DNA from: an uncultured Methanosarcinales archaeon
GTDB lineage: Archaea > Nanobdellota > Nanobdellia > Woesearchaeales > JACPBV01
Length of the DNA stretch: 64,000 bases
Assembly: GCA_964618315.1 (NCBI GenBank)
Contig: CAZTWQ010000003.1
Span: 17,215-81,214, forward strand
Direction: 5' to 3'
Part shown: piece by piece, positions 1 to 64,000 of the stretch
Layout: each line of letters opens with the position of its first letter
How positions within the stretch are numbered: position 1 is the stretch's first letter
The notes under the pieces: model-generated
The model's database searches: none
The model's input: the letters and a program-made list of their open reading frames with translations, nothing else
What the model was told of the DNA's origin: nothing
Translations under genes and position numbers: made by a program

Positions 1-2
1 GT

Positions 3-572
3 GTAAAAGAAAGCACAGGTAGTGCAACATATAAATCCCTAATAATTGTAAATAAAGATAGTGGCATAGAGAAATTAGAAGATTTAAAAGGAAAAACATT
101 TGCATTTGTAGATCCTGCTTCAACTTCAGGCAACTTAATACCTAGAAAAATGTTAATAGAGAATGGAATAAACCCTGACGTAGATTTTAGCACAACATTT
201 TATGCAGGAACACATAACGCAGTTCAATACGCAATAGCAAATGGCAAAGTAGATGCTGGTGCAAGTGGCGATAATGTTTATCAAAGAATGGTTGAATCAG
301 GAGAGATTAATTCTGAAGTAAACATCATAATCCATGAATCAGAACCAATCCCTGGATCACCAATAGTAGTTAGAGGGAATTTACCAACAGAGATCAAACA
401 AAAAATACAGAATGTACTTATAAACATGGACCAGCAAACAATACATAAAGTAGATGGCTGGGGTGGAATATCAAGTTACCAAAAAGTAAGTGATAGTGAT
501 TACAATGTAATTAGAGAAACCGCAAAACTTTTAGGGATGGACGTTTCAAATGCAGAAGCTGCAAATAAATAG
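3..572 (+). CDS. phnD: Phosphonate ABC transporter substrate-binding protein, C-terminal part (5' end outside window)
   Basis: Frame 3 is open from the window edge (VKESTGSATYKSLIIV...FAFVDPASTSGNLIPR...GSPIVVRGNLP), so the listed ORF 150..572 is only the Met-initiated tail. PhnD-type motifs. Lies directly upstream of phnC/phnE. Confidence 0.8.
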   Translation, partial: VKESTGSATYKSLIIVNKDSGIEKLEDLKGKTFAFVDPASTSGNLIPRKMLIENGINPDVDFSTTFYAGTHNAVQYAIANGKVDAGASGDNVYQRMVESGEINSEVNIIIHESEPIPGSPIVVRGNLPTEIKQKIQNVLINMDQQTIHKVDGWGGISSYQKVSDSDYNVIRETAKLLGMDVSNAEAANK

Positions 573-629
573 TTTTTTTATTTTTGATTGTCTAATTGAT
601 ATTAAAAATATTATCTTAGTTGGAGAAAA

Positions 630-1403
630 ATGATAAAAATAGAAAACTTAAATCACAAATACAAAAACAGGAATGAAGAGGCTGTAAAAAACATAGACCT
701 ACATATCAAAAAAGGAGAAAGTGTAGTTATAATTGGTTCAAGTGGTTCTGGAAAATCAACATTACTTAAATGTATCAATAGATTACTAGAACCTAATTCT
801 GGAAAAATCCATATAGATGGAAATGATATCCTAAACTGTAAAATAAAAAAAGCAGAAAAAATAAGGGGTAATATTGGAATGATTTTCCAGAACTTTAACC
901 TTACTGAAAGAGAAACAGTCCTAAAAAACACATTAAATGGACGATTAAGTCACATCAGCACATTTAATACTATATTAGGAAGATTTTCTAAAGAAGATTA
1001 TGAATTAGCAAGAAATAACCTTAAGAGGGTAGGATTAGGGGAATATGAAAAGGAAAGAATAAATAATCTAAGTGGGGGTCAAAAACAACGTGTAGCAATA
1101 GCAAGAACATTATCACAAAAGCCAGAGATTATCTTAGCAGACGAACCAGTATCTAACCTAGATCCTAAACTGATGAAAGAAATCATGGATTTGTTAAAAG
1201 ATATATGCGTTGAAAAAGGTATAACATTAGTTACTAGTCTGCATTTCTTAGAGTTTGCCAAAAGATACGGCTCTAGGATTATCGGGATGAAACAAGGTCA
1301 AATAGTTTTTGACGGTAAACCAGAAGACCTTACAGAAAAAGACATTGTAGATATATATGGTAAAACAAAAGATTGGTATCTATATGGCAAAACAGGATTT
1401 TAA
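630..1403 (+). CDS. phnC: Phosphonate ABC transporter ATP-binding protein
   Basis: Walker A GSSGSGKST, ABC signature LSGGQKQRVAIAR, Walker B IILADEP. GGAG lies 7 nt upstream of the ATG. Sits between phnD and phnE. Confidence 0.9.
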   Translation: MIKIENLNHKYKNRNEEAVKNIDLHIKKGESVVIIGSSGSGKSTLLKCINRLLEPNSGKIHIDGNDILNCKIKKAEKIRGNIGMIFQNFNLTERETVLKNTLNGRLSHISTFNTILGRFSKEDYELARNNLKRVGLGEYEKERINNLSGGQKQRVAIARTLSQKPEIILADEPVSNLDPKLMKEIMDLLKDICVEKGITLVTSLHFLEFAKRYGSRIIGMKQGQIVFDGKPEDLTEKDIVDIYGKTKDWYLYGKTGF

Positions 1404-1405
1404 AA

Positions 1406-2209
1406 ATGGAATTAAAAATATTAAAAAAACACCGTAAAAGCAAATACAAAGTATTCCTAATAAGCATATTTTTAATCATAATTTATTATTGGGCTATCAA
1501 AGGCACCAATACAAGCCTAACTAATCTTGTAAAAGGCACCCCCCATATGGTTGACTTCATCAGAAGAATGTTTCCCCCAGACATCAGCAACTTAGGGAGA
1601 TTTCTCTTAAAAGCTATTGAAACATTACAGATGGCAATCATTGGTTCAACATTAGGAGCATTAATAGCATTACCACTATCTTTCTTAGCTGCCAGAAATA
1701 TAATGTCTAATAAGATAATATACCACAGTATTAGGACAATATTTGATGCATTAAGGGGCATAAATGAAATTATATGGGGGCTCATCTTTGTCTCAATGGT
1801 GGGATTGGGTCCATTTCCAGGTGTTTTAGCACTAACTGCCCATGTAACTGGAGCTTTAGGGAGATATTTCTCAGAATCAATAGAAACAGTAGACCCTGAA
1901 GTAATAAAAGCAATAATCTCAACAGGAGCAAACAAGATTCAGGTTATTGCAAGAGGGATTTTCCCTCAAGTAAAACCCCTATTCATAAATTATAGCTTGT
2001 ATTACTTAGAAAACAATTTTAGAGCAGCAACTGTTCTAGGCTTAGTAGGGGCAGGAGGAATTGGCATGGAACTGATAACAAGCATGCGACTTTTCAAAAA
2101 TCAAGAAGTATTAACTATTTTAATTATAATGGTGGTTATGGTAACAGTAATAGACCGTTTCAGTGCATATATAAGAAAAAAAGTAGTTGGAGTTGAATCA
2201 ATAGAATAA
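1406..2209 (+). CDS. phnE: Phosphonate ABC transporter permease
   Basis: Polytopic permease with a PhnE-like region (ETLQMAIIGSTLGALIALPLSFLAARN). The ATG at 1406 is 2 nt after the phnC stop. The ORF-track start 1373 lies inside phnC. Confidence 0.85.
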   Translation: MELKILKKHRKSKYKVFLISIFLIIIYYWAIKGTNTSLTNLVKGTPHMVDFIRRMFPPDISNLGRFLLKAIETLQMAIIGSTLGALIALPLSFLAARNIMSNKIIYHSIRTIFDALRGINEIIWGLIFVSMVGLGPFPGVLALTAHVTGALGRYFSESIETVDPEVIKAIISTGANKIQVIARGIFPQVKPLFINYSLYYLENNFRAATVLGLVGAGGIGMELITSMRLFKNQEVLTILIIMVVMVTVIDRFSAYIRKKVVGVESIE

Positions 2210-2248
2210 AGGGAGATTTAATAAATAATAAAGCAACAATAACACAAA

Positions 2249-2938
2249 ATGAAAGCAATTATCTTAGCAGCAGGAAAAGCAACAAGATTGCTCCCTTTAA
2301 CTAAAGATACCCCTCAATGTCTACTAAAGATAAACAACAAAACAATTCTAGAAAAACAAATTGAATACCTAAACCACGCAGGAATCAACGATATAACAAT
2401 AATAACAGGTTATCTATCAGAACAAGTAGAGGCATTCTGTAAAAAACTGGGCATAAATACATTTTTTAACCCATTTTATGATGTTTCCGGTATGGCCCTC
2501 ACACTATGGGTTGCTAAAAAAGAATTGACAGATGACTTCATACTAACTTATTCAGATGTTTTGTTTGATCCTATATTAATAAAAGACCTATCAAAAAATG
2601 ATGGAGAAATCTGCTTAGCCATAAAAAAAGACAACCTAAGAGAAGAAGCAGAAAAAGTTATAGAAGAATCAAACATAATAAAAAATGTAAGTAAAGTTAA
2701 AATCCCTGGAGAAAATGGTGAATTTATAGGCATATCAAAATTCTCAAAACAAGGTTCTAATAAATTGATTAAAGAGTTAAACAAAGTATCAAAAAACAAC
2801 ATAAATTCTTCATTCATAGATGTTATTGACAATATTATAAAAGAAGGGGGTATAATTAAAGCTCATGATATAGGTAATTCTTCATTTCTAGATATTGATT
2901 TCCCAGAAGATCTAGAAAAAGCAAAAAAAATATTCTAA
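2249..2938 (+). CDS. Alcohol/sugar-phosphate nucleotidyl(cytidylyl)transferase, LicC/PntC-like
   Basis: N-terminus MKAIILAAGKATRLLPLTKDTPQCLL is the GxGTRL loop of the NTP_transferase fold. Single domain of about 230 aa, as in LicC/PntC-type enzymes. Substrate not determinable from sequence alone. Confidence 0.75.
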   Translation: MKAIILAAGKATRLLPLTKDTPQCLLKINNKTILEKQIEYLNHAGINDITIITGYLSEQVEAFCKKLGINTFFNPFYDVSGMALTLWVAKKELTDDFILTYSDVLFDPILIKDLSKNDGEICLAIKKDNLREEAEKVIEESNIIKNVSKVKIPGENGEFIGISKFSKQGSNKLIKELNKVSKNNINSSFIDVIDNIIKEGGIIKAHDIGNSSFLDIDFPEDLEKAKKIF

Positions 2939-2943
2939 TTAAT

Positions 2944-3618
2944 TCACACTTCAATATCTCTATCCTTCAAATAATCTCCAAATTCTTTATAATAATAAGC
3001 AAACCAACTAGCTTGTTTAACCAAAAACAAAAGAATTGTCAATATCAAAACAGGCAATAATGTAATCTCCTTTACCTGGATAAAATAAGGCAATAATGGA
3101 ACTAAAACAAAAGATATAGTTCTGCTATCCTCAAAATTCAAAAATTGCTGATATTTTCTTGCTCTTTCTTTCCTTAAAAAAAGCATTACTACACTAGTCT
3201 GTAAGGGATGAATAATAGACATAATAATCAACAAAGGTATCAAAAAAAGAATTATAGTCTTATCCATAGGATAAATCAAAGCAATCGGTATAATTGCCGT
3301 ACCGATGTAACCAGTAACATTATCTAAATACATACCCAATTTTGAAGATTTATTCTTCAATCTAGCCACTTTACCATCAATATAATCCAAAATATACCTC
3401 ATAAGGTAACATAAACTACCAAATAAGAATAATCCCTTAAAGAAAAAAACAGCACTACCAATTAAAAATACAAAAGACAAGATAGTCACAAAATTAGGAC
3501 TAAAATTAGTAAAATTAATAATCAACCAAGCGAGTCTGTTTATTAAAGGATTTAAAATAATATTAAAATAGGGGGGAGATTTGTGTCCAGCCTTATCAAT
3601 ATCATCTAAAGTAAACAT
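2944..3618 (-). CDS. CDP-alcohol phosphotransferase family membrane protein
   Basis: Multi-TM protein with DYIDGKVARLKNKSSKLGMYLDNVTG (DxxDGxxARx8GxxxD; the last canonical Asp is replaced by Gly). Strong SD GGAGGTGA upstream of the ATG. Confidence 0.8.
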   Translation of the reverse strand: MFTLDDIDKAGHKSPPYFNIILNPLINRLAWLIINFTNFSPNFVTILSFVFLIGSAVFFFKGLFLFGSLCYLMRYILDYIDGKVARLKNKSSKLGMYLDNVTGYIGTAIIPIALIYPMDKTIILFLIPLLIIMSIIHPLQTSVVMLFLRKERARKYQQFLNFEDSRTISFVLVPLLPYFIQVKEITLLPVLILTILLFLVKQASWFAYYYKEFGDYLKDRDIEV

Positions 3619-3819
3619 TATTTCACCTCCTTAATCAACTTAAAGAGCTTAAGAAATAAAAAAAAGGAAATAACAAAAAGCCATAAACATACAAAAGAGC
3701 CTACCATAAATATATTAACAATGTTCATCAAATCAATCATTCTAAATTTTAAGTTAAATAACTAATATATAAACATAATGTTTTTAAACATGGCTAGATT
3801 CTATAAGAAAGTGGTTTCA

Positions 3820-5130
3820 ATGAACATTAGTATATTTGGTATGGGTTATGTAGGATGTATATTAGCAGCAGGCCATTCTTCTCAAGGTCATAAAATAATG
3901 GGCGTAGATATTGACCAAAAAAAATTAGACATACTTAACCAAGGAAAAAGCCCAGTAATAGAAAAAGATATTGAAAATTACATAAAAGACTCTGTTCTAA
4001 AAGAATTACTAAAGACAACAACAAACGTAAAAGAAGCAATAAACAATACAGAAATATCCTTAATCAGTGTAGGAACCCCCTGTAGAGAAAATGGAGAAAT
4101 CAACCTCAACTTCACAATCAAAGTCTGTGAAGAAATAGCAAAATCACTAAAAGATAAGAATACATACCATTTAATCGTATTCAAAAGTACATTATTCCCA
4201 GGAACAGTTGAAAGCAAGCTAATTCCAATAATAGAAGAAATATCAAAAAAGAAAGCAGGGATTGATTTTGGAGTATGTCACAACCCAGAATTCTTAAGGG
4301 AGGGCTCAGGTATGGAAGACTTCTTCAATCCACCTATAACAGTTATAGGTCAGTTAGACAAAAAATCAGGAGATGCATTAGAACAGATTTATCAAGATAT
4401 AAATGGAGAAATAATAAAAACAACAATAAAAATAGGTGAAATGATAAAATATGTTAACAATACATTCCATGGCTTAAAAGTAACATTCGCAAATGAAATA
4501 GGAAAAATAGCAAAACAACTAAACATAGACAGTCACGAATTGATGAAGATATTCTGTATGGATAAACAATTAAACTTATCCCCTTACTATCTAAGACCTG
4601 GTGTTCCTTACGGGGGCTCCTGCCTTACCAAAGACCTTGAAGCTCTAAAATTTGAAGCTAAAAAAAGAAACCTAACTACACCTATTCTAGATTCAATCAA
4701 AAAAAGCAACGACTCACATATAGACTATTGCATAAACCTAATAGAAAAGACAGATAAGAAAAACATTGGAATATTAGGACTAAGTTTCAAAGAAAACACA
4801 GACGATTTAAGGTCAAGCGCCATAATACTAATAATCAACAAACTAATAAAAAAAGGATTTAACATAAAAGTATATGACAAAGCTGTAAAAAATGCAGAGA
4901 AATTCGGGATAAACAAAGAAATATTTGAAACACAATTCCCGTTCCTAAAAGACATATTAGTAAATACAATAGAAGAAGCAATTGGTCAGGAAGTAATTAT
5001 AGTAAAAAACAAAAATGAAGAATATAAAAAAATAGCTAATATTTTAAAAGAAGAACAGATTCTGATAGATATGGTAAGATTATTCGAAGAAAAAGATGTA
5101 AAATCAAAATATGTGGGGTTGTGCTGGTAA
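3820..5130 (+). CDS. Nucleotide-sugar 6-dehydrogenase (UDP-glucose/GDP-mannose dehydrogenase family, AlgD-like N-terminus)
   Basis: MNISIFGMGYVGC Rossmann start, LNQGKSPV, catalytic GGSCLTKD. ATG 3820 preferred over the upstream track start 3778. Confidence 0.85.
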   Translation: MNISIFGMGYVGCILAAGHSSQGHKIMGVDIDQKKLDILNQGKSPVIEKDIENYIKDSVLKELLKTTTNVKEAINNTEISLISVGTPCRENGEINLNFTIKVCEEIAKSLKDKNTYHLIVFKSTLFPGTVESKLIPIIEEISKKKAGIDFGVCHNPEFLREGSGMEDFFNPPITVIGQLDKKSGDALEQIYQDINGEIIKTTIKIGEMIKYVNNTFHGLKVTFANEIGKIAKQLNIDSHELMKIFCMDKQLNLSPYYLRPGVPYGGSCLTKDLEALKFEAKKRNLTTPILDSIKKSNDSHIDYCINLIEKTDKKNIGILGLSFKENTDDLRSSAIILIINKLIKKGFNIKVYDKAVKNAEKFGINKEIFETQFPFLKDILVNTIEEAIGQEVIIVKNKNEEYKKIANILKEEQILIDMVRLFEEKDVKSKYVGLCW

Positions 5131-5131
5131 A

Positions 5132-6046
5132 ATGAATGAAATATCAATTATAATACCTACATATAATGAAAAGAAAAATCTTAGTAATCTTATCCCACAC
5201 ATAGAAGAAATCATTAAAAAGAACAATATCATTGCGGAAATAATAATAATTGATGACAACAGTCCAGACGGAACAGGACAATTAGCAGAAGAATTAAATA
5301 AAAAATACCAAAATATAAAAATAATCCATAGAAAAAAGAAAGAAGGTGTTGGTTCTGCAAGAAGATTAGGCTTTTCAAAAGCATCTAAAGATATAATATT
5401 AAGTATGGAAGGTGACAACACCCATAATCCTGATTATATACCCCAATTTATAGAAGAAATAGAAAATGGTGCCGACTTAGTTATTGGAAGCAGGTATCTA
5501 AAAGAATCAAAAATAATAAATTGGCCATTAAAAAGAAAAATTGTAAGTAAAACAGCCAACCTCATAGCACGATTCTTTGCAGGAGTAAACCTTACCGATG
5601 TAACTAATGGTTATAGAGCATTTACAAAGAATCTTTTCAACAAACTAACAATAGAATCTTCTGGATTTCCATTTAATATGGAATTTGCATGTGAAACTGT
5701 ATCAAGAAGATTCAAAGTTAAAGAAATACCAATAATATTCACTGATAGGAAAGAAGGTTCTTCAAAGATGAATGTTGGAAAAGAATTTATTGCATTTACT
5801 AGTACTGCATTTAGATTTGCATATACTTATAGGCCTGTTAGAGTATTTGGTGGTATTGGCTTGACTATGTTCACAATAGGCCTAATTCTAGGTATCCAGG
5901 TAGTCTACCTTAAACTAACTGGAAACATTACAAATAGAATCACATTAATATTTCTATCAGTTCTTCTTATATTATCTGGATTTCAGATGATGTCTCTTGG
6001 TTTAATTGCAGGAATTTTAACCAAATTAAGAAAGGAAGTTTTATAA
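5132..6046 (+). CDS. Polyprenyl-phosphate glycosyltransferase, GT2 (DPM1/GtrB/CsbB-like) with C-terminal TM helices
   Basis: ISIIIPTYNEKKNL, IIIDDNSPDGT, MEGDNTH (DxD-like). Two C-terminal hydrophobic helices. ATG 5132 is 2 nt after the upstream stop. Confidence 0.85.
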   Translation: MNEISIIIPTYNEKKNLSNLIPHIEEIIKKNNIIAEIIIIDDNSPDGTGQLAEELNKKYQNIKIIHRKKKEGVGSARRLGFSKASKDIILSMEGDNTHNPDYIPQFIEEIENGADLVIGSRYLKESKIINWPLKRKIVSKTANLIARFFAGVNLTDVTNGYRAFTKNLFNKLTIESSGFPFNMEFACETVSRRFKVKEIPIIFTDRKEGSSKMNVGKEFIAFTSTAFRFAYTYRPVRVFGGIGLTMFTIGLILGIQVVYLKLTGNITNRITLIFLSVLLILSGFQMMSLGLIAGILTKLRKEVL

Positions 6047-6072
6047 GTATAAATTAAATCCATATCCTTAAA

Positions 6073-7515
6073 ATGAAAGTCTTATTTGTAATGCGAGATA
6101 TCAAGATGTGCGAGCATTTAGGTATTATGTATATTTCTAGTATATTAAAGAAAAACGGTCACGAAACAGACCTTGTACAAACAGACCTAGAAGATTATGA
6201 AAAGAAAATAAAAGATTTTTCTCCAGATATTTTGGCATATACTACAACAACTGGTGAACATAAGCCCCTTATTGATATAAACAAGAAAATCAAAAAAACA
6301 TTCCCCCACTTGATTTCATTATTTGGAGGACCCCACCCAACATTCTTCCCTGAGATGATAGAAAGTGAAGGCGTCGATATAATCTGCCGAGGTGAAGGCG
6401 AATTTATAATTCTTGATCTTGTAAATGCACTAAAAGAAAAAAAATCTATAGATAACATCCAAGGTATATGGGTAAAAAAAGATAATAAAATATTCAAAAA
6501 CCCTATGCAACCTTTAACAAAAGACCTCGACCTAATCCCATTTCCTGATCGTGAAATAATCTACAACCATGATAAAAATCTAAAAGAATTCGGAGAAAAA
6601 AGAATTCTAATTGGAAGGGGGTGTCCATTTAGATGTACTTATTGTTTCAACAACCGCCTCTCTAATCTATATGGGGCAGAATGGGATAGAGTAAGAAAAA
6701 GGAGTGTATCTAATGTAATAAAAGAAGTAAAAGAGATAATAGAAAAATACCCTGTTGAATTTATAAGAATAGTAGACGACACATTTATAATGTGTGATAA
6801 GAAATGGCTTGAAGAATTTGCAGAAATGTTCAAAAAAGAGATAAACATCCCTTTTTTCTGTAATGTAAGGGCAAACCTAGTAACAGAAGATGTAGTTAGA
6901 TTATTAAAAAAAGCAGGCTGTTTCTCAATCTTCATGGCTATAGAAACAGGAGATGAAAAAGTAAGGAACACCCTCCTTAAAAGAAACATGAGTGACGAAG
7001 ATCTATTCAAAGCATGTAAACTATTAAGAAATGCAGACATAAAATACGGCTTCTATAACATGTTTGGGCTGCCCGTGGAAAACGCATTAGAAGTTGATTT
7101 TAAGACATTAGACCTTAACATAAAACTAAAACCAACTATGGCGTGGTCATCAATATTCACCCCATTTCCAAAAACAGAACTAGGGGAATATTGTATAAAA
7201 CATGGCTATTTCGACGGAGATTTTGATAAAATCGAAGCAAACCCAAAAATTGGTTCTGTACTAAAATTCAAGAACAAAAAAGAAAAAAGACAGATAGAAA
7301 ATCTCCATAAACTATTTGGAATTACAGTAGAATTCCCATTTCTACGCCCACTCACAAAACAACTTATCAAACTACCCCCTAATAAATTATTCAACATAAT
7401 CAATATGGGATGGTATGGCTGGGTGCTTAAAGTCAGGATGAGCACAATCAAAATAACTATTCCAAAACTTTTTAAATGGGCTAAAGTTGTAATGAAACAT
7501 ACAAAAAGTGAATAA
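6073..7515 (+). CDS. Radical SAM protein with N-terminal B12-binding-type domain (class B-like)
   Basis: CxxxCxxC in GRGCPFRCTYC. N-terminal Rossmann-like region with LFGGPHPTF. AIETGDEKV (GxExG-type SAM motif). Confidence 0.9.
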   Translation: MKVLFVMRDIKMCEHLGIMYISSILKKNGHETDLVQTDLEDYEKKIKDFSPDILAYTTTTGEHKPLIDINKKIKKTFPHLISLFGGPHPTFFPEMIESEGVDIICRGEGEFIILDLVNALKEKKSIDNIQGIWVKKDNKIFKNPMQPLTKDLDLIPFPDREIIYNHDKNLKEFGEKRILIGRGCPFRCTYCFNNRLSNLYGAEWDRVRKRSVSNVIKEVKEIIEKYPVEFIRIVDDTFIMCDKKWLEEFAEMFKKEINIPFFCNVRANLVTEDVVRLLKKAGCFSIFMAIETGDEKVRNTLLKRNMSDEDLFKACKLLRNADIKYGFYNMFGLPVENALEVDFKTLDLNIKLKPTMAWSSIFTPFPKTELGEYCIKHGYFDGDFDKIEANPKIGSVLKFKNKKEKRQIENLHKLFGITVEFPFLRPLTKQLIKLPPNKLFNIINMGWYGWVLKVRMSTIKITIPKLFKWAKVVMKHTKSE

Positions 7516-7516
7516 T

Positions 7517-9862
7517 ATGAAATCATTCCTAAAAAAAAACAAATATCATATAATATACATATCCTTGATGATAGTTATTACTCTTGTCTTTCTCAGCAAA
7601 TATATTAATCCAAATACAATTTATGCTTGTGATTTAAATGCAAGAGCAGCAAGAGGCAGTGTTCTTAAAGAATCCGTATTAAAATACCATGATTTTTATC
7701 CATTATACAATCCTTATTGGATGGCTGGGGATGCATTCTGGAACAGACCAAATTCAGCTGATTTCAACAATCCAATGTGGTTCCTGATGTTTATCATCCC
7801 AACGATAGGTGCATTGAAATATATACTAATCCTGGGTATTATCGGAGCAGGAATCTCCATGTATGCACTCATGGTATACTTAATCAAAAAACCACAATTT
7901 GCATTTGTTTCTGGATTAGCGTTTATGTTTAACGGATGGATAATAGAACATGTAAGGGACTGCCATATATCTAGTGTCAATGCTCCAATGTTTATACCAC
8001 TCATCATATTATTCACAGTAAAAGCAATAAGAAAGAAAAAATGGATAAATAATGCGATTATTGCTGGAATATTGTTCTCTTTGCAAATATTCTTTGCACC
8101 TGATTTCAAGGTTGCAATGTTTACTGCACTAGTATTTGGATTGCTACTCTTAATATTTATCCCTGGGAAACATATCCAGAAAAGAATAACAAAAATAATC
8201 CTAATTGGTGCAATAATATCTTTAGTTGTCTTTGGTTTAACTGCTCAAAAAGTATTACCGACAAAAGAGCTCATCAGCCAAACAAGTAGAGGCCAAACAA
8301 CATGGGAAATGGCATCTGGTAGACAAATACAATTAAGAAATATGTTCACAAAAATGATAGAACCAATATATGAAGGCATGCCTAAGGTGCAAAGATTCGG
8401 AAAAACACAAAACATAGGCATAATTGCTTTTCTTCTTGCCATATTCGCAATATACAAAAAGCCAAAAAACAGAATCGTTCTCTTTGCATCAGCAGTCATT
8501 ATATTATCTATATCAATAGTCACCGCCTCACCAGTATTCTATTTCCTATGGAAATACATACCCCCATTTAACAGCTTTAGGTACCTTACAAGGTCTGTAG
8601 TAATATTTGTATTTGCATCATCAGTTCTTGCAGGATATGGATCTTTTGCATTAATAGATTCAATTAAGAAAAAAGGGATAAAAGAAAAAGGAACAAAATC
8701 AGCATACATCATAATTGTCCTATTGCTCATACTAAACTTAAATGTTTTTGGATATTCCCCTTATAGAGACTATTATGAAAATCCATTTATAGACCTAAAT
8801 GAAGCAATTGAAAACAATCATATAATGCAGGCCATAAGTAAAGAACCAGGAATATTCAGAACTCATGTTTATGAAACCAAGGGTATTGACTGGCCAGTTG
8901 AGTATTATACTGCGCCTATTGGTGTAGAACTTATCTATGGCCACGAATCTGCATGGGATGTAAGATACCTAAATGAATATTTGAGTATAGCAAACAACCA
9001 ACCTGCAAAATTATGGGGAATACTCAATACAAAATACATAACATCAAAAACTGAACTAAATATCTCAGGATTTAAATTCATAAAAAAATATGAAAACTGC
9101 ACAAAATGTTTCCAAATAGAACAAACAAAAAAAGCATATGGCCCTTACCTATATAAGAACGAACTGTTCCTTCCTAGAGCATACATAGTAAACAATAGCA
9201 TATTGATTGTAGGAGAAAACGACCCAGTCACACAAACATTATATGGATTGATGCTAAATCAAAATTTTAAGCCACAAAATACAGTAATAATAAAAGGCAA
9301 AAAAAGCATCAATGATTACCCTCAAGAAGACCTAAAAAAATACTCTGCAATATTTCTTACCTCTGGCTCAATAGACCAAAACTCAATTCTAACATTACAA
9401 AACTATGTAAACTCGGGAGGCATATTATTGCCAGACATAACAAAAAACAAAAACTTAATTAGTGAAGATGAAATCAATACAATGCTAAATTCATTTAAAG
9501 GAAATCTAAACATAATAGACGAAAAAAACATAATAACACATAATTTTGACAAGAGGGAAATAATAACAAACAAACAAAGCGGATTCTTGGTCTTAAGTGA
9601 ACGCTTCTCAATGTTCCCAGGATGGACTGCAGAATCAAAACAAGGAAAAACTACTGAAATACTGATGGCTGATGGAGTAATAACAAGCACATATCTAGAT
9701 AGTGAAGAGAGTATAGTTTTTGAATACAAACCAAAACCATTTATTATAGGTACATGGATTACAATAACAACATTGATTATTCTCCTAAGTTATCTTATCA
9801 TTAATTTGAAAAATAAAAGACTTAATAGAAAAAATGAGAAACTGGATAAAAAAGAAGAGTAA
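7517..9862 (+). CDS. YfhO-like GT-C polytopic membrane glycosyltransferase
   Basis: About 780 aa with many N-terminal TM helices, a large C-terminal soluble domain and a final TM helix. Paralogous to 53816..56155 (shared GPYLY...PRAY.VNN and N.GGIL.P blocks). ATG 7517 is 1 nt after the rSAM stop. Confidence 0.7.
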   Translation: MKSFLKKNKYHIIYISLMIVITLVFLSKYINPNTIYACDLNARAARGSVLKESVLKYHDFYPLYNPYWMAGDAFWNRPNSADFNNPMWFLMFIIPTIGALKYILILGIIGAGISMYALMVYLIKKPQFAFVSGLAFMFNGWIIEHVRDCHISSVNAPMFIPLIILFTVKAIRKKKWINNAIIAGILFSLQIFFAPDFKVAMFTALVFGLLLLIFIPGKHIQKRITKIILIGAIISLVVFGLTAQKVLPTKELISQTSRGQTTWEMASGRQIQLRNMFTKMIEPIYEGMPKVQRFGKTQNIGIIAFLLAIFAIYKKPKNRIVLFASAVIILSISIVTASPVFYFLWKYIPPFNSFRYLTRSVVIFVFASSVLAGYGSFALIDSIKKKGIKEKGTKSAYIIIVLLLILNLNVFGYSPYRDYYENPFIDLNEAIENNHIMQAISKEPGIFRTHVYETKGIDWPVEYYTAPIGVELIYGHESAWDVRYLNEYLSIANNQPAKLWGILNTKYITSKTELNISGFKFIKKYENCTKCFQIEQTKKAYGPYLYKNELFLPRAYIVNNSILIVGENDPVTQTLYGLMLNQNFKPQNTVIIKGKKSINDYPQEDLKKYSAIFLTSGSIDQNSILTLQNYVNSGGILLPDITKNKNLISEDEINTMLNSFKGNLNIIDEKNIITHNFDKREIITNKQSGFLVLSERFSMFPGWTAESKQGKTTEILMADGVITSTYLDSEESIVFEYKPKPFIIGTWITITTLIILLSYLIINLKNKRLNRKNEKLDKKEE

Positions 9863-10763
9863 AAATATTTTAAAATTATTAATAGGATTATTCCTCATAG
9901 TTTTTTTTATGAAATGGATTAATCTGGCAGATGCATTCGATTTGATGAAAGATATAAGATTAAGTATATTCTTCTTCACAATTTTCTTGTTATTCCTGGT
10001 TCATTTAACAAAGGCCTTGAGAACTTACTTATTTATGAAGTCATTAAATTTCAAACTTAACTTTCATAAAAACTTCATAGTACATATGATTGTACCGATA
10101 ATAGGCAGATTTACACCTGGACAGATAGGAGAAGGTGCTAAGATATTCTTCCTTGGAAAAAATAAAGAGATCACATTTACATTCATACTTGAAAAAGTGA
10201 TAGATATAATAATCTTGATGGTAATTTCATTATTTGCCATTATAAATTTCAAATTTTTTGTGAAATCCTACTTAATATTTATTTTATTAGCGATAATTGG
10301 GGTAATAGCCCTGCTAAATATTGAAAAGATACTAAACCTTATATTAAGAAGAAAAGTATTTGAGAAAAAATGGTTTAAGATATATCTTAGAAAATCATCA
10401 CCTAAAAACTTAGCATTATTTTTATTCTTTTCATTGATAGTAAGACTGCTGCTGTTGATATTCCCCTATTTTATTGCCCTATCTATGAATATAAAGATTA
10501 GTTTGTTAATGATAATCCAGGCGTATTCACTCGCAATGCTTGTAGGTATAGTCTCAGGATTACCAGGGGGCCTTGGCTCAAAAGAATTCACATTGACCTT
10601 TTTACTTATTAACTTTGCATACTTAAACAAAGATATAGCAGGTATATACACATTATTCATAACATTTAGTTTGATATTGGGAGAATCTTTATTCGCATCG
10701 ATTTCGTATCTAATCTACAAATTAAATCTTTTCACAGATAAAGATTCTCCTCAAACCGATTAG
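9834..10763 (+). CDS. UPF0104 / LPG-synthase-TM-like 'flippase-like' membrane protein
   Basis: About 310 aa, about 8 TM helices, lysine-rich N-terminus, PGQIGEGAKIFFL motif. Paralog at 59567..60511. Confidence 0.65.
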   Translation: MRNWIKKKSKNILKLLIGLFLIVFFMKWINLADAFDLMKDIRLSIFFFTIFLLFLVHLTKALRTYLFMKSLNFKLNFHKNFIVHMIVPIIGRFTPGQIGEGAKIFFLGKNKEITFTFILEKVIDIIILMVISLFAIINFKFFVKSYLIFILLAIIGVIALLNIEKILNLILRRKVFEKKWFKIYLRKSSPKNLALFLFFSLIVRLLLLIFPYFIALSMNIKISLLMIIQAYSLAMLVGIVSGLPGGLGSKEFTLTFLLINFAYLNKDIAGIYTLFITFSLILGESLFASISYLIYKLNLFTDKDSPQTD

Positions 10764-11501
10764 CTGCATTAGATTATTTTTAAATAATTTTTCTAGGAAT
10801 TCTCCAATTTTTGTAATGAATCTAGGTCCCTGAGCTATAAGGACTGTTGTTTGTTCTTTTTTTATCTTTAAACCTGCATCATGTATGTATTTTATCAATT
10901 TTTTTCTCCTTAAGAACCTATGGGGCCCTTCACTGTGGTGTATATTTAAAACTGCCACAACCCAATGTATTGGTTCCCATAATATATTAGGTGTAGTTAT
11001 TATTATCTGCCCGCTTCTTTTACAAACTCTTGCGATTTCTTTTATGAATTTCCCAGGATTAGAAAAGTGCTCTACAGTCTCAAAACACAACACACTATCA
11101 AAAGTATTATCTTTTAAGGGAAGTGGCAAATCTGTAAATTTCAATAATTTATAATTGTCTATCTTATTATTTTCAAGTTTATTCCCACATATATTCAAAA
11201 ATTCTTGTGAAACATCAGCACAAATTACATTAGATATCTTCCCTTTCTTATGAAAAAAAACAGTCCCATTGCCTGGTCTGCAGCATATATCTAACACATA
11301 ACCCTGATCCTTCAAATTACTTAATTCAAAACTATCCTCAAATCTCCTTGGATAAGCATAAGTTTTATCATCTATCTGTTCATAATCATAAACCGAATCC
11401 CAGAATTCTCCAACTTCCCTGTAGCCCCATTTTCTCTTCTTAATATAACTGACTTCTTTTCTAAACCGCTTAAATAAACCTTTTAACTGCATCATTATCA
11501 C
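10722..11501 (-). CDS. Class I SAM-dependent methyltransferase
   Basis: Motif I VLDICCRPGNG; post-motif VLCFETVEHFSNP. The start overlaps the upstream stop (ATGA). Confidence 0.8.
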   Translation of the reverse strand: MIMMQLKGLFKRFRKEVSYIKKRKWGYREVGEFWDSVYDYEQIDDKTYAYPRRFEDSFELSNLKDQGYVLDICCRPGNGTVFFHKKGKISNVICADVSQEFLNICGNKLENNKIDNYKLLKFTDLPLPLKDNTFDSVLCFETVEHFSNPGKFIKEIARVCKRSGQIIITTPNILWEPIHWVVAVLNIHHSEGPHRFLRRKKLIKYIHDAGLKIKKEQTTVLIAQGPRFITKIGEFLEKLFKNNLMQLIGLRRIFICEKI

Positions 11502-12142
11502 TCAAATTTTTTAACATATTTCTTTTCAATCTTGGATCTTATTGCTTTTTTTATAAACAAAGGCAGTTTAAAATAGAATCTCCTAAAAATTCTCCTTGCA
11601 TTTATTTTAAGAAAACCTTTTTCCCCCACCTTAAAATTATAATTATTATATGAAACTAATTGCTCAACATCATCATTCCTTTTATGGGGCTTAGGTTCAT
11701 CAGAAGGGTAACCTAAAGCAATATAAGCAATGGGATCGTAATGATGGGGGATATGTAGTAATCCCCTAAGATCATTCTTATTAGGTAACTGACATATCCA
11801 ACAACTACCCAATCCTAATGAATGTGATTTAAGGAGCATATTTTGTATGCACGCAGAAGCACTTTGGATATGGTCATTGTACTCAAGATTATCTGTTTGA
11901 TTCTTATAAAGAACCAATATCCCGATGGGGGCTGCACTTATGACAACAGACCCGCCCAAATCAATGATTCTATTCATCAACTTTTTGTTATCAATTATAA
12001 TAAATTTCCATTCTTGATGATTACAAGCACTTGGCGCCCAAATACCTGATTCCAGAATTGCATTTATTATTTTTTCATCTACTTTATCATCAGAAAACTT
12101 ACGTATGCTTCTCCTATTCCGAATAGCCTGTTCTAGTTTCAT
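11498..12142 (-). CDS. Nitroreductase-family flavoprotein
   Basis: RRSIRKFSDDKV...APSACNHQEWKFIII, the typical nitroreductase N-terminal signature. Confidence 0.85.
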   Translation of the reverse strand: MKLEQAIRNRRSIRKFSDDKVDEKIINAILESGIWAPSACNHQEWKFIIIDNKKLMNRIIDLGGSVVISAAPIGILVLYKNQTDNLEYNDHIQSASACIQNMLLKSHSLGLGSCWICQLPNKNDLRGLLHIPHHYDPIAYIALGYPSDEPKPHKRNDDVEQLVSYNNYNFKVGEKGFLKINARRIFRRFYFKLPLFIKKAIRSKIEKKYVKKFE

Positions 12143-12148
12143 AAAAAA

Positions 12149-13015
12149 TTATTTAGTGCTCTTATTTAAAAGGTCTGCTATTCCACCAAGAAAGCAAATC
12201 TGTAATCCCCCAAGTATCAAAAGAATAGGTAATTGACCCACACCCAAAGAATCTGTTAAAACCTGATACGCCCCATGAATTATTCCCGCTATTATAATCA
12301 AAATACCAGGTATTAAGAAAAATTTCAAAGGATTAAAATACATCACAATCTTAAATATCAAAGATATAAAACCAACAAAATCCTTTAAAGGAGAAATAGT
12401 AGATTTCCCAACCCGTTTATGATAATCTATAGGGACATATTTTATAGAATAAGAATTATTGAATGCGACTAAAGTTATAGTAGTAGTAAATGAAAAACCA
12501 TTTGGAAACAACCTAATAAAATTAACGGCAATTTCTTTCTTAAATATCCTGAATCCGGAATTAACATCATCTATTTTTCCATCACACATAAAGTTTACTA
12601 ATAAAGATATAAACCATTTAGCAGGTCGCCTTAAGAAAGGGATATTTACATTTTTACCTTTTCTTGAACCTACAACCATATCATAATCATCAGCAAATTT
12701 TATTAGTTTAGGTATATCACCTATAGGGTATGTTCCATCTGCATCAACTATTAAAACCCAAGGATATTTTGCATTCTTTATCCCTTTTTTCAAAGACGCC
12801 CCATAACCCAAGTTATATGGATTATTAATCAATGTTATTCCAGTTTCCCTATCCAATACATCTTTTGTTGAGTCTGTACTCCCATCATTAACAACAATTA
12901 TCTCATACTCTAATTTAGTAGAAGACATAACTTCCATTATTTGATTGATAGTAGAATGAACAGATTTTTCCTCATTATATGCTGGCAAAAGTACTGTAAT
13001 TTTTTTATCTTTCAT
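12149..13015 (-). CDS. Polyprenyl-phosphate glycosyltransferase, GT2 with C-terminal TM helices
   Basis: ITVLLPAYNEEKSV, IVVNDGSTDST, VDADGT. C-terminal hydrophobic helices. Internal ATG 13015 (MKDKKITV) preferred over 13033. Confidence 0.85.
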   Translation of the reverse strand: MKDKKITVLLPAYNEEKSVHSTINQIMEVMSSTKLEYEIIVVNDGSTDSTKDVLDRETGITLINNPYNLGYGASLKKGIKNAKYPWVLIVDADGTYPIGDIPKLIKFADDYDMVVGSRKGKNVNIPFLRRPAKWFISLLVNFMCDGKIDDVNSGFRIFKKEIAVNFIRLFPNGFSFTTTITLVAFNNSYSIKYVPIDYHKRVGKSTISPLKDFVGFISLIFKIVMYFNPLKFFLIPGILIIIAGIIHGAYQVLTDSLGVGQLPILLILGGLQICFLGGIADLLNKSTK

Positions 13016-13955
13016 TTTTATACCACTCCACAAAAAGCCTAATTCCTTCTTCTATTTTAATCTTTGGGTCATAACCAAATAATCTCTTAGCTTTCGAAAT
13101 ATCTGCATATGTAAGTGGAACATCGCCTTCCTGCATAAGTAATTGGTTTATCTTTACTTTATTACCTATTGCACCCTCAATGACTGATATAAATTTCCTT
13201 AATTCAACTGTATTTGAATTTCCTAGGTTGATTATCTCAAACCCTAAATTTTTATCTAAAGATAGCAAAATCCCATCCACTATATCCTTGACATAAGTAT
13301 AATCTCTTTTTGATGTTCCATCACCATACATATCTATTGGTCCACCTCCAAGAATAAGCTCTGTAAACTTATAAGGTGCCATGTCAGGTCTCCCCCTCGG
13401 ACCATAAACAGTAAAAAATCTTAAGCAAGTCACATTCAAGTCAAAATTATCATGAAACTCATTGCATAGTTCCTCTGCCTTTTTCTTAGTATTTGCATAA
13501 GGGCTTATTATATTTTCAATATGATCATCTTCGGAGAAAGGTATCTTTTTATTTGTCCCATAAACAGATGAACTAGAACCAAAAATAAAATTCTTTATTT
13601 TAAATTCTGTTGCAAACTCCAACATATTCCTAGTTCCATCAACATTAACTCCCCAATATAACCCGGGATTCTCAAAAGAAGCCCTAACTCCTGCTCTCGC
13701 TGCTAAATGCACTATCTTATCAACATTATTCAATTTAAAGACTTCCTTTAACCCTTCATAGTCTGTTATATCCTGCCTATAAAGTATAAAATTAGGATTA
13801 TCTTTAAATCCAGAAATATTCTTTTCTTTAGTCTTCGGATCATAATAATCATTGAAGTTATCCACGCAGATTACTTTATTTTCCTTAGACAAAAGAGTTT
13901 CACAAACATGACTACCTATAAATCCTGCTCCACCTGTAACTAGTACTGTTTCCAT
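13005..13955 (-). CDS. NAD-dependent nucleotide-sugar epimerase (UDP-glucuronate 4-epimerase-like SDR)
   Basis: METVLVTGGAGFIGSH, YANTKKKAE (YxxxK), RFFTVYGPRGRPDMAPYKF. ATG 13955 preferred; the track ORF extends to 14096. Confidence 0.85.
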   Translation of the reverse strand: METVLVTGGAGFIGSHVCETLLSKENKVICVDNFNDYYDPKTKEKNISGFKDNPNFILYRQDITDYEGLKEVFKLNNVDKIVHLAARAGVRASFENPGLYWGVNVDGTRNMLEFATEFKIKNFIFGSSSSVYGTNKKIPFSEDDHIENIISPYANTKKKAEELCNEFHDNFDLNVTCLRFFTVYGPRGRPDMAPYKFTELILGGGPIDMYGDGTSKRDYTYVKDIVDGILLSLDKNLGFEIINLGNSNTVELRKFISVIEGAIGNKVKINQLLMQEGDVPLTYADISKAKRLFGYDPKIKIEEGIRLFVEWYKNER

Positions 13956-14115
13956 ACCCCAAGGGATTAATTTTTCGTTTATAAATGTGTCGGAAAAAGC
14001 TACGCTTTTTATTGTCCTATGCCAAATATTATTTTCTGACATGTCGAAAACTAAATGATTCCAGTATGTTATCTTTAACGAAAATATTAAATACAATCAA
14101 AAATCCCTTGACTGA

Positions 14116-15813
14116 ATGGGGGATAGAATAAAATTTAACCTGGAATACACCACTATAATAATATTCATGGGAGTATTCCTATACCTAGGAGTTGCAAATC
14201 CATGGGATAATACCTTAGCACATGACTTCCCTTATTCTTATCTTGCTTCAGATGCATTCTTTCATCAATCAGTTGCCCAACATACAAAAGATGTAGGCAG
14301 ATATTGGTTTACTCCTTCTTATGAAGTGGGTGGTCATAAAGGGGTCTTTGAACAGCACCCCCCAGTATTATTTGAAGTTACAGCAGCATTTTCGCATTTA
14401 TCAGGTATTGAAGTTTATGACAGCATATTCTTCATCGCAGTCCTATCATGTTTATTATTTGCACTCATTTTCTATATTATAGCTAGACAAGTAAATAAAT
14501 ATATTGCGATACTATCATTGCCAATTATGACTTTAATTTTCAAAGGACCATTCAATGTTTGGATGTTCTGGGGTTATTGGATGTTTGTCATTGGTGTCCT
14601 ATTTATGGTTGCTTCAATTTGGTCAGCTACAAAAATAGGCCTAAAACATTCCTATATCCTAATAGGCATTTTCTTAGCAGGGGCTATGCTATCACATCAA
14701 CCAGAACTAGTATTTGCTGTAGGCTATTTGACATTATTCCTAGTAATAGATATAATAAAGAACAAAAAAATAAATATTGATTATATTAAAAAAGTGATAT
14801 TTGCCGGACTCATAAGCATCCCATTATCATTATTTAATATGATTATATTCAGTAAAACATTCCTAAAATCTGAAGGTTATAGGAATGTATGGGATATAAA
14901 AAACGTAGCAGCACTGAGTGGACTTCCTGAAATGCCCTGGGCATCCTTAGGTATTGCAGGGGTCATAACAGTCATAGGTCTCGTCCTGTTCTTTATATCC
15001 AATAAAAAGAAAACCACAATTCCAGCGTCTATATCATTATTTTCTTTTCTTCTTGGATACCTAATCATTATTGGAATGGGAAAAAGATCATACACCCACA
15101 GGTTCTTCTGGTTTATATATGCATCATTCTTTTTTGGATTTGCCCTGTACTATATCTTAAAGAAAATAAAAGCCTCCAGATTAATTTACGTATCTGCGAT
15201 AACAATTATACTAATATTTATTATTTCACAACCAATCTTCAGTCAAACGAATAGAGGTGCAGGTATTATGGATCCTTTTAACTGGGGTGGTTTAGAATGG
15301 ATCAGTAAAAACACACCAGAAGATTCACATATCTATTACTTCTTTTCCAATGCACTTGCCCACAATGCCCCATTATATTCATCTAAACGAGTTTCATTCA
15401 ATATAAACACAAATAAATTCATAGAAGATCTTCAATCGGGACAGATAAAAAGAGTATATCAATTTGGTCTCGCAGACTCATACTCCACCTATATATGCAA
15501 AAAAAGCAGATTTTCATTTGGCTATTTCAGAAACCATCTTAAACCAAAAAACGACAGTAATTATAAATGTGAAACAAACCGTAAAAAACTGGAATATGCC
15601 CCTATAGAAACAACTACCAAGGATATATGTAACATAGAATATTATTATTTCAATAAAGCTTCTGACCCGCCAGCCCTAGCACAGTATAATCTTGCAATAA
15701 GAAATATATTGATTCAAAACAACTGGATTACAGAAGTTTATAATAACCAATTAGTATCTATATTAAAAAATAATCAAATCGGAGCGGATTGTATTGAAAA
15801 CAACACTCAATAA
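14116..15813 (+). CDS. Polytopic membrane protein, GT-C-like (putative glycan transferase/polymerase)
   Basis: More than 10 predicted TM helices. First-loop acidic motif ASDAFFH, similar to the loops of 16500..18056 and 56172..58040. C-terminal soluble domain. Confidence 0.65.
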   Translation: MGDRIKFNLEYTTIIIFMGVFLYLGVANPWDNTLAHDFPYSYLASDAFFHQSVAQHTKDVGRYWFTPSYEVGGHKGVFEQHPPVLFEVTAAFSHLSGIEVYDSIFFIAVLSCLLFALIFYIIARQVNKYIAILSLPIMTLIFKGPFNVWMFWGYWMFVIGVLFMVASIWSATKIGLKHSYILIGIFLAGAMLSHQPELVFAVGYLTLFLVIDIIKNKKINIDYIKKVIFAGLISIPLSLFNMIIFSKTFLKSEGYRNVWDIKNVAALSGLPEMPWASLGIAGVITVIGLVLFFISNKKKTTIPASISLFSFLLGYLIIIGMGKRSYTHRFFWFIYASFFFGFALYYILKKIKASRLIYVSAITIILIFIISQPIFSQTNRGAGIMDPFNWGGLEWISKNTPEDSHIYYFFSNALAHNAPLYSSKRVSFNINTNKFIEDLQSGQIKRVYQFGLADSYSTYICKKSRFSFGYFRNHLKPKNDSNYKCETNRKKLEYAPIETTTKDICNIEYYYFNKASDPPALAQYNLAIRNILIQNNWITEVYNNQLVSILKNNQIGADCIENNTQ

Positions 15814-16174
15814 ATTAAAACAAGAACTGATTTACCTAACAATATTATTAGTTATACTAATAGTATTATTCAAGATACTATTTCACAAAGAAACATTTAC
15901 AATTATATTGAGAACAATCCTGACCATTTTCTGGTTATTCCTCCTACCGGGCTATTCGATAATGTTTTACTGGAACAATAAATTAAACTTCTTAGAAAGA
16001 CTAATCATAGGTACTGTTCTAGGAATAGCAATAATTGGAGTAATAGGATATAATCTGGGTTTGATTGGAATAACTATAATATACCATACAATTTTTCTTC
16101 CAATAATAACGATAGCCATTGCATCATTTATTACATGGAAAAAGATTAAAAAAGAGAATCAAACAGATCAATAA
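15794..16174 (+). CDS. Small 4-TM membrane protein homologous to the N-terminal module of the 56172..58040 GT-C protein
   Basis: TTG start preceded by GGAG. LPGYSIMFYWNNKLNFLERLIIGTVLG aligns with GLGYSISFFLKSSNNLFERNLMRIGFGLG of the 640-aa protein, with identical spacing between GYSI and ER. Confidence 0.55.
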   Translation: MKTTLNKLKQELIYLTILLVILIVLFKILFHKETFTIILRTILTIFWLFLLPGYSIMFYWNNKLNFLERLIIGTVLGIAIIGVIGYNLGLIGITIIYHTIFLPIITIAIASFITWKKIKKENQTDQ

Positions 16175-16186
16175 CAAAAACAATAA

Positions 16187-16516
16187 TCAATGTTTTTTCT
16201 TCTTTAACAAAAATCCAACTAAAATCAATAAAATAAAGCTTATAACAATTGCTAGCCTAAAAGATATCAAAACCCCCAACCAATAAACCAGCAAAGGTAA
16301 AAACCCTACTCCAATAAACAAAGAAAAAATAACTTTCTCACCCCGTGAAATATCAAACTTATCAAAAATCAAATAAAACGGCAGGAAGAAAACAAGCAAC
16401 ATACCAAATATTACCTTAAAGCCAATAAAACCTAGAAAACTAAATGAAAATAATCCTATTAAAACTAAAATTATTCCTGCAGTGGTCTTATCATCAAGCT
16501 TAATTCTCAAATTCAT
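16187..16516 (-). CDS. Small membrane protein, same TM module family
   Basis: FIGVGFLPLLVYWLGVL matches FGLGVIPLLGVILNLL of the 640-aa protein. Overlaps the stop of the upstream GT-C-like gene by 17 nt. Confidence 0.55.
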   Translation of the reverse strand: MNLRIKLDDKTTAGIILVLIGLFSFSFLGFIGFKVIFGMLLVFFLPFYLIFDKFDISRGEKVIFSLFIGVGFLPLLVYWLGVLISFRLAIVISFILLILVGFLLKKKKH

Positions 16517-18056
16517 ACACCTTTATTAATTCTTTATCATATAACTTAGTATTGTTAATCAGGTTTTGCTCCCAACTTTGAACCAAATTTAACCCATCCT
16601 GATGTCCAACAGCTGCAAAATCCGAATAATCAATGATGATATAACTTATGTTATAATCATCAAGACTATGATCTGGGTAATTACCAACAAATCTTTGGCT
16701 TACCATCCACATCCACCTACTCTTTGCCAAGGATATAGACCCCACATGATACATCTCAGCATCTTCAGGTATATTTTCCATCGCCCATCTAGTAAATTCA
16801 TATTGATGTGGGTTTAATCTCGATATGCCTGTATATGCCCCTTTCAGAGAAGTGTTTGCTGCTATTCCTATTGAAATAAAAATAAAAACTATGAAAGAAG
16901 TGATCAAACCATATTTGATAATATTCTTATATCCATTTATCTTAGGTATTAGAGAAATCAGATACAACAAACCCAAAACAATCAACGGATAGAATATATG
17001 TGTTGTCCCACTTAATGATCTATGAACCCTCCCCTTACCTATAACATCAAGATGTATCATAATATACAAACTAACTAACCACCCAAGCATAACTAAGTCT
17101 TTTTTATTTCTTCTTAATAAAAGGAACAATATCCCCAACAATAACAAAGGTATTGTCCAGTAAGGCCCAATCATAGGTTTATAGAAAAAATAAGACTGAG
17201 GAACCCCTGGATTATCTAGTTGAGGCTTAAACCAATAAACTAATCTGCTTAAATCTCCAACAGCCGCACTATCACCCTTATCTGTCCTTAATCTCACAAT
17301 TACATTCATAGATTGTAAAGGAAACATGCTAACAATCAATAAAAATAATACAATAGCAATAAACACGTGCTTAATGTTAAAAAATATCTTTCTTTCTTTA
17401 ATTAAAAAGAACAAACCAATTATAATTAAAGCGGCAATTGAATGAAAAAAATCCATAGGATGTATAAATAAGTTAATAACCAAAAATAAAGACATGAGAT
17501 ATAGATATATTGGTTTGTTTTCCCCCTTCAGATAAGTAGTACAATATTTATAAAAACAATAAAGTATCAAAGGTAAATATGCAAAACCCATCCTTTCAGG
17601 CCATTGCCCCCAAAGATAAATCATGATATCCCTCATTGAAAATATAAGCATAATTCCAGATATCAAAGCAGCCTCAAACCCAAAAAACCGCCTCATGATA
17701 AAATAAACAGCTAAAACAATCAAAGAACATAAGATTGCATTTGCCAGAAATATTGGAACATCACTCTCACCACCAAATACAGCAGCAATAGCTAAAGAAG
17801 TATGAAAAGATGGAGGATACCAAAGAACATGCTCCCTAAATTTATTAGCCTTACCATATCTCATATCAATATAATAAGGCAATGTTGTAATAGACCTATC
17901 TGATTCATATGTATAATCTGCAATAGAATAATGCGATGCTGCATCAACTTCCCCATAAGGAATTGGATTATTTTGGATAGGCAAAGTCCAGAAATATAAA
18001 CAAGTAAGATAAAGCAAGGTTACAATTATTGCTTCAACATTTCTATTGATCTTCAT
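16500..18056 (-). CDS. Polytopic membrane protein, GT-C-like
   Basis: More than 10 TM helices. First-loop motif YGEVDAASHYSIADY. C-terminal soluble domain. Confidence 0.65.
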   Translation of the reverse strand: MKINRNVEAIIVTLLYLTCLYFWTLPIQNNPIPYGEVDAASHYSIADYTYESDRSITTLPYYIDMRYGKANKFREHVLWYPPSFHTSLAIAAVFGGESDVPIFLANAILCSLIVLAVYFIMRRFFGFEAALISGIMLIFSMRDIMIYLWGQWPERMGFAYLPLILYCFYKYCTTYLKGENKPIYLYLMSLFLVINLFIHPMDFFHSIAALIIIGLFFLIKERKIFFNIKHVFIAIVLFLLIVSMFPLQSMNVIVRLRTDKGDSAAVGDLSRLVYWFKPQLDNPGVPQSYFFYKPMIGPYWTIPLLLLGILFLLLRRNKKDLVMLGWLVSLYIMIHLDVIGKGRVHRSLSGTTHIFYPLIVLGLLYLISLIPKINGYKNIIKYGLITSFIVFIFISIGIAANTSLKGAYTGISRLNPHQYEFTRWAMENIPEDAEMYHVGSISLAKSRWMWMVSQRFVGNYPDHSLDDYNISYIIIDYSDFAAVGHQDGLNLVQSWEQNLINNTKLYDKELIKVYEFEN

Positions 18057-18757
18057 TTTCTTGCAGCAATAACAATCTGCTCACCTAAGTTTTTAGTCAA
18101 ATCAGAAAAATGAATCATACTATCTTTGATAAAATTAGGGATTAATTTGCTCTTGACAGGAAAAAGTATATTAGGTGAAGTTAATTTTACAACCTTAAAC
18201 TTATTCTTATTCAATTGCTTTCTTAAAATTAAAGGTGTATATGCCCTTATATGCCCATTAGTACACTCATTTATGCAATACTCTAACCCATTTGGATAGC
18301 CCCCAAAAATAAGCTTGATCCTGCTTGTAAACGAAGCAACATTTGGTGTAGTGATAAACAAAAAACCCCCGTTTTTAAGCACCCTATGAATTTCCTGCAA
18401 CAAAAAATCAGTATCAAAAATATGTTCAATAACTTCACACATGATTATAACATCAAAAGTATTGTTTTTGTAAGGGAACCTCTTAGCCAAATCAGCTACC
18501 TGAGCTTTTATCCCATTAAGTTTAGCTCTATCTATTGCCCTTTTAGCTATATCAACACCATAAACATCAAAATGAAACCGTTTCTTCAAGATTGCCGCAA
18601 AAGACCCATCTGAACAACCAATATCCAGAAGACTCTTACCCTTCTTTTCTGGAACATACCTGCTTATCAAAGCATGCACTTTCTTAAGGTTAAATTTATC
18701 ATCTCGATATTCCTTAATATCTGCAAACCTTTTTTCGCTGAATTTTTGAGTATTCAT
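18053..18757 (-). CDS. Class I SAM-dependent methyltransferase (type 11)
   Basis: LLDIGCSDGSF motif I; DVIIMCEVIEHIFD. ATG 18757, or alternatively GTG 18775 overlapping the upstream stop. Confidence 0.8.
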   Translation of the reverse strand: MNTQKFSEKRFADIKEYRDDKFNLKKVHALISRYVPEKKGKSLLDIGCSDGSFAAILKKRFHFDVYGVDIAKRAIDRAKLNGIKAQVADLAKRFPYKNNTFDVIIMCEVIEHIFDTDFLLQEIHRVLKNGGFLFITTPNVASFTSRIKLIFGGYPNGLEYCINECTNGHIRAYTPLILRKQLNKNKFKVVKLTSPNILFPVKSKLIPNFIKDSMIHFSDLTKNLGEQIVIAARK

Positions 18758-18771
18758 TTTAAATATAAAAT

Positions 18772-19986
18772 TCACAACTCCCCCTTAACAACCTTCAATA
18801 CATCATCAACCTTAACAGCCTCTAAACATCTACTTCTGCTGCAAGGCGTCTTCCTATGATTAAATGCAGAAACACATGGACTGCAGGCAAAATTAGAATA
18901 AACACAAGTACAATTATCTCCCAAAGGCGAATATATCTTCGGAGTTTCAGGACCAAACAAAACAACAATCTTGATATCAGTAAGTGAAGCAAAATGTGCT
19001 GGACCACTATCATTAGTAACAATTACATTAGACACATTATACAGGTCAATTAATTCCTTAAAACTGGTGTTCCCTGCAAAATTTATACATCTATCATTCT
19101 TAACAAAATCACAAATAACCCTTGCATCCTCACCCTCAGATTCAGTTCCAGTTATCACAAGGAATAGATCTTTAACACCCAACAAATCTCTAGCTAGCCT
19201 CATAAAATTCTGCAAAGGCCATTTCCTTATAGGCAGTAATTGACTAGCATTAGGATTTAACAAAACAATTTTACTTTTTTCATTAATAGAAGGATTAATC
19301 TTTTTTAATTTACTAATAATAACCTTTTTTGCAGACTGTGTTGAAGCCACTTTAGCTTTAGCTATTTGTGACATAGGAATCGCTTTCTTAAGCAAAGGCA
19401 ATTCATCAGTACTTGCATTCAAAGCATAGACCAAAGACATAAAACTCTGACTAATATGTTGATGTGGATTATATTCAACCTTATGAGTTTGGAAATTCCC
19501 CCTATAAAGACCCTCCATATGATATCTATAGAATCCAACAATTGCTTTTGCCCCGCTAAAAAAACTTAGTATACTAGTAAACCTGGAAAACAACTCCAAA
19601 TCAATTACAACATCTATACCCCTCATCCTCATCTTAAATATTGCTGTAATAGTATCAATAATCAGTAAAAACAAAGATTTACTCCGAATAGTTATGATAT
19701 TCTTCTCAGGAACAGCATCCAAAAGTTTGATACTAGCCTCATTCTCCTTAAAAATCATAAAATAGATTTGAGCATTGAATAATTCTTTAGCTTTCTTCAT
19801 AGCACTATACGCAAGAACTGTACTCCCCATCTCAGAAAGCTCTAAAAACAATACCTTCTTTGGCTTGAACCCTTTCTTAATCTTCCTCAATCCAAAAAGA
19901 CGTTCTATAGATACAACTAAAGATAATAAGAAGCAAATAGGAACCCCAATATAATAGTCCACCCAACGCATAAAATCTACTTTCAT
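18772..19986 (-). CDS. Glycosyltransferase family 9 (heptosyltransferase-like)
   Basis: LNPNASQLLPIRKWPLQNF and NDSGPAHFAS, the characteristic GT9 blocks. Confidence 0.8.
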   Translation of the reverse strand: MKVDFMRWVDYYIGVPICFLLSLVVSIERLFGLRKIKKGFKPKKVLFLELSEMGSTVLAYSAMKKAKELFNAQIYFMIFKENEASIKLLDAVPEKNIITIRSKSLFLLIIDTITAIFKMRMRGIDVVIDLELFSRFTSILSFFSGAKAIVGFYRYHMEGLYRGNFQTHKVEYNPHQHISQSFMSLVYALNASTDELPLLKKAIPMSQIAKAKVASTQSAKKVIISKLKKINPSINEKSKIVLLNPNASQLLPIRKWPLQNFMRLARDLLGVKDLFLVITGTESEGEDARVICDFVKNDRCINFAGNTSFKELIDLYNVSNVIVTNDSGPAHFASLTDIKIVVLFGPETPKIYSPLGDNCTCVYSNFACSPCVSAFNHRKTPCSRSRCLEAVKVDDVLKVVKGEL

Positions 19987-20177
19987 TTAAAGTATGATAA
20001 ATTAAATTCCTTATTAAATCTTGTGTTTTAAGGTACATAAATAAAGTATAATAAACCCCATAGAATCCACAACCCTAACAAACTCATCAGAAACATAATA
20101 AACAGCTTACGAAAAAACCCATCACCTATTACCAAATTACCATTCTTATCGTAGGTTACTTGCCCTACAAAACCAAA

Positions 20178-20189
20178 AGATTTATATAG
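20178..20189 (+). promoter_or_regulatory. BRE/TATA-like promoter element AGATTTATATAG
   Basis: TATA-like box 37 nt upstream of the MNT ATG. The identical 12-mer recurs at 30710..30721 upstream of rmlA. Confidence 0.35.
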
Positions 20190-20198
20190 TAACTATGA

Positions 20199-20214
20199 GT
20201 TTCTATATAGAAAC
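20199..20214. promoter_or_regulatory. Perfect 16-bp palindrome GTTTCTATATAGAAAC, candidate operator of the MNT-HEPN operon
   Basis: Lies between the TATA-like box and the SD (GAGGT) of a gene whose product carries an N-terminal wHTH. Confidence 0.45.
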
Positions 20215-20225
20215 TAGAGGTTACC

Positions 20226-20816
20226 ATGGTAAATTTAACAGAAAAAGAAAAAGAAGCCTTACTAATCTTATTTAAAGATTTTAGTAGTTATTACAACGCC
20301 AATTCTCTTAGTAAAAAAATAAGCATTAGCCATGTTGGTGCTCAGAAGTTGCTTAAAAGATTTAAAGAAGCAGGTTTAACAGTTACTAAAAAGATTGGAA
20401 AGTCAATAATACATAAACTAAATATAAATGATGATTATAAGCAAAAGCTCGTTTCATTTTTATTAGCTGACGAAGCTAATAATTTCAAGAGATGGAAGGA
20501 TGAATTTAAGGACCTATTTAAGAGAGATAGAATAGTTTTGATATATGGTTCTGCAATTAAAAACTACAAAACAGCTAGCGATATCGATATAATGCTGGTT
20601 ATAAAAAAGAATGAAATAGACGAAGTAAGTAAAATAATTAATATGATAGGCAAAATACTTCCTAAAAAAATTCACTCTATCAATCTTACAGAAAAAGACC
20701 TCCTAGAGAACATTAAGGAAAAAAATGAAGTTATTATAGATATTATTAAGGATGCAGTCATCTTGTATGGTTATGATAAATATGTAGAGGTAATCAAAAA
20801 TGTCACAGGCTTCTAA
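20226..20816 (+). CDS. wHTH + minimal nucleotidyltransferase (MNT) antitoxin-type protein
   Basis: C-terminal IVLIYGSAIKNYKTASDIDIMLVI (GSx(n)DxD Pol-beta NTase motif). N-terminal HTH-like region LSKKISISHVGAQKLLKRFKEAGL. Confidence 0.8.
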   Translation: MVNLTEKEKEALLILFKDFSSYYNANSLSKKISISHVGAQKLLKRFKEAGLTVTKKIGKSIIHKLNINDDYKQKLVSFLLADEANNFKRWKDEFKDLFKRDRIVLIYGSAIKNYKTASDIDIMLVIKKNEIDEVSKIINMIGKILPKKIHSINLTEKDLLENIKEKNEVIIDIIKDAVILYGYDKYVEVIKNVTGF

Positions 20817-21330
20817 TCATGTAAAATGGTGCTTGAACAAAGCTAAGAAAGAGATCGAGGAATGTGAAAAACAAGGGAAAAGAAAAAAACATAGGGGGTT
20901 ATTAGAGGCAGAGCAGGATATTGAAATAGCTAAAAAGCATATAGAGAAAGCAACGCACAATCTTAGCTTGATTGATATATTAGAAGATCAGGGTTTTTCT
21001 GACTGGTCTGTTAACGCAGCATTTTACGCAATCTACCATTGCTTTCTGGCAATTGCCTCAAAGTTTGGCTATGAAAGCAGAAATCAAACGTGCACAATTT
21101 CATTAATTGAATACCTAAAAGAAAAAGGAAAGATAGATATTGATAAGAAATATATTGATATGTTAAAATATGCAAAAGTTGAAGAAGAAAAAGGAAATAG
21201 TATTATTGAAATGAGAGAAGAGCTAACTTATGGGATAAAAGTTTCCCCTAAGGATAAGAGGAAAATAAAAGAATTAGTTGAAGAGTGCAAGAATCTTATC
21301 GATATTACTAAAGAGATCGTTTATGGTTAA
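20800..21330 (+). CDS. HEPN-like protein (cognate partner of the MNT)
   Basis: Overlaps the MNT gene by 17 nt. All-helical, about 175 aa. Has an RN...-type motif (ESRNQTCT) but I cannot find the His of a canonical Rx4-6H. Call rests on architecture. Confidence 0.5.
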   Translation: MSQASNHVKWCLNKAKKEIEECEKQGKRKKHRGLLEAEQDIEIAKKHIEKATHNLSLIDILEDQGFSDWSVNAAFYAIYHCFLAIASKFGYESRNQTCTISLIEYLKEKGKIDIDKKYIDMLKYAKVEEEKGNSIIEMREELTYGIKVSPKDKRKIKELVEECKNLIDITKEIVYG

Positions 21331-21334
21331 TATA

Positions 21335-22104
21335 TTATTTGAACTTATTATTTCTTGCATAAACGCCATAGTATCTTATCATCTTAAATTGTTTCTGAGG
21401 AATATGTTGGACTAAGGAAGTGATAAAGTTAGTTATCTTTTTAGTCACAAAGATTTTATCACCATTATAGTCTTTATAATAAAAAGTGATCCGATTTTTA
21501 CCATAGTCAACTATTCTTCCATTTGCAATAGCTGGATGTCTTACATACCTTGCTGCATATTTAGCAACCTTTTTCGGATTCAGATTTCCCTTTTCAGACC
21601 ACACATAATACCCATAGGAATATCTGTTTGACAAAACCCTTAGATTATTCAGAACAATTCTCCTCCAAAACTTATTGAACTTACTGTTAAAATTTATATT
21701 GGAATTTGTTAAAATGTGAAGGTGGGGATGAAATTTAATATCTTTTCCAAAAGTATGGAGAACAGTGATTAATCCCAAGGGCTTAGAGCCAGAAACCCCC
21801 ATAAAAAATCCCTAGAAGAATCCATAAGAATCTTCAAATTATACCAGTTCCTTAAAATTGACCTCAGAAAAGATGGGGCAGTAAGTACAATATGCTTATG
21901 ATTGGTTTTAGGTAAGAACTCTTTTAAACCATTAGACCAATCGTCAGCATATCTTTTTCCGCATGATGAGCAGATTCTTGAATTACAACTGTTCTTTGAG
22001 CAATTAATCATCTTTTCGACTTCTTTGATCTGATAGTCTTTTACTTGATGTGCCTTTTTATAATCGTTCCAATTATCCTTAAGTATTTGCCTTATTGTAT
22101 ACAT
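21335..22104 (-). mobile_element. IS91-family (HUH/Y2) transposase gene, frameshifted and C-terminally truncated (pseudogene-like)
   Basis: N-terminal Zn-binding part (CSKNSCNSRICSSCGKRY). VLHTFG...HPHLHIL HUH block, RYVRHPAIANGRIV, IRYYGVYARN. Split into two frames at 21769..21802 next to T6/G5 homopolymer runs. Ends right after the Tyr motif, 4 nt from the convergent HEPN stop. Confidence 0.7.
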
Positions 22105-22294
22105 AAAATCACCTCAAAAAGCTTTGAAATTTCAAATCAAGATATAAAGTTATTGACTAGAAGTAGGAAAAAGAAGAAGTTATACTTTACGTACCAAGAT
22201 TTATTTATGATATTAACCCCCTAAGAAAAAGAGAATCTAATATTATATATAAATTATTTGTCAAAATTAAGATAATCCAGTAACTAAAACACAA

Positions 22295-23200
22295 TTATTT
22301 AACCAACGCATTTCTCCAATAATCCAACAAATCCTTAAGTGTCTGTTCAATAGAAATCTCAGGTTTCCAACCAGTAACTTTAACAAACTTAGAATTATCC
22401 CCCTCCAGGTTAATTATATCTGCCTTCCTTAACTTTTTATTATCCACAACAACCTCAACATTAGTATCAGTAAAACTAAGCAAAATATCCAGGATCTGCT
22501 TAATCGAATAATTTTTCCCACTACAAATATTATATACTTCATTAAAATCACATTTCCCTAAAACAATCAAATAAGCCTTAACAATATCCCTAACATCAGT
22601 AAAATCTCGCCTAACATCAATATTGCCTACACTGATAACATTTTCTTTCCCACCCTCTATCTCAGCTATCTGTTTTGCAAAATCAGAACATACAAAAATA
22701 GGTGTCTGTCCAGGCCCAGTATGCGTAAAACTTCTTGAGATAACAAGATTTAATCCATAGCTCAAGGCTAATTTCTCCTGCTCAACTCTAGACTTGCCAT
22801 AAGGACTAACTGGATTTAAATTAGAACTCTCAATCAATGGATTCTCTCCTGGAACACCATACACATCAGCAGAACCCACAATAAGAATCTTTGAATCAGG
22901 TGCATGTTCCTTAATCGAATCAAGCAGATTCTTAGTTCCATTAACATTAACTTCCATTGTTAAATCAGGCTTTTCAAAACTCAACTTAACAGATGATTGT
23001 GCCGCCAAATGAAAAACAAAATCAGGATTTGTTTTTACAATTAAATTATTCACACTATCAAAATCACATAGATTAACAACAAAATCAACATCTTCACCAT
23101 CAGAAATATCCATACCCACTACTTCAATATTATTTCTTAATAAGTGTTCTTTTAGATAAGGTCCAACAAAACCATTAATCCCTGTAATTAAGGCCTTCAT
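22295..23200 (-). CDS. rmd: GDP-4-keto-6-deoxy-D-mannose reductase-like SDR (Rmd-like; GDP-D-rhamnose branch)
   Basis: [27 protein letters not shown] (YxxxK), [17 protein letters not shown] typical of Rmd rather than Fcl. 4-nt overlap with gmd. Confidence 0.7.
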
Positions 23201-24162
23201 TCTATTGATTTTTTATGTTTTTCTAAATCAGAATCAACCATCATCTCTATTAACTCCTTGAATTTAATCTTAGGTTCCCACTTCAGAAGTTTTCTCGCCT
23301 TAGAAGCATCCCCTATTAAAATATCAACTTCAGCAGGCCTATAAAATTTAGGGTCTTTCTTTACATAATCCTTATAATCCAGACCAACACGAGAAAATGC
23401 AACTTCACAAAGTTCCCTGATAGAATGGCTTTCTCCAGTTGCTATTACAAAATCCTCTGGCTCTTTATACTGCATCATAAGCCACATTACTTCAACATAA
23501 TCTCCTGCAAATCCCCAATCTCGTTTTGACTCAAGATTTCCCAACGCAAGCTCTTTCTGCAAACCAAGCTTTATCTTAGCTACAGAATCTGTAACCTTCC
23601 TAGTTACAAACTGTTTACCTCGCTTAGGAGATTCATGATTAAATAAGATTCCATTACAACAAAACATACCATAACTTTCCCTATAGTTTTTAGTGATCCA
23701 ATAAGCATATACTTTTGCAACACCATATGGACTTCTAGGATAAAAAGGTGTTTTTTCAGTCTGAGGAGATTCTTGAACTTTTCCAAACATCTCACTAGAT
23801 GAAGCTTGATAAAACTTAATTTTCGGATTAATATGCCTTATTGCTTCTAATATGCGTAAAGCACCTAAACCAGTTACATCTCCAGTTAGAATAGGTTGAG
23901 TCCAAGACTCAGGAACAAAACTCTGAGCAGCTAAATTATAAACCTCATCAGGCTTTATATCCCTCATAAGATTATTAATTGAACTCTGATCAGTTATATC
24001 CCCACACACTAACTTAATCTTATCTTTAATATGAGTTAATCTCTGAAAAGATTCAGTACTCGCCCGCCTATACAATCCAAATACTTCATAACCTTTGTTC
24101 AATAAAAATTCTGCTAAATAAGAACCATCTTGACCAGTTATGCCAGTTATGAGTGCTTTCAT
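23197..24162 (-). CDS. gmd: GDP-mannose 4,6-dehydratase
   Basis: [50 protein letters not shown]; canonical Gmd blocks. Confidence 0.92.
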
Positions 24163-24201
24163 CTAGGTTCAAGAAAACAAAGTACGTTTTTAAATCTTGT
24201 G

Positions 24202-24216
24202 GATTTATAATCAAGT
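24202..24216 (+). promoter_or_regulatory. Copy 1 of exact 15-nt direct repeat GATTTATAATCAAGT (TATA-like)
   Basis: Identical copy at 24497..24511. Shares the core GATTTATA with the promoter-like boxes at 20178 and 30710. Confidence 0.35.
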
Positions 24217-24222
24217 TCTATT

Positions 24223-24251
24223 ATCACGAAACTGCCTCGCATCACGAAACT
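24223..24251 (+). repeat. Two copies of ATCACGAAACT spaced 18 bp
   Basis: Copies at 24223..24233 and 24241..24251, directly downstream of repeat copy 1. Confidence 0.4.
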
Positions 24252-24270
24252 AATTCGCTTTCACTTAAAA

Positions 24271-24447
24271 GCAAAAAATAACATGGATGAAAATATGAGT
24301 GCAGAGGGGAAAACCATACAAACTTCAAAAAGCGTAGCTTTTTGACGGTTTAGAAATCTTTGATTTCTAAAAGTGTGGTTTTTTCCTTTACGAATAGGAC
24401 TTTACAAAGTAAAGTTCGTGTTTGAATCCCATGTTGTTATTTTTTGC
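24271..24447 (+). ncRNA. Candidate structured RNA (nested multi-hairpin element), family unknown
   Basis: Outer stem 24271..24288 / 24426..24447 (13 perfect bp plus extension). Inner stem about 24308..24318 / 24374..24386. Hairpins 24325..24345 (9 bp), 24349..24371 (10 bp) and 24390..24419 (4+7 bp). T6 run at the 3' end and a TATA-like box about 55 nt upstream. Confidence 0.3.
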
Positions 24448-24496
24448 ATATGCTCCATAATATATAATGTATGCGAACTAAAAACATGATAGCACA

Positions 24497-24511
24497 GATT
24501 TATAATCAAGT
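24497..24511 (+). promoter_or_regulatory. Copy 2 of GATTTATAATCAAGT, likely promoter region of the GT4 gene
   Basis: Exact repeat, 66 nt upstream of ATG 24577. Confidence 0.35.
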
Positions 24512-24576
24512 AAATATGAATATAAAAATGATAGTTCCATAAATTATTTAAACAAAAAAATAATTCCTAAGAGTAT

Positions 24577-25599
24577 ATGAATATAGCAATATTAACACCC
24601 ACTTACTCTCATTTTTCAGGTATAGACCGCCTAGTTGAAATAGAATCAAAAAAATATATGAAAAAAGGTCATAAAGTAGACATATTCACCTTAAAAGCAG
24701 CAATAAAAACCAAAAAAGTAAGGGTTTTCACCTTAGGCATGCCAAAGAACCCATTCTTTGAAAGACTATACAGATTATTTATGTTTCTTGATATCAAAAA
24801 AATAAATAAATATTCTAAAATTCTAAAAGATTATGATATAGTAATATCCCACTTGTATCCTATGAACATACTAGCATATAAAGCAAAAAAGCAGAATAAA
24901 AAACTAAAATATATTTATCATAATGCAGGGGTAGGCATAGTTGACACCTATTCTTTCTTTGAAAAGACTTATCTCAAAATATTCAATTATCTTACAAACA
25001 AAACAATAAAAAATACAGATGAAATAACTTCTATAAGCAACTTTCTAAGAAAAGAACTAAAAAAAGAAACAGGACTTGATAGCAAAGTAGGATATATCCC
25101 AATTGATAAACATAGATTTCATAAAAACATAAGCAGCAATAAAATAAGGCATAAATACAAAATAAAAAATGAACCAATTCTGCTATATGTTGGAAGGATA
25201 AGCCCCCACAAGGGAATTCATTTACTGATTAAAGCATTCAAAATAGTTCAAAAACAACACCCAAAAGCAAAACTAATAATTGCAGGAAAACATACATTTC
25301 CGGGATATACAAAAAAACTAAAGAAACTAGCAAACAAAAATGTCATATTCACAGGATTTATAGAAGACAAAGAACTTCCACTCTACTACGCAGCATGCAG
25401 CATCTACACTACAGCCTCATTATGGGAAGGATTTGACATGCCAATAGTAGAAGCATACAATGTAGGAAAACCCTCAGTTGCATTTGATATCGGTTCACAT
25501 CAGGAAGTCCTAAAAAAAGGCAGTTTAATACAGCCAAAAAATATCAATAAATTTGCAGAAGCAATAAATAACATATTAAGCAAAAGTTTAAAACAATAA
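24577..25599 (+). CDS. Glycosyltransferase family 4
   Basis: GRISPHKGIHLLIKAF and SLWEGFDMPIVEAYNVGKPSVAF (EX7E region). Confidence 0.85.
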   Translation: MNIAILTPTYSHFSGIDRLVEIESKKYMKKGHKVDIFTLKAAIKTKKVRVFTLGMPKNPFFERLYRLFMFLDIKKINKYSKILKDYDIVISHLYPMNILAYKAKKQNKKLKYIYHNAGVGIVDTYSFFEKTYLKIFNYLTNKTIKNTDEITSISNFLRKELKKETGLDSKVGYIPIDKHRFHKNISSNKIRHKYKIKNEPILLYVGRISPHKGIHLLIKAFKIVQKQHPKAKLIIAGKHTFPGYTKKLKKLANKNVIFTGFIEDKELPLYYAACSIYTTASLWEGFDMPIVEAYNVGKPSVAFDIGSHQEVLKKGSLIQPKNINKFAEAINNILSKSLKQ

Positions 25600-25619
25600 T
25601 AGCATTATTCAACAACAAA

Positions 25620-26339
25620 ATGGATAAAAAACCAAGCATATCAGTATTTTTTCCTGCATATAATGATGAAGGTACCATAGCAAGCATGGTAATTAAAACA
25701 ATCGCAGTACTCAAAGAACTCACAGATGATTATGAAATTATGGTAATTGACGATTGTTCCCCTGATAATTCAGGAAAAATAGCAGATGAACTAGCAAGAA
25801 AATATAAAGAAGTAAAAGTCATACACCACAATCAAAATAAAGGATATGGAGGGGCCCTAAAATCTGGATTTAATGCAGCAACAAAAGAACTTGTTTTCTA
25901 CACAGATGGAGATGCACAATATGATGTTTTGGAAATCAAAAAATTGCTTCCTTTGATGACAAAAGATGTTGATTTAGTCAACGGATACAAACTAAATAGG
26001 GCAGATTTGTTAAGGAGAATAGTATTAGGAAGGATGTATCATTACGGAACCAAAATTCTATTCAATCTAAAAGTCAAAGATGTTGACTGTGATTTTAGAT
26101 TAATAAGAAAAAAAGTATTTGATAAAGTAAAATTAAAGTCCAACAGTGGATTGATATGTGTTGAAATGATAAGAAAAATACAGGACGCTAATTTTAAGAT
26201 AAAACAAATAGGGGTGCATCATTATTGGAGGGCACATGGGAAATCCCAGTTCTTTAATGTCAAAAGAATCAGGAGAACATTACTCAATATGTTAAAACTA
26301 TGGTGGACATTAGTAGTATTAAAAAATAAGGATGCATAA
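25620..26339 (+). CDS. Glycosyltransferase family 2
   Basis: ISVFFPAYNDEGTI, VIDDCSPDNS, YTDGDAQ. Confidence 0.85.
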   Translation: MDKKPSISVFFPAYNDEGTIASMVIKTIAVLKELTDDYEIMVIDDCSPDNSGKIADELARKYKEVKVIHHNQNKGYGGALKSGFNAATKELVFYTDGDAQYDVLEIKKLLPLMTKDVDLVNGYKLNRADLLRRIVLGRMYHYGTKILFNLKVKDVDCDFRLIRKKVFDKVKLKSNSGLICVEMIRKIQDANFKIKQIGVHHYWRAHGKSQFFNVKRIRRTLLNMLKLWWTLVVLKNKDA

Positions 26340-26340
26340 A

Positions 26341-26730
26341 ATGTTAAAATATAAGATAATAAACATTGAAAGTAAATCAGACGAAAGAGGAGAATTATCA
26401 TTTGTTCAGAATTCAAACCTCCCTTTTGAGACAAAAAGATTTTTCTGGATAAAGCCAAAAAAAGAGAAAGAAAGAGGCAATCACGCAAACCACAAATGCA
26501 AACAATGTATTATATGTATAAGTGGCAAATATAATATGTCTCTGGATGATGGAAAAGACAAAGAAGAGGTAATACTAAGTAAAAACAAAGGATTGATACT
26601 AGAACCAAATATATGGCGCACTATGTCTGATTTCTCTGATGACTGCATATTATTAATCTTAGCTTCAGAAGAATATGATGAAAAAGATTATATCAGAGAT
26701 TATAGAAAATTTAAAAATCTCCATACTTGA
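26341..26730 (+). CDS. WxcM/FdtA-like cupin (NDP-4-keto-6-deoxyhexose 3,4-ketoisomerase-like)
   Basis: SDERGELSFVQ...LPFETKRFFWI and size of about 130 aa. ATG 26341 follows the GT2 stop; alternative start 26332. Confidence 0.7.
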   Translation: MLKYKIINIESKSDERGELSFVQNSNLPFETKRFFWIKPKKEKERGNHANHKCKQCIICISGKYNMSLDDGKDKEEVILSKNKGLILEPNIWRTMSDFSDDCILLILASEEYDEKDYIRDYRKFKNLHT

Positions 26731-26833
26731 CTTTTGTAGATTTTAGGAAAGAATTGGCTCCAATAAAAAATATAACCTACTATTTTTAAAACGAAAGTTT
26801 TATAATTAACTCTACAGTTACAGAACACTAAAA

Positions 26834-28243
26834 ATGAATGTATTACTCATAAAACCGCAAAGTAAACATATGTTATATTGCGACTTGCCAGAAGAAGTGG
26901 ATTCAGAAAGAGGACTCTACCCACCCCTTGGATTGATGTATGTTGCTTCTCACCTAAGGGAAAATTCTGATGTAAATGTAAAGATGCTAGATATGGTAGC
27001 AGACAACGTAACAATAAATGATTTACATCAATATATAACAAAAATTAAACCAGATATTGTAGCGATACAATCGATTACATATACAATAATTGATACCATA
27101 GAAACAGCAAACAAAATAAAAGAGATTGACAATAGTATCAAGATCGTTATTGGGGGAATTCACGCCACAATATACCCTGAAGAAACAGCAAACATACCAA
27201 GCGTCGATTATGTAATAAATGGGGAGGGCGAAAGAGTATTTACAGAACTTGTAAAAAATATTGACAATCCTGAAAAATTAAAAGAAATAAAAGGTCTTGC
27301 TTTCAAAGAAGGGGATAAAATAATAAATAACGGCAGAAGCGATATTATACAGAATATTGATGAGTTGCCTTTCCCTGCAAGAGACCTATTACCTTACAAA
27401 AAATATTATTCTGTTCTTGCAAAAAGATCCCCATTAACAACAATGATAACCAGCAAAGGTTGCCCTAACCAATGTGTTTTTTGTGATAGGCCAATACTAG
27501 AGAACAAATTCAGACCAAGATCACCAAAAAATGTTGTTGATGAGATGGAAGCATGCACAAACCTGGGCATCCATGAATTCTCCCTTTATGATGATACATT
27601 TACAATTAATAAAAAACGAGCCATGGATATATGTGATGAAATTATAAAGAGGAAATTAGACATAGGTTGGGATGCAAGAGCAAGAGTAAACACAGTAGAT
27701 AAAGAAATCCTAACAAAAATGAAAAAAGCAGGCTGTGATCGGGTCTATTATGGTGTTGAATCAGGAGATGCAAATATTTTAAAAGTAATAAAAAAGAATA
27801 TAACCCTCCAACAAGTAGAAACTGCATTTAAAATAACTAAAAAAATAGGAATTCAAAGACTTGCCTACTTTATGATAGGTCTACCAACAGAGAAAAAAGA
27901 AAATATATTAAGAACTATAAAATTTGCAAAGAAAATTGCCCCAGATTATGCTGTATTCTCACTATTCACACCTTTACCTGAAACAGAAGCCTATAATATA
28001 TACCTAGAAAAAGGTTTGTTCAAAGACTACTGGAGAGAATTTGCAAAAAACCCTACATCAGATTTCAAGCCAAAAGTTTTAGAAGACACTATGACAAAAA
28101 AAGAGTTAATGGAATTATTAAAATATGCCTATAAATATTATTACCTTAACCCAAAATACATCTTAAAGAGAATATTATCAATAAAAAGCTTTGATCAACT
28201 AAAAACACAAGCCAAAGCAGGGCTAAACTTATTAAAACTTTAA
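26834..28243 (+). CDS. Radical SAM protein with B12-binding-type N-domain
   Basis: SKGCPNQCVFC (CxxxCxxC), VIGGIHATIYPE, GVESGDANIL, IGLPTEKKE. Confidence 0.9.
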   Translation: MNVLLIKPQSKHMLYCDLPEEVDSERGLYPPLGLMYVASHLRENSDVNVKMLDMVADNVTINDLHQYITKIKPDIVAIQSITYTIIDTIETANKIKEIDNSIKIVIGGIHATIYPEETANIPSVDYVINGEGERVFTELVKNIDNPEKLKEIKGLAFKEGDKIINNGRSDIIQNIDELPFPARDLLPYKKYYSVLAKRSPLTTMITSKGCPNQCVFCDRPILENKFRPRSPKNVVDEMEACTNLGIHEFSLYDDTFTINKKRAMDICDEIIKRKLDIGWDARARVNTVDKEILTKMKKAGCDRVYYGVESGDANILKVIKKNITLQQVETAFKITKKIGIQRLAYFMIGLPTEKKENILRTIKFAKKIAPDYAVFSLFTPLPETEAYNIYLEKGLFKDYWREFAKNPTSDFKPKVLEDTMTKKELMELLKYAYKYYYLNPKYILKRILSIKSFDQLKTQAKAGLNLLKL

Positions 28244-28244
28244 A

Positions 28245-29330
28245 ATGATACCATTTGTTGATTTTAAAGAGGAATATTCTGATATTAAAAATGATATAGA
28301 TAAAGCAATAAATACCACACTAGAAAGCGGACGATTCATTCTTGGAAAACAAGTCAAGTCATTCGAAAAGGAATTTGCAGCATACAATAACTCAAAATAT
28401 TGTATAGGCACAGGAAATGGGATGGAAGCCCTGCAACTTGCTTTAATGGCATTGGATATTAAAAAAGGAGATGAAGTCATAACTGTAGCCAATACAGCTG
28501 CTGCAACAGTATTAGCAATTATATTCGCAGGAGCAACCCCTGTATTTGTAGACATTAAAAAAGATTCTTATAATATAGACCCAAAAGAAATAGAAAAAGC
28601 AATAACTGATAAAACAAAAGCAATAATCCCAGTACATCTGTTTGGTCAAACTGCAGATATGAATCCAATAATAGAGATAGCAAAAAAACATGATCTAAGA
28701 GTTATTGAAGATGCCTGTCAAGCCCATGGAGCAGAATACAAAGGTAAAAAAACAGGTTCTATGGGGGATATTGGCTGTTTCTCTTTCTACCCAACAAAAA
28801 ACCTAGGTGCATATGGGGATGGGGGGGCAATTATAACAAACAACAAAGAAACAGATGAAAAACTAAGGATGTTAAGAAACTATGGCCAAGAAACAAGATA
28901 CACCCATCTGCTAAAAGGACTTAACAGTAGATTAGATGAAATACAAGCAGCAATTCTCAAAGTAAAACTCAAGCATCTTGATGAATATATAATAAAAAGA
29001 AGAAGAAAAGCTAAACTATATGGAGAACTAATCAAGAATCAAGAAATAATAACTCCAATTGAAAAAGAAGATGCAAAACACACATACCACATTTATGTCA
29101 TAAGAACAAACCAAAGAGATAAACTTAAATTAAATCTTAAAAACAAAGAAATTCAAACATTAATACATTACCCGATTCCATTGCATATGCAACATGCATT
29201 TAAAGAACTAAAACACTATAATCTCCCAATAACAGAAGACCATTCAAAAAAAATTCTTTCACTACCAATTTACCCAGGATTAGAAGACGAAAAAGTAGAA
29301 GAAATAGCAAAGGAAATAAATTCATTTTAA
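28245..29330 (+). CDS. DegT/DnrJ/EryC1/StrS-family PLP-dependent NDP-sugar aminotransferase
   Basis: FEKEFAAYNNSKYCIGTGNGMEALQLAL, DACQAHGA, SFYPTKNLGAYGDGGAI (PLP Lys region). Confidence 0.9.
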   Translation: MIPFVDFKEEYSDIKNDIDKAINTTLESGRFILGKQVKSFEKEFAAYNNSKYCIGTGNGMEALQLALMALDIKKGDEVITVANTAAATVLAIIFAGATPVFVDIKKDSYNIDPKEIEKAITDKTKAIIPVHLFGQTADMNPIIEIAKKHDLRVIEDACQAHGAEYKGKKTGSMGDIGCFSFYPTKNLGAYGDGGAIITNNKETDEKLRMLRNYGQETRYTHLLKGLNSRLDEIQAAILKVKLKHLDEYIIKRRRKAKLYGELIKNQEIITPIEKEDAKHTYHIYVIRTNQRDKLKLNLKNKEIQTLIHYPIPLHMQHAFKELKHYNLPITEDHSKKILSLPIYPGLEDEKVEEIAKEINSF

Positions 29331-29334
29331 TAAA

Positions 29335-30681
29335 ATGATTGAAAAAAATATATTATTAATATCAGAATGCCCAAAAATTAAAAGTAACTATGTAAATAGC
29401 TTGCCCCCTATAGGAATTTTAACCCTGGCTTCTTTTTTAGAATCTAAAGGTGCAAAAGTAGATGTCATAGATTACAATGTTGAAAAAAGAAAACCAGTAA
29501 ACTACAAAAAATATGACTTAATAGGTTTTAGTGCTTATTGCAGCAATATAGAAAATACTTTAAAACAAGCAAAATGGATAAAGGAAACAACCAATGCCGC
29601 AATAATAGTGGGTGGCCCTCACTGTATGGCTAATCCTCTATTATATATTAAAAAACCATTTATAGATGCAGCCATAATCGGAGAAGCAGAATACACATTA
29701 TATGAATACTTAACAAAAAAAGACAAATCAGAAATTAAGGGGCTATATATAAGAAAAGATAATAAACCATTTTTTACTGGAAACAGAGAATATATCAAAG
29801 ATCTGGATCAACTCCCATTTCCAGCCCTTGAAAAAGTAGATATAAAACATTATAATGTTCCGTTAAAAAAAGCAAAACCAATCTCAAATATAATGACTTC
29901 CAGGGGGTGTCCATTCCAATGCATTTTCTGTTTTCATTCTCTCGGAACTCAATTTAGGGCAAGATCTCCAAAAAATGTGGTTGATGAAATAGAATGGCAA
30001 ATCAACAAATTTGGAGTAAAAGAAATCTGCATTTTTGATGATAATTTTGCATTAGACGCAAAAAGGGCAGAAAAAATAGCAGATCTCATAATTGAAAGGG
30101 GCCTAAAAATAAAGTTACAATTTACTAATGGAATAAGAGTAGATAATATAACAAAAGAGTTATTATTCAAACTAAAAAAAGCAGGGATTTGGCTAGTTGG
30201 TGTTGCACCAGAAAGTGGAAACCAAGATTCATTAATTAAAATGAAAAAAGGCGTTAGTTTAGACAAAATCAAACAGGTAGTTAAATGGTGTAAAGAATTA
30301 GGTATAATAACCCACTCTTATTTTATGATGGGATTTCCATGGGAAACAAAACAGCATTTGATAAACACAATAAATTTCGCTGAAAAATTAGATACAGATA
30401 TAACACAATTTACAAGGGTCATGCCTTTTCCAGGAACAGAACTCTATAAAATGATGGAACTGAAATTAGATACAGAATCTAAAAATGATCAGGGATTATT
30501 TTATGGGAGCATACAACACAAAGTTGCTAATTTAACAGAAAAAGAAGTGCACAAGTATATTAAAATTGGATACAGGAAAACATTTATAAAACCAAAAAAA
30601 ATTTTTAAATTATTAATAACTCTAAATCTAGTAGATTTCTTTAAACTTTGCTTATATGCAATAACTTCAGAAAGTGTCTAA
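29335..30681 (+). CDS. Radical SAM protein with B12-binding-type N-domain
   Basis: SRGCPFQCIFC, IVGGPHCMANP, VAPESGNQDSL, MGFPWETKQ. Confidence 0.9.
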   Translation: MIEKNILLISECPKIKSNYVNSLPPIGILTLASFLESKGAKVDVIDYNVEKRKPVNYKKYDLIGFSAYCSNIENTLKQAKWIKETTNAAIIVGGPHCMANPLLYIKKPFIDAAIIGEAEYTLYEYLTKKDKSEIKGLYIRKDNKPFFTGNREYIKDLDQLPFPALEKVDIKHYNVPLKKAKPISNIMTSRGCPFQCIFCFHSLGTQFRARSPKNVVDEIEWQINKFGVKEICIFDDNFALDAKRAEKIADLIIERGLKIKLQFTNGIRVDNITKELLFKLKKAGIWLVGVAPESGNQDSLIKMKKGVSLDKIKQVVKWCKELGIITHSYFMMGFPWETKQHLINTINFAEKLDTDITQFTRVMPFPGTELYKMMELKLDTESKNDQGLFYGSIQHKVANLTEKEVHKYIKIGYRKTFIKPKKIFKLLITLNLVDFFKLCLYAITSESV

Positions 30682-30709
30682 ATAAACATCACTCTACAAC
30701 TCATCCATA

Positions 30710-30721
30710 AGATTTATATAG
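30710..30721 (+). promoter_or_regulatory. BRE/TATA-like element AGATTTATATAG upstream of rmlA
   Basis: Identical to 20178..20189. 29 nt before ATG 30750. Confidence 0.3.
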
Positions 30722-30749
30722 GTCAATAAATCCCCCCTATGGGGTTTAA

Positions 30750-31826
30750 ATGAAAGGAATCATACTTGCTGGGGGTCTAGGAACAAGACTAAGACCTATA
30801 AGCCACACTGGCCCAAAACAATTAGTTCCAATAGCCAACAAACCAGTATTACATTATATAATCGAAGACATAAAAAATGCAGGAATAACTGAAATAGGGA
30901 TAATAGTAGGTTATACTAAAGATCGCATCCAGAAAATAATTGATTCTTGCGGTGATGGTTCTAAATGGAATGTAAAAATAACATACATTGAACAAGATGC
31001 TCCAAGAGGCTTAGCGCATGCTGTTTCTATTACAAAGGACTTCATAAAAGATGATAATTTTGTTGTTTATCTTGGAGATAATATATTAAAAGAAGGCATA
31101 AATAACTTTGTTGAAAAATTCAAGAAATCAAACGCAGAAGCATCTATCCTACTTTGCAACGTAGATAATCCTCAAAAATATGGAGTTGCTGTTTTAGAAG
31201 GAAATGAAGTAATAAATGTTGAAGAAAAACCAGAAAATCCAAAGAGCAACCTGGCAATTGTAGGGGTCTATCTTTTCAAAAAGAATATATTTGATATCAT
31301 AAAACAAGTAAACCCCGGAAAAGGCGGAGAACTTCAATTAACAGATGCAATTGAGATAATGATAAACTCAAATGATCATAAAGTAGAAGCCCATATAGTG
31401 ACTGGCTGGTGGGATGACACTGGAACAACAGGAGCCGTATTAAGAGCAAATCATTTGGTTCTTGCTGACCTAGAAGAAAAAAGGTATGGCGAAATTGAAG
31501 AGGGTGTTTCAATTACAGGTAAAGTAAGTATAGGCAAAAACAGCATAATAAAAGAAGGATCTGTAATAAAAGGTCCAATAATAATCGGAAATAATTGTAA
31601 AATAGGACCAAACAGCTATGTAGGCCCTTATACATCTATAGGAGATAACACAGAAATAACTAATGGGGAGATAGAATCATCTATCATAGTTGGTGATTGT
31701 AAAATAAACTTTAATCAAAAAATAGTAAACAGCCTTATTGGAAGGCACTCAAAACTTATATATGAAAACAAGCTGCCAAAAGGTCATAAACTAGTCCTGG
31801 GAGAAAATTCAGAGGTAATATTATGA
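30750..31826 (+). CDS. rmlA: Glucose-1-phosphate thymidylyltransferase, long form with C-terminal left-handed beta-helix domain
   Basis: MKGIILAGGLGTRLRPISHTGPKQLVPIANKP. C-terminal hexapeptide repeats (GKNSIIKEGSVIKGPIIIGNNCKIGPNSYVGPYTSIGDN). Confidence 0.85.
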   Translation: MKGIILAGGLGTRLRPISHTGPKQLVPIANKPVLHYIIEDIKNAGITEIGIIVGYTKDRIQKIIDSCGDGSKWNVKITYIEQDAPRGLAHAVSITKDFIKDDNFVVYLGDNILKEGINNFVEKFKKSNAEASILLCNVDNPQKYGVAVLEGNEVINVEEKPENPKSNLAIVGVYLFKKNIFDIIKQVNPGKGGELQLTDAIEIMINSNDHKVEAHIVTGWWDDTGTTGAVLRANHLVLADLEEKRYGEIEEGVSITGKVSIGKNSIIKEGSVIKGPIIIGNNCKIGPNSYVGPYTSIGDNTEITNGEIESSIIVGDCKINFNQKIVNSLIGRHSKLIYENKLPKGHKLVLGENSEVIL

Positions 31827-32785
31827 AAATATTAGTTACAGGTGGAGCAGGATTTATTGGTTCTAATTTTATAAGAAATATATTAAGCAAATATTCAGAC
31901 ATAGAATTAATCAATCTGGATAAATTAACATATGCTGGAAATCTGGAGAATTTAAAAGACATAGAAAATAACAAAAACTACAAATTCATAAAAGGGGATA
32001 TTTGTGACGCTGAACTTGTAAACAGCCTGACAAAAGATATAGACATAATCTTCAACTTTGCCGCAGAATCCCATGTAGATAGATCAATAAACGACCCATT
32101 TGTATTCACAAAATCAAATACCTTAGGAACACACACTTTATTAGAAGCAGCACGAAAAAATAACATAAAGAAATTCATCCAAATAAGCACTGATGAGGTA
32201 TATGGCAGCACAAAAGAAGACTCATTCAAAGAAACTGATAACCTAAAACCAAGTTCACCTTACTCTGTTTCAAAAGCAGCTGCTGATTTAATGTGCCTCT
32301 CTTACCATACTACATTCGATATGCCTGTGATAATAACAAGGACCACTAATAATTTCGGACCCCACCAATATCCTGAAAAAGTAATTCCTTTATTCATCAC
32401 AAACCTGATGGAAGGCAAAAAAGTTCCACTTTACGGGACTGGAAAAAATATAAGAGACTGGATTTACGTTGTTGATAATTGCGAAGCAATATGGTTTGCA
32501 GCTGAAAAAGGAAAAATAGGGGACGTATACAACATTGGCGGGGGGAATGAAAAAGAAAATATAGAGATAACAAATTCCATACTAAAAGAAATGGACAAAG
32601 ATAAATCTGATATAGAATATGTCAAAGATAGACTAGGCCATGACTGGAGATATTCTCTGGATTGCACAAAAATACATAAATTAGGGTGGAAGCCAAAGCA
32701 TAATTTTGAAGATGCATTAAAAGACACAATATATTGGTACAAAAAAAACATAAATTGGTGGGAAAAACTAAAGACAATCAAATAA
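31823..32785 (+). CDS. rmlB: dTDP-glucose 4,6-dehydratase
   Basis: MKILVTGGAGFIGSNF, ISTDEVYG, SPYSVSKAAADLM, RDWIYVVDNC. 4-nt overlap with rmlA. Confidence 0.92.
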   Translation: MKILVTGGAGFIGSNFIRNILSKYSDIELINLDKLTYAGNLENLKDIENNKNYKFIKGDICDAELVNSLTKDIDIIFNFAAESHVDRSINDPFVFTKSNTLGTHTLLEAARKNNIKKFIQISTDEVYGSTKEDSFKETDNLKPSSPYSVSKAAADLMCLSYHTTFDMPVIITRTTNNFGPHQYPEKVIPLFITNLMEGKKVPLYGTGKNIRDWIYVVDNCEAIWFAAEKGKIGDVYNIGGGNEKENIEITNSILKEMDKDKSDIEYVKDRLGHDWRYSLDCTKIHKLGWKPKHNFEDALKDTIYWYKKNINWWEKLKTIK

Positions 32786-32786
32786 A

Positions 32787-33392
32787 ATGAAATTCTTAAA
32801 AAAGATAATAGATAAGCTTTTTAGCAATCCGATTTTACTTAATTTTGTAAGGGCTATCTTTGAAGGCAATTATACTGTTTCAAGGAAGATAATATCCAAT
32901 GAACTTGACAAAAACAAAAAAACATTAGACATAGGCTGTGGTACGGGAGAACATTCAATACTTTTTGACTCAAAACAATACAATGGAATTGATATATCTA
33001 AAAAGTATGTATATAATGCAAAGAAACGACATAAAAGCAATTTTTTTGTAATGGATGCTCAAAATATCAGATTTCCAGATAACTCATTTGACAATATACT
33101 GATTTTGGGCATACTCCATCATGTTAATGATGAAATCGCTGACAATATACTAAAAGAAGCAAAAAGATTATCAAAAAGCAATACCAAAATACTCATCATG
33201 GAGGATATACCTGTTACCTCAAAAATTAATATAATCGGCAAATTAATGCACTACCTAGATACAGGAAGATATATAAGAAAAATAGGTGCTTATGAAAAAA
33301 TCATTTCAAAGCAGTTTAATATAAAGAAACAATTCAAGATCATCAATGGTATCTCTGACTATTGCGTCTTTGTATGCCGAAACAAGAAGTGA
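32787..33392 (+). CDS. Class I SAM-dependent methyltransferase
   Basis: LDIGCGTGEHS; ILILGILHHV. Confidence 0.8.
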   Translation: MKFLKKIIDKLFSNPILLNFVRAIFEGNYTVSRKIISNELDKNKKTLDIGCGTGEHSILFDSKQYNGIDISKKYVYNAKKRHKSNFFVMDAQNIRFPDNSFDNILILGILHHVNDEIADNILKEAKRLSKSNTKILIMEDIPVTSKINIIGKLMHYLDTGRYIRKIGAYEKIISKQFNIKKQFKIINGISDYCVFVCRNKK

Positions 33393-33397
33393 ATAAC

Positions 33398-35404
33398 ATG
33401 AGAAAAACGCCATACTTAACAAGCAGTGTGATACTGAGTATAATAGGCATCATAGTTGCTTTTTTCTTGTATGATATTATGCCCAGTGGATTTAAAATTG
33501 GTTTGAATAATGCCAAGATTATAACCCACCTCATTATTGTTTTAATCGTCTCGCTCCACATGCTCTGGCTAGCTTATAGCAAAATTGTTTCGTCGATTCA
33601 AAAAAAAGATTTTAGCAAGATCCTAAGAAAAGATGCACTAACCTATATCCCATTCATTGTTCTTTGTTTTTTTCCGTTAAGGTATCTAGTAAGTAATTTA
33701 GATTCACGGTTTGTTCAGTTTATACATATTCCATCTACCGTAATATTTATCTTTGCATTTGGGTCGTTTATATTTCTCAAAGCACTATTTCTAGAAATAT
33801 CACCAAAAAAAGAAAAATCATTAAGAAATATCGCAATAATCTGCACACTAATTTTCTTCATAACTTTCTCAACATTAAGCATATTAAAACACGAATCATT
33901 TTTCTCTACAGGTTATGATCTTGGAGCTTATGACCAAACAATGTATGGCTACGAAAATGGAAAAATGCTTGACTCATTAATAGGATTTCATCTATTAGGG
34001 GACCACATAGAATGGATTTTATTCATCATCTTACCGATATATGCCTTATTCAAAACACCAATAATCTTAATTATAATTCAGGCTATTTTTATCAGTACAG
34101 GTGCTTTTATTATTTATATTCTAGCAAAAAAGATTTTAAAAAATGAGATTGCAGCTCTCATTCTATGTTTAACATATCTTGCCCACCCAGCAATACAATA
34201 TGCACTACTCTTTGATTTCCATACAACAGTTCTGCCCCTCCCATTTATTATTCTTGCAGTTTATGCCCTAACCCAAAGAAAATACAAATTATTAGTTATA
34301 TCATTAGTTTTCACAGCAATATGCAAAGAATATTTTGCCCTTATTATGATACCATTTGGTATTTTTATATTCTTTATAGACATGAAAGGAAGTAAAAGAT
34401 TCACTAGATTCAAAAAAATATCAATCCAAAAATTATTTTCAAAACAAAGAATAATTGGAATTAGTATTTTATTATTAGGGATTACATGGTTCTTAGTTAA
34501 TATTAATATCTTAGTGCCATTATTCCACGGTGATTCATATGTTTATATTCAAGGTGGAAACTCTTACTTCGGAGAAAGTATCACAGAGACAATAAAAATC
34601 ATCCTACTAAATCCAGTATATTCTGCCAAATATTTATTTACTCTAAATAAATTCGCTTTCTTGATTTTATTCTCTGCCTCAGTCTTTTTTGGTTTGTTTG
34701 CTTTATTTGCCCCAGAATATCTTTTCCTAGGAATAACTGAATTAGCTATAATTCTCCTATACACTAAAAACTCCCTTTCAGAAATTGTATACCACCACCA
34801 AATACCTTTAGTTGGATTTGTTTTAGCAGCCACTGTAATTGGAATAAGCAGAATACCCAAATTAATCAAGTCCAAAAAAGATAGTAAGGGCATCATAATA
34901 GCATGTTCCATCGGCGTACTATCCACCACAATACTTGCCAATATATTTTTTGGACCATTTGCAATACTCTATGATGTAAATAATTTTAATATCAACACAC
35001 CTTATGTAAAAGCAGGTAATGAAATTTTAAGTATGATACCGGAAGATGCCTCTGTGGCAGCTCCAAATTGGGCAATACCCCACCTAAGCAGAAGGAATGA
35101 AATATATCAGCTGAGACATTTTATAGAAGGATTAACCCCCAACACAGATTATTTAGTTATGGACCTCAGTAAGGCATTGACTGATCCAAAAAGGAGTTCC
35201 ATCCCATTTAGTTCTGAAGAATTAAGAATATTATTTAACAAAAAAGAATATGGAATTATTGCTGTAAAAGATTCTTGGCTACTATTTAAAAAAGGCGTAA
35301 GTTATGAAGCAAATATCTGTAAGACAAAACCATTTTTGAATAAAAGCAAATATCCATATATAGATATAATAATAGAAGAAAAAGGTTTAATTGCAAAATG
35401 TTGA
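33398..35404 (+). CDS. DUF2079-like polytopic membrane protein (GT-C-like)
   Basis: About 14 TM helices. STGYDLGAYDQTMYG motif (DLGxxDQ) as I recall for DUF2079. C-terminal soluble domain. ATG 33398 is preferred to the track start 33362. Confidence 0.65.
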   Translation: MRKTPYLTSSVILSIIGIIVAFFLYDIMPSGFKIGLNNAKIITHLIIVLIVSLHMLWLAYSKIVSSIQKKDFSKILRKDALTYIPFIVLCFFPLRYLVSNLDSRFVQFIHIPSTVIFIFAFGSFIFLKALFLEISPKKEKSLRNIAIICTLIFFITFSTLSILKHESFFSTGYDLGAYDQTMYGYENGKMLDSLIGFHLLGDHIEWILFIILPIYALFKTPIILIIIQAIFISTGAFIIYILAKKILKNEIAALILCLTYLAHPAIQYALLFDFHTTVLPLPFIILAVYALTQRKYKLLVISLVFTAICKEYFALIMIPFGIFIFFIDMKGSKRFTRFKKISIQKLFSKQRIIGISILLLGITWFLVNINILVPLFHGDSYVYIQGGNSYFGESITETIKIILLNPVYSAKYLFTLNKFAFLILFSASVFFGLFALFAPEYLFLGITELAIILLYTKNSLSEIVYHHQIPLVGFVLAATVIGISRIPKLIKSKKDSKGIIIACSIGVLSTTILANIFFGPFAILYDVNNFNINTPYVKAGNEILSMIPEDASVAAPNWAIPHLSRRNEIYQLRHFIEGLTPNTDYLVMDLSKALTDPKRSSIPFSSEELRILFNKKEYGIIAVKDSWLLFKKGVSYEANICKTKPFLNKSKYPYIDIIIEEKGLIAKC

Positions 35405-36435
35405 AGATAGGTTTAGTAAGTCCATTTCTACCTGAAAAAGATGGTATAGCAATATACTCAGATAACCTCTTAAAAGGGATGGAAAAAAACAAAAAGCACA
35501 TAATAACCATAGGAAGAAAAGGAAGCAAATCAGACTATATAACCGATTTCAAATCATTTTCCCTAAAAAAAGATTTAAAAAAAATAATCAAAAAAGAAAA
35601 ACTAAGCTTAATCCACATACAATACGTTCCCACATTATTTGGAAAATATAACTTAAACTATAATTTAATAAAATCATTAGATCTTCCAATACCCATAATC
35701 GTAACACTTCACGAAGTCCATTACTCAAACAAAGGTCTAAGAAACAAAACCCTTACAGCTATTGAAAAACAGATTATAAAAAGAGCCAATAAAATTATTG
35801 TCCATAGCCCCCAACAAAAAGAATTTCTAAGAAGGAAATACAAAACAAACAAGATAACTGTAATTTATCATGGATTAAGATTAAATAAAATACCAAAAAG
35901 AATAAATAAAAAAAACATCCTTTGTTTTGGTATGATTTCACAAGGCAAAGGCGTCCCTTATCTAATAAAGGCAATGAAATATCTCCCAGATTATAATTTA
36001 ACTATAGCAGGAAATTTTATTAACAAAGAAACAAGAAAAAGTGTATTGTCTGCAATAAATAATTCAAAATCAAATATAAAAACAGACTTTAAATGGATTG
36101 ACGAAGAAGATAAAGAAAAATACTACAAAAAAGCTGATTGTGCAGTATTGCCCCACACATGGGCCCCATACCAATCAGGAATACTCCATAATTCAGTTGC
36201 ATGGAACCTCCCAGTTATTGTAACTAAAATTGGAGCACTGTATGAAATGGTTGAATTATTTAAATTTGGAGAAATAATCAAACCAAAAAACCCAAAAGCA
36301 CTTGCAGAAGGCATTAAAACAGTATTCAAAAATTATAGTAGCTATAAAAAAGGAATTGACAGATACAAAAAAGCTGCAAACTGGAAAAACATAGCTAAAC
36401 AACACTTTAAACTATACTCGGAATATGATATTTAA
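35398..36435 (+). CDS. Glycosyltransferase (GT4-like, GT-B fold)
   Basis: FGMISQGKGVPYLIKAM; PYQSGILHNSVAWNLPVIVTKIGAL. Confidence 0.75.
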   Translation: MLKIGLVSPFLPEKDGIAIYSDNLLKGMEKNKKHIITIGRKGSKSDYITDFKSFSLKKDLKKIIKKEKLSLIHIQYVPTLFGKYNLNYNLIKSLDLPIPIIVTLHEVHYSNKGLRNKTLTAIEKQIIKRANKIIVHSPQQKEFLRRKYKTNKITVIYHGLRLNKIPKRINKKNILCFGMISQGKGVPYLIKAMKYLPDYNLTIAGNFINKETRKSVLSAINNSKSNIKTDFKWIDEEDKEKYYKKADCAVLPHTWAPYQSGILHNSVAWNLPVIVTKIGALYEMVELFKFGEIIKPKNPKALAEGIKTVFKNYSSYKKGIDRYKKAANWKNIAKQHFKLYSEYDI

Positions 36436-36451
36436 AGAAATAATCAACTCA

Positions 36452-37168
36452 CTATTTCTTAACTGAATCTGTAGATAAAAAAGTTGATCTAACATTAAAT
36501 ATTATCCTAACTAACTCAACAAAAATATTAAGAAAATAAAAAATTAAGATAATCTTCAAATTAAATAACACAATAAAAGGAAAAATATAATAATTAAAAT
36601 TGATAAGTGCAACAATAATTTTAGATAAAAGAGAATATTTTGACTTTAAACCTTGTTTTGAAGATTGATATGTATCAGAAGAACATACGGCTTCGCAATA
36701 ATAATAATTCTTACCCCTATCCCCTGGATGAATAATTAAAGTGATGTAATCCCTTATGACCATCAAGGTAACCAAAGAGAAAGCCACTATAAGTATATTT
36801 AATTCCCCATAATAAAAAAATAAGCCCAAGGGCAATATAAAATGAAACAGCTTAATAGTAAAGATATCTGTAATCAAATCTAATTTTGCACCAACCTTTG
36901 AAGTTTGCCCTGTAACTCTAGCAACAGGACCATCGCACCAATCTAATATAAAACCCAGGAAATATAATATAACTGCTGGAATCTTTAAGAATATGAAATA
37001 GAAATACAACCCAACAAAAGAGATAAAAGTGCCAAGAAAAGTTATTGTATTTGGCTTCACCTTTAATTTCAAAAAAACCCAGATAAAAGGAAGAGTTAGA
37101 AATCTATTTATCCTCCTATGAAGGAATTTATAATCTGCAGGTTTTGCATATTCTTTAAAAAGTCCCAT
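36452..37168 (-). CDS. CDP-alcohol phosphotransferase family membrane protein (canonical motif)
   Basis: DWCDGPVARVTGQTSKVGAKLDLITD, the complete DxxDGxxARx8GxxxDxxxD motif. Confidence 0.8.
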   Translation of the reverse strand: MGLFKEYAKPADYKFLHRRINRFLTLPFIWVFLKLKVKPNTITFLGTFISFVGLYFYFIFLKIPAVILYFLGFILDWCDGPVARVTGQTSKVGAKLDLITDIFTIKLFHFILPLGLFFYYGELNILIVAFSLVTLMVIRDYITLIIHPGDRGKNYYYCEAVCSSDTYQSSKQGLKSKYSLLSKIIVALINFNYYIFPFIVLFNLKIILIFYFLNIFVELVRIIFNVRSTFLSTDSVKK

Positions 37169-37304
37169 TTTAAATTATTATTCAAACTAATTATCTAAAA
37201 TATAAAGTCACGTCTCAATACTACTTAGGACTTATTCTGGGTTTTTAAACTTTATTAAACAAGAATCGATAAGTTTTTAAAAATACACTTGATAACTCAA
37301 TAAG

Positions 37305-38012
37305 ATGATAATTGCAATAGATGGAAAATATGGTGTTGGAAAAACAACAACCGCAAAATGCTTAGCAAGAAGATTAGGATACAATTACCTCAGTACTGGA
37401 GCTATATTTAGGGCAATTGCACTTAAAGTTATAGAAGTAAAAATAGAAAAAGAAGACAAAGAAGCAATAATAAAAATTGCAAAAGAGATAAATATTGAAG
37501 TAAAACAGATCGACAAAGAAACAAAAATCTTTATCGATGGAAAAGATTTAACAGAAAAAGCATATACCCATAATGAAAAAATTGACTCAGTAACATCCTA
37601 CCTTGGAAGAAACATACCTGAAGTTACTGAAATAATAACAAAACTGCAGAGGGAGATTGCCAAGAGCGGAAACTTTATTTTCGAAGGAAGAGACATGACA
37701 TCAAGAGTTTTCCCAAACGCAGACTGGAAATTCTACATACAAGCAGAGATGATGAAAAGAGCTGAAAGGATGTATAAAATTCTCCCCGATGAAGAAAAAG
37801 AAACCTATCCCACCATAGAAGATTACTCTAAACTAGATCATTTTCATAAAGAATACCCTGGAGCAGAAGACGCTATTGTCTATGACAACACATATAGCCC
37901 AACACCTGAACAAGATGCGATTGTCCTTGAATATTATATAACTCATCCTAAAGAAATATTAGGGAATATCGGTAAAATAAAAGATAAAAAAGAACCAATA
38001 AAAAATAACTAA
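37305..38012 (+). CDS. cmk: Cytidylate kinase (type 1-like) with C-terminal extension
   Basis: MIIAIDGKYGVGKTT P-loop; YLSTGAIFRAIA (compare YLDTGAMYRA). Confidence 0.75.
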   Translation: MIIAIDGKYGVGKTTTAKCLARRLGYNYLSTGAIFRAIALKVIEVKIEKEDKEAIIKIAKEINIEVKQIDKETKIFIDGKDLTEKAYTHNEKIDSVTSYLGRNIPEVTEIITKLQREIAKSGNFIFEGRDMTSRVFPNADWKFYIQAEMMKRAERMYKILPDEEKETYPTIEDYSKLDHFHKEYPGAEDAIVYDNTYSPTPEQDAIVLEYYITHPKEILGNIGKIKDKKEPIKNN

Positions 38013-38917
38013 TATTTTATCTTTAAATCTTTTATCACATCATTCTCAGGATTCAGATAATCCTGGATAAATACTCTTTGTAATCCTTCTTTCTTCCCAT
38101 AACCAACTGAGACTAAGAGAACTCCATTATATTTATATGGTTTCAACAATTTATGGCAATGTCCAAAAATATGTAAAATCTTAGAATTTGGACTGACTTT
38201 TTTTGCATAATTGAATATAGGAATATACCAACAATTCCTTTTCTCCAATCTCAACTTAGGATCAGAATTTGAATGACTTCTAAAAACAATTTGAGTTACT
38301 CCCCCGCCGCACTTATCTAAAATAGATTTAATTTCTAAAGTATATGCCCTTAATTCGTTATCAGTTCTCTCCTCTATGTAAGGGATATTAATCTCAAGAG
38401 TTTTGCCTATAACTTTAAACTCTATATTGATTAATTTGCGAAACGCATGTGAATTATCCAAAATATCAAACAATGTTTCCCCTTTGGATTTTTTAGGGGG
38501 TAATAACTCATACGCTTTTCTTATCCTTTTTTCTTTATCCCAATCATTCCCCCCAAGATCTAAAATCTGTGGAATTTTCCCACTATTTACATATCCCTCA
38601 ATTAATTTATGCATTCTTCGTGTTGGCTCTAAAACTCCCAACCACTGTTTGATTAATACCTGTTTGTATTTACCCCTCCACTCAATATTTTCAGCTTCCA
38701 CATAATTCTTACCTTGTTCTTTAGCCATTAATTTAGATTTTCTAAGTAGATTTTCACCATTAGTTTCAGAAAAATTTGGATCAACGCTTCTATCTCCAAC
38801 TAACACAAATTCATCAATATGAGGAAAATTCTCAGATATAAACTCCAATACAACATTTGCAGAATTTTCTAAGTGAAAATCACTAGTGTTACATACAAGA
38901 TAACTTTTTTTCATCAT
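38009..38917 (-). CDS. Calcineurin-like metallophosphoesterase
   Basis: Ordered motifs SDFH (DxH), LVGDRS (GD), LGGNDWD (GNxD), RSHS, IFGHCH (GHxH). Confidence 0.7.
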   Translation of the reverse strand: MMKKSYLVCNTSDFHLENSANVVLEFISENFPHIDEFVLVGDRSVDPNFSETNGENLLRKSKLMAKEQGKNYVEAENIEWRGKYKQVLIKQWLGVLEPTRRMHKLIEGYVNSGKIPQILDLGGNDWDKEKRIRKAYELLPPKKSKGETLFDILDNSHAFRKLINIEFKVIGKTLEINIPYIEERTDNELRAYTLEIKSILDKCGGGVTQIVFRSHSNSDPKLRLEKRNCWYIPIFNYAKKVSPNSKILHIFGHCHKLLKPYKYNGVLLVSVGYGKKEGLQRVFIQDYLNPENDVIKDLKIKY

Positions 38918-38942
38918 AACTTTATCAAAATCTATTACACAC

Positions 38943-40352
38943 TTATTTAATTATCCCTTTCCCCTCTAACTTATCAACTAATTTCTGAACAGACTCTTCA
39001 ACAGAATATTTATCAGTATCTAATACTATATCTGGAGATTTAGGCTCTTCATATTTTGAAGAAACACTAATAAAATTCTCAAAACCTTTATGATTATCTC
39101 TTGCTTTCTTATAATGCCCTTTGACATCCCTATTCTCACACACATCCAAAGAACATTTGACATAGACTAAAAAGAACTTTTCCAATATCTTCCGTGCATA
39201 TTCCCTAGATTGATATGTAGGTGAAGCAACAGATGCTATAACCAATTTTCCCCCATTAGAACTTGATTTACACAACTCAGCAACCCTCTTCATATGCTCG
39301 TTCCTTTCACCTAATGTATAGCCTAAATCAGAAGATAGATTCTTTCTTAACTCATCTCCATCCAAAAGAACAAAAGATACATCCCTATCTTTCAATATTT
39401 TACTCAATCTTTCAGAAATCGTAGATTTTCCAGATCCATGTAAACCAGTAAACCACAAAGTCCACCCAGGTCCAACATCAGAAGAGCCCCCGTTGGCCTT
39501 ATTACGTATTTTCTCCAAAATCCCGTCACTTATCTCAATCTCACCTAATGTAGACCTCTCATTATCATGATAATCATTACCCCCACTTTCTAAGATGTTT
39601 TTAGACTTTACAATTCCCCTATAAAACTCTATAAGTTTCGTATTTCCTTCTTTATCCAAATTTAGTTTAGGGCTTATGATATGATAAGGATAATATGTCT
39701 CTATGCCTTGTCCACCATTTTCAATAAAATAATCAATAATCTTAATTGAATTTTCTTTTGGGTATATCCCTGGATGCGCCAATATAGAAATACCGCCCGC
39801 CCCTTTAATAATATCTATAACATCTTTAATTGATACCCTATGATTAGTCTCTAAAAAAGCTTCTTTCCCCCTACCTATTAATTTATCAAAAACCTCCCCG
39901 ACAGATTTAAACTTTTCAGGATATTTTTTTATCAAATATCTTGCAATATGCGGCCTCCCAAATGTTCCTTTGACTGTCTTTTTAACATCTGAATATTCTA
40001 TATCATAACCTAAGCTCTTTAATTTAGAGATTATCCTTTTCTTATTCCCTTCCCTTTTGACATTTATGTGCCTTATTAATTCAACCAATCTATTATTATT
40101 AGAATCGACAAATAATCCTATAACATCTATCTTATCATAATTGAATAAAGGATCGTCACAGCTTAGCTCTACACCAGATATTATCTCTATATTTTTACCC
40201 TTAGAATAATCAATTGCCTTCTTTATTGAACCCAAAGAATCGTGGTCTGTTATAGCAATAGCACTTAGCTTTTTTTCAATAGCAAAATCAACAAGTTCTT
40301 CAGGAGTTAATTCTCCATCTGATGATATAGTGTGATTATGTAAGTCTATCAT
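38943..40352 (-). CDS. cysC: Fusion protein: N-terminal PHP-domain phosphoesterase + C-terminal adenylylsulfate (APS) kinase
   Basis: N-terminus MIDLHNHTISSDGELTPEELVDFA...AITDHDS...GGNDYHD (PHP, COG0613-like). C-terminus GWTLWFTGLHGSGKSTISERL, LLDGDELRKNLSSDLGYTLGERNEHMKRV (CysC blocks). Confidence 0.85.
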   Translation of the reverse strand: MIDLHNHTISSDGELTPEELVDFAIEKKLSAIAITDHDSLGSIKKAIDYSKGKNIEIISGVELSCDDPLFNYDKIDVIGLFVDSNNNRLVELIRHINVKREGNKKRIISKLKSLGYDIEYSDVKKTVKGTFGRPHIARYLIKKYPEKFKSVGEVFDKLIGRGKEAFLETNHRVSIKDVIDIIKGAGGISILAHPGIYPKENSIKIIDYFIENGGQGIETYYPYHIISPKLNLDKEGNTKLIEFYRGIVKSKNILESGGNDYHDNERSTLGEIEISDGILEKIRNKANGGSSDVGPGWTLWFTGLHGSGKSTISERLSKILKDRDVSFVLLDGDELRKNLSSDLGYTLGERNEHMKRVAELCKSSSNGGKLVIASVASPTYQSREYARKILEKFFLVYVKCSLDVCENRDVKGHYKKARDNHKGFENFISVSSKYEEPKSPDIVLDTDKYSVEESVQKLVDKLEGKGIIK

Positions 40353-40370
40353 TTAAATTCCCATCATTTC

Positions 40371-40994
40371 CTAATCATTCAATATGTCTATAAGCAGCAG
40401 CACAAGCTTATCAAATCTTTCTTTCCCTATTTTTACTTTTTGAACTGGAGTCATCTTCACAAACTCCCCCCCAGTAGAATCCTTAATCACTTCTTTTCTT
40501 CCAAAAGAACTATCAACAGTACTTGGCTGCCCAATATTTCCCCTAAAAGGATATATTTTGATATGTAAATGCTCTTTTTTTTCTTTCCATGTCGTGCATT
40601 TTCCATATGTGCCTATAGAAATCGCCATCCCCCTATCTTCAGATATAGCCTTTAATTCTTGGTCCTGTATCATCACTACAGTCATTGCCCTACATATATT
40701 AGAAAATATTACACCATAATTTTCAGCTAATTTAGGATAAAAACTTATTTGAGAAAAATGAGTAAGGTGAGAAAAAGGCATCAACTGTATTGTAAAATCT
40801 AACTTGAGGTCTCCCCCAGTTTTTGGAGATAAAGTAGCAAACCACCCATCTTTTAAATTTCCTACCTTGCATATCACTGCACCATATCCAGTCTTTTCAC
40901 CAATACTGTATTTGACTTCTTTACACAGATTACATCCATCAACAAGAGTAACATCTTCATTAAATAATTTATCAGCTTCTTCAGATTTATACAT
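40371..40994 (-). CDS. HIT-superfamily-like protein with variant HxHxK motif
   Basis: CNLCKEV near the N-terminus, LSPKTGG...IQLMPFSHL, and EHLHIKIYPF in the position of the histidine triad. ATG 40994 is preceded by GGGGAT. Confidence 0.5.
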   Translation of the reverse strand: MYKSEEADKLFNEDVTLVDGCNLCKEVKYSIGEKTGYGAVICKVGNLKDGWFATLSPKTGGDLKLDFTIQLMPFSHLTHFSQISFYPKLAENYGVIFSNICRAMTVVMIQDQELKAISEDRGMAISIGTYGKCTTWKEKKEHLHIKIYPFRGNIGQPSTVDSSFGRKEVIKDSTGGEFVKMTPVQKVKIGKERFDKLVLLLIDILND

Positions 40995-40995
40995 T

Positions 40996-42084
40996 TTAAT
41001 CCCCAATTACCCTGATATACTCATCATTCTTCCTCTCACTCAGGTAAGCATCAAAATATCCTACAACCACCCTATAATATTTCCCCCCTTTAATAGGGGT
41101 CACTTCTTCAACCACCCCACTTACCTCAACTGTCTCCCCTTCATAAGCAAGCATACAATAATCCCTAGAATAAAAAGCAATTTTATCTATAAGCAAATCT
41201 TTGCAGGAATCATCTCCAGAAATGAATTTTGAGTTAGAAATTGTATAACAACCAGGCCTCACAACCGAACTTTTATTATCTTTAACCAGCCCTTCAAATT
41301 TAGCTATCCCTAATTTCCTATACTTCTCTTCACCCCACTTAAACCAAGTTTCATCTTCATTCTCAACAGCAAATATTACAAACAAAGTTCCTTTAAAGAA
41401 ACCTTCAGATTTTTTCCTATACATATTCTCAATATATATCTCTTTCTTATGTATAACATGTCTATTTCTTTTCTTATAGAAAGCTTCCCATTCTTCATAA
41501 GTCTTCCATCTTAAATCTGGATGATCATTCTTTTTTAAAAACTCCATCAATTCCCAGAAGTTTTCCTTACCATATACAACTATATTTACATCAGATATAT
41601 TAGGAGAGTAATGCCCCATAAGGGTAGAATAGGTAATACCAAAATCCTTTAATTCTAGGCCGCTCTTAAGAATAAATGAAACAAACTGGGCAACTGTCTT
41701 AAGATGCTCATCCAAATCTCTCTCAGGCATACTCATAAGGTCAGCAAGTCCTTCTTTAGGAGAATAAATCCTTTCTATATTATTCTTTGAAACAATAAAG
41801 AACAATGGACTTTCTTCATGTATTGGGCTCTTGAATATATATTCAGAATAAGCTCCAGTAAATGTTTGAATATATTGTTTAAGCTCATCTTTATCTATCC
41901 AAAGATTAAGTCTGTTCATCTTCTTTCCAGAAATAAACCTGTAGGGTAAAAAATCACATGAAATCTTATCAGTAGGTATATACTTAGGCTTGACTAAAAT
42001 CCCTTCTTCAGGATGTTCATTCCCATATACTTGGCAATGAATTCCGTCAACGGTTGTTATTATTGTAGATTCGTAGAAATGCAT
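40996..42084 (-). CDS. Pol-beta-superfamily nucleotidyltransferase, COG1665-like, paralog B (degenerate DxN)
   Basis: FGITYSTLMGHYSPNISDVNIVVYG (second Asp replaced by Asn). N-terminus HFYESTIITTVDGIHCQVYGNEHP...KPKYIP and C-terminus YYRVVVGYFDAYLS are shared with paralog A. Confidence 0.6.
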   Translation of the reverse strand: MHFYESTIITTVDGIHCQVYGNEHPEEGILVKPKYIPTDKISCDFLPYRFISGKKMNRLNLWIDKDELKQYIQTFTGAYSEYIFKSPIHEESPLFFIVSKNNIERIYSPKEGLADLMSMPERDLDEHLKTVAQFVSFILKSGLELKDFGITYSTLMGHYSPNISDVNIVVYGKENFWELMEFLKKNDHPDLRWKTYEEWEAFYKKRNRHVIHKKEIYIENMYRKKSEGFFKGTLFVIFAVENEDETWFKWGEEKYRKLGIAKFEGLVKDNKSSVVRPGCYTISNSKFISGDDSCKDLLIDKIAFYSRDYCMLAYEGETVEVSGVVEEVTPIKGGKYYRVVVGYFDAYLSERKNDEYIRVIGD

Positions 42085-42086
42085 TT

Positions 42087-43187
42087 TTACAATCCAGATT
42101 TAATAAACTCAGCCTCCCTCCTATCACTAACATAAGCATCGAAATAACCGATTACAACCCTATAATATCTATCACCAATTGTGGGAGTCACCAATTCAAG
42201 CAACCCGCATGCAGTTATCTCTTCCCCGGTCAAAGCTTGCTGCACAAATGGGATTGAATATGTAACTACCCTCTTAATCCCTAAAGAACCATCAACATCC
42301 ATATCTTTTCCATGATTATCTGTTATTTTACCATCTATAATCTCATAATATCCTGGCCTTACATGACTATTATAATGATCTATAACTTTCCCTTTCACTG
42401 TAACAAGTCCCATAGGCTCATACTTCTCTTCTCCCCACTTAAACCAAGTCTCTTCTGGTTCTTCAACAGTAAACAATGTAAAAACTGTATCCCCAAACAT
42501 GCCCTCATACTTCTTTCTTTTCATATGCTTAACATATTCTTCCTCAGTAAAATGAGATGATTCTGAAGTCTTATGCTCTTTATAATATTCTGCCCATTCT
42601 TCATCAGTTTTCCATTTTAACAAAGAATGCTTTGCATCCTTCAAATAATCAAGTACTCTCCACCCATTATCTTTGCCATATACTATTAAATCTATATCAG
42701 ATCTACCTGGAGTATAATTTCCAAGTAGAGTAGAATGAGTTATCCCTAAATCAGTAGACTTAACTCCACTATTTGTCAATAATTCAACCAATTCAACAAC
42801 AAGAGTAAGATACTTATCTAGGTCATTTTTAGGCACTTTCAAAAGCTCTTGAAGCCCTTTTCTACTATCATGTACTTTTTTTATCTTGCTTTTAGGAACA
42901 ACAAAGAACCAGTTATCATGAAATTTAGAATCATGTATATAATCAGGAAATTTTTGTCTAAACTGCTTTAGATATTCATTAACATTATCCTTTTTTGCAA
43001 AAAGATTGAATCTTACAAAACATTTTTCAAAAAGAAACCGATACTTCAGACCTTCTCCTTTTATCGCATCCTGAGGAATATACTTAGGTTTTACTATCAC
43101 ATATCCTTCAGGATGTTCATTTGCATAAGATTTACACTGAAATCCATCTACAGTATCTATCAATATCGATTCATAAAAATGCGCCAA
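42087..43187 (-). CDS. Pol-beta-superfamily nucleotidyltransferase, COG1665-like, paralog A (canonical DxD)
   Basis: LGITHSTLLGNYTPGRSDIDLIVYG. TTG 43187 with AGGTGAT SD 5 nt upstream gives an N-terminus (M)AHFYES parallel to paralog B. The track start is GTG 43196. Confidence 0.6.
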   Translation of the reverse strand: MAHFYESILIDTVDGFQCKSYANEHPEGYVIVKPKYIPQDAIKGEGLKYRFLFEKCFVRFNLFAKKDNVNEYLKQFRQKFPDYIHDSKFHDNWFFVVPKSKIKKVHDSRKGLQELLKVPKNDLDKYLTLVVELVELLTNSGVKSTDLGITHSTLLGNYTPGRSDIDLIVYGKDNGWRVLDYLKDAKHSLLKWKTDEEWAEYYKEHKTSESSHFTEEEYVKHMKRKKYEGMFGDTVFTLFTVEEPEETWFKWGEEKYEPMGLVTVKGKVIDHYNSHVRPGYYEIIDGKITDNHGKDMDVDGSLGIKRVVTYSIPFVQQALTGEEITACGLLELVTPTIGDRYYRVVIGYFDAYVSDRREAEFIKSGL

Positions 43188-43378
43188 ATATATCACCTAA
43201 TGCCCTTACAATCAATATTTTGGAGTAATTGTCGATATATAAATGTTATTAATTCATAATACATAATAGTTAATTTAAAGCATAAATTACAGTTTACTAT
43301 AAGGTTATTACTTAAAGTAACTAAAAAATAAGTAAAAAACAAATCATTTATAAATATAATTTACTTTTTTAATATTAA

Positions 43379-44809
43379 ATGTCATCAGCAAAAAAGATTG
43401 CAAAAAACACGGGTTTTTTGTTTTCAAAGGATATAATCGACAAAGTAATGTCATTTATCCTAGTTATAATAATAACAAGGTACTTAGGTAGTGCTGGGTT
43501 TGGAAAATATTCTTTTGCTTTTGCCTTTATCGGTCTGTTTATCATGTTCTCGCATTTTGGACTTACTACATATATGTTTAGAGAGATTGCAAAAGACAAA
43601 ACCCGAGCCAAAAAACTTGCAGACAATATTTTTACGCTAAAACTTTTCCTTCTGATTAGTGTTTATATTATCCTAGCGATAATCGCATGGAACTTTCCAA
43701 AAACCAAAGAAATCATGCTATTAATATTCCTTGTAATGGTACATGAATTCTTTGCAGTACTCAATACATTGATGGGCACAATATTCAAAGCGTATGAAAG
43801 AAATGAATTTGGCATATATTCTACAATCATTGATAAAAGCCTAGCATTACTTCTGGGGTCATATGCCCTCATAAGTGGTTATGGCATACATACACTAGTC
43901 ATAGCATTAATATTAGCAAAATTGAGTTCATTTGTATTCCGTTTCTGGATTATTTACAAAAAATTCATTAAAATCTCCATTGAAATTGATGTAAAATTCT
44001 GGAAAATCCTGATTAAAAACTCCATCCCATTCTGGCTAACAATGGTATTCCAAAGAATATATTACCGCATTGACACAGTAATGCTTACAAGTATGAAGGG
44101 TTATGTAGTAACCGGCTGGTATAATGCAGCCTCCACACTGATTGGAGCCCTCACATTTATCCCCACTGTAATCATGAGCGCAAGCTTCCCTGCATTATCC
44201 AGATTCTATCACATAAACGCAAAAGACCTATCCAAATTATTATACAAAAAAACGTTCTATTATCTTCTTTCAATTGGAATACCGATAAGTATTGGAATAA
44301 GCCTGTTATCACAACGCATAATCCTATTAATCTACAAAGAGAACTTTATTGGGTCCAGCATAGCACTCCAAATTTTATCATGGTCACTATTCCTTGTTTT
44401 TATAAACCAAGTAATGGGCTTCTTCCTAAACTCCATAAACAAACAGCATTTATTTACTTTATCTGCAGGTATCTGTGCATTATCAAATATAATCCTAAAC
44501 TTTATTCTAATCCCCAAATTAAGTTATATAGGTGCAGCAACAGCAACAGTAATAACTCAGTTTATTAACTTCTGCCTATTGTATTATTTCACAAGAAAAC
44601 ATGGATATCCATTAAATTTGATAAAAATAAGTTACAAACCAATAATTGCAGGTATACTCATGGGTGTTTTGATACCATATATCAAATTCTTACATGCAAT
44701 ATACATAATACCTATTGCTGCTGTTGCTTATTTTATCGCACTAATCTCAATAGGGGGCATAGGAAAAGAAGAGATTAAATTGATAAAATCATTCTTACCC
44801 AAATCTTAA
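43379..44809 (+). CDS. MOP-superfamily polysaccharide flippase (Wzx-like)
   Basis: 476 aa, 12-14 TM helices. N-terminus IAKNTGFLFSKDIIDKVMSFILVIIITRYLGSAGFGKYSFAF is typical of polysaccharide biosynthesis (Wzx) proteins. Confidence 0.8.
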   Translation: MSSAKKIAKNTGFLFSKDIIDKVMSFILVIIITRYLGSAGFGKYSFAFAFIGLFIMFSHFGLTTYMFREIAKDKTRAKKLADNIFTLKLFLLISVYIILAIIAWNFPKTKEIMLLIFLVMVHEFFAVLNTLMGTIFKAYERNEFGIYSTIIDKSLALLLGSYALISGYGIHTLVIALILAKLSSFVFRFWIIYKKFIKISIEIDVKFWKILIKNSIPFWLTMVFQRIYYRIDTVMLTSMKGYVVTGWYNAASTLIGALTFIPTVIMSASFPALSRFYHINAKDLSKLLYKKTFYYLLSIGIPISIGISLLSQRIILLIYKENFIGSSIALQILSWSLFLVFINQVMGFFLNSINKQHLFTLSAGICALSNIILNFILIPKLSYIGAATATVITQFINFCLLYYFTRKHGYPLNLIKISYKPIIAGILMGVLIPYIKFLHAIYIIPIAAVAYFIALISIGGIGKEEIKLIKSFLPKS

Positions 44810-44872
44810 ATATCTACATCAGAAAACTTAACCACAACCTTAATATATTCTCCTTTTTTACTATTAATTGAG

Positions 44873-46372
44873 ATGAGAGTATGTTTAATTAATCCTGGAA
44901 GAACCTATTATGAAAAATCTTCTTCTGTATCTAATGTGGATATAGGCTTGCCTTTAGGGATAATGTATCTTGCCTCATTTCTAGAAAAAAAAAACCACGA
45001 TGTCAAGATAATAGACTCATTAGTAATGGATGAAGCTGTTCTAGAAACAATAGACAACTCTAGAAGAAGATACGGCGCTCCATTAAAAATTATTAAATCA
45101 GAAGTTGAGAAATTCAAGCCAAATATTATAGGTGTTTCGAATCTTTTTAGTTCCCAGATAATTGATGCTGTAGAAACCACCAAAGCTATGAGGGAAATAT
45201 ATCCTACTATCCCACTTGTGATTGGGGGACCCCACGTAACTGTAAAAGGAAAAGAGTTTATGAAAAAAAATAAGCATATTGATTTTGCCCTACTAGGTGA
45301 AGCAGAAAACTCTTTTTCAGATTTATTATATCATATAGATGGCAAAAAGAATATAACAGATATTGATGGAATCATCTATAGAAAAAATGATAATATAATT
45401 GAAAACAAAAAATTAAGATTTATAAAAAATCTAGATGACTTGCCATTTCCAGCCTACCATTTAGTAGATATGGAAAAATATTTATCTTTATCTGAAAAAG
45501 GAATATACTCTAGGTCTATAGATGAAGAAAGAAGCATTTCAATAATTACCAGCAGGGGTTGCCCTTATAACTGTATATTTTGTTCTATCCACTGCCATAT
45601 GGGCAAGGAATGGAGACCCCACTCTGCACAATATGTTATAGACCACATAAAACATGTAGTTAACAAATACAAAATTAAACATATCCATTTTGAGGACGAC
45701 AATCTTACTTTAGACCTAAAAAGGTGCGGAAAAATTTTGGACGGCATTATTGAAAATAACCTTAATATCAAGTGGGATACCCCTAATGGCGTTAGAGCAG
45801 ATCGATTTAATGAAGAAATCGCTTTGAAGATGAAAAAATCAGGATGCACCAAACTTACAATGGGTGTAGAATCAGGAGATCAGTCAGTACTGGACAATAT
45901 AATTCAAAAAAATCTTAAACTAGAAAACGCCATTAAGATGGCAAGGATATGTAAGAAATTTAATATACCATTAAGTGCATTTTATGTTATTGGATTTCCT
46001 GGAGAGAGAAAAGAGAATATAGAAAAAACAATTAAATTTGCCCTAATGCTCCAAAGAAAATATAATGTGATGCAAGGTGGAGCTTTCTACGCAACCCCAC
46101 TTTATGGTACAAGACTTTACAATATATGCAAAGAAAACTCATATCTTACTAAAGAGATAACCCCCCAAGCATTATCCGAAGCTACTGCAGCATATGGTAC
46201 AAGTTTAATAAAAACAGAAGACTTCTCCCCTGAATATCTAAAAAAAGCAAATCAAAGATTGATAAGAGCTAATTACCTCAACTACTTATATCACCCTACA
46301 AAAGCAATAAAGTTTCTGTTCAAAAACCCTAAAATTATATTCAGTGTATTAAACAGGTTTTTAGGAAGATGA
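44873..46372 (+). CDS. Radical SAM protein with B12-binding-type N-domain
   Basis: SRGCPYNCIFC, VIGGPHVTVKG, GVESGDQSVL, IGFPGERKE. Confidence 0.9.
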   Translation: MRVCLINPGRTYYEKSSSVSNVDIGLPLGIMYLASFLEKKNHDVKIIDSLVMDEAVLETIDNSRRRYGAPLKIIKSEVEKFKPNIIGVSNLFSSQIIDAVETTKAMREIYPTIPLVIGGPHVTVKGKEFMKKNKHIDFALLGEAENSFSDLLYHIDGKKNITDIDGIIYRKNDNIIENKKLRFIKNLDDLPFPAYHLVDMEKYLSLSEKGIYSRSIDEERSISIITSRGCPYNCIFCSIHCHMGKEWRPHSAQYVIDHIKHVVNKYKIKHIHFEDDNLTLDLKRCGKILDGIIENNLNIKWDTPNGVRADRFNEEIALKMKKSGCTKLTMGVESGDQSVLDNIIQKNLKLENAIKMARICKKFNIPLSAFYVIGFPGERKENIEKTIKFALMLQRKYNVMQGGAFYATPLYGTRLYNICKENSYLTKEITPQALSEATAAYGTSLIKTEDFSPEYLKKANQRLIRANYLNYLYHPTKAIKFLFKNPKIIFSVLNRFLGR

Positions 46373-46440
46373 CTTCAGATACATAAATTATTTAAATGGT
46401 CCAAAAAACTCATTTAATCACATAAAATCAGAAAAATAAA

Positions 46441-47172
46441 ATGGTATCATCAATAAAACAACTCAATAAACTTCTTGCTGAAAAGAACAAACCAATATTA
46501 TCCAGAACATTCAGATATCTCTCAATATTTTTAGCCAAACCCCTACTTTATACACCAATTACAGCAAACCAAGTTAGTTTTGTAAATCTTTTCCTACCAC
46601 TTATATCTGCTTTTTTATTTACATTTAACAATTATACATATTCAGTAATAGCAAGTCTAATCTTATTCTTTTCAGTAATTCTCGACTTTGTTGATGGTGA
46701 TATTGCAAAATACAAAAAACAAAAGTCATTATATGGTGTATACCTCGAATGCCTATACCATGAAATAGCTATGCCCTTTGTTTTTTTAGGGCTAGGTATT
46801 AACGCATACAATCACTATAACAACAACCTGTTTATTTATTTGGGTGTTTTTGTTATCTTAATGGTCTTCATAATGAATATAGTAAGACTAAATAAATACA
46901 AGATTATCCTACAATCAAAGAAAGGATTAGATAAAGAATTCTCCCCTGCATTAGCAATGAAAAAGAACAAAACACATTTACAAAAAATAGTATTCTTCAT
47001 CATAGGCATATTCACCAAAATCACTATGTTTTGGCTTGTGATGCTCTTATTTTCCGTATTTAACTTACTGCATTATGCAATAAGCCTTTACGCTATTTTT
47101 TACCTGATTATTGGTACTTCTAAAATATTTATTGAACTAAGAACAGGTTTTAAGGAATTTGAGAATGGCTAA
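46441..47172 (+). CDS. CDP-alcohol-phosphotransferase-like membrane protein, divergent motif
   Basis: DFVDGDIAKYKKQKSLYGVYLECLYH: DxxDGxxA retained, but R is replaced by K and the last two Asp by E and H. 6-7 TM helices. Confidence 0.6.
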   Translation: MVSSIKQLNKLLAEKNKPILSRTFRYLSIFLAKPLLYTPITANQVSFVNLFLPLISAFLFTFNNYTYSVIASLILFFSVILDFVDGDIAKYKKQKSLYGVYLECLYHEIAMPFVFLGLGINAYNHYNNNLFIYLGVFVILMVFIMNIVRLNKYKIILQSKKGLDKEFSPALAMKKNKTHLQKIVFFIIGIFTKITMFWLVMLLFSVFNLLHYAISLYAIFYLIIGTSKIFIELRTGFKEFENG

Positions 47173-48634
47173 AGTTCTATTGATTAATCCCCAGGCAGAA
47201 ATTGGGAAGAAAGTTAAAGGGGGTATTGCTGCTCCGCTTGGTTTGTTATCTATAGGTTCTTATGTAATCAAAAGGGGATATTCTGTTAAGATAATTAATA
47301 CAATACTTGAAAATGATCCTATGAGAAATGTATTAGATGAAACCAAAGAAGCAAAATACATTGGACTAAGTGTGATGACTGCCCAGATTACACATGCTTT
47401 AATCATGAGCGAGAAACTAAAATCTCTAGGAAAAATAATAATTTGGGGTGGAATCCATGGTGAACTATTCCCTAAACAAACATGTGAAGATTCAGCTATT
47501 GATTATGTCATTTGTGGGGAAGGAGAAGCAACTTTCTTTGAATTGATAGATTCTTTAGAAAAAGGAAAAAGTGTAGAAAATATCCCTGGATTAGTACATA
47601 AAAAAGAAAATAAAGTCATAGTTAATCCACCAAGAAAACCATTGCCAGTCGAAGCTTTCTCTGATATAGATTATGGGCTTCTTGATCTAGAAAGGAAATT
47701 CAAGAAAAAAAGGATGCTTGAATTTGAGACTTCAAGGGGTTGCCCTTACCGTTGTGGATTTTGTATAGATACAATAGGTTGGAGGCACAATTGGAGATCC
47801 TTACCTGCTGAAACTGTTTTAAATGATCTGGAAAAAATGAAAGATAAATACAAAATTGAAGAAATTATATTCAGAGAAGAAAATTTCTTTGTAAATCAAA
47901 AAAGAGCAGAAAAAATAATTGAAGGTATGATCAAAAAAGGATTAAATATAAAATGGTCAACAAATATTAGAGCAGAGTATTTTAAAGATGATTATGTAAA
48001 TGATGAATTTATGACAAAACTAAAAAAATCTGGTTTAACATCCCTTACATTCGGAGTTGAATCTGGATCTGAACGAGTCAGAGGATATATGAAAAAAGGT
48101 ATTACAAGTGAACAAGTATTTAGGGCTGTAAGTTATTGTAAAAAACATGATATCCATTGTAATATTACTTTTATGGTGGGTTATCCTACTGAAACAAAAA
48201 AAGAGATATTTGAAACAATAAATATGATCAATAAGATAATTAAAATACATCCAGACGTAACAATCCGTGGGCCAGTGCCTTTTATGCCCCTCCCTGGTGC
48301 TTCTATTTATCAATATTGTCTTGATTGCGGTTTTAAAGAACCTAAAACCTTAAGAGAATGGTCCAAACGTGAATTTGATTTGCTGTCATATTTTAAAGAA
48401 TATTGCGCTGATAGTAATTTTTTAGGTGTTGATAAAAAAGACCGTTATCTTATAGAAAATATTGGCAAATACTCCACCCTAGCTACCAGTTCATGGGGTA
48501 GAATTATGAGCTTCTCACCATTATTAATATTACCTACACTATTATGTAAAATCAGATGGAAGTTAAAATTCTTTAGATTCCCTATTGATTATAAGTTGTA
48601 TAAATGGGTGACTAAAAAACTCCCAGTATATTAA
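47165..48634 (+). CDS. Radical SAM protein with B12-binding-type N-domain
   Basis: SRGCPYRCGFC, IWGGIHGELFP, GVESGSERV, VGYPTETKKE. ATG 47165 (track TTG 47159) overlaps the upstream gene end. Confidence 0.9.
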   Translation: MAKVLLINPQAEIGKKVKGGIAAPLGLLSIGSYVIKRGYSVKIINTILENDPMRNVLDETKEAKYIGLSVMTAQITHALIMSEKLKSLGKIIIWGGIHGELFPKQTCEDSAIDYVICGEGEATFFELIDSLEKGKSVENIPGLVHKKENKVIVNPPRKPLPVEAFSDIDYGLLDLERKFKKKRMLEFETSRGCPYRCGFCIDTIGWRHNWRSLPAETVLNDLEKMKDKYKIEEIIFREENFFVNQKRAEKIIEGMIKKGLNIKWSTNIRAEYFKDDYVNDEFMTKLKKSGLTSLTFGVESGSERVRGYMKKGITSEQVFRAVSYCKKHDIHCNITFMVGYPTETKKEIFETINMINKIIKIHPDVTIRGPVPFMPLPGASIYQYCLDCGFKEPKTLREWSKREFDLLSYFKEYCADSNFLGVDKKDRYLIENIGKYSTLATSSWGRIMSFSPLLILPTLLCKIRWKLKFFRFPIDYKLYKWVTKKLPVY

Positions 48635-48674
48635 AAATGAAAAGTATATAAAGTAATTCAAATATAATTAAAAA

Positions 48675-49340
48675 ATGAAGAAAAAAATACCTAATAAAAT
48701 TGACAGGGACCTCGTATTTAGATATTTCTCCAGACCCATTGGAAGATTACTTATCAAACCAGCCTATTATTTAGGTATAACCAGCATCCAATTAAGTTTA
48801 TTCATGATGTTTCTCACTTTATTTAGTTTTGGGCTTATAGCATATGGGAAGATAATATTAGCCACAATTTTACTCCAATTCTGCATAATTCTCGATATGA
48901 TGGACGGAACAATGGCAAAATTAAGAAACCAACAATCTGTATATGGCAGATTCTTATCAGCTATATGGCACAACAACATAATGCCATTATTCTTTCTGGC
49001 TGTAGGATTCCATTCATACAAATTAAACAACAATATAATATTTTTAATCATAGGTATACTTACAAGTCTTTTCATAATATCAATAAACTTAACAGAATAT
49101 CTTAAAAGAACACTTATGTACAAATTTAGTTTGTTAAAACCATCTGGAAAATCAAAAAAATATCCTAAACTTAGATTAGATGAATGGATTATAATGCTTA
49201 TTGCAGGCACAGGCTATATATTTACCTATGCATTGATACTTTCATTCTTTGGCTGGCTCCACTATATGACAATACCTTACTTCATATTCTACACTACATT
49301 ATTCACTGCAAAATCCATTATCTTTCTAAAGAAGTTTTAG
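48675..49340 (+). CDS. CDP-alcohol-phosphotransferase-like membrane protein, divergent motif (paralog of 46441..47172)
   Basis: DMMDGTMAKLRNQQSVYGRFLSAIWH: the same AK / ...H variant as the paralog. Confidence 0.6.
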   Translation: MKKKIPNKIDRDLVFRYFSRPIGRLLIKPAYYLGITSIQLSLFMMFLTLFSFGLIAYGKIILATILLQFCIILDMMDGTMAKLRNQQSVYGRFLSAIWHNNIMPLFFLAVGFHSYKLNNNIIFLIIGILTSLFIISINLTEYLKRTLMYKFSLLKPSGKSKKYPKLRLDEWIIMLIAGTGYIFTYALILSFFGWLHYMTIPYFIFYTTLFTAKSIIFLKKF

Positions 49341-49369
49341 TACAATATAAACTCCAAAAAACAACATAA

Positions 49370-50515
49370 TCAATCTAATATCTCATCAAATATATTATTA
49401 AATTTCTTTATAGCAATAGGATAATCCCATTCCACCATATACTGCCTTAATTTCTTTCCACTATTATTCCTTAAAATACTGTTATTATAATAATGAAAAT
49501 AATTCTCTGCTAGTTTTTCCTTGTCCCTCGGCCTAGAATAAAGCACCATATCCTTAAAAACAGATGTAAATGACCCTATACTAGATAAACATAAAGAAAC
49601 ACCTGCAGAAGCAGCCTCATAAACAGCCATCCCCATCCCCTCTGGATCTGAAACATTAACAAAAACATCTGAAACGTACAAAGCTTCCCTTACTTTTTTA
49701 TAATCAACACCACCTGTAAAGATAACACTATCAGATATGCCCCATTTTTTTATAACTTCTTGAACATCCCCTACTTCCTTATATCTCTCACTCCCTTGTT
49801 CCTTATAATGAGGGTTCCTTGTTTGATCCTTACCCACTACCAACATTTTTGAATTTTTTACCTTTTTATTGAACAATGCAAAAGCTTCTACCATAACATC
49901 AAGATTCTTAAACTTCCTAAAATTAGCAACAGTAGTAATCACAAAATCCCCATTATCTATGCCATACCCCTTACGTATCTTATCTAAACTTCTTTTAGGC
50001 TTCTTTGAAAAAAAAGAATAATCTATAGCATGTGGGGAAAAAACAACCCTATCACTTCTCAAACCATTTTTTATATATTCTTCCCTCTCATAAGGTGTTA
50101 AAGCAAATATCCTAGTAAACATATTCATAAAAAATAAAGAAATCCGCTTAAACAGCCAATTAGAACCAAGCTCATAAGTCTGAGTAACCAACACACTTTT
50201 CTTAAAAGACAAGGGTGATAATAATGAAGGGGGATAAGGTCTCCCCTGAGCATATACTAATTTTATATCCCTATCAAAAAACAAATGCAACAACAAAGAG
50301 AATGTATTAGGAAATTTCCTTACTTTAATACCTTCATAAGAATCTCTATCTTTATTCTTCCCTTTACTCAAAGTCCACAGTTCTGGCAAAAAACCCCTTT
50401 TCTCCAATACCCTCAAAGGATTGAGCATATAACTCTGTTTCTTGGATATCTGATCACCACAACCAGTAGCAATACCCATCACAATTTCAACAACTTTTGG
50501 TTTTTTTGAATTCAT
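49370..50515 (-). CDS. Glycosyltransferase family 4
   Basis: VSDPEGMGMAVYEAASAGVSLCLSSIGSF (EX7E region). Confidence 0.8.
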   Translation of the reverse strand: MNSKKPKVVEIVMGIATGCGDQISKKQSYMLNPLRVLEKRGFLPELWTLSKGKNKDRDSYEGIKVRKFPNTFSLLLHLFFDRDIKLVYAQGRPYPPSLLSPLSFKKSVLVTQTYELGSNWLFKRISLFFMNMFTRIFALTPYEREEYIKNGLRSDRVVFSPHAIDYSFFSKKPKRSLDKIRKGYGIDNGDFVITTVANFRKFKNLDVMVEAFALFNKKVKNSKMLVVGKDQTRNPHYKEQGSERYKEVGDVQEVIKKWGISDSVIFTGGVDYKKVREALYVSDVFVNVSDPEGMGMAVYEAASAGVSLCLSSIGSFTSVFKDMVLYSRPRDKEKLAENYFHYYNNSILRNNSGKKLRQYMVEWDYPIAIKKFNNIFDEILD

Positions 50516-50573
50516 ATTTTACCAGACAAAAATAGGCTATATTAATCTTATGAATTTAAAGTTAGTATCCCCA

Positions 50574-51989
50574 TTAATTATCTTTACTAAATTTAAAAAT
50601 GCCTTTAAGTAGCGGCAAAGCGGTCCGTATAGTCCATTTTAGTTCCCTCATTGACTTAATCAAAAACAAAAACTCAAAAATCTTTGAAGGTCTGAAATAA
50701 AAGCTTGTATACGCTTTTCTTTGATACTTCAATACTTCTTTACTCTTTAAATCACCTAATTCATAATGCCCTTCATTAATAGTATAATACCCCTTATCAA
50801 CACTAGAAGCATCCCTAACAAATTTCCCTTGTTTTTTTATCATCTCAAAAAGCTCTGTATCCGGCATAGGAATAGTGATTGCAAAATTTGCTATATGTGG
50901 ATTTGCTTTCTTTGCAAAATCTATTGTTCTCTGCATAGTCTCAGAATTATCTCCAGGTAAACCCAACATAAAGAACCCAAAAACAGTAATCTTCTCTTCC
51001 CTAAACCACATTATTGCCTGAACAACCTTATCAAGATCCAAATTTTTCTTTATATTTTTCATAATTCCTGGATCTCCAGTTTCTATACCTACCCCTACTT
51101 TATACACCCCAACTTTTTTCATCTTACATACAATCCCCTTAGTTAACCTATCTGCTCTAAGCCCATTAGGAAATGTTATATGCACTTTTATCTTTCTTTC
51201 AATAAGCATATCTAATATTCTTTCTGCCCTTTCAAGATCTAAGGTAAAATTATCATCTAAAATATCTATTTGTTTAACATTATATTTATTAACCAAAAGT
51301 TCTATTTCATCAATAATATTTTCTGGTGAACGTTTCCTAAACTTGCTTCCAAAAATATTCTTATTACAATATACACATTGATATGGACAACCCCTGCTTG
51401 TTAATACAGGAGCAACAGGACTTTCCCTGGACCTGCTTTCATAAAGTTTCAAATCTGGAAGAAGATGATAAGCTGGAAAAGGAATCATATCCAGATCCTC
51501 AATAAGGCTTTCTCTTGGATTATTCACTATTTCTCCCTTTCGAATATAGCTAACCCCCCTCATACCATCTAAATTTCCTTCATTCTTAACAATATTCCAA
51601 AACACCAATTCCCCTTCCCCCATTACAACACAATCTGCTTCTGATTCATCCAAGGTCTCCTTTACCATTGAAGTTGCAAAAGGCCCCCCAATCACAACAA
51701 ATTTTCCAATACTTTTCTTAAGAAATTTAGAAATCTGATTTGCATCTTTAGCATAAGCTATATTAGATGATATACCTATAAAATCTGGATCAAAATCCTC
51801 AATTAATTTTAGAATCTCATTATCTTCTAATCTAAGAAGATTTGCATCAATTATCTTACAATTTACCCCTTTTGATTCAAGAAATGACGCTATATAAGCT
51901 AATCCCAAAGGGGGGTAATTTGTTGCCTCATTTATCTCCCTTGCAAAGAAAGGAAATGGCCTGATAAGCACTACTCTTTTAAAAGTCAT
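50574..51989 (-). CDS. Radical SAM protein with B12-binding-type N-domain
   Basis: SRGCPYQCVYC, VIGGPFATSMV, GIETGDPGIM, LGLPGDNSE. Confidence 0.9.
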   Translation of the reverse strand: MTFKRVVLIRPFPFFAREINEATNYPPLGLAYIASFLESKGVNCKIIDANLLRLEDNEILKLIEDFDPDFIGISSNIAYAKDANQISKFLKKSIGKFVVIGGPFATSMVKETLDESEADCVVMGEGELVFWNIVKNEGNLDGMRGVSYIRKGEIVNNPRESLIEDLDMIPFPAYHLLPDLKLYESRSRESPVAPVLTSRGCPYQCVYCNKNIFGSKFRKRSPENIIDEIELLVNKYNVKQIDILDDNFTLDLERAERILDMLIERKIKVHITFPNGLRADRLTKGIVCKMKKVGVYKVGVGIETGDPGIMKNIKKNLDLDKVVQAIMWFREEKITVFGFFMLGLPGDNSETMQRTIDFAKKANPHIANFAITIPMPDTELFEMIKKQGKFVRDASSVDKGYYTINEGHYELGDLKSKEVLKYQRKAYTSFYFRPSKIFEFLFLIKSMRELKWTIRTALPLLKGIFKFSKDN

Positions 51990-52677
51990 TTTTTCTTAAA
52001 GCTTTTAGAAGCATCATGAACATATTATAAGCATGGCTGAATGTTTTCATTTTAGAGTTGCCTGCTTTTCTCGCCTTATAATGTATTGGAACCTCAATTA
52101 TCTTCAAGTTATTTCTTTTGGCTTTTATCAAAAGCTCAAAATCCATCCAGCTGTCTTCTTTTAATTTATCCACTGTAAGCATATCTGTCCTGAATGCCTT
52201 AAAACCGCATAATGTATCTGTAAGGTGTTTCCCAATTATTAATGAAACAAGCAACGCAAAAACCCTATTACCTGGTATATGTATCCATTTCATTGCCCCC
52301 TTTTCCATAGGATATATTAATCTTGAACCATTAACAAACTCTGCTTTTCCTTCAAATATGGGATTCACTATCTTAGGAATTTCTTCAGGGGGAGAAGTCA
52401 TATCAGCATCAAGGATTATAGCAACCTTACCTTCTGCTCTTTCTAATCCTTTTCTAAACGCATATCCTTTTCCCTTATTAGTCCTGTAACTAACTACCCT
52501 TATTTGTTTAAGATGTTTACTTTTTATCTTTCTTGCAATCTCTGCTGTCCTATCTTTACCCCCATCATCAACCACAATAGCCTCTGTTTCATAAGGCATC
52601 TGCGGAATTCTCTTCAGGCACTCCCCAATATTGCCTTCTTCATTAAGACAAGGAATAATAATACTTAAGTCCATCAC
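51979..52677 (-). CDS. Glycosyltransferase family 2 (polyprenyl-phosphate sugar synthase-like, soluble form)
   Basis: LSIIIPCLNEEGNI, VVDDGGKDRT, LDADMT. Confidence 0.85.
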   Translation of the reverse strand: MMDLSIIIPCLNEEGNIGECLKRIPQMPYETEAIVVDDGGKDRTAEIARKIKSKHLKQIRVVSYRTNKGKGYAFRKGLERAEGKVAIILDADMTSPPEEIPKIVNPIFEGKAEFVNGSRLIYPMEKGAMKWIHIPGNRVFALLVSLIIGKHLTDTLCGFKAFRTDMLTVDKLKEDSWMDFELLIKAKRNNLKIIEVPIHYKARKAGNSKMKTFSHAYNMFMMLLKALRKNDF

Positions 52678-53786
52678 TGATCCCCCTCACATTCTTTCCC
52701 AATTTTACTCTTAAAATAACTTTGGTCCTTTAAATCAATTCCTAGTTTAAGCTTATTGACATAATATTCAATAATTTCATTAAAAATAAAATCAAGATCC
52801 TTGCTCATCTTCCATCCAGGATAATCTGCCTTAAACTTGGCCATATTTGAAATCCACCATATATGGTCAGATTCCCTTTCAGGACCTTCCTCAAAATCAA
52901 GCTCTACTCCAGTCTTTATTTTTATTGCATCAATTGTTTCAAAAATAGAGACAGAATTTTGTCTCTGCCCACCCAAATTATAAGGCTGCCCATATAATCC
53001 AACTGAACTAGGTTTAGGTTTCTTAATAAATTCATAGATGGCAGATGCAACATCAGAACTATGTATCTGGTCCCTCACCCTATAGCCTCCACCAAAGATA
53101 TTATATTTTTTCTTTGACAAAGCACATTTCACAATATAAGGTAAATAACCATGCATCTCAACAGCCCTTGAATTTTTCCCAGTTAAACAACCACCCCTGA
53201 ATGTGGCTGTCTTCATCCCATAATTAACACCATACTCCTGCGTATAAAGATCGGCAGCAGTCTTTGAGACCCCAAAAGGAGTATGTCCGCATCTATCTAT
53301 AGGTAAAGTTTCATCAAAACTATCAAATGCCTCATTTTCGTATCTTTTTCCAACAACCTTATACTTAAAATAATTAGGATAATCCCCATAGACTTTATTA
53401 GTTGACATAAAAGCAAAAGGAATTCCAGGATTAATATTTCTTGTAAGCTCAAGGAGCTGCAATGTTCCAAAAGCATTTATCTGAAAATCCTCCATAGGTA
53501 TCTCTAAGCTCCTAGGATGTGATGGCTGTGCAGCAAGATGAACTATAGAATCAACCTTCTTAATTATTTCGCCCAAGATATCTTTATCCCTTATATCTGC
53601 TTTTACAAACTCCACCTTTTCGTTAAGTTTTTCTTCTTCAATATTGATTAGGTTATCGGCATCATCACCAAAAATACTTTTCCGCATATTATTATCTACA
53701 CTGATTACTTCATGCCCTTTTTCAGTAAAAAGCCTACAACATGCTGATCCTATAAGGCCAGCCCCACCTGTAACTAATATTTTCAT
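52674..53786 (-). CDS. NAD-dependent epimerase/dehydratase, CDP-paratose 2-epimerase-like
   Basis: MKILVTGGAGLIGS, MSTNKVYGD, TPFGVSKTAADLY, RVRDQIHSSDVA. ATG 53786 is preceded by GGGGGT; the track start is TTG 53819. Confidence 0.8.
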   Translation of the reverse strand: MKILVTGGAGLIGSACCRLFTEKGHEVISVDNNMRKSIFGDDADNLINIEEEKLNEKVEFVKADIRDKDILGEIIKKVDSIVHLAAQPSHPRSLEIPMEDFQINAFGTLQLLELTRNINPGIPFAFMSTNKVYGDYPNYFKYKVVGKRYENEAFDSFDETLPIDRCGHTPFGVSKTAADLYTQEYGVNYGMKTATFRGGCLTGKNSRAVEMHGYLPYIVKCALSKKKYNIFGGGYRVRDQIHSSDVASAIYEFIKKPKPSSVGLYGQPYNLGGQRQNSVSIFETIDAIKIKTGVELDFEEGPERESDHIWWISNMAKFKADYPGWKMSKDLDFIFNEIIEYYVNKLKLGIDLKDQSYFKSKIGKECEGDQ

Positions 53787-53815
53787 TTTACCCCCTAAAT
53801 ATTCTTCAATAAATA

Positions 53816-56155
53816 TCAATCTGTTTTTATATCTTTTGGTAGCTTGTTTTTAAAAGATAAAAAAATAAAGTAAAACAATATACAGAACAAAGTTAACAAA
53901 GTTATTATCATACCTATCTTAAATGACCTTGGAAAATAGCTAAATTCAATCTCATAATCATCACTATCCACAAAAACACCACTTGAAAAACCATTTGTCC
54001 TTAATATCACCCTATTATCATCAGCACCCCACCCATCATACAAAAAGTATTTCTCAGCTACCACAACAAAACCAGAACTGCCATCTAAATCGATTCTTAT
54101 ACTATTTGGCTTATATTCAGATACACTAATCATTTCAATTGACCCATAATCAGAGGCATACATATTTAGTAGATCATCAATCTGTCCTTTTTTTAATGAT
54201 GTTTCACCATTAAATATATTGGGCATCAATATACCGCCATTATTCGAGTATTGCTTGAGTTGAGCCACATCTTTTGGTTGATCAAGGAGTATAACCGCAT
54301 CAAATTTCAATAAAAACCATTCATCCTGTTCATATAACTCATTAATATCCAGGGGGATTATAGCAAGATTAGCAGGACTAAATCCATTACCCAATATGAT
54401 TGAATACATAGCATCTACTGTCTCTTTTTCACCACCAAGAACAAGAATAGTATTGTTAACCCTATAAGCCCTAGGCACGTATCTTTTATTCAAATAAAGA
54501 TATGGACCAAAATTCCCATCACAAGCATCTGGCTTAAAAGACACAGAAGGGTCGCAAGACTCAAATTCTTTCGTTAAGACCAAATCCGAATTATTTAGGG
54601 TAGTATCTGAATAAAAATATTTAGTATTATACATCCCCAATATCTTTGATGGATTTGAAAACGCAATAGGATTTATGAACTGCAATAAATACTCTGATTC
54701 AAAAGTATTCAATTGACCATGTATAGTTGAGATTCCCATAGGTACCCATCTTGATTGGCCCCCACCACCTATATGATTAAACATGTCCCATTGATGAACC
54801 CTAAACAAATTCCCCACTTCAAATTCATTGAGATAAACCATAAGCTCATTTCTATTCATCTCTTCTTCCATATTAATTCGCCTATAATTCTCATTTGGAG
54901 GCTCATAAGGCAATCCAATCAATAACAATATAAACAAAACAAGGAATATCATAATAATAAATTGTTTCTTTTTTACCCTACTAGCAATATTCTTAAATAA
55001 AAAACTAAAGCCAAATGCACTTAACACACTAAAACAAAAAGGAACAAGATGAATTACTCTGATTATATGGTGCTGCTTATTAAAACCTGGGAAAAACTTC
55101 CATAAAAAATAAAAAAGATGTGAACCAATAGCTACGTTAGATAATAAAACTATTGAAATGACAAAAAACAAGACATATTTATTCTTGATTAAAGGTAAAG
55201 CGAGTAAAGCAAGAATAAATGTAAAAATGCCGATCATAATCTCATTAGACCACTCAAGCCCATTTTCAGTAGTCAACCCAACTACAATCTTAACAAGAGG
55301 ATCAAACAAGCTATTTGACTGTATATGATACCCCTTAGCAGACTCAAAAGACCTTACACCACTTAAATCAGAAACCTTGCCAAAATCCGTTAAAGGAAAA
55401 AGCCTTATTGCAGATAAACCAAACAAAACTATTGAAAATACGATAAAGATCGATATCATTTTTTTATATTTTTTCAATGAAATTAATGTGAAAAAGATAA
55501 AAAATAAAGAAATAAAGAATAACATATAAGTAAAGGTAGAAACATCTCCTGCATGGAATGCTAATACAGAAAATATTCCAGCAAAAATAGAATTTTTAAT
55601 CCATTCTTGATTCTTATACGCCCTAAAAAGAAAAAAGAAGATTGCAGGAAGCCAAACTATTGAATCAAAATGTAATTCTCCCCCTGATGTTAATGCACTC
55701 AGATTATACCTATTGAACATAAATGTAAAAGCCCCAATAATGGAGTATTTATAGTCTAATTTCAACTCCCAAATTAGAAAATACATTGTAATACCTATAA
55801 TAAAAAGTTGAAGCATCCCAAGTAGATTAAAAGCAACATTAAATGAAGGAAGCAAAACAATAAGTATATTTGCTATATTAAAAACAGGTGCCTGAGGGTA
55901 TTGAAAATATGGTGTACCACCATAAATATAAGGAACCCACAAAGGAAACTGATGATTATCAACAATTGATTCCTTTACCAAGATACTATTAATATCATAC
56001 TGCCCCCTCATATCCCAAGTTGGATCATATTTATCAAAACTAAATTTAGAATTCAACAAGCCCCAAATTATAACAGCCAATAATATTATAATTATGCCTA
56101 GTATTCTTTTATTTTCAAATAGTTTCTTAAATTTAAACTGCGTATTTAAAATCAT
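53816..56155 (-). CDS. YfhO-like GT-C polytopic membrane glycosyltransferase (paralog of 7517..9862)
   Basis: Same architecture and shared blocks (GPYLYLNKRYVPRAYRVNN; NNGGILMPNI). Internal ATG (M13 of track ORF 53816..56191) preferred. Confidence 0.7.
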   Translation of the reverse strand: MILNTQFKFKKLFENKRILGIIIILLAVIIWGLLNSKFSFDKYDPTWDMRGQYDINSILVKESIVDNHQFPLWVPYIYGGTPYFQYPQAPVFNIANILIVLLPSFNVAFNLLGMLQLFIIGITMYFLIWELKLDYKYSIIGAFTFMFNRYNLSALTSGGELHFDSIVWLPAIFFFLFRAYKNQEWIKNSIFAGIFSVLAFHAGDVSTFTYMLFFISLFFIFFTLISLKKYKKMISIFIVFSIVLFGLSAIRLFPLTDFGKVSDLSGVRSFESAKGYHIQSNSLFDPLVKIVVGLTTENGLEWSNEIMIGIFTFILALLALPLIKNKYVLFFVISIVLLSNVAIGSHLFYFLWKFFPGFNKQHHIIRVIHLVPFCFSVLSAFGFSFLFKNIASRVKKKQFIIMIFLVLFILLLIGLPYEPPNENYRRINMEEEMNRNELMVYLNEFEVGNLFRVHQWDMFNHIGGGGQSRWVPMGISTIHGQLNTFESEYLLQFINPIAFSNPSKILGMYNTKYFYSDTTLNNSDLVLTKEFESCDPSVSFKPDACDGNFGPYLYLNKRYVPRAYRVNNTILVLGGEKETVDAMYSIILGNGFSPANLAIIPLDINELYEQDEWFLLKFDAVILLDQPKDVAQLKQYSNNGGILMPNIFNGETSLKKGQIDDLLNMYASDYGSIEMISVSEYKPNSIRIDLDGSSGFVVVAEKYFLYDGWGADDNRVILRTNGFSSGVFVDSDDYEIEFSYFPRSFKIGMIITLLTLFCILFYFIFLSFKNKLPKDIKTD

Positions 56156-56171
56156 ATTCAACCACAACAAC

Positions 56172-58040
56172 CTATAACAACTTAAAAACAACCATGCTCT
56201 TTGTTTGATGAACTACCTGGAATTTTTCAGAACTGATTATTTCCTGCAATCTTTTCGGAAGAAGCTCATTTGTTTCATTTTCACCAAATGGTCTAACAAG
56301 ATCCCTATAAGACATGCTATCCATGACTAAATACTGGTATTTTTCTTTTTTCAGCCAGTTATAAAGCTCAGAAACATTTTGATATAATAAATCTTTCCTG
56401 AATTCTATCAGATTATCACACCACATACAGCTAAATTTATCTAGGCCAATAACTATTTCATCGCCAGAATATGAAAAAACCTTTGTATTAACTGGCAGGG
56501 TTTTTAACCACATATACCCGCTAACCTCATCATTAGAAGTCCACACACCCCCTGGCAGCCACATAGCAGTATTCAATGTATATTTTTGTTGACCAGAAGT
56601 TAGGAATATCAAAATAATAATTAAAGAAATAGTAGCTATCTTTGGCACCTTCATCTGTTTGAGAAGTTCAACTATAAAAACGAATCCATGCGCTGCAATT
56701 AAAGACAAAGGAATAGCAAACAACATCCAAAACCTAAATGCAAACAAACCAACAGGAAGATTAAAAGTCACACTATTTATACCAATAAATGTAAATAACA
56801 ACCACAACAATGCTACACTAATCCAATGATTTTTTTCATCAGCTAATGATTTATACCGCCTTAAAATAATAATTAAACTTAAAAAAAGCAAAATTGACAA
56901 AACAATACCTACCCCAATAGGATTATTAATCAAATTTTGTGATTTTGCAACAAAAAAATCATTAAATGTGTATGCTCTAGTAGCCGTACCCGAATTACTA
57001 GGGAATGCCCTAGCAAGCTTACCTATCAATTGCGTTATAAAATTTGTTTCCTGAGTACTAAAAATTATTGCCTTTTTCCCTTGCTTCCCAAACATTGCCC
57101 CAATCTTATTATACCACCATAATAAAGACAACAAAAAACCACCAATCATTGCAAATAATACATTCCATTGAACTTTCTTCTTTAAAATAGAAAAGACAAC
57201 TAAATATATACCAACCAATATTGAGATTTTTATTGCCTGTGTAGGTTGTATTAGAAAAATTCCTGAATATACCAACATAAAAGCATATTTCCACCGACTA
57301 TCTTCCCTTATCCTGCCTATTGAATACATCAATGGGAAAAAACAAGTAACAACTAAAGAATGTGACCATATAAAATGACTCAAATAACAAGGCACCATAA
57401 CAAATATAGATGTCGAAAGTAATGCCTTATTCCTATTTCCAACAAATTGTTTAGCAAAGAAATAAAAAAAGAGCACACCTAAGGAAATGATCAATGCATT
57501 GAAAAACTTCATGGTCCACATAAGAGATGATGATGTTTGATGCAATACTCCAAAAAGAACAGCAAAACCAGGGGGATATGGGTCTATATATTTAAAGACA
57601 TTATTAGTATCCCTCACATTTTTCTCCATTGTCACATATTTAATGCCTTTAGCATGAGTCCAAGGGTCATCATCCTCAAGATAAGGATAAACAAATGACC
57701 CCTTTACATACATAAATAGAGTAAGAAAGAACATCACTAAAACTAAGATAACAGCAATATTTGATTTTGTTAATTTAATAGATGGAATTTTAATGCTATT
57801 CCTAAATCTAAACATATTATATACAGGAATTATAATGCTAAGCACTAAAAAGATCTTCCAATCTATAGGTATATGCAAAAGATTTAATATTACCCCTAAA
57901 AGGGGGATTACACCTAAACCAAAACCAATCCTCATTAAATTCCTTTCAAAAAGATTATTTGAACTTTTTAGAAAAAAAGAGATACTATAACCTAAGCCAT
58001 AGGTATAAATAAAAAACAATATTATTGTTATTATGCTCAT
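56172..58040 (-). CDS. GT-C-like polytopic membrane glycosyltransferase with extra N-terminal TM module
   Basis: More than 12 TM helices. First-loop motif YPYLEDDDPWTHAKG. No WWDYG motif. ATG 58040 is preceded by GGGGGT; the track start is TTG 58094. Confidence 0.65.
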   Translation of the reverse strand: MSIITIILFFIYTYGLGYSISFFLKSSNNLFERNLMRIGFGLGVIPLLGVILNLLHIPIDWKIFLVLSIIIPVYNMFRFRNSIKIPSIKLTKSNIAVILVLVMFFLTLFMYVKGSFVYPYLEDDDPWTHAKGIKYVTMEKNVRDTNNVFKYIDPYPPGFAVLFGVLHQTSSSLMWTMKFFNALIISLGVLFFYFFAKQFVGNRNKALLSTSIFVMVPCYLSHFIWSHSLVVTCFFPLMYSIGRIREDSRWKYAFMLVYSGIFLIQPTQAIKISILVGIYLVVFSILKKKVQWNVLFAMIGGFLLSLLWWYNKIGAMFGKQGKKAIIFSTQETNFITQLIGKLARAFPSNSGTATRAYTFNDFFVAKSQNLINNPIGVGIVLSILLFLSLIIILRRYKSLADEKNHWISVALLWLLFTFIGINSVTFNLPVGLFAFRFWMLFAIPLSLIAAHGFVFIVELLKQMKVPKIATISLIIILIFLTSGQQKYTLNTAMWLPGGVWTSNDEVSGYMWLKTLPVNTKVFSYSGDEIVIGLDKFSCMWCDNLIEFRKDLLYQNVSELYNWLKKEKYQYLVMDSMSYRDLVRPFGENETNELLPKRLQEIISSEKFQVVHQTKSMVVFKLL

Positions 58041-58101
58041 TGTACCCCCTATCAAAAACAATCGAAACCTATATAAATAGTTTACTATAATCAAATATCT
58101 A

Positions 58102-58632
58102 ATGAATATTAAACCATTAATGAGAAGGACTGTATTTCATATAATCAGAACACGACAATTTAATGATAAATGTATAAAACAGTTTGCAAAAACAATACAC
58201 AATAAGAAAATTCTGGAATTAGGTTCTGGAAAAAGAATACGCGGGAAATGTAAGTATTCCAGCAAAAAGTTCTTTGACAAATCAAATAAATTTATCTGTT
58301 CAGATATTAACAAGAAGTTTGGTCATAATGTAATAGATGCCACAAAGATGAAGCTTAACAAAGAGTTTGATGTGGTATTATGCCTAAGTGTTTTAGAGCA
58401 CATATTTGATTTTGAAAAAGCAGTCAAAAATATCTACAACGCCTTAAAAACAAGTGGTATGGCCGTGATATTTGTACCTGGTTTTTATCCATTGCATGAA
58501 GAGCCCAATGATTACTGGAGATTTACAGAACATTCTTTAAAGAAAATATTAAAAGATTTTAAAAAAGTCAATATCAGAACATTTGGTATAAGACAGTATC
58601 CTTTTGGATATTATATAGAAGCCAGAAGATGA
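58102..58632 (+). CDS. Class I SAM-dependent methyltransferase
   Basis: ILELGSGKR; DVVLCLSVLEHIFD. Confidence 0.75.
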   Translation: MNIKPLMRRTVFHIIRTRQFNDKCIKQFAKTIHNKKILELGSGKRIRGKCKYSSKKFFDKSNKFICSDINKKFGHNVIDATKMKLNKEFDVVLCLSVLEHIFDFEKAVKNIYNALKTSGMAVIFVPGFYPLHEEPNDYWRFTEHSLKKILKDFKKVNIRTFGIRQYPFGYYIEARR

Positions 58633-58691
58633 TATTCTACTCGATACATATATAGAAACATATATAAATAGTTCTTCATTAATCTACAACC

Positions 58692-59570
58692 ATGAAAGTC
58701 ATAGTTACAATTCCAGCCTATAATGAGGAAGGAACAATCGGCAGGGTAATTACAGATATAAAAAAAGTTATGGACAGTAATAAGTATGATTATGATGTTC
58801 TTGTTGTTGATGATAGTTCTAAAGATAAGACAGCAGAGATAGCAAAAAGAGAAGGGGCCATAGTTTACTCTCACCCAAAGAATTATGGTTTAGCAGAAAC
58901 ATTCAAATCAGAAATGAAAAAATGTCTTGAATTAAAAGCAGACATAATTGTACACATAGATGCAGATAGGCAATATCTTGCTGAAGAAATACCTAAACTA
59001 ATAAAAGAAGTAGAGCACGGAAATGACCTTGTCCTAGGATCTAGATTTAAAGGAAAAATAGAACATATGCCTTTTATCAAAAAATTAGGGAATAGGCTCT
59101 TCTCAAGGGTGATTTCAAACATATCGGGTCTCAAAATTAGCGACTCGCAAACTGGATTCAGAGCATTCGATAAAAAAGTAGCTGAAATGAAAATAATCTC
59201 ATCTTACACATATACTCAAGAACAAATAATAATGGCTGTAAAAAACAAGTTCAAAATAAAAGAAATTCCCATTTATTTTGCAAGGCGGAAAGATAAAAGT
59301 AGATTAATGAAAAATCCTTTTGATTTTGCTTTAAAAGCTTGGCTAAATATTCTCAGAGTATATAGAGATTATGAACCTATGAAATTTTTTGGTAGAATAG
59401 GTGGTTTCTTTCTATCAACTGGTTTTTTACTAGGTTTATGGCTCATTTACTTATATCTAACAAACGGCGCTATTGGAAGGATACCCTCACTAATATTGAG
59501 TATGTTATTAATTGTAATGGGGATACAAATAATGCTATTTGGATTTCTAGCTGATATGAATAAAAGATGA
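58692..59570 (+). CDS. Polyprenyl-phosphate glycosyltransferase, GT2 with C-terminal TM helices
   Basis: VIVTIPAYNEEGTI, VVDDSSKDKT, IDADRQ. Two C-terminal TM helices. Confidence 0.85.
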   Translation: MKVIVTIPAYNEEGTIGRVITDIKKVMDSNKYDYDVLVVDDSSKDKTAEIAKREGAIVYSHPKNYGLAETFKSEMKKCLELKADIIVHIDADRQYLAEEIPKLIKEVEHGNDLVLGSRFKGKIEHMPFIKKLGNRLFSRVISNISGLKISDSQTGFRAFDKKVAEMKIISSYTYTQEQIIMAVKNKFKIKEIPIYFARRKDKSRLMKNPFDFALKAWLNILRVYRDYEPMKFFGRIGGFFLSTGFLLGLWLIYLYLTNGAIGRIPSLILSMLLIVMGIQIMLFGFLADMNKR

Positions 59571-60511
59571 AAAAAAAGGCACTTATCTTAAAATTACTAG
59601 TTAGTGTCCTTATTCTGGGAACCCTAATTTATAAAGTTGGAATAAAAAGCATAATAGATACCCTCTTAAAAATAAATATTTTATATTTGCCAATAATTTT
59701 TATTGTAATCATATTAATTAACTTTTTTGGGGCTTGGAAACTAATGCTTTTTTTCAAACCAGTAGGTATCAAAATGCCATTTTGGAAAATTTATCATTAT
59801 TATTTTCTAACATGGTGTCTAAGTTTATTCATACCTGGAAAAATAGGTGAACTTTGGATGGTCTATTTCTTAAAAAAAGAAAAAACAAGCCTAGGTATTG
59901 GAAGTGCAGTTGTGATTATGAATAAATTAATTGGGATAATCGTTGTGTTCTTCTTAGCTATAGGGGGCATGCCTTTATTCTTTGATGCAATCCAATCATT
60001 AAAAATAATTTCAGTATTTTTTATTGGACTCTTACTTTCTATTTACATCCTTTTCTCAAATTTTAGTAGGAAATTCATAAGGAAATTCATATTAAGAAAA
60101 TGGGAATCAAAATTTGAAGGATTCTCAAAAACGTTATTCACCCTGCTAAAAAATCACAAACCAAGTATACTATATAATTCCCTATTAAGTTTAATAAACT
60201 GGATTACCAATGCTTTTGTAATATACTTTTTATTCTTGGCTTTTGGACAACATGTCCCTATTCTCAAGATAATACTCATAAATGCCATACTAACTATAAT
60301 TACAATGATTCCAATAAGCATAAATGGGCTAGGAATCAAAGAATACACTGGAGTATTTCTCTTCAGCCTATTAGGGATATCTACACTGACAACTACTAGC
60401 GTATTCCTAACATATCTAATATCAATATACTTAATTTCTCTAATATATATCATTTTATTCTTCGAAAGAAAAAATAAGTTAAACATAACAAAATCTACTG
60501 CCAAAAATTAA
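59567..60511 (+). CDS. UPF0104 / LPG-synthase-TM-like 'flippase-like' membrane protein
   Basis: PGKIGELWMVYFLKK. About 8 TM helices. ATGA overlap with the upstream GT2. Confidence 0.65.
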   Translation: MKKKALILKLLVSVLILGTLIYKVGIKSIIDTLLKINILYLPIIFIVIILINFFGAWKLMLFFKPVGIKMPFWKIYHYYFLTWCLSLFIPGKIGELWMVYFLKKEKTSLGIGSAVVIMNKLIGIIVVFFLAIGGMPLFFDAIQSLKIISVFFIGLLLSIYILFSNFSRKFIRKFILRKWESKFEGFSKTLFTLLKNHKPSILYNSLLSLINWITNAFVIYFLFLAFGQHVPILKIILINAILTIITMIPISINGLGIKEYTGVFLFSLLGISTLTTTSVFLTYLISIYLISLIYIILFFERKNKLNITKSTAKN

Positions 60512-60519
60512 ACCCTAAA

Positions 60520-61548
60520 TTATAATGCTGTACAATCTCTGCAGACATGATGTAGTTTATTATTACGTAAATTCATTCTAAAAGAACTATACTTACCATT
60601 ATTCCATATTTTACCAAAAGGTGCTTTAAGGATATTACCACACACATAATGTTTACTTGATATATTCCTGCAACAAGGAGTGACGTACCCTTCATAAGTT
60701 ATATAAGTCTGCAACCATGGCGAAACACAATTTTCCCTAGCCGCTCTTTTTTTAACTACTGGAATTATAACTTCAATACCTTTCTTAAATCCCACTTCCC
60801 TCATTTTGTTTAAAAAAGAATTATACTCTAAAGAAAGCGACTCAGATTCAGGTACAGTTTGTCCCTCTTTTCCAACCTGAACTTCTTGAATATTTATTTT
60901 TTTAATCCCTAATTCTTCCATTATATCGAGAATTCCAAACATTTCTCCCTTATTTGTCTGCATAAGGGTTGTATTAAACATGATTTCTGGTTTTGAAACA
61001 TTTAATTTTTTCTTTAATGTCTGAATATACCTCAAATTCTTCATCAAGAGTTCAAAATTGCCCCCCCTCCTAACAACATCATAAGTCTTTTTTGTACTTG
61101 CATCAAATGAAACAAATAAAGTATCTAACTTGACCCCAATAAGTTTATTAGCCATAGTTTCATTTATCAATAAAGCATTTGAATATATCATAACTTGATT
61201 TCCCCTTCTTTTTTCATAATCTACCATTTTTAACAGGCTCTTATTAAGAAATGGCTCCCCTATACCTGATAATTTAACAGTATGATAATAGTTAAAATTC
61301 CTTATTATCTTCTTAAAATTATCAAAAGATAATTCCCCCTTTTGATCTCTTTTAAGATTATTAATATAACACATATAACATCTTAAATTGCACCTATTGG
61401 TAACTTCAATCTGGATATTTCTTGGTTTAGATATAACTTTCTCAGGCAAACGTATGTTCAACAAGTAATCGATTCCATTAAAAAATAATGATTTCATACC
61501 CATCGTCTTCAAATTCAAGATTATTTTTTGGAGTAACATATTAATCAC
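60520..61548 (-). CDS. Radical SAM protein with C-terminal Cys-rich SPASM/twitch-like domain
   Basis: TNRCNLRCYMC (CxxxCxxC). C-terminal Cys cluster: ENCVSPW...TPCCRN...VCGN...VCRDC. Confidence 0.85.
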   Translation of the reverse strand: MINMLLQKIILNLKTMGMKSLFFNGIDYLLNIRLPEKVISKPRNIQIEVTNRCNLRCYMCYINNLKRDQKGELSFDNFKKIIRNFNYYHTVKLSGIGEPFLNKSLLKMVDYEKRRGNQVMIYSNALLINETMANKLIGVKLDTLFVSFDASTKKTYDVVRRGGNFELLMKNLRYIQTLKKKLNVSKPEIMFNTTLMQTNKGEMFGILDIMEELGIKKINIQEVQVGKEGQTVPESESLSLEYNSFLNKMREVGFKKGIEVIIPVVKKRAARENCVSPWLQTYITYEGYVTPCCRNISSKHYVCGNILKAPFGKIWNNGKYSSFRMNLRNNKLHHVCRDCTAL

Positions 61549-61561
61549 TTAATTACACATT

Positions 61562-63448
61562 TTAATTATATATTATATCATCAAAAGCCAAGTGCCTACC
61601 AGTTATATCGTCCCTATCCAAATAAATTCTAGCCCAAACCTCGAAATTAAGTAAGGTCCACAGCTGCCTACTATAATATACCTTAGAATTAGAGTAGTTA
61701 TTAAATAGTTTTTGGATATAGTTATGATTAAAAAAACCCCTTTTCTCCACTGATTTCTTAGACAAAAGCTCTTGGGAAATCCCTTTTAACTCTTTCTCAA
61801 GCCACCTATGCACAGGAACATTAAACCCATGTTTTTTTCTTGTATAGATTTTACGAGGAACTTTCCCTTTCATAGCCCCCCTCAAAACATATTTTTCCTT
61901 ATTGAACCTAAGTTTAAGTTTGTGTGGAATCTTACAGCCTAAATTGACTACATTCGAATCTAAAAATGGAACTCTTGCTTCCAATGAGTGCGCCATAGTT
62001 GTCTTATCAACTTTCATCAATAGATCCTCTGGCAACCAAGTCTTAAAATCAAGAGCCATCATAGAATCCATTATTTTTCTTTTGTCAAAGAATGGATTTA
62101 CTACATCAACATCAGGCCTTCCTGCTAATGACCCATTGCATAATTCCTTTTTCTCTCTTTCCGAGAAGAAAGATACAAGCTGCAAGTAATAATCTGAAAC
62201 AGATTTTGCAGAATGAAAATCCTGAATCCTCTTAAAGAATAATGACTTATTAAAAATTCCTCCAGCTTCAGAAACAATCCGCCTTATACTTAAAGGCATT
62301 GTTTTATAATAAGGATGAAATGCTTTGAGATATTTGTATTTCCTATAACCCCCAAAAAGTTCATCAGCACCCTCACCTGTAAGAACAACAGACACCTTTT
62401 TCTTTGCAAACTCAGAAAGTATATATGTTGGGATAGAAGCAAAATCAGCTATTGGCTCATCCATATGCCACATTATCTTAGGGAGCAAGTTAAAGGAATT
62501 TTCCTTGATAAAAAATTCATGATGGTCTGTATTATAATATTCTGCAACAAACTTTGAAAATTTTGTTTCGTTATATCCTTCGCCAGAATCAAAACCGATT
62601 GAAAAAGTCTTTACTGCCTCATTGCATTGCTTCTGCATCAAAGCAACAATATAAGTTGAATCTAATCCCCCACTTAAAAAAGCACCCAAAGGCACATCAC
62701 TCATCAGCCGTCTGCCAACTGCCATTTGCATAGCACTATCAATATCTTTTGCATATTTTCTTGCACTACTTTTCTCTGGTCTTAATTGAAAATCCCCATA
62801 TTTCTTTAGTTCACCTTTTTTTGTTTTATCATCATATTTAAGATAATATCCTGGCTCAAGTTTATTTATACCTTCAAATATAGTATTATTTCCAGGAGAA
62901 TATCTAAATGTAAGGAAGTTATAGAGTGCACTTTTATTTATTTCTCTTTTTATTTTCTCATGTAGCAAAATAGCTTTCATCTCAGATGCAAAAATAAGCT
63001 TATCCTCAATTATAGAATAATATAATGGTTTTACCCCTACTTTATCCCTTACAATAAAAAAAACATTCTTTTTTCTATCCCAAATAGCAAAAGCAAACAT
63101 CCCATTGAACAAAGAAACACACTTTTCACCATATTCTTCATATGCATGAACAATAACCTCTGTATCAGTATCTGACTTGAACTTATGCCCTTTTTTCTCA
63201 AGTTCTTTTTTAATACTAATAAAATTATAAATTTCACCATTATATGTAACCCAAACTGAAGAATCCTCATTGCACATTGGCTGCTTCCCTTTAATGCTTA
63301 AATCTATTATGCTAAGCCTTGCATGACCTAATGAAACATTCTTATCACAAAATATTCCCTTTTGATCTGGCCCGCGATGTTGCTGTATAGAAACCATATC
63401 ATTTACCAGTTTCTTATCTTCCCAATTAAAACCACAGATCCCACACAT
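61562..63448 (-). CDS. asnB: Asparagine synthase (glutamine-hydrolysing)-family amidotransferase
   Basis: N-terminal nucleophile MCGICGF, HRGPD, and the PP-loop SGGLDS in the synthetase domain. Confidence 0.9.
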   Translation of the reverse strand: MCGICGFNWEDKKLVNDMVSIQQHRGPDQKGIFCDKNVSLGHARLSIIDLSIKGKQPMCNEDSSVWVTYNGEIYNFISIKKELEKKGHKFKSDTDTEVIVHAYEEYGEKCVSLFNGMFAFAIWDRKKNVFFIVRDKVGVKPLYYSIIEDKLIFASEMKAILLHEKIKREINKSALYNFLTFRYSPGNNTIFEGINKLEPGYYLKYDDKTKKGELKKYGDFQLRPEKSSARKYAKDIDSAMQMAVGRRLMSDVPLGAFLSGGLDSTYIVALMQKQCNEAVKTFSIGFDSGEGYNETKFSKFVAEYYNTDHHEFFIKENSFNLLPKIMWHMDEPIADFASIPTYILSEFAKKKVSVVLTGEGADELFGGYRKYKYLKAFHPYYKTMPLSIRRIVSEAGGIFNKSLFFKRIQDFHSAKSVSDYYLQLVSFFSEREKKELCNGSLAGRPDVDVVNPFFDKRKIMDSMMALDFKTWLPEDLLMKVDKTTMAHSLEARVPFLDSNVVNLGCKIPHKLKLRFNKEKYVLRGAMKGKVPRKIYTRKKHGFNVPVHRWLEKELKGISQELLSKKSVEKRGFFNHNYIQKLFNNYSNSKVYYSRQLWTLLNFEVWARIYLDRDDITGRHLAFDDIIYN

Positions 63449-63449
63449 T

Positions 63450-64000
63450 TTATTCTTTCACCTTTACTTGCTTACCATAATTCATATAAAATCTTAACAT
63501 CCTTACTAACTCTTTCCTATTTTTTAACAAAGATAAAAAATAATTAATAATCTTAATATAAATATGTTTTTTTCTAAACAACATCACAGGATTAAATATG
63601 AAACTTATAAGATTCAATTTATAAGTATTAACAATATCTTTTAATCCTTTTTGGAGATCTTCATTTGAAAGGTCCTTTAACTTAAGATGCCCAAAATCAT
63701 AGCCAGTTATTCCGCCTTTAGTTTCAACAAGCATTCCTTCCTTCTCTGCTAGATTATACAAGTCTGTCCCATAAAGGGGCGTAGTTGCCGCTACAAAAAT
63801 AAAATCTGGTCGAGCCCTTTTTATGAAGTTTACAGTCTCTTGCAGCGTTTCATTAGTTTCACCTGGAGAACCTATCATAATATTTGCCCTCCCACAAATT
63901 CCTGCCTGCTCTGCCCACTTTATTGCTTGCTCTGCCTGCTCAACCTTAGTTCCTTTTCTCAACATATTCATGATCTTCTGTGAACCACTTTCTATACCAT
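63450..64000 (-). CDS. Radical SAM protein, C-terminal part only (5' end beyond the window)
   Basis: The frame stays open to the window edge: GIESGSQKIMNMLRKG...IGSPGETNETL...TPLYGTDLYNL. These are the same C-terminal blocks as the six B12-type rSAM proteins. Confidence 0.8.
   Translation of the reverse strand, partial: GIESGSQKIMNMLRKGTKVEQAEQAIKWAEQAGICGRANIMIGSPGETNETLQETVNFIKRARPDFIFVAATTPLYGTDLYNLAEKEGMLVETKGGITGYDFGHLKLKDLSNEDLQKGLKDIVNTYKLNLISFIFNPVMLFRKKHIYIKIINYFLSLLKNRKELVRMLRFYMNYGKQVKVKE

What the first reader, a model, noticed from the sequence alone, without database searches (positions are those of the whole stretch)
44873..49340. Tandemly duplicated module: B12-type radical SAM + divergent CDP-alcohol-transferase-like membrane protein (x2)
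Seen in sequence: the order is rSAM (44873..46372), CDP-AP-like (46441..47172), rSAM (47165..48634), CDP-AP-like (48675..49340). All four are on the + strand and the junctions are a 68-nt gap, an 8-nt overlap and a 40-nt gap. Both membrane proteins keep DxxDGxxA but share the same non-canonical remainder (AK instead of AR; final acidic residues replaced: ...GVYLECLYH / ...GRFLSAIWH). The two other family members in the window (2944..3618 and 36452..37168) are near-canonical.

Established knowledge: CDP-alcohol phosphotransferases transfer a phospho-alcohol from a CDP/CMP-activated donor. The class B rSAM Fom3 methylates a cytidylylated substrate (HEP-CMP) in fosfomycin biosynthesis.

Inference: each pair may be a 'modify the CMP/CDP-activated head group by radical chemistry, then transfer it' unit generating two related glycan or lipid decorations. 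I am not aware of such pairing being characterised.
Basis: partly seen in the sequence, partly recalled or inferred. Interest (0 to 1): 0.7.

Follow-up and report, generated by a model that had tools for sequence, protein, structure and literature searches.

The report
Interleaved radical-SAM and His-variant CDP-alcohol transferase genes
Four genes in a surface-sugar gene island of a tiny DPANN archaeon alternate between B12-type radical SAM enzymes and unusual membrane transferases. The alternation is a local gene-order quirk, not a conserved two-gene unit. The transferases do belong to a large unstudied branch of their family in which the catalytic aspartate is replaced by histidine.

Summary
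Both membrane proteins are CDP-alcohol phosphotransferases by Pfam score and predicted fold, closest to AF2299 and IPCT-DIPPS.

The "duplicated module" does not hold:
- Only the two transferases are paralogs (33% identity).
- rSAM_A is closer to three other B12-rSAMs in the window than to rSAM_B. The window has six B12-rSAMs in 59 genes.
- Of 92 non-redundant homologous loci of at least 8 kb, 14 have a B12-rSAM within 10 kb. None has the window's co-directional order.
- The closest relative (L083) has two tandem transferase genes and no rSAM.
- Seven orthologs of rSAM_A or rSAM_B in other genomes have no transferase nearby.

The conserved partner is a MobA-like nucleotidyltransferase (45 of 92 loci), sometimes fused to PEP mutase.

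Replacement of the catalytic Asp (D4) by His is subfamily-wide: 78% of top representatives, with 560 clusters at E≤1e-30. Arg→Lys and the change at D3 are peculiar to the window copies.

Most likely the two transferases add a CMP/CDP-activated phospho-alcohol or phosphonate group to a glycan intermediate, and the rSAMs tailor the same glycan independently. The Fom3-like coupling is possible but unsupported here.

The parts
43379..44809 (+). Wzx/MOP-type flippase, first gene of the co-directional five-gene block
   Evidence: It matches Pfam Polysacc_synt (106.7 bits), MurJ and MatE, and NCBIfam Wzx_EPS below cut-off. Its homolog in L083 is 66% identical and lies next to that locus's tandem CAP pair.
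44873..46372 (+). rSAM_A: class B (B12-binding domain) radical SAM enzyme of unknown substrate
   Evidence: It matches PF02310 (69 bits) and PF04055 (67.8 bits) and has a CxxxCxxC motif, CPYNCIFC. All NCBIfam equivalogs score far below cut-off; the best is the Sden_1168 P-methyltransferase family at 199 bits against 575. More than 100 full-length homologs share 45-57% identity. None of four ortholog contexts has a CAP.
46441..47172 (+). CAP_A: His-variant CDP-alcohol phosphotransferase (DxxDGxxAK...G...E...H)
   Evidence: It matches PF01066 at 41.7 bits. The AF2 model has pLDDT 82 and pTM 0.76. The top Foldseek hit is AF2299, 4o6n, with TMq 0.62. The subfamily profile hits AF2299 at E 2.6e-21, and His107 aligns with D4. 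His is invariant in alignment A1.
47165..48634 (+). rSAM_B: class B radical SAM enzyme, not a sister paralog of rSAM_A; its start overlaps the CAP_A stop by 8 nt
   Evidence: It matches PF04055 (83.5 bits) and PF02310 (51.8 bits) and has the motif CPYRCGFC. Its identity to rSAM_A is 28.6%. Its orthologs share 53-64% identity in Nanoarchaeota and about 38% in Patescibacteria. None of three ortholog contexts has a CAP.
48675..49340 (+). CAP_B: divergent, partly degenerate His-variant CDP-alcohol phosphotransferase (DxxDGxxAK...G...S...H; the TM1 cytosine-binding Asn is Ile)
   Evidence: It matches PF01066 at 29.9 bits. The AF2 model has pLDDT 78 and pTM 0.71. The top Foldseek hits are AF2299 and IPCT-DIPPS. 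Its closest known relative is CAP_A at 86 bits, against 79 bits for the best external hit.
50574..51989 (-). rSAM_C: third B12-rSAM, in the convergent operon; the closest window paralog of rSAM_A
   Evidence: It matches PF04055 and PF02310. It scores 217 bits against rSAM_A.
2249..2938 (+). MobA-like NTP transferase, a candidate maker of the cytidylylated donor (inferred); it is homologous to the NTases that accompany the CAP subfamily elsewhere
   Evidence: It matches PF00483 and PF12804. Homologs occur in 45 of 92 CAP loci, and 41 lie within 3 kb of the CAP. It shares 30-37% identity with the NTase domains in L084, L092 and L096. It sits between a PhnD-type ABC transporter and CAP_C.
2944..3618 (-). 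CAP_C: AF2299-like family member outside the His subfamily; D4 is Gly
   Evidence: It matches PF01066 at 44.6 bits. Its motif is DYIDGKVAR..G MYL D NVT G. It scores 38 bits against the A1 profile.
36452..37168 (-). CAP_D: canonical-motif CDP-alcohol phosphotransferase
   Evidence: It matches PF01066 at 40.7 bits. Its motif is DWCDGPVAR..G AKL D LIT D.
37305..38012 (+). Cytidylate kinase, possibly recycling the CMP released by the CAP reactions (inferred)
   Evidence: It matches PF02224 at 135 bits. It is 39% identical to the CMP kinase inside the L084 phosphonate/CAP cluster.

Best explanation
The region is one operon (Wzx flippase, rSAM_A, CAP_A, rSAM_B, CAP_B) inside a large, shuffled cell-surface glycan island of a DPANN (Nanoarchaeota) archaeon.

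CAP_A and CAP_B are two paralogous, fast-evolving members of a large uncharacterised clade of six-TM, AF2299/DIPPS-like CDP-alcohol phosphotransferases. In this clade the catalytic-base Asp (D4) is replaced by an invariant His.

Inferred mechanism: a MobA-type cytidylyltransferase makes a CMP/CDP-linked phospho-alcohol or phosphonate. The candidate in the window is 2249..2938. Each CAP binds the cytidine nucleotide through D1, D2 and a metal ion. With His acting as general base, the CAP transfers the phospho(no)-head group to a hydroxyl of a lipid-linked glycan or other acceptor at the cytoplasmic face. CMP is released, and Wzx then flips the product.

The two class B radical SAM enzymes are independent glycan or sugar tailoring enzymes, probably C-methyltransferases. 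They come from two different orthologous groups that elsewhere occur without CAPs. Their interleaving with the CAPs is a lineage-specific gene order in an island unusually rich in B12-rSAMs. It is neither a conserved two-gene functional unit nor a duplicated module.

Shown: family, fold, motif states, paralogy and neighbourhood statistics. Inferred: donor, acceptor, the role of His and the rSAM chemistry.
For: - Family and fold.
- His at D4 is invariant in alignment A1 and present in 110 of 141 top representatives. The subfamily has 560 clusters at E<=1e-30.
- The NTase is the dominant neighbour: 38 of 80 loci, with 17 directly adjacent, and 45 of 92 non-redundant loci.
- A PEP-mutase signature lies within 10 kb in 17 of 160 loci, mostly His-class. 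L084 is a full phosphonate cluster with a His-class CAP.
- B12-rSAM proximity is low: 14 of 92 loci, or 1.2 rSAM genes per 100 kb against 9.4 in the window. Direct adjacency occurs in 3 of 160 loci, always on the opposite strand.
- L083 has Wzx (66% identity) plus tandem CAPs and no rSAM.
- The rSAM orthologs sit among GT4, GT2, Wzx, epimerase, DegT, GT9 and PMT_2 genes with no CAP in any of 7 contexts.
- rSAM_A and rSAM_B are not sister paralogs.
- The window is a glycan island: 6 GT2, 4 GT4, GT9, epimerases, DegT, FdtA and methyltransferases.
Against: - The four genes are tightly packed, with an 8-nt overlap between CAP_A and rSAM_B. They are therefore almost certainly co-expressed and act on the same product, and direct substrate hand-off cannot be excluded.
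- A strictly alternating run arises in only 0.34% of gene-order shuffles.
- A minority of loci place a B12-rSAM within 1 kb of a CAP (L021, L032, L024, L084, L092, L101), sometimes together with an NTase.
- CAP_B has lost several normally essential residues (R to K, D3 to S, TM1 Asn to Ile) and may not be an active transferase.
- No donor-forming gene lies in the operon itself.
- No biochemical data exist for any member of the His clade.
Confidence: 0.6

Rival explanations
1. Each rSAM modifies a CMP/CDP-activated head group by radical, Fom3-like chemistry, and the downstream CAP transfers the modified group. The two pairs would then yield two related decorations.
For: - The genes are co-directional and tightly packed, and one junction overlaps.
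- The CAP subfamily uses cytidylylated donors, judging from its NTase partners.
- Fom3 requires the CMP moiety of HEP-CMP, and Fom1 is a cytidylyltransferase-PepM fusion (PMC9088020).
- L084/L002 combines a Ppm-cytidylyltransferase fusion, Ppd, two B12-rSAMs and a His-class CAP.
- L092 has the order NTase, rSAM_A-like gene (37% identity), CAP.
- rSAM_A's best NCBIfam hit is a phosphonate P-methyltransferase family, although far below cut-off.
Against: - No PEP mutase or Ppd is present in the window, and no NTase lies in the operon.
- Co-directional rSAM-to-CAP order is absent from 160 loci.
- The closest CAP relative has no rSAM.
- None of 7 rSAM orthologs has a CAP nearby.
- The rSAMs are not paralogous as a pair.
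- Most Ppm-containing CAP loci have no rSAM.
- The window's other four B12-rSAMs sit next to sugar-nucleotide enzymes such as DegT, FdtA, GT2 and epimerases. This fits sugar tailoring as their general role.
Confidence: 0.17
2. CAP_A, and especially CAP_B, are catalytically inactive pseudo-enzymes. They would serve as membrane anchors or scaffolds for the soluble rSAMs or other glycan enzymes.
For: - The family's eight signature residues are described as absolutely conserved, and a D4-to-Asn mutation abolishes activity (PMC4634129).
- Both window copies break three of the eight positions (R to K, D3, D4).
- Arg-to-Lys was seen only in the two window proteins among 141 top representatives.
- CAP_B also lacks the TM1 Asn that binds cytosine.
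- CAP_B is a fast-evolving orphan.
Against: - His at D4 is conserved across hundreds of clusters together with D1, D2, G and A. This indicates purifying selection on a working active site.
- His is a competent general base.
- CAP_A keeps a carboxylate (Glu) at D3, as do 21 of 141 relatives.
- The subfamily's consistent pairing with cytidylyltransferases implies real nucleotide-linked chemistry.
Confidence: 0.12
3. The CAPs are membrane phospholipid head-group synthases, as their database names suggest ('phosphatidylglycerophosphate synthase'). The rSAMs would then modify lipids.
For: - JGI names these proteins phosphatidylglycerophosphate synthase.
- Weak NCBIfam hits point to archaetidylinositol-phosphate and PIP synthases.
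- Some class B rSAMs act on lipids, and there are HpnJ, HpnR and ladderane-type NCBIfam hits below cut-off.
- Two HpnL/LPG_synthase_TM genes lie in the window.
Against: - All NCBIfam scores are far below cut-off, for example 43 bits against 180.
- The nearest solved relatives are AF2299 and IPCT-DIPPS, which use soluble substrates, not CDP-DAG enzymes.
- The conserved partner is a soluble-substrate NTase.
- The genomic setting consists of glycosyltransferases, a flippase and sugar-nucleotide enzymes.
Confidence: 0.08

Closest known systems
AF2299 (Archaeoglobus fulgidus CDP-alcohol phosphotransferase; PDB 4o6m, 4o6n, 4q7c)
   Same: It is the best sequence-profile hit (E 2.6e-21) and the best fold hit for both CAPs. 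It shares the six-TM core, the D1xxD2GxxA segment and an N-terminal 'T(P/A)NQ(I/V)(T/S)' cytosine-binding motif.
   Different: AF2299 has the full canonical signature (…AR…G…D…D) and an N-terminal cytoplasmic domain. The window proteins lack that domain and carry Lys for Arg, Glu or Ser at D3 and His at D4. The physiological substrates of AF2299 are themselves unknown (my knowledge).
IPCT-DIPPS (bifunctional inositol-1-phosphate cytidylyltransferase / di-myo-inositol-phosphate-phosphate synthase; PDB 4mnd)
   Same: It is the second-best solved relative. It shows the same logic of an NTase that makes a soluble CDP-alcohol and a six-TM CAP that transfers it. That logic matches the NTase-CAP neighbourhood statistics.
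   Different: In IPCT-DIPPS the NTase and CAP are fused and the motif is canonical. Here they are separate genes, the window operon has no NTase, the motif is the His variant, and the setting is a glycan island rather than osmolyte synthesis.
Phosphonyl-tailoring / phosphonolipid clusters (pepM, ppd, AEPT, NTP transferase/PntC, CDP-alcohol phosphatidyltransferase, hpnL)
   Same: These are known clusters in which a CAP-family protein accompanies a cytidylyltransferase that activates a phosphonate (PMC5987646; PMC6697681). Seventeen related loci carry a PEP-mutase signature, and L084 is a full example. The window has a PhnD-type transporter, an NTase, a CAP and two HpnL-like genes.
   Different: The window has no PEP mutase or Ppd. 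The known Rhodospirillales-type clusters recovered here carry canonical-Asp CAPs. The window's CAPs are His-class and sit with rSAMs and a flippase.
Fom1/Fom3 of fosfomycin biosynthesis
   Same: A class B rSAM (Fom3) acts on a cytidylylated substrate made by a cytidylyltransferase-PepM fusion (PMC9088020). L084 has an analogous fusion plus B12-rSAMs.
   Different: The fosfomycin pathway has no membrane CAP transferase, and the CMP is later hydrolysed off. rSAM_A and rSAM_B show no specific affinity for any characterised phosphonate methyltransferase model and are not linked to phosphonate genes in the window.

Membership tests
CDP-alcohol phosphotransferase family (Pfam PF01066) | Score above the Pfam gathering threshold | tested here: met
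   CAP_A scores 41.7 bits and CAP_B 29.9 bits against a cut-off of 22.
CDP-alcohol phosphotransferase family (Pfam PF01066) | Six-TM helical fold with the active site on TM2/TM3, as in AF2299, DIPPS and PIPS | tested here: met
   The AF2 models have pLDDT 82 and 78. The top Foldseek hits are AF2299, IPCT-DIPPS and PIPS, with probability 1.0 and TMq 0.62-0.68.
CDP-alcohol phosphotransferase family (Pfam PF01066) | Eight 'absolutely conserved' signature residues D1xxD2G1xxAR...G2xxxD3xxxD4 (PMC4634129) | tested here: not met
   D1, D2, G1, A and G2 are kept. R is replaced by K in both copies. D3 is E in CAP_A and S in CAP_B. D4 is H in both. D4-to-His is the norm in this subfamily, at 110 of 141 representatives.
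CDP-alcohol phosphotransferase family (Pfam PF01066) | P(D/N)xx(T/S) motif on TM1 that binds the cytosine ring (PMC4634129) | tested here: inconclusive
   CAP_A and the subfamily have A-N-Q-V-S/T, so N and S/T are kept and P is replaced by A. CAP_B has S-I-Q-L-S, so Asn is lost.
CDP-alcohol phosphotransferase family (Pfam PF01066) | Phospho-alcohol transfer from a CDP-linked donor with release of CMP | not testable with these tools
   This needs a biochemical assay. The only support is indirect: the conserved cytidylyltransferase-type neighbour.
Class B (cobalamin-domain) radical SAM enzymes | N-terminal B12-binding domain, a radical SAM core and a CxxxCxxC cluster motif | tested here: met
   Both proteins match PF02310 and PF04055. 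The motifs are CPYNCIFC and CPYRCGFC.
Characterised class B rSAM equivalogs (PhpK/Sden_1168 P-methyltransferases, HpnJ, BchE, BzaD, etc.) | Score at or above the NCBIfam curated cut-off | tested here: not met
   The best hit for rSAM_A is 199 bits against 575. The best for rSAM_B is 137 bits against 481. PDB hits are weak, at E 1e-9 to 1e-18, to 9ccb, AprD4, TokK and OxsB.
Fom3-type 'modify a cytidylylated phosphonate' system | PEP mutase, Ppd and a cytidylyltransferase in the same cluster as the rSAM | tested here: not met
   None of the 59 window proteins has the EDKxxxxxNS signature. The nearest NTase of the CAP-associated type (2249..2938) is about 42 kb away. The feature is met in the relative L084.
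   Forward test: a B12-rSAM lies within 10 kb in 14 of 92 non-redundant loci, is directly adjacent in 3 of 160, and is never co-directional upstream. Reverse test: none of 7 rSAM ortholog contexts contains a CAP.
Tandem duplication of a two-gene unit | Both gene pairs are each other's closest paralogs, or there is residual DNA similarity | tested here: not met
   The CAPs meet it (33% identity, mutual best hits within the window). The rSAMs do not, because rSAM_A is closer to rSAM_C, rSAM_2 and rSAM_3. There is no DNA similarity.

The most novel reading that the evidence does not exclude
The His-for-Asp(D4) proteins form a functionally distinct, widespread clade found in DPANN, Asgard, CPR, Omnitrophota, KSB1, Planctomycetes and Dehalococcoidia. 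They would be membrane transferases that install phosphonate or unusual phospho-alcohol groups from CMP/CDP-activated donors onto cell-surface glycans, using histidine as the catalytic base. In this Nanoarchaeota genome the interleaved class B rSAMs would act on the cytidylylated donors, as Fom3 does. The organism may import the head group through its PhnD-type transporter rather than make it. The operon would then produce two radical-modified surface decorations.
Probability: 0.15. Interest if true: 0.65.

Novelty: new variant of a known kind. Interest (0 to 1): 0.35.

Why it matters
The proposed rSAM-plus-transferase module would have been a new biosynthetic logic, but the comparative evidence does not support it as a conserved unit.

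What remains is still of interest. A large, uncharacterised clade of CDP-alcohol phosphotransferases breaks the family's 'absolutely conserved' signature at the catalytic base, with His in place of Asp. It has 560 clusters at E<=1e-30 among 50%-identity representatives. It is consistently partnered with cytidylyltransferases, which in some lineages are PEP-mutase fusions.

Characterising one member would do three things:
- Test whether His can replace the catalytic Asp in this fold.
- Assign a function to thousands of genes that carry automatic phospholipid-synthase or other generic names where they are named at all, as the window copies ('phosphatidylglycerophosphate synthase') do.
- Possibly reveal how host-dependent DPANN archaea and CPR-like bacteria decorate their surfaces with phospho- or phosphono-groups.

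Tried and rejected
- DNA-level duplication: blastn of the two halves found nothing above noise.
- RNA elements: there are no tRNAs and no Rfam hits in the window.
- Taxonomic label from the source record: the exact protein is found only on unnamed contigs. Taxonomy is therefore inferred from the best homologs, which are Nanoarchaeota and Woesearchaeota.
- Word-indexed homolog search for CAP_A: it gave only 10 hits. The exhaustive profile search was needed to see the size of the family.
- Fom3-specific affinity: no Fom3 model or structure was available. One homolog carries the automatic name '2-hydroxyethylphosphonate methyltransferase' (P0198). I treat this as uninformative auto-annotation.
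- A sulfate-activation link: the window, L010 and L001/L018 place an APS kinase (a PHP domain only in L010) near a His-class CAP, but this holds for only 5 of 146 loci. I rejected it as a general partner.
- The conserved unknowns upstream (unk369, unk362, unk211, unk302) and three large membrane proteins: they have no Pfam, NCBIfam or PDB sequence hit.
- Active-site geometry: the model coordinates could not be read from the sandbox. The equivalence of His and D4 therefore rests on the profile alignment to AF2299.
- Literature: searches for a described rSAM-CAP pairing or for B12-rSAMs in DPANN glycan clusters found nothing relevant.

Full report
**Observation.** rSAM_A is at 44873..46372. A 68-nt gap separates it from CAP_A at 46441..47172. 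CAP_A overlaps rSAM_B by 8 nt; rSAM_B starts at ATG 47165 (an in-frame TTG lies at 47159) and ends at 48634. A 40-nt gap separates it from CAP_B at 48675..49340. Pfam assigns B12-binding plus Radical_SAM domains to both rSAMs. It assigns CDP-OH_P_transf to both membrane proteins, at 41.7 and 29.9 bits against a cut-off of 22. The quoted motifs are correct. Three corrections apply. The two other family members are on the minus strand. CAP_C (2944..3618) has Gly at D4, so only CAP_D is canonical. A Wzx-type flippase (43379..44809) heads the same co-directional block.

**Is it a duplicated module?** No.
- The two halves share no DNA similarity.
- The two CAPs are paralogs, with 33% identity over 230 residues and E 4e-25. 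They are far from CAP_C and CAP_D.
- The two rSAMs share only 28.6% identity. rSAM_A scores higher against three other B12-rSAMs in the window: rSAM_C 217 bits, rSAM_2 214 and rSAM_3 184, against 167 for rSAM_B.
- The window contains six B12-rSAMs, at 6073, 26834, 29335, 44873, 47165 and 50574, plus a SPASM rSAM, among 59 genes.
- The rest of the window is a glycan island. It holds six GT2, four GT4, GT9, several epimerases/dehydratases, DegT, FdtA, UDP-glucose dehydrogenase, methyltransferases, DUF2079, PMT_2-like proteins and two LPG_synthase_TM proteins.
- With that density, at least two CAPs touch an rSAM in 17% of random gene orders. A strict alternating run occurs in 0.34%.

**What the membrane proteins are.**
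- A profile of CAP_A, CAP_B and eight homologs (A1) hits AF2299 at E 2.6e-21 and IPCT-DIPPS at 4e-10 among solved structures.
- The AlphaFold models are confident, with pLDDT 82 and 78 and pTM 0.76 and 0.71. Both retrieve AF2299, IPCT-DIPPS and PIP synthases as top Foldseek hits. The fold is therefore not in doubt.
- The profile alignment places the invariant His (H107 in CAP_A) on AF2299's fourth signature Asp.
- The literature describes the eight signature residues as absolutely conserved. D1-D3 bind the metal, D4 is the catalytic base, and a D4-to-Asn mutation is inactivating (PMC4634129).
- An exhaustive profile search of 1.84 billion representatives finds 13,061 relatives at E≤1e-3, 6,321 at ≤1e-10 and 560 at ≤1e-30.
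- Among the 141 best representatives with a parsable motif, the D4 position is His in 110. D3 is Asp in 109 and Glu in 21. Arg is kept in 138. Lys at that position occurs only in the two window proteins.
- The His is therefore a clade character. The Lys, the Ser of CAP_B at D3, and CAP_B's loss of the cytosine-binding Asn on TM1 are local peculiarities.
- CAP_A has closer relatives elsewhere, at 145 bits to L083. CAP_B's nearest known relative is CAP_A, at 86 bits against 79 for the best external hit. CAP_B looks like a fast-evolving duplicate.

**Forward neighbourhood test.**
- Scans of species-representative genomes and of metagenomes gave 160 loci. They span DPANN, Asgard, CPR, KSB1, Omnitrophota, Planctomycetes, Dehalococcoidia and Alphaproteobacteria.
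- After removing duplicates there are 146 distinct focal proteins, 92 of them with at least 8 kb of context.
- A homolog of the window's MobA-like NTase (2249..2938) is present in 45 of the 92 loci. Forty-one such homologs lie within 3 kb of the CAP.
- An unbiased clustering of neighbours ranks NTase first, at 38 of 80 loci with 17 directly adjacent. Next come a class I methyltransferase (24), GT4 (23), epimerase (20) and GT2 (10). The B12-rSAM cluster appears in 7.
- B12-rSAMs occur within 10 kb in 14 of the 92 loci. That is 1.2 genes per 100 kb, against 9.4 per 100 kb in the window.
- They are directly adjacent in only three loci, always on the opposite strand. They are never in the window's co-directional rSAM-to-CAP order.
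- The closest CAP_A relative is in L083, whose Wzx is 66% identical to the window's. L083 has two tandem His-class CAPs with no rSAM. It does carry a TagD-like cytidylyltransferase, a HAD protein, a P-loop kinase and an oxidoreductase.

**Reverse neighbourhood test.**
- rSAM_A belongs to a well-conserved orthologous group, with more than 100 full-length homologs at 45-57% identity across Bathyarchaeia, Nanoarchaeota, Argoarchaeum and Acidobacteria.
- In four contexts its orthologs sit among GT4, GT2, Wzx, epimerase, DegT and UDPG-dehydrogenase genes, or in arrays of B12-rSAMs. None has a CAP.
- rSAM_B has 53-64% identical orthologs in Nanoarchaeota and about 38% identical ones in many Patescibacteria.
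- Three of its contexts show GDP-mannose-dehydratase-like and epimerase genes, a GT2-PMT_2-GT9 block, LPG_synthase_TM and other rSAMs. Again none has a CAP.
- That GT2-PMT_2-GT9 block lies at 12-20 kb in the window. The island has therefore been rearranged between related genomes.
- Both rSAM families behave as general glycan-cluster tailoring enzymes that have been juxtaposed with the CAP pair in this lineage.

- Seventeen of the 160 loci, mostly His-class, have an ORF with the PEP-mutase signature within 10 kb.
- L084/L002 (Nanoarchaeia) is a complete phosphonate cluster. It holds a PEP_mutase-NTP_transf_3 fusion, a Ppd-like TPP enzyme, an aldehyde dehydrogenase, a second NTase, a CMP kinase, two B12-rSAMs, a His-class CAP and a GT4.
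- Fom1 is likewise a cytidylyltransferase-PepM fusion, and Fom3 needs the CMP moiety of HEP-CMP (PMC9088020).
- CAP plus NTP-transferase plus pepM/ppd/hpnL clusters are already known as phosphonolipid loci (PMC5987646). PntC-type cytidylyltransferases are established in phosphonate tailoring (PMC6697681).
- 'Cytidylylate, possibly modify, then transfer' is therefore a credible scheme for part of this subfamily.
- Against this, the window has no PEP mutase or Ppd. It has only a PhnD-type ABC transporter next to an NTase and CAP_C, a CMP kinase and two HpnL-like genes.
- Most Ppm-containing loci lack rSAMs.
- Neither rSAM reaches the cut-off of any characterised equivalog, and neither has more than weak similarity to solved class B enzymes.

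**Most likely mechanism** (inferred, about 0.6). The operon contributes to one surface glycan. CAP_A, and CAP_B if it is still active, transfers a phospho-alcohol or phosphonate head group from a CMP/CDP-linked donor to a glycan or lipid-linked intermediate at the cytoplasmic face. The donor would be made by a MobA-type cytidylyltransferase encoded elsewhere. His replaces Asp as the general base, and CMP is recycled by the cytidylate kinase. The rSAMs tailor sugars of the same glycan, and Wzx exports it.

Rivals:
- Pseudo-enzyme or scaffold CAPs, about 0.12. This applies mainly to CAP_B.
- Phospholipid head-group synthesis, about 0.08.

**Novelty and verdict.** The family, the fold and the NTase-CAP logic are known. 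The rSAM-CAP 'module' is not a conserved entity. The His-for-Asp clade of CDP-alcohol phosphotransferases appears uncharacterised and is large. I file the finding as a new variant of a known kind, with modest interest (0.35). The value lies in the transferase subfamily rather than in the proposed pairing.

Noticed in passing
window 6073-7515, 26834-28243, 29335-30681, 44873-46372, 47165-48634, 50574-51989 (plus SPASM rSAM 60520-61548 and an rSAM fragment 63450-63971): There are six B12-domain radical SAM genes in 64 kb, or 9.4 per 100 kb against 1.2 per 100 kb around CAP homologs elsewhere. Related archaeal loci such as L166 carry four within 13 kb. This large expansion of class B rSAMs sits in the glycan islands of organisms that are not expected to make cobalamin.
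   Followed up: partly
window 38943-43196 (- strand): 42087-43196, 40996-42084, 40371-41006, 38943-40352; compare L010 6205-9892: This is a conserved four-gene block. It holds two paralogous ~365-aa proteins with a weak Pol-beta-type nucleotidyltransferase signature, a 211-aa protein with an HxHxK-like motif, and a PHP-APS-kinase fusion. The first three have no Pfam or NCBIfam hit beyond one weak sub-threshold NTP_transf_2 match for the 369-aa protein, and that protein, the only one searched against the PDB, has no hit there either. In Woesearchaeota locus L010 the same block (45-74% identity) directly precedes a His-class CAP on the same strand. It may be an unrecognised activation system for sulfate or a nucleotide.
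   Followed up: partly
window 150-3618: A PhnD-type (Phosphonate-bd) ABC transporter lies immediately upstream of a MobA-like NTase and CAP_C, whose D4 is Gly. L001 also ends with a Phosphonate-bd gene next to a CTP_transf_like gene. This suggests uptake and cytidylylation of an external phosphonate or phospho-compound by a DPANN archaeon.
   Followed up: partly
L084 (= L002, L085) 227-11703: This Nanoarchaeia phosphonate biosynthesis cluster holds a PEP mutase-cytidylyltransferase fusion, Ppd, an aldehyde dehydrogenase, a second NTase, a CMP kinase, two B12-rSAMs, a xylose-isomerase-like TIM barrel, a His-class CAP and a GT4. Phosphonate biosynthesis in DPANN archaea seems little documented.
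   Followed up: partly
window 7508-9862 (+), 53816-56191 (-), 56172-58094 (-): Three large predicted membrane proteins (784, 791 and 640 aa) in the glycan island have no Pfam or NCBIfam match. They are candidate novel oligosaccharyl or polymerase-type enzymes.
   Followed up: no
window 20226-21802: An MNT/HEPN toxin-antitoxin-like pair and a Y2 transposase fragment sit in the middle of the glycan island. This fits the mosaic, rearranged gene order seen when the island is compared with L167-L169.
   Followed up: no
L167 2082-4187: In a related Nanoarchaeota contig the GDP-mannose-dehydratase-like gene is 701 aa. A faint LAGLIDADG_3 hit lies between its two epimerase halves, which suggests a possible intein. 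The window's counterpart (23197-24162, 321 aa) is uninterrupted.
   Followed up: no
L004 5369-8119; L096 7660-9135: The NTases next to His-class CAPs occur as varied fusions. L004 appears, from sequence motifs only, to have NTase-NTase-P-loop kinase-histidine phosphatase (916 aa). L096 has NTase-HAD (491 aa). This suggests the subfamily uses a range of different activated head groups.
   Followed up: no
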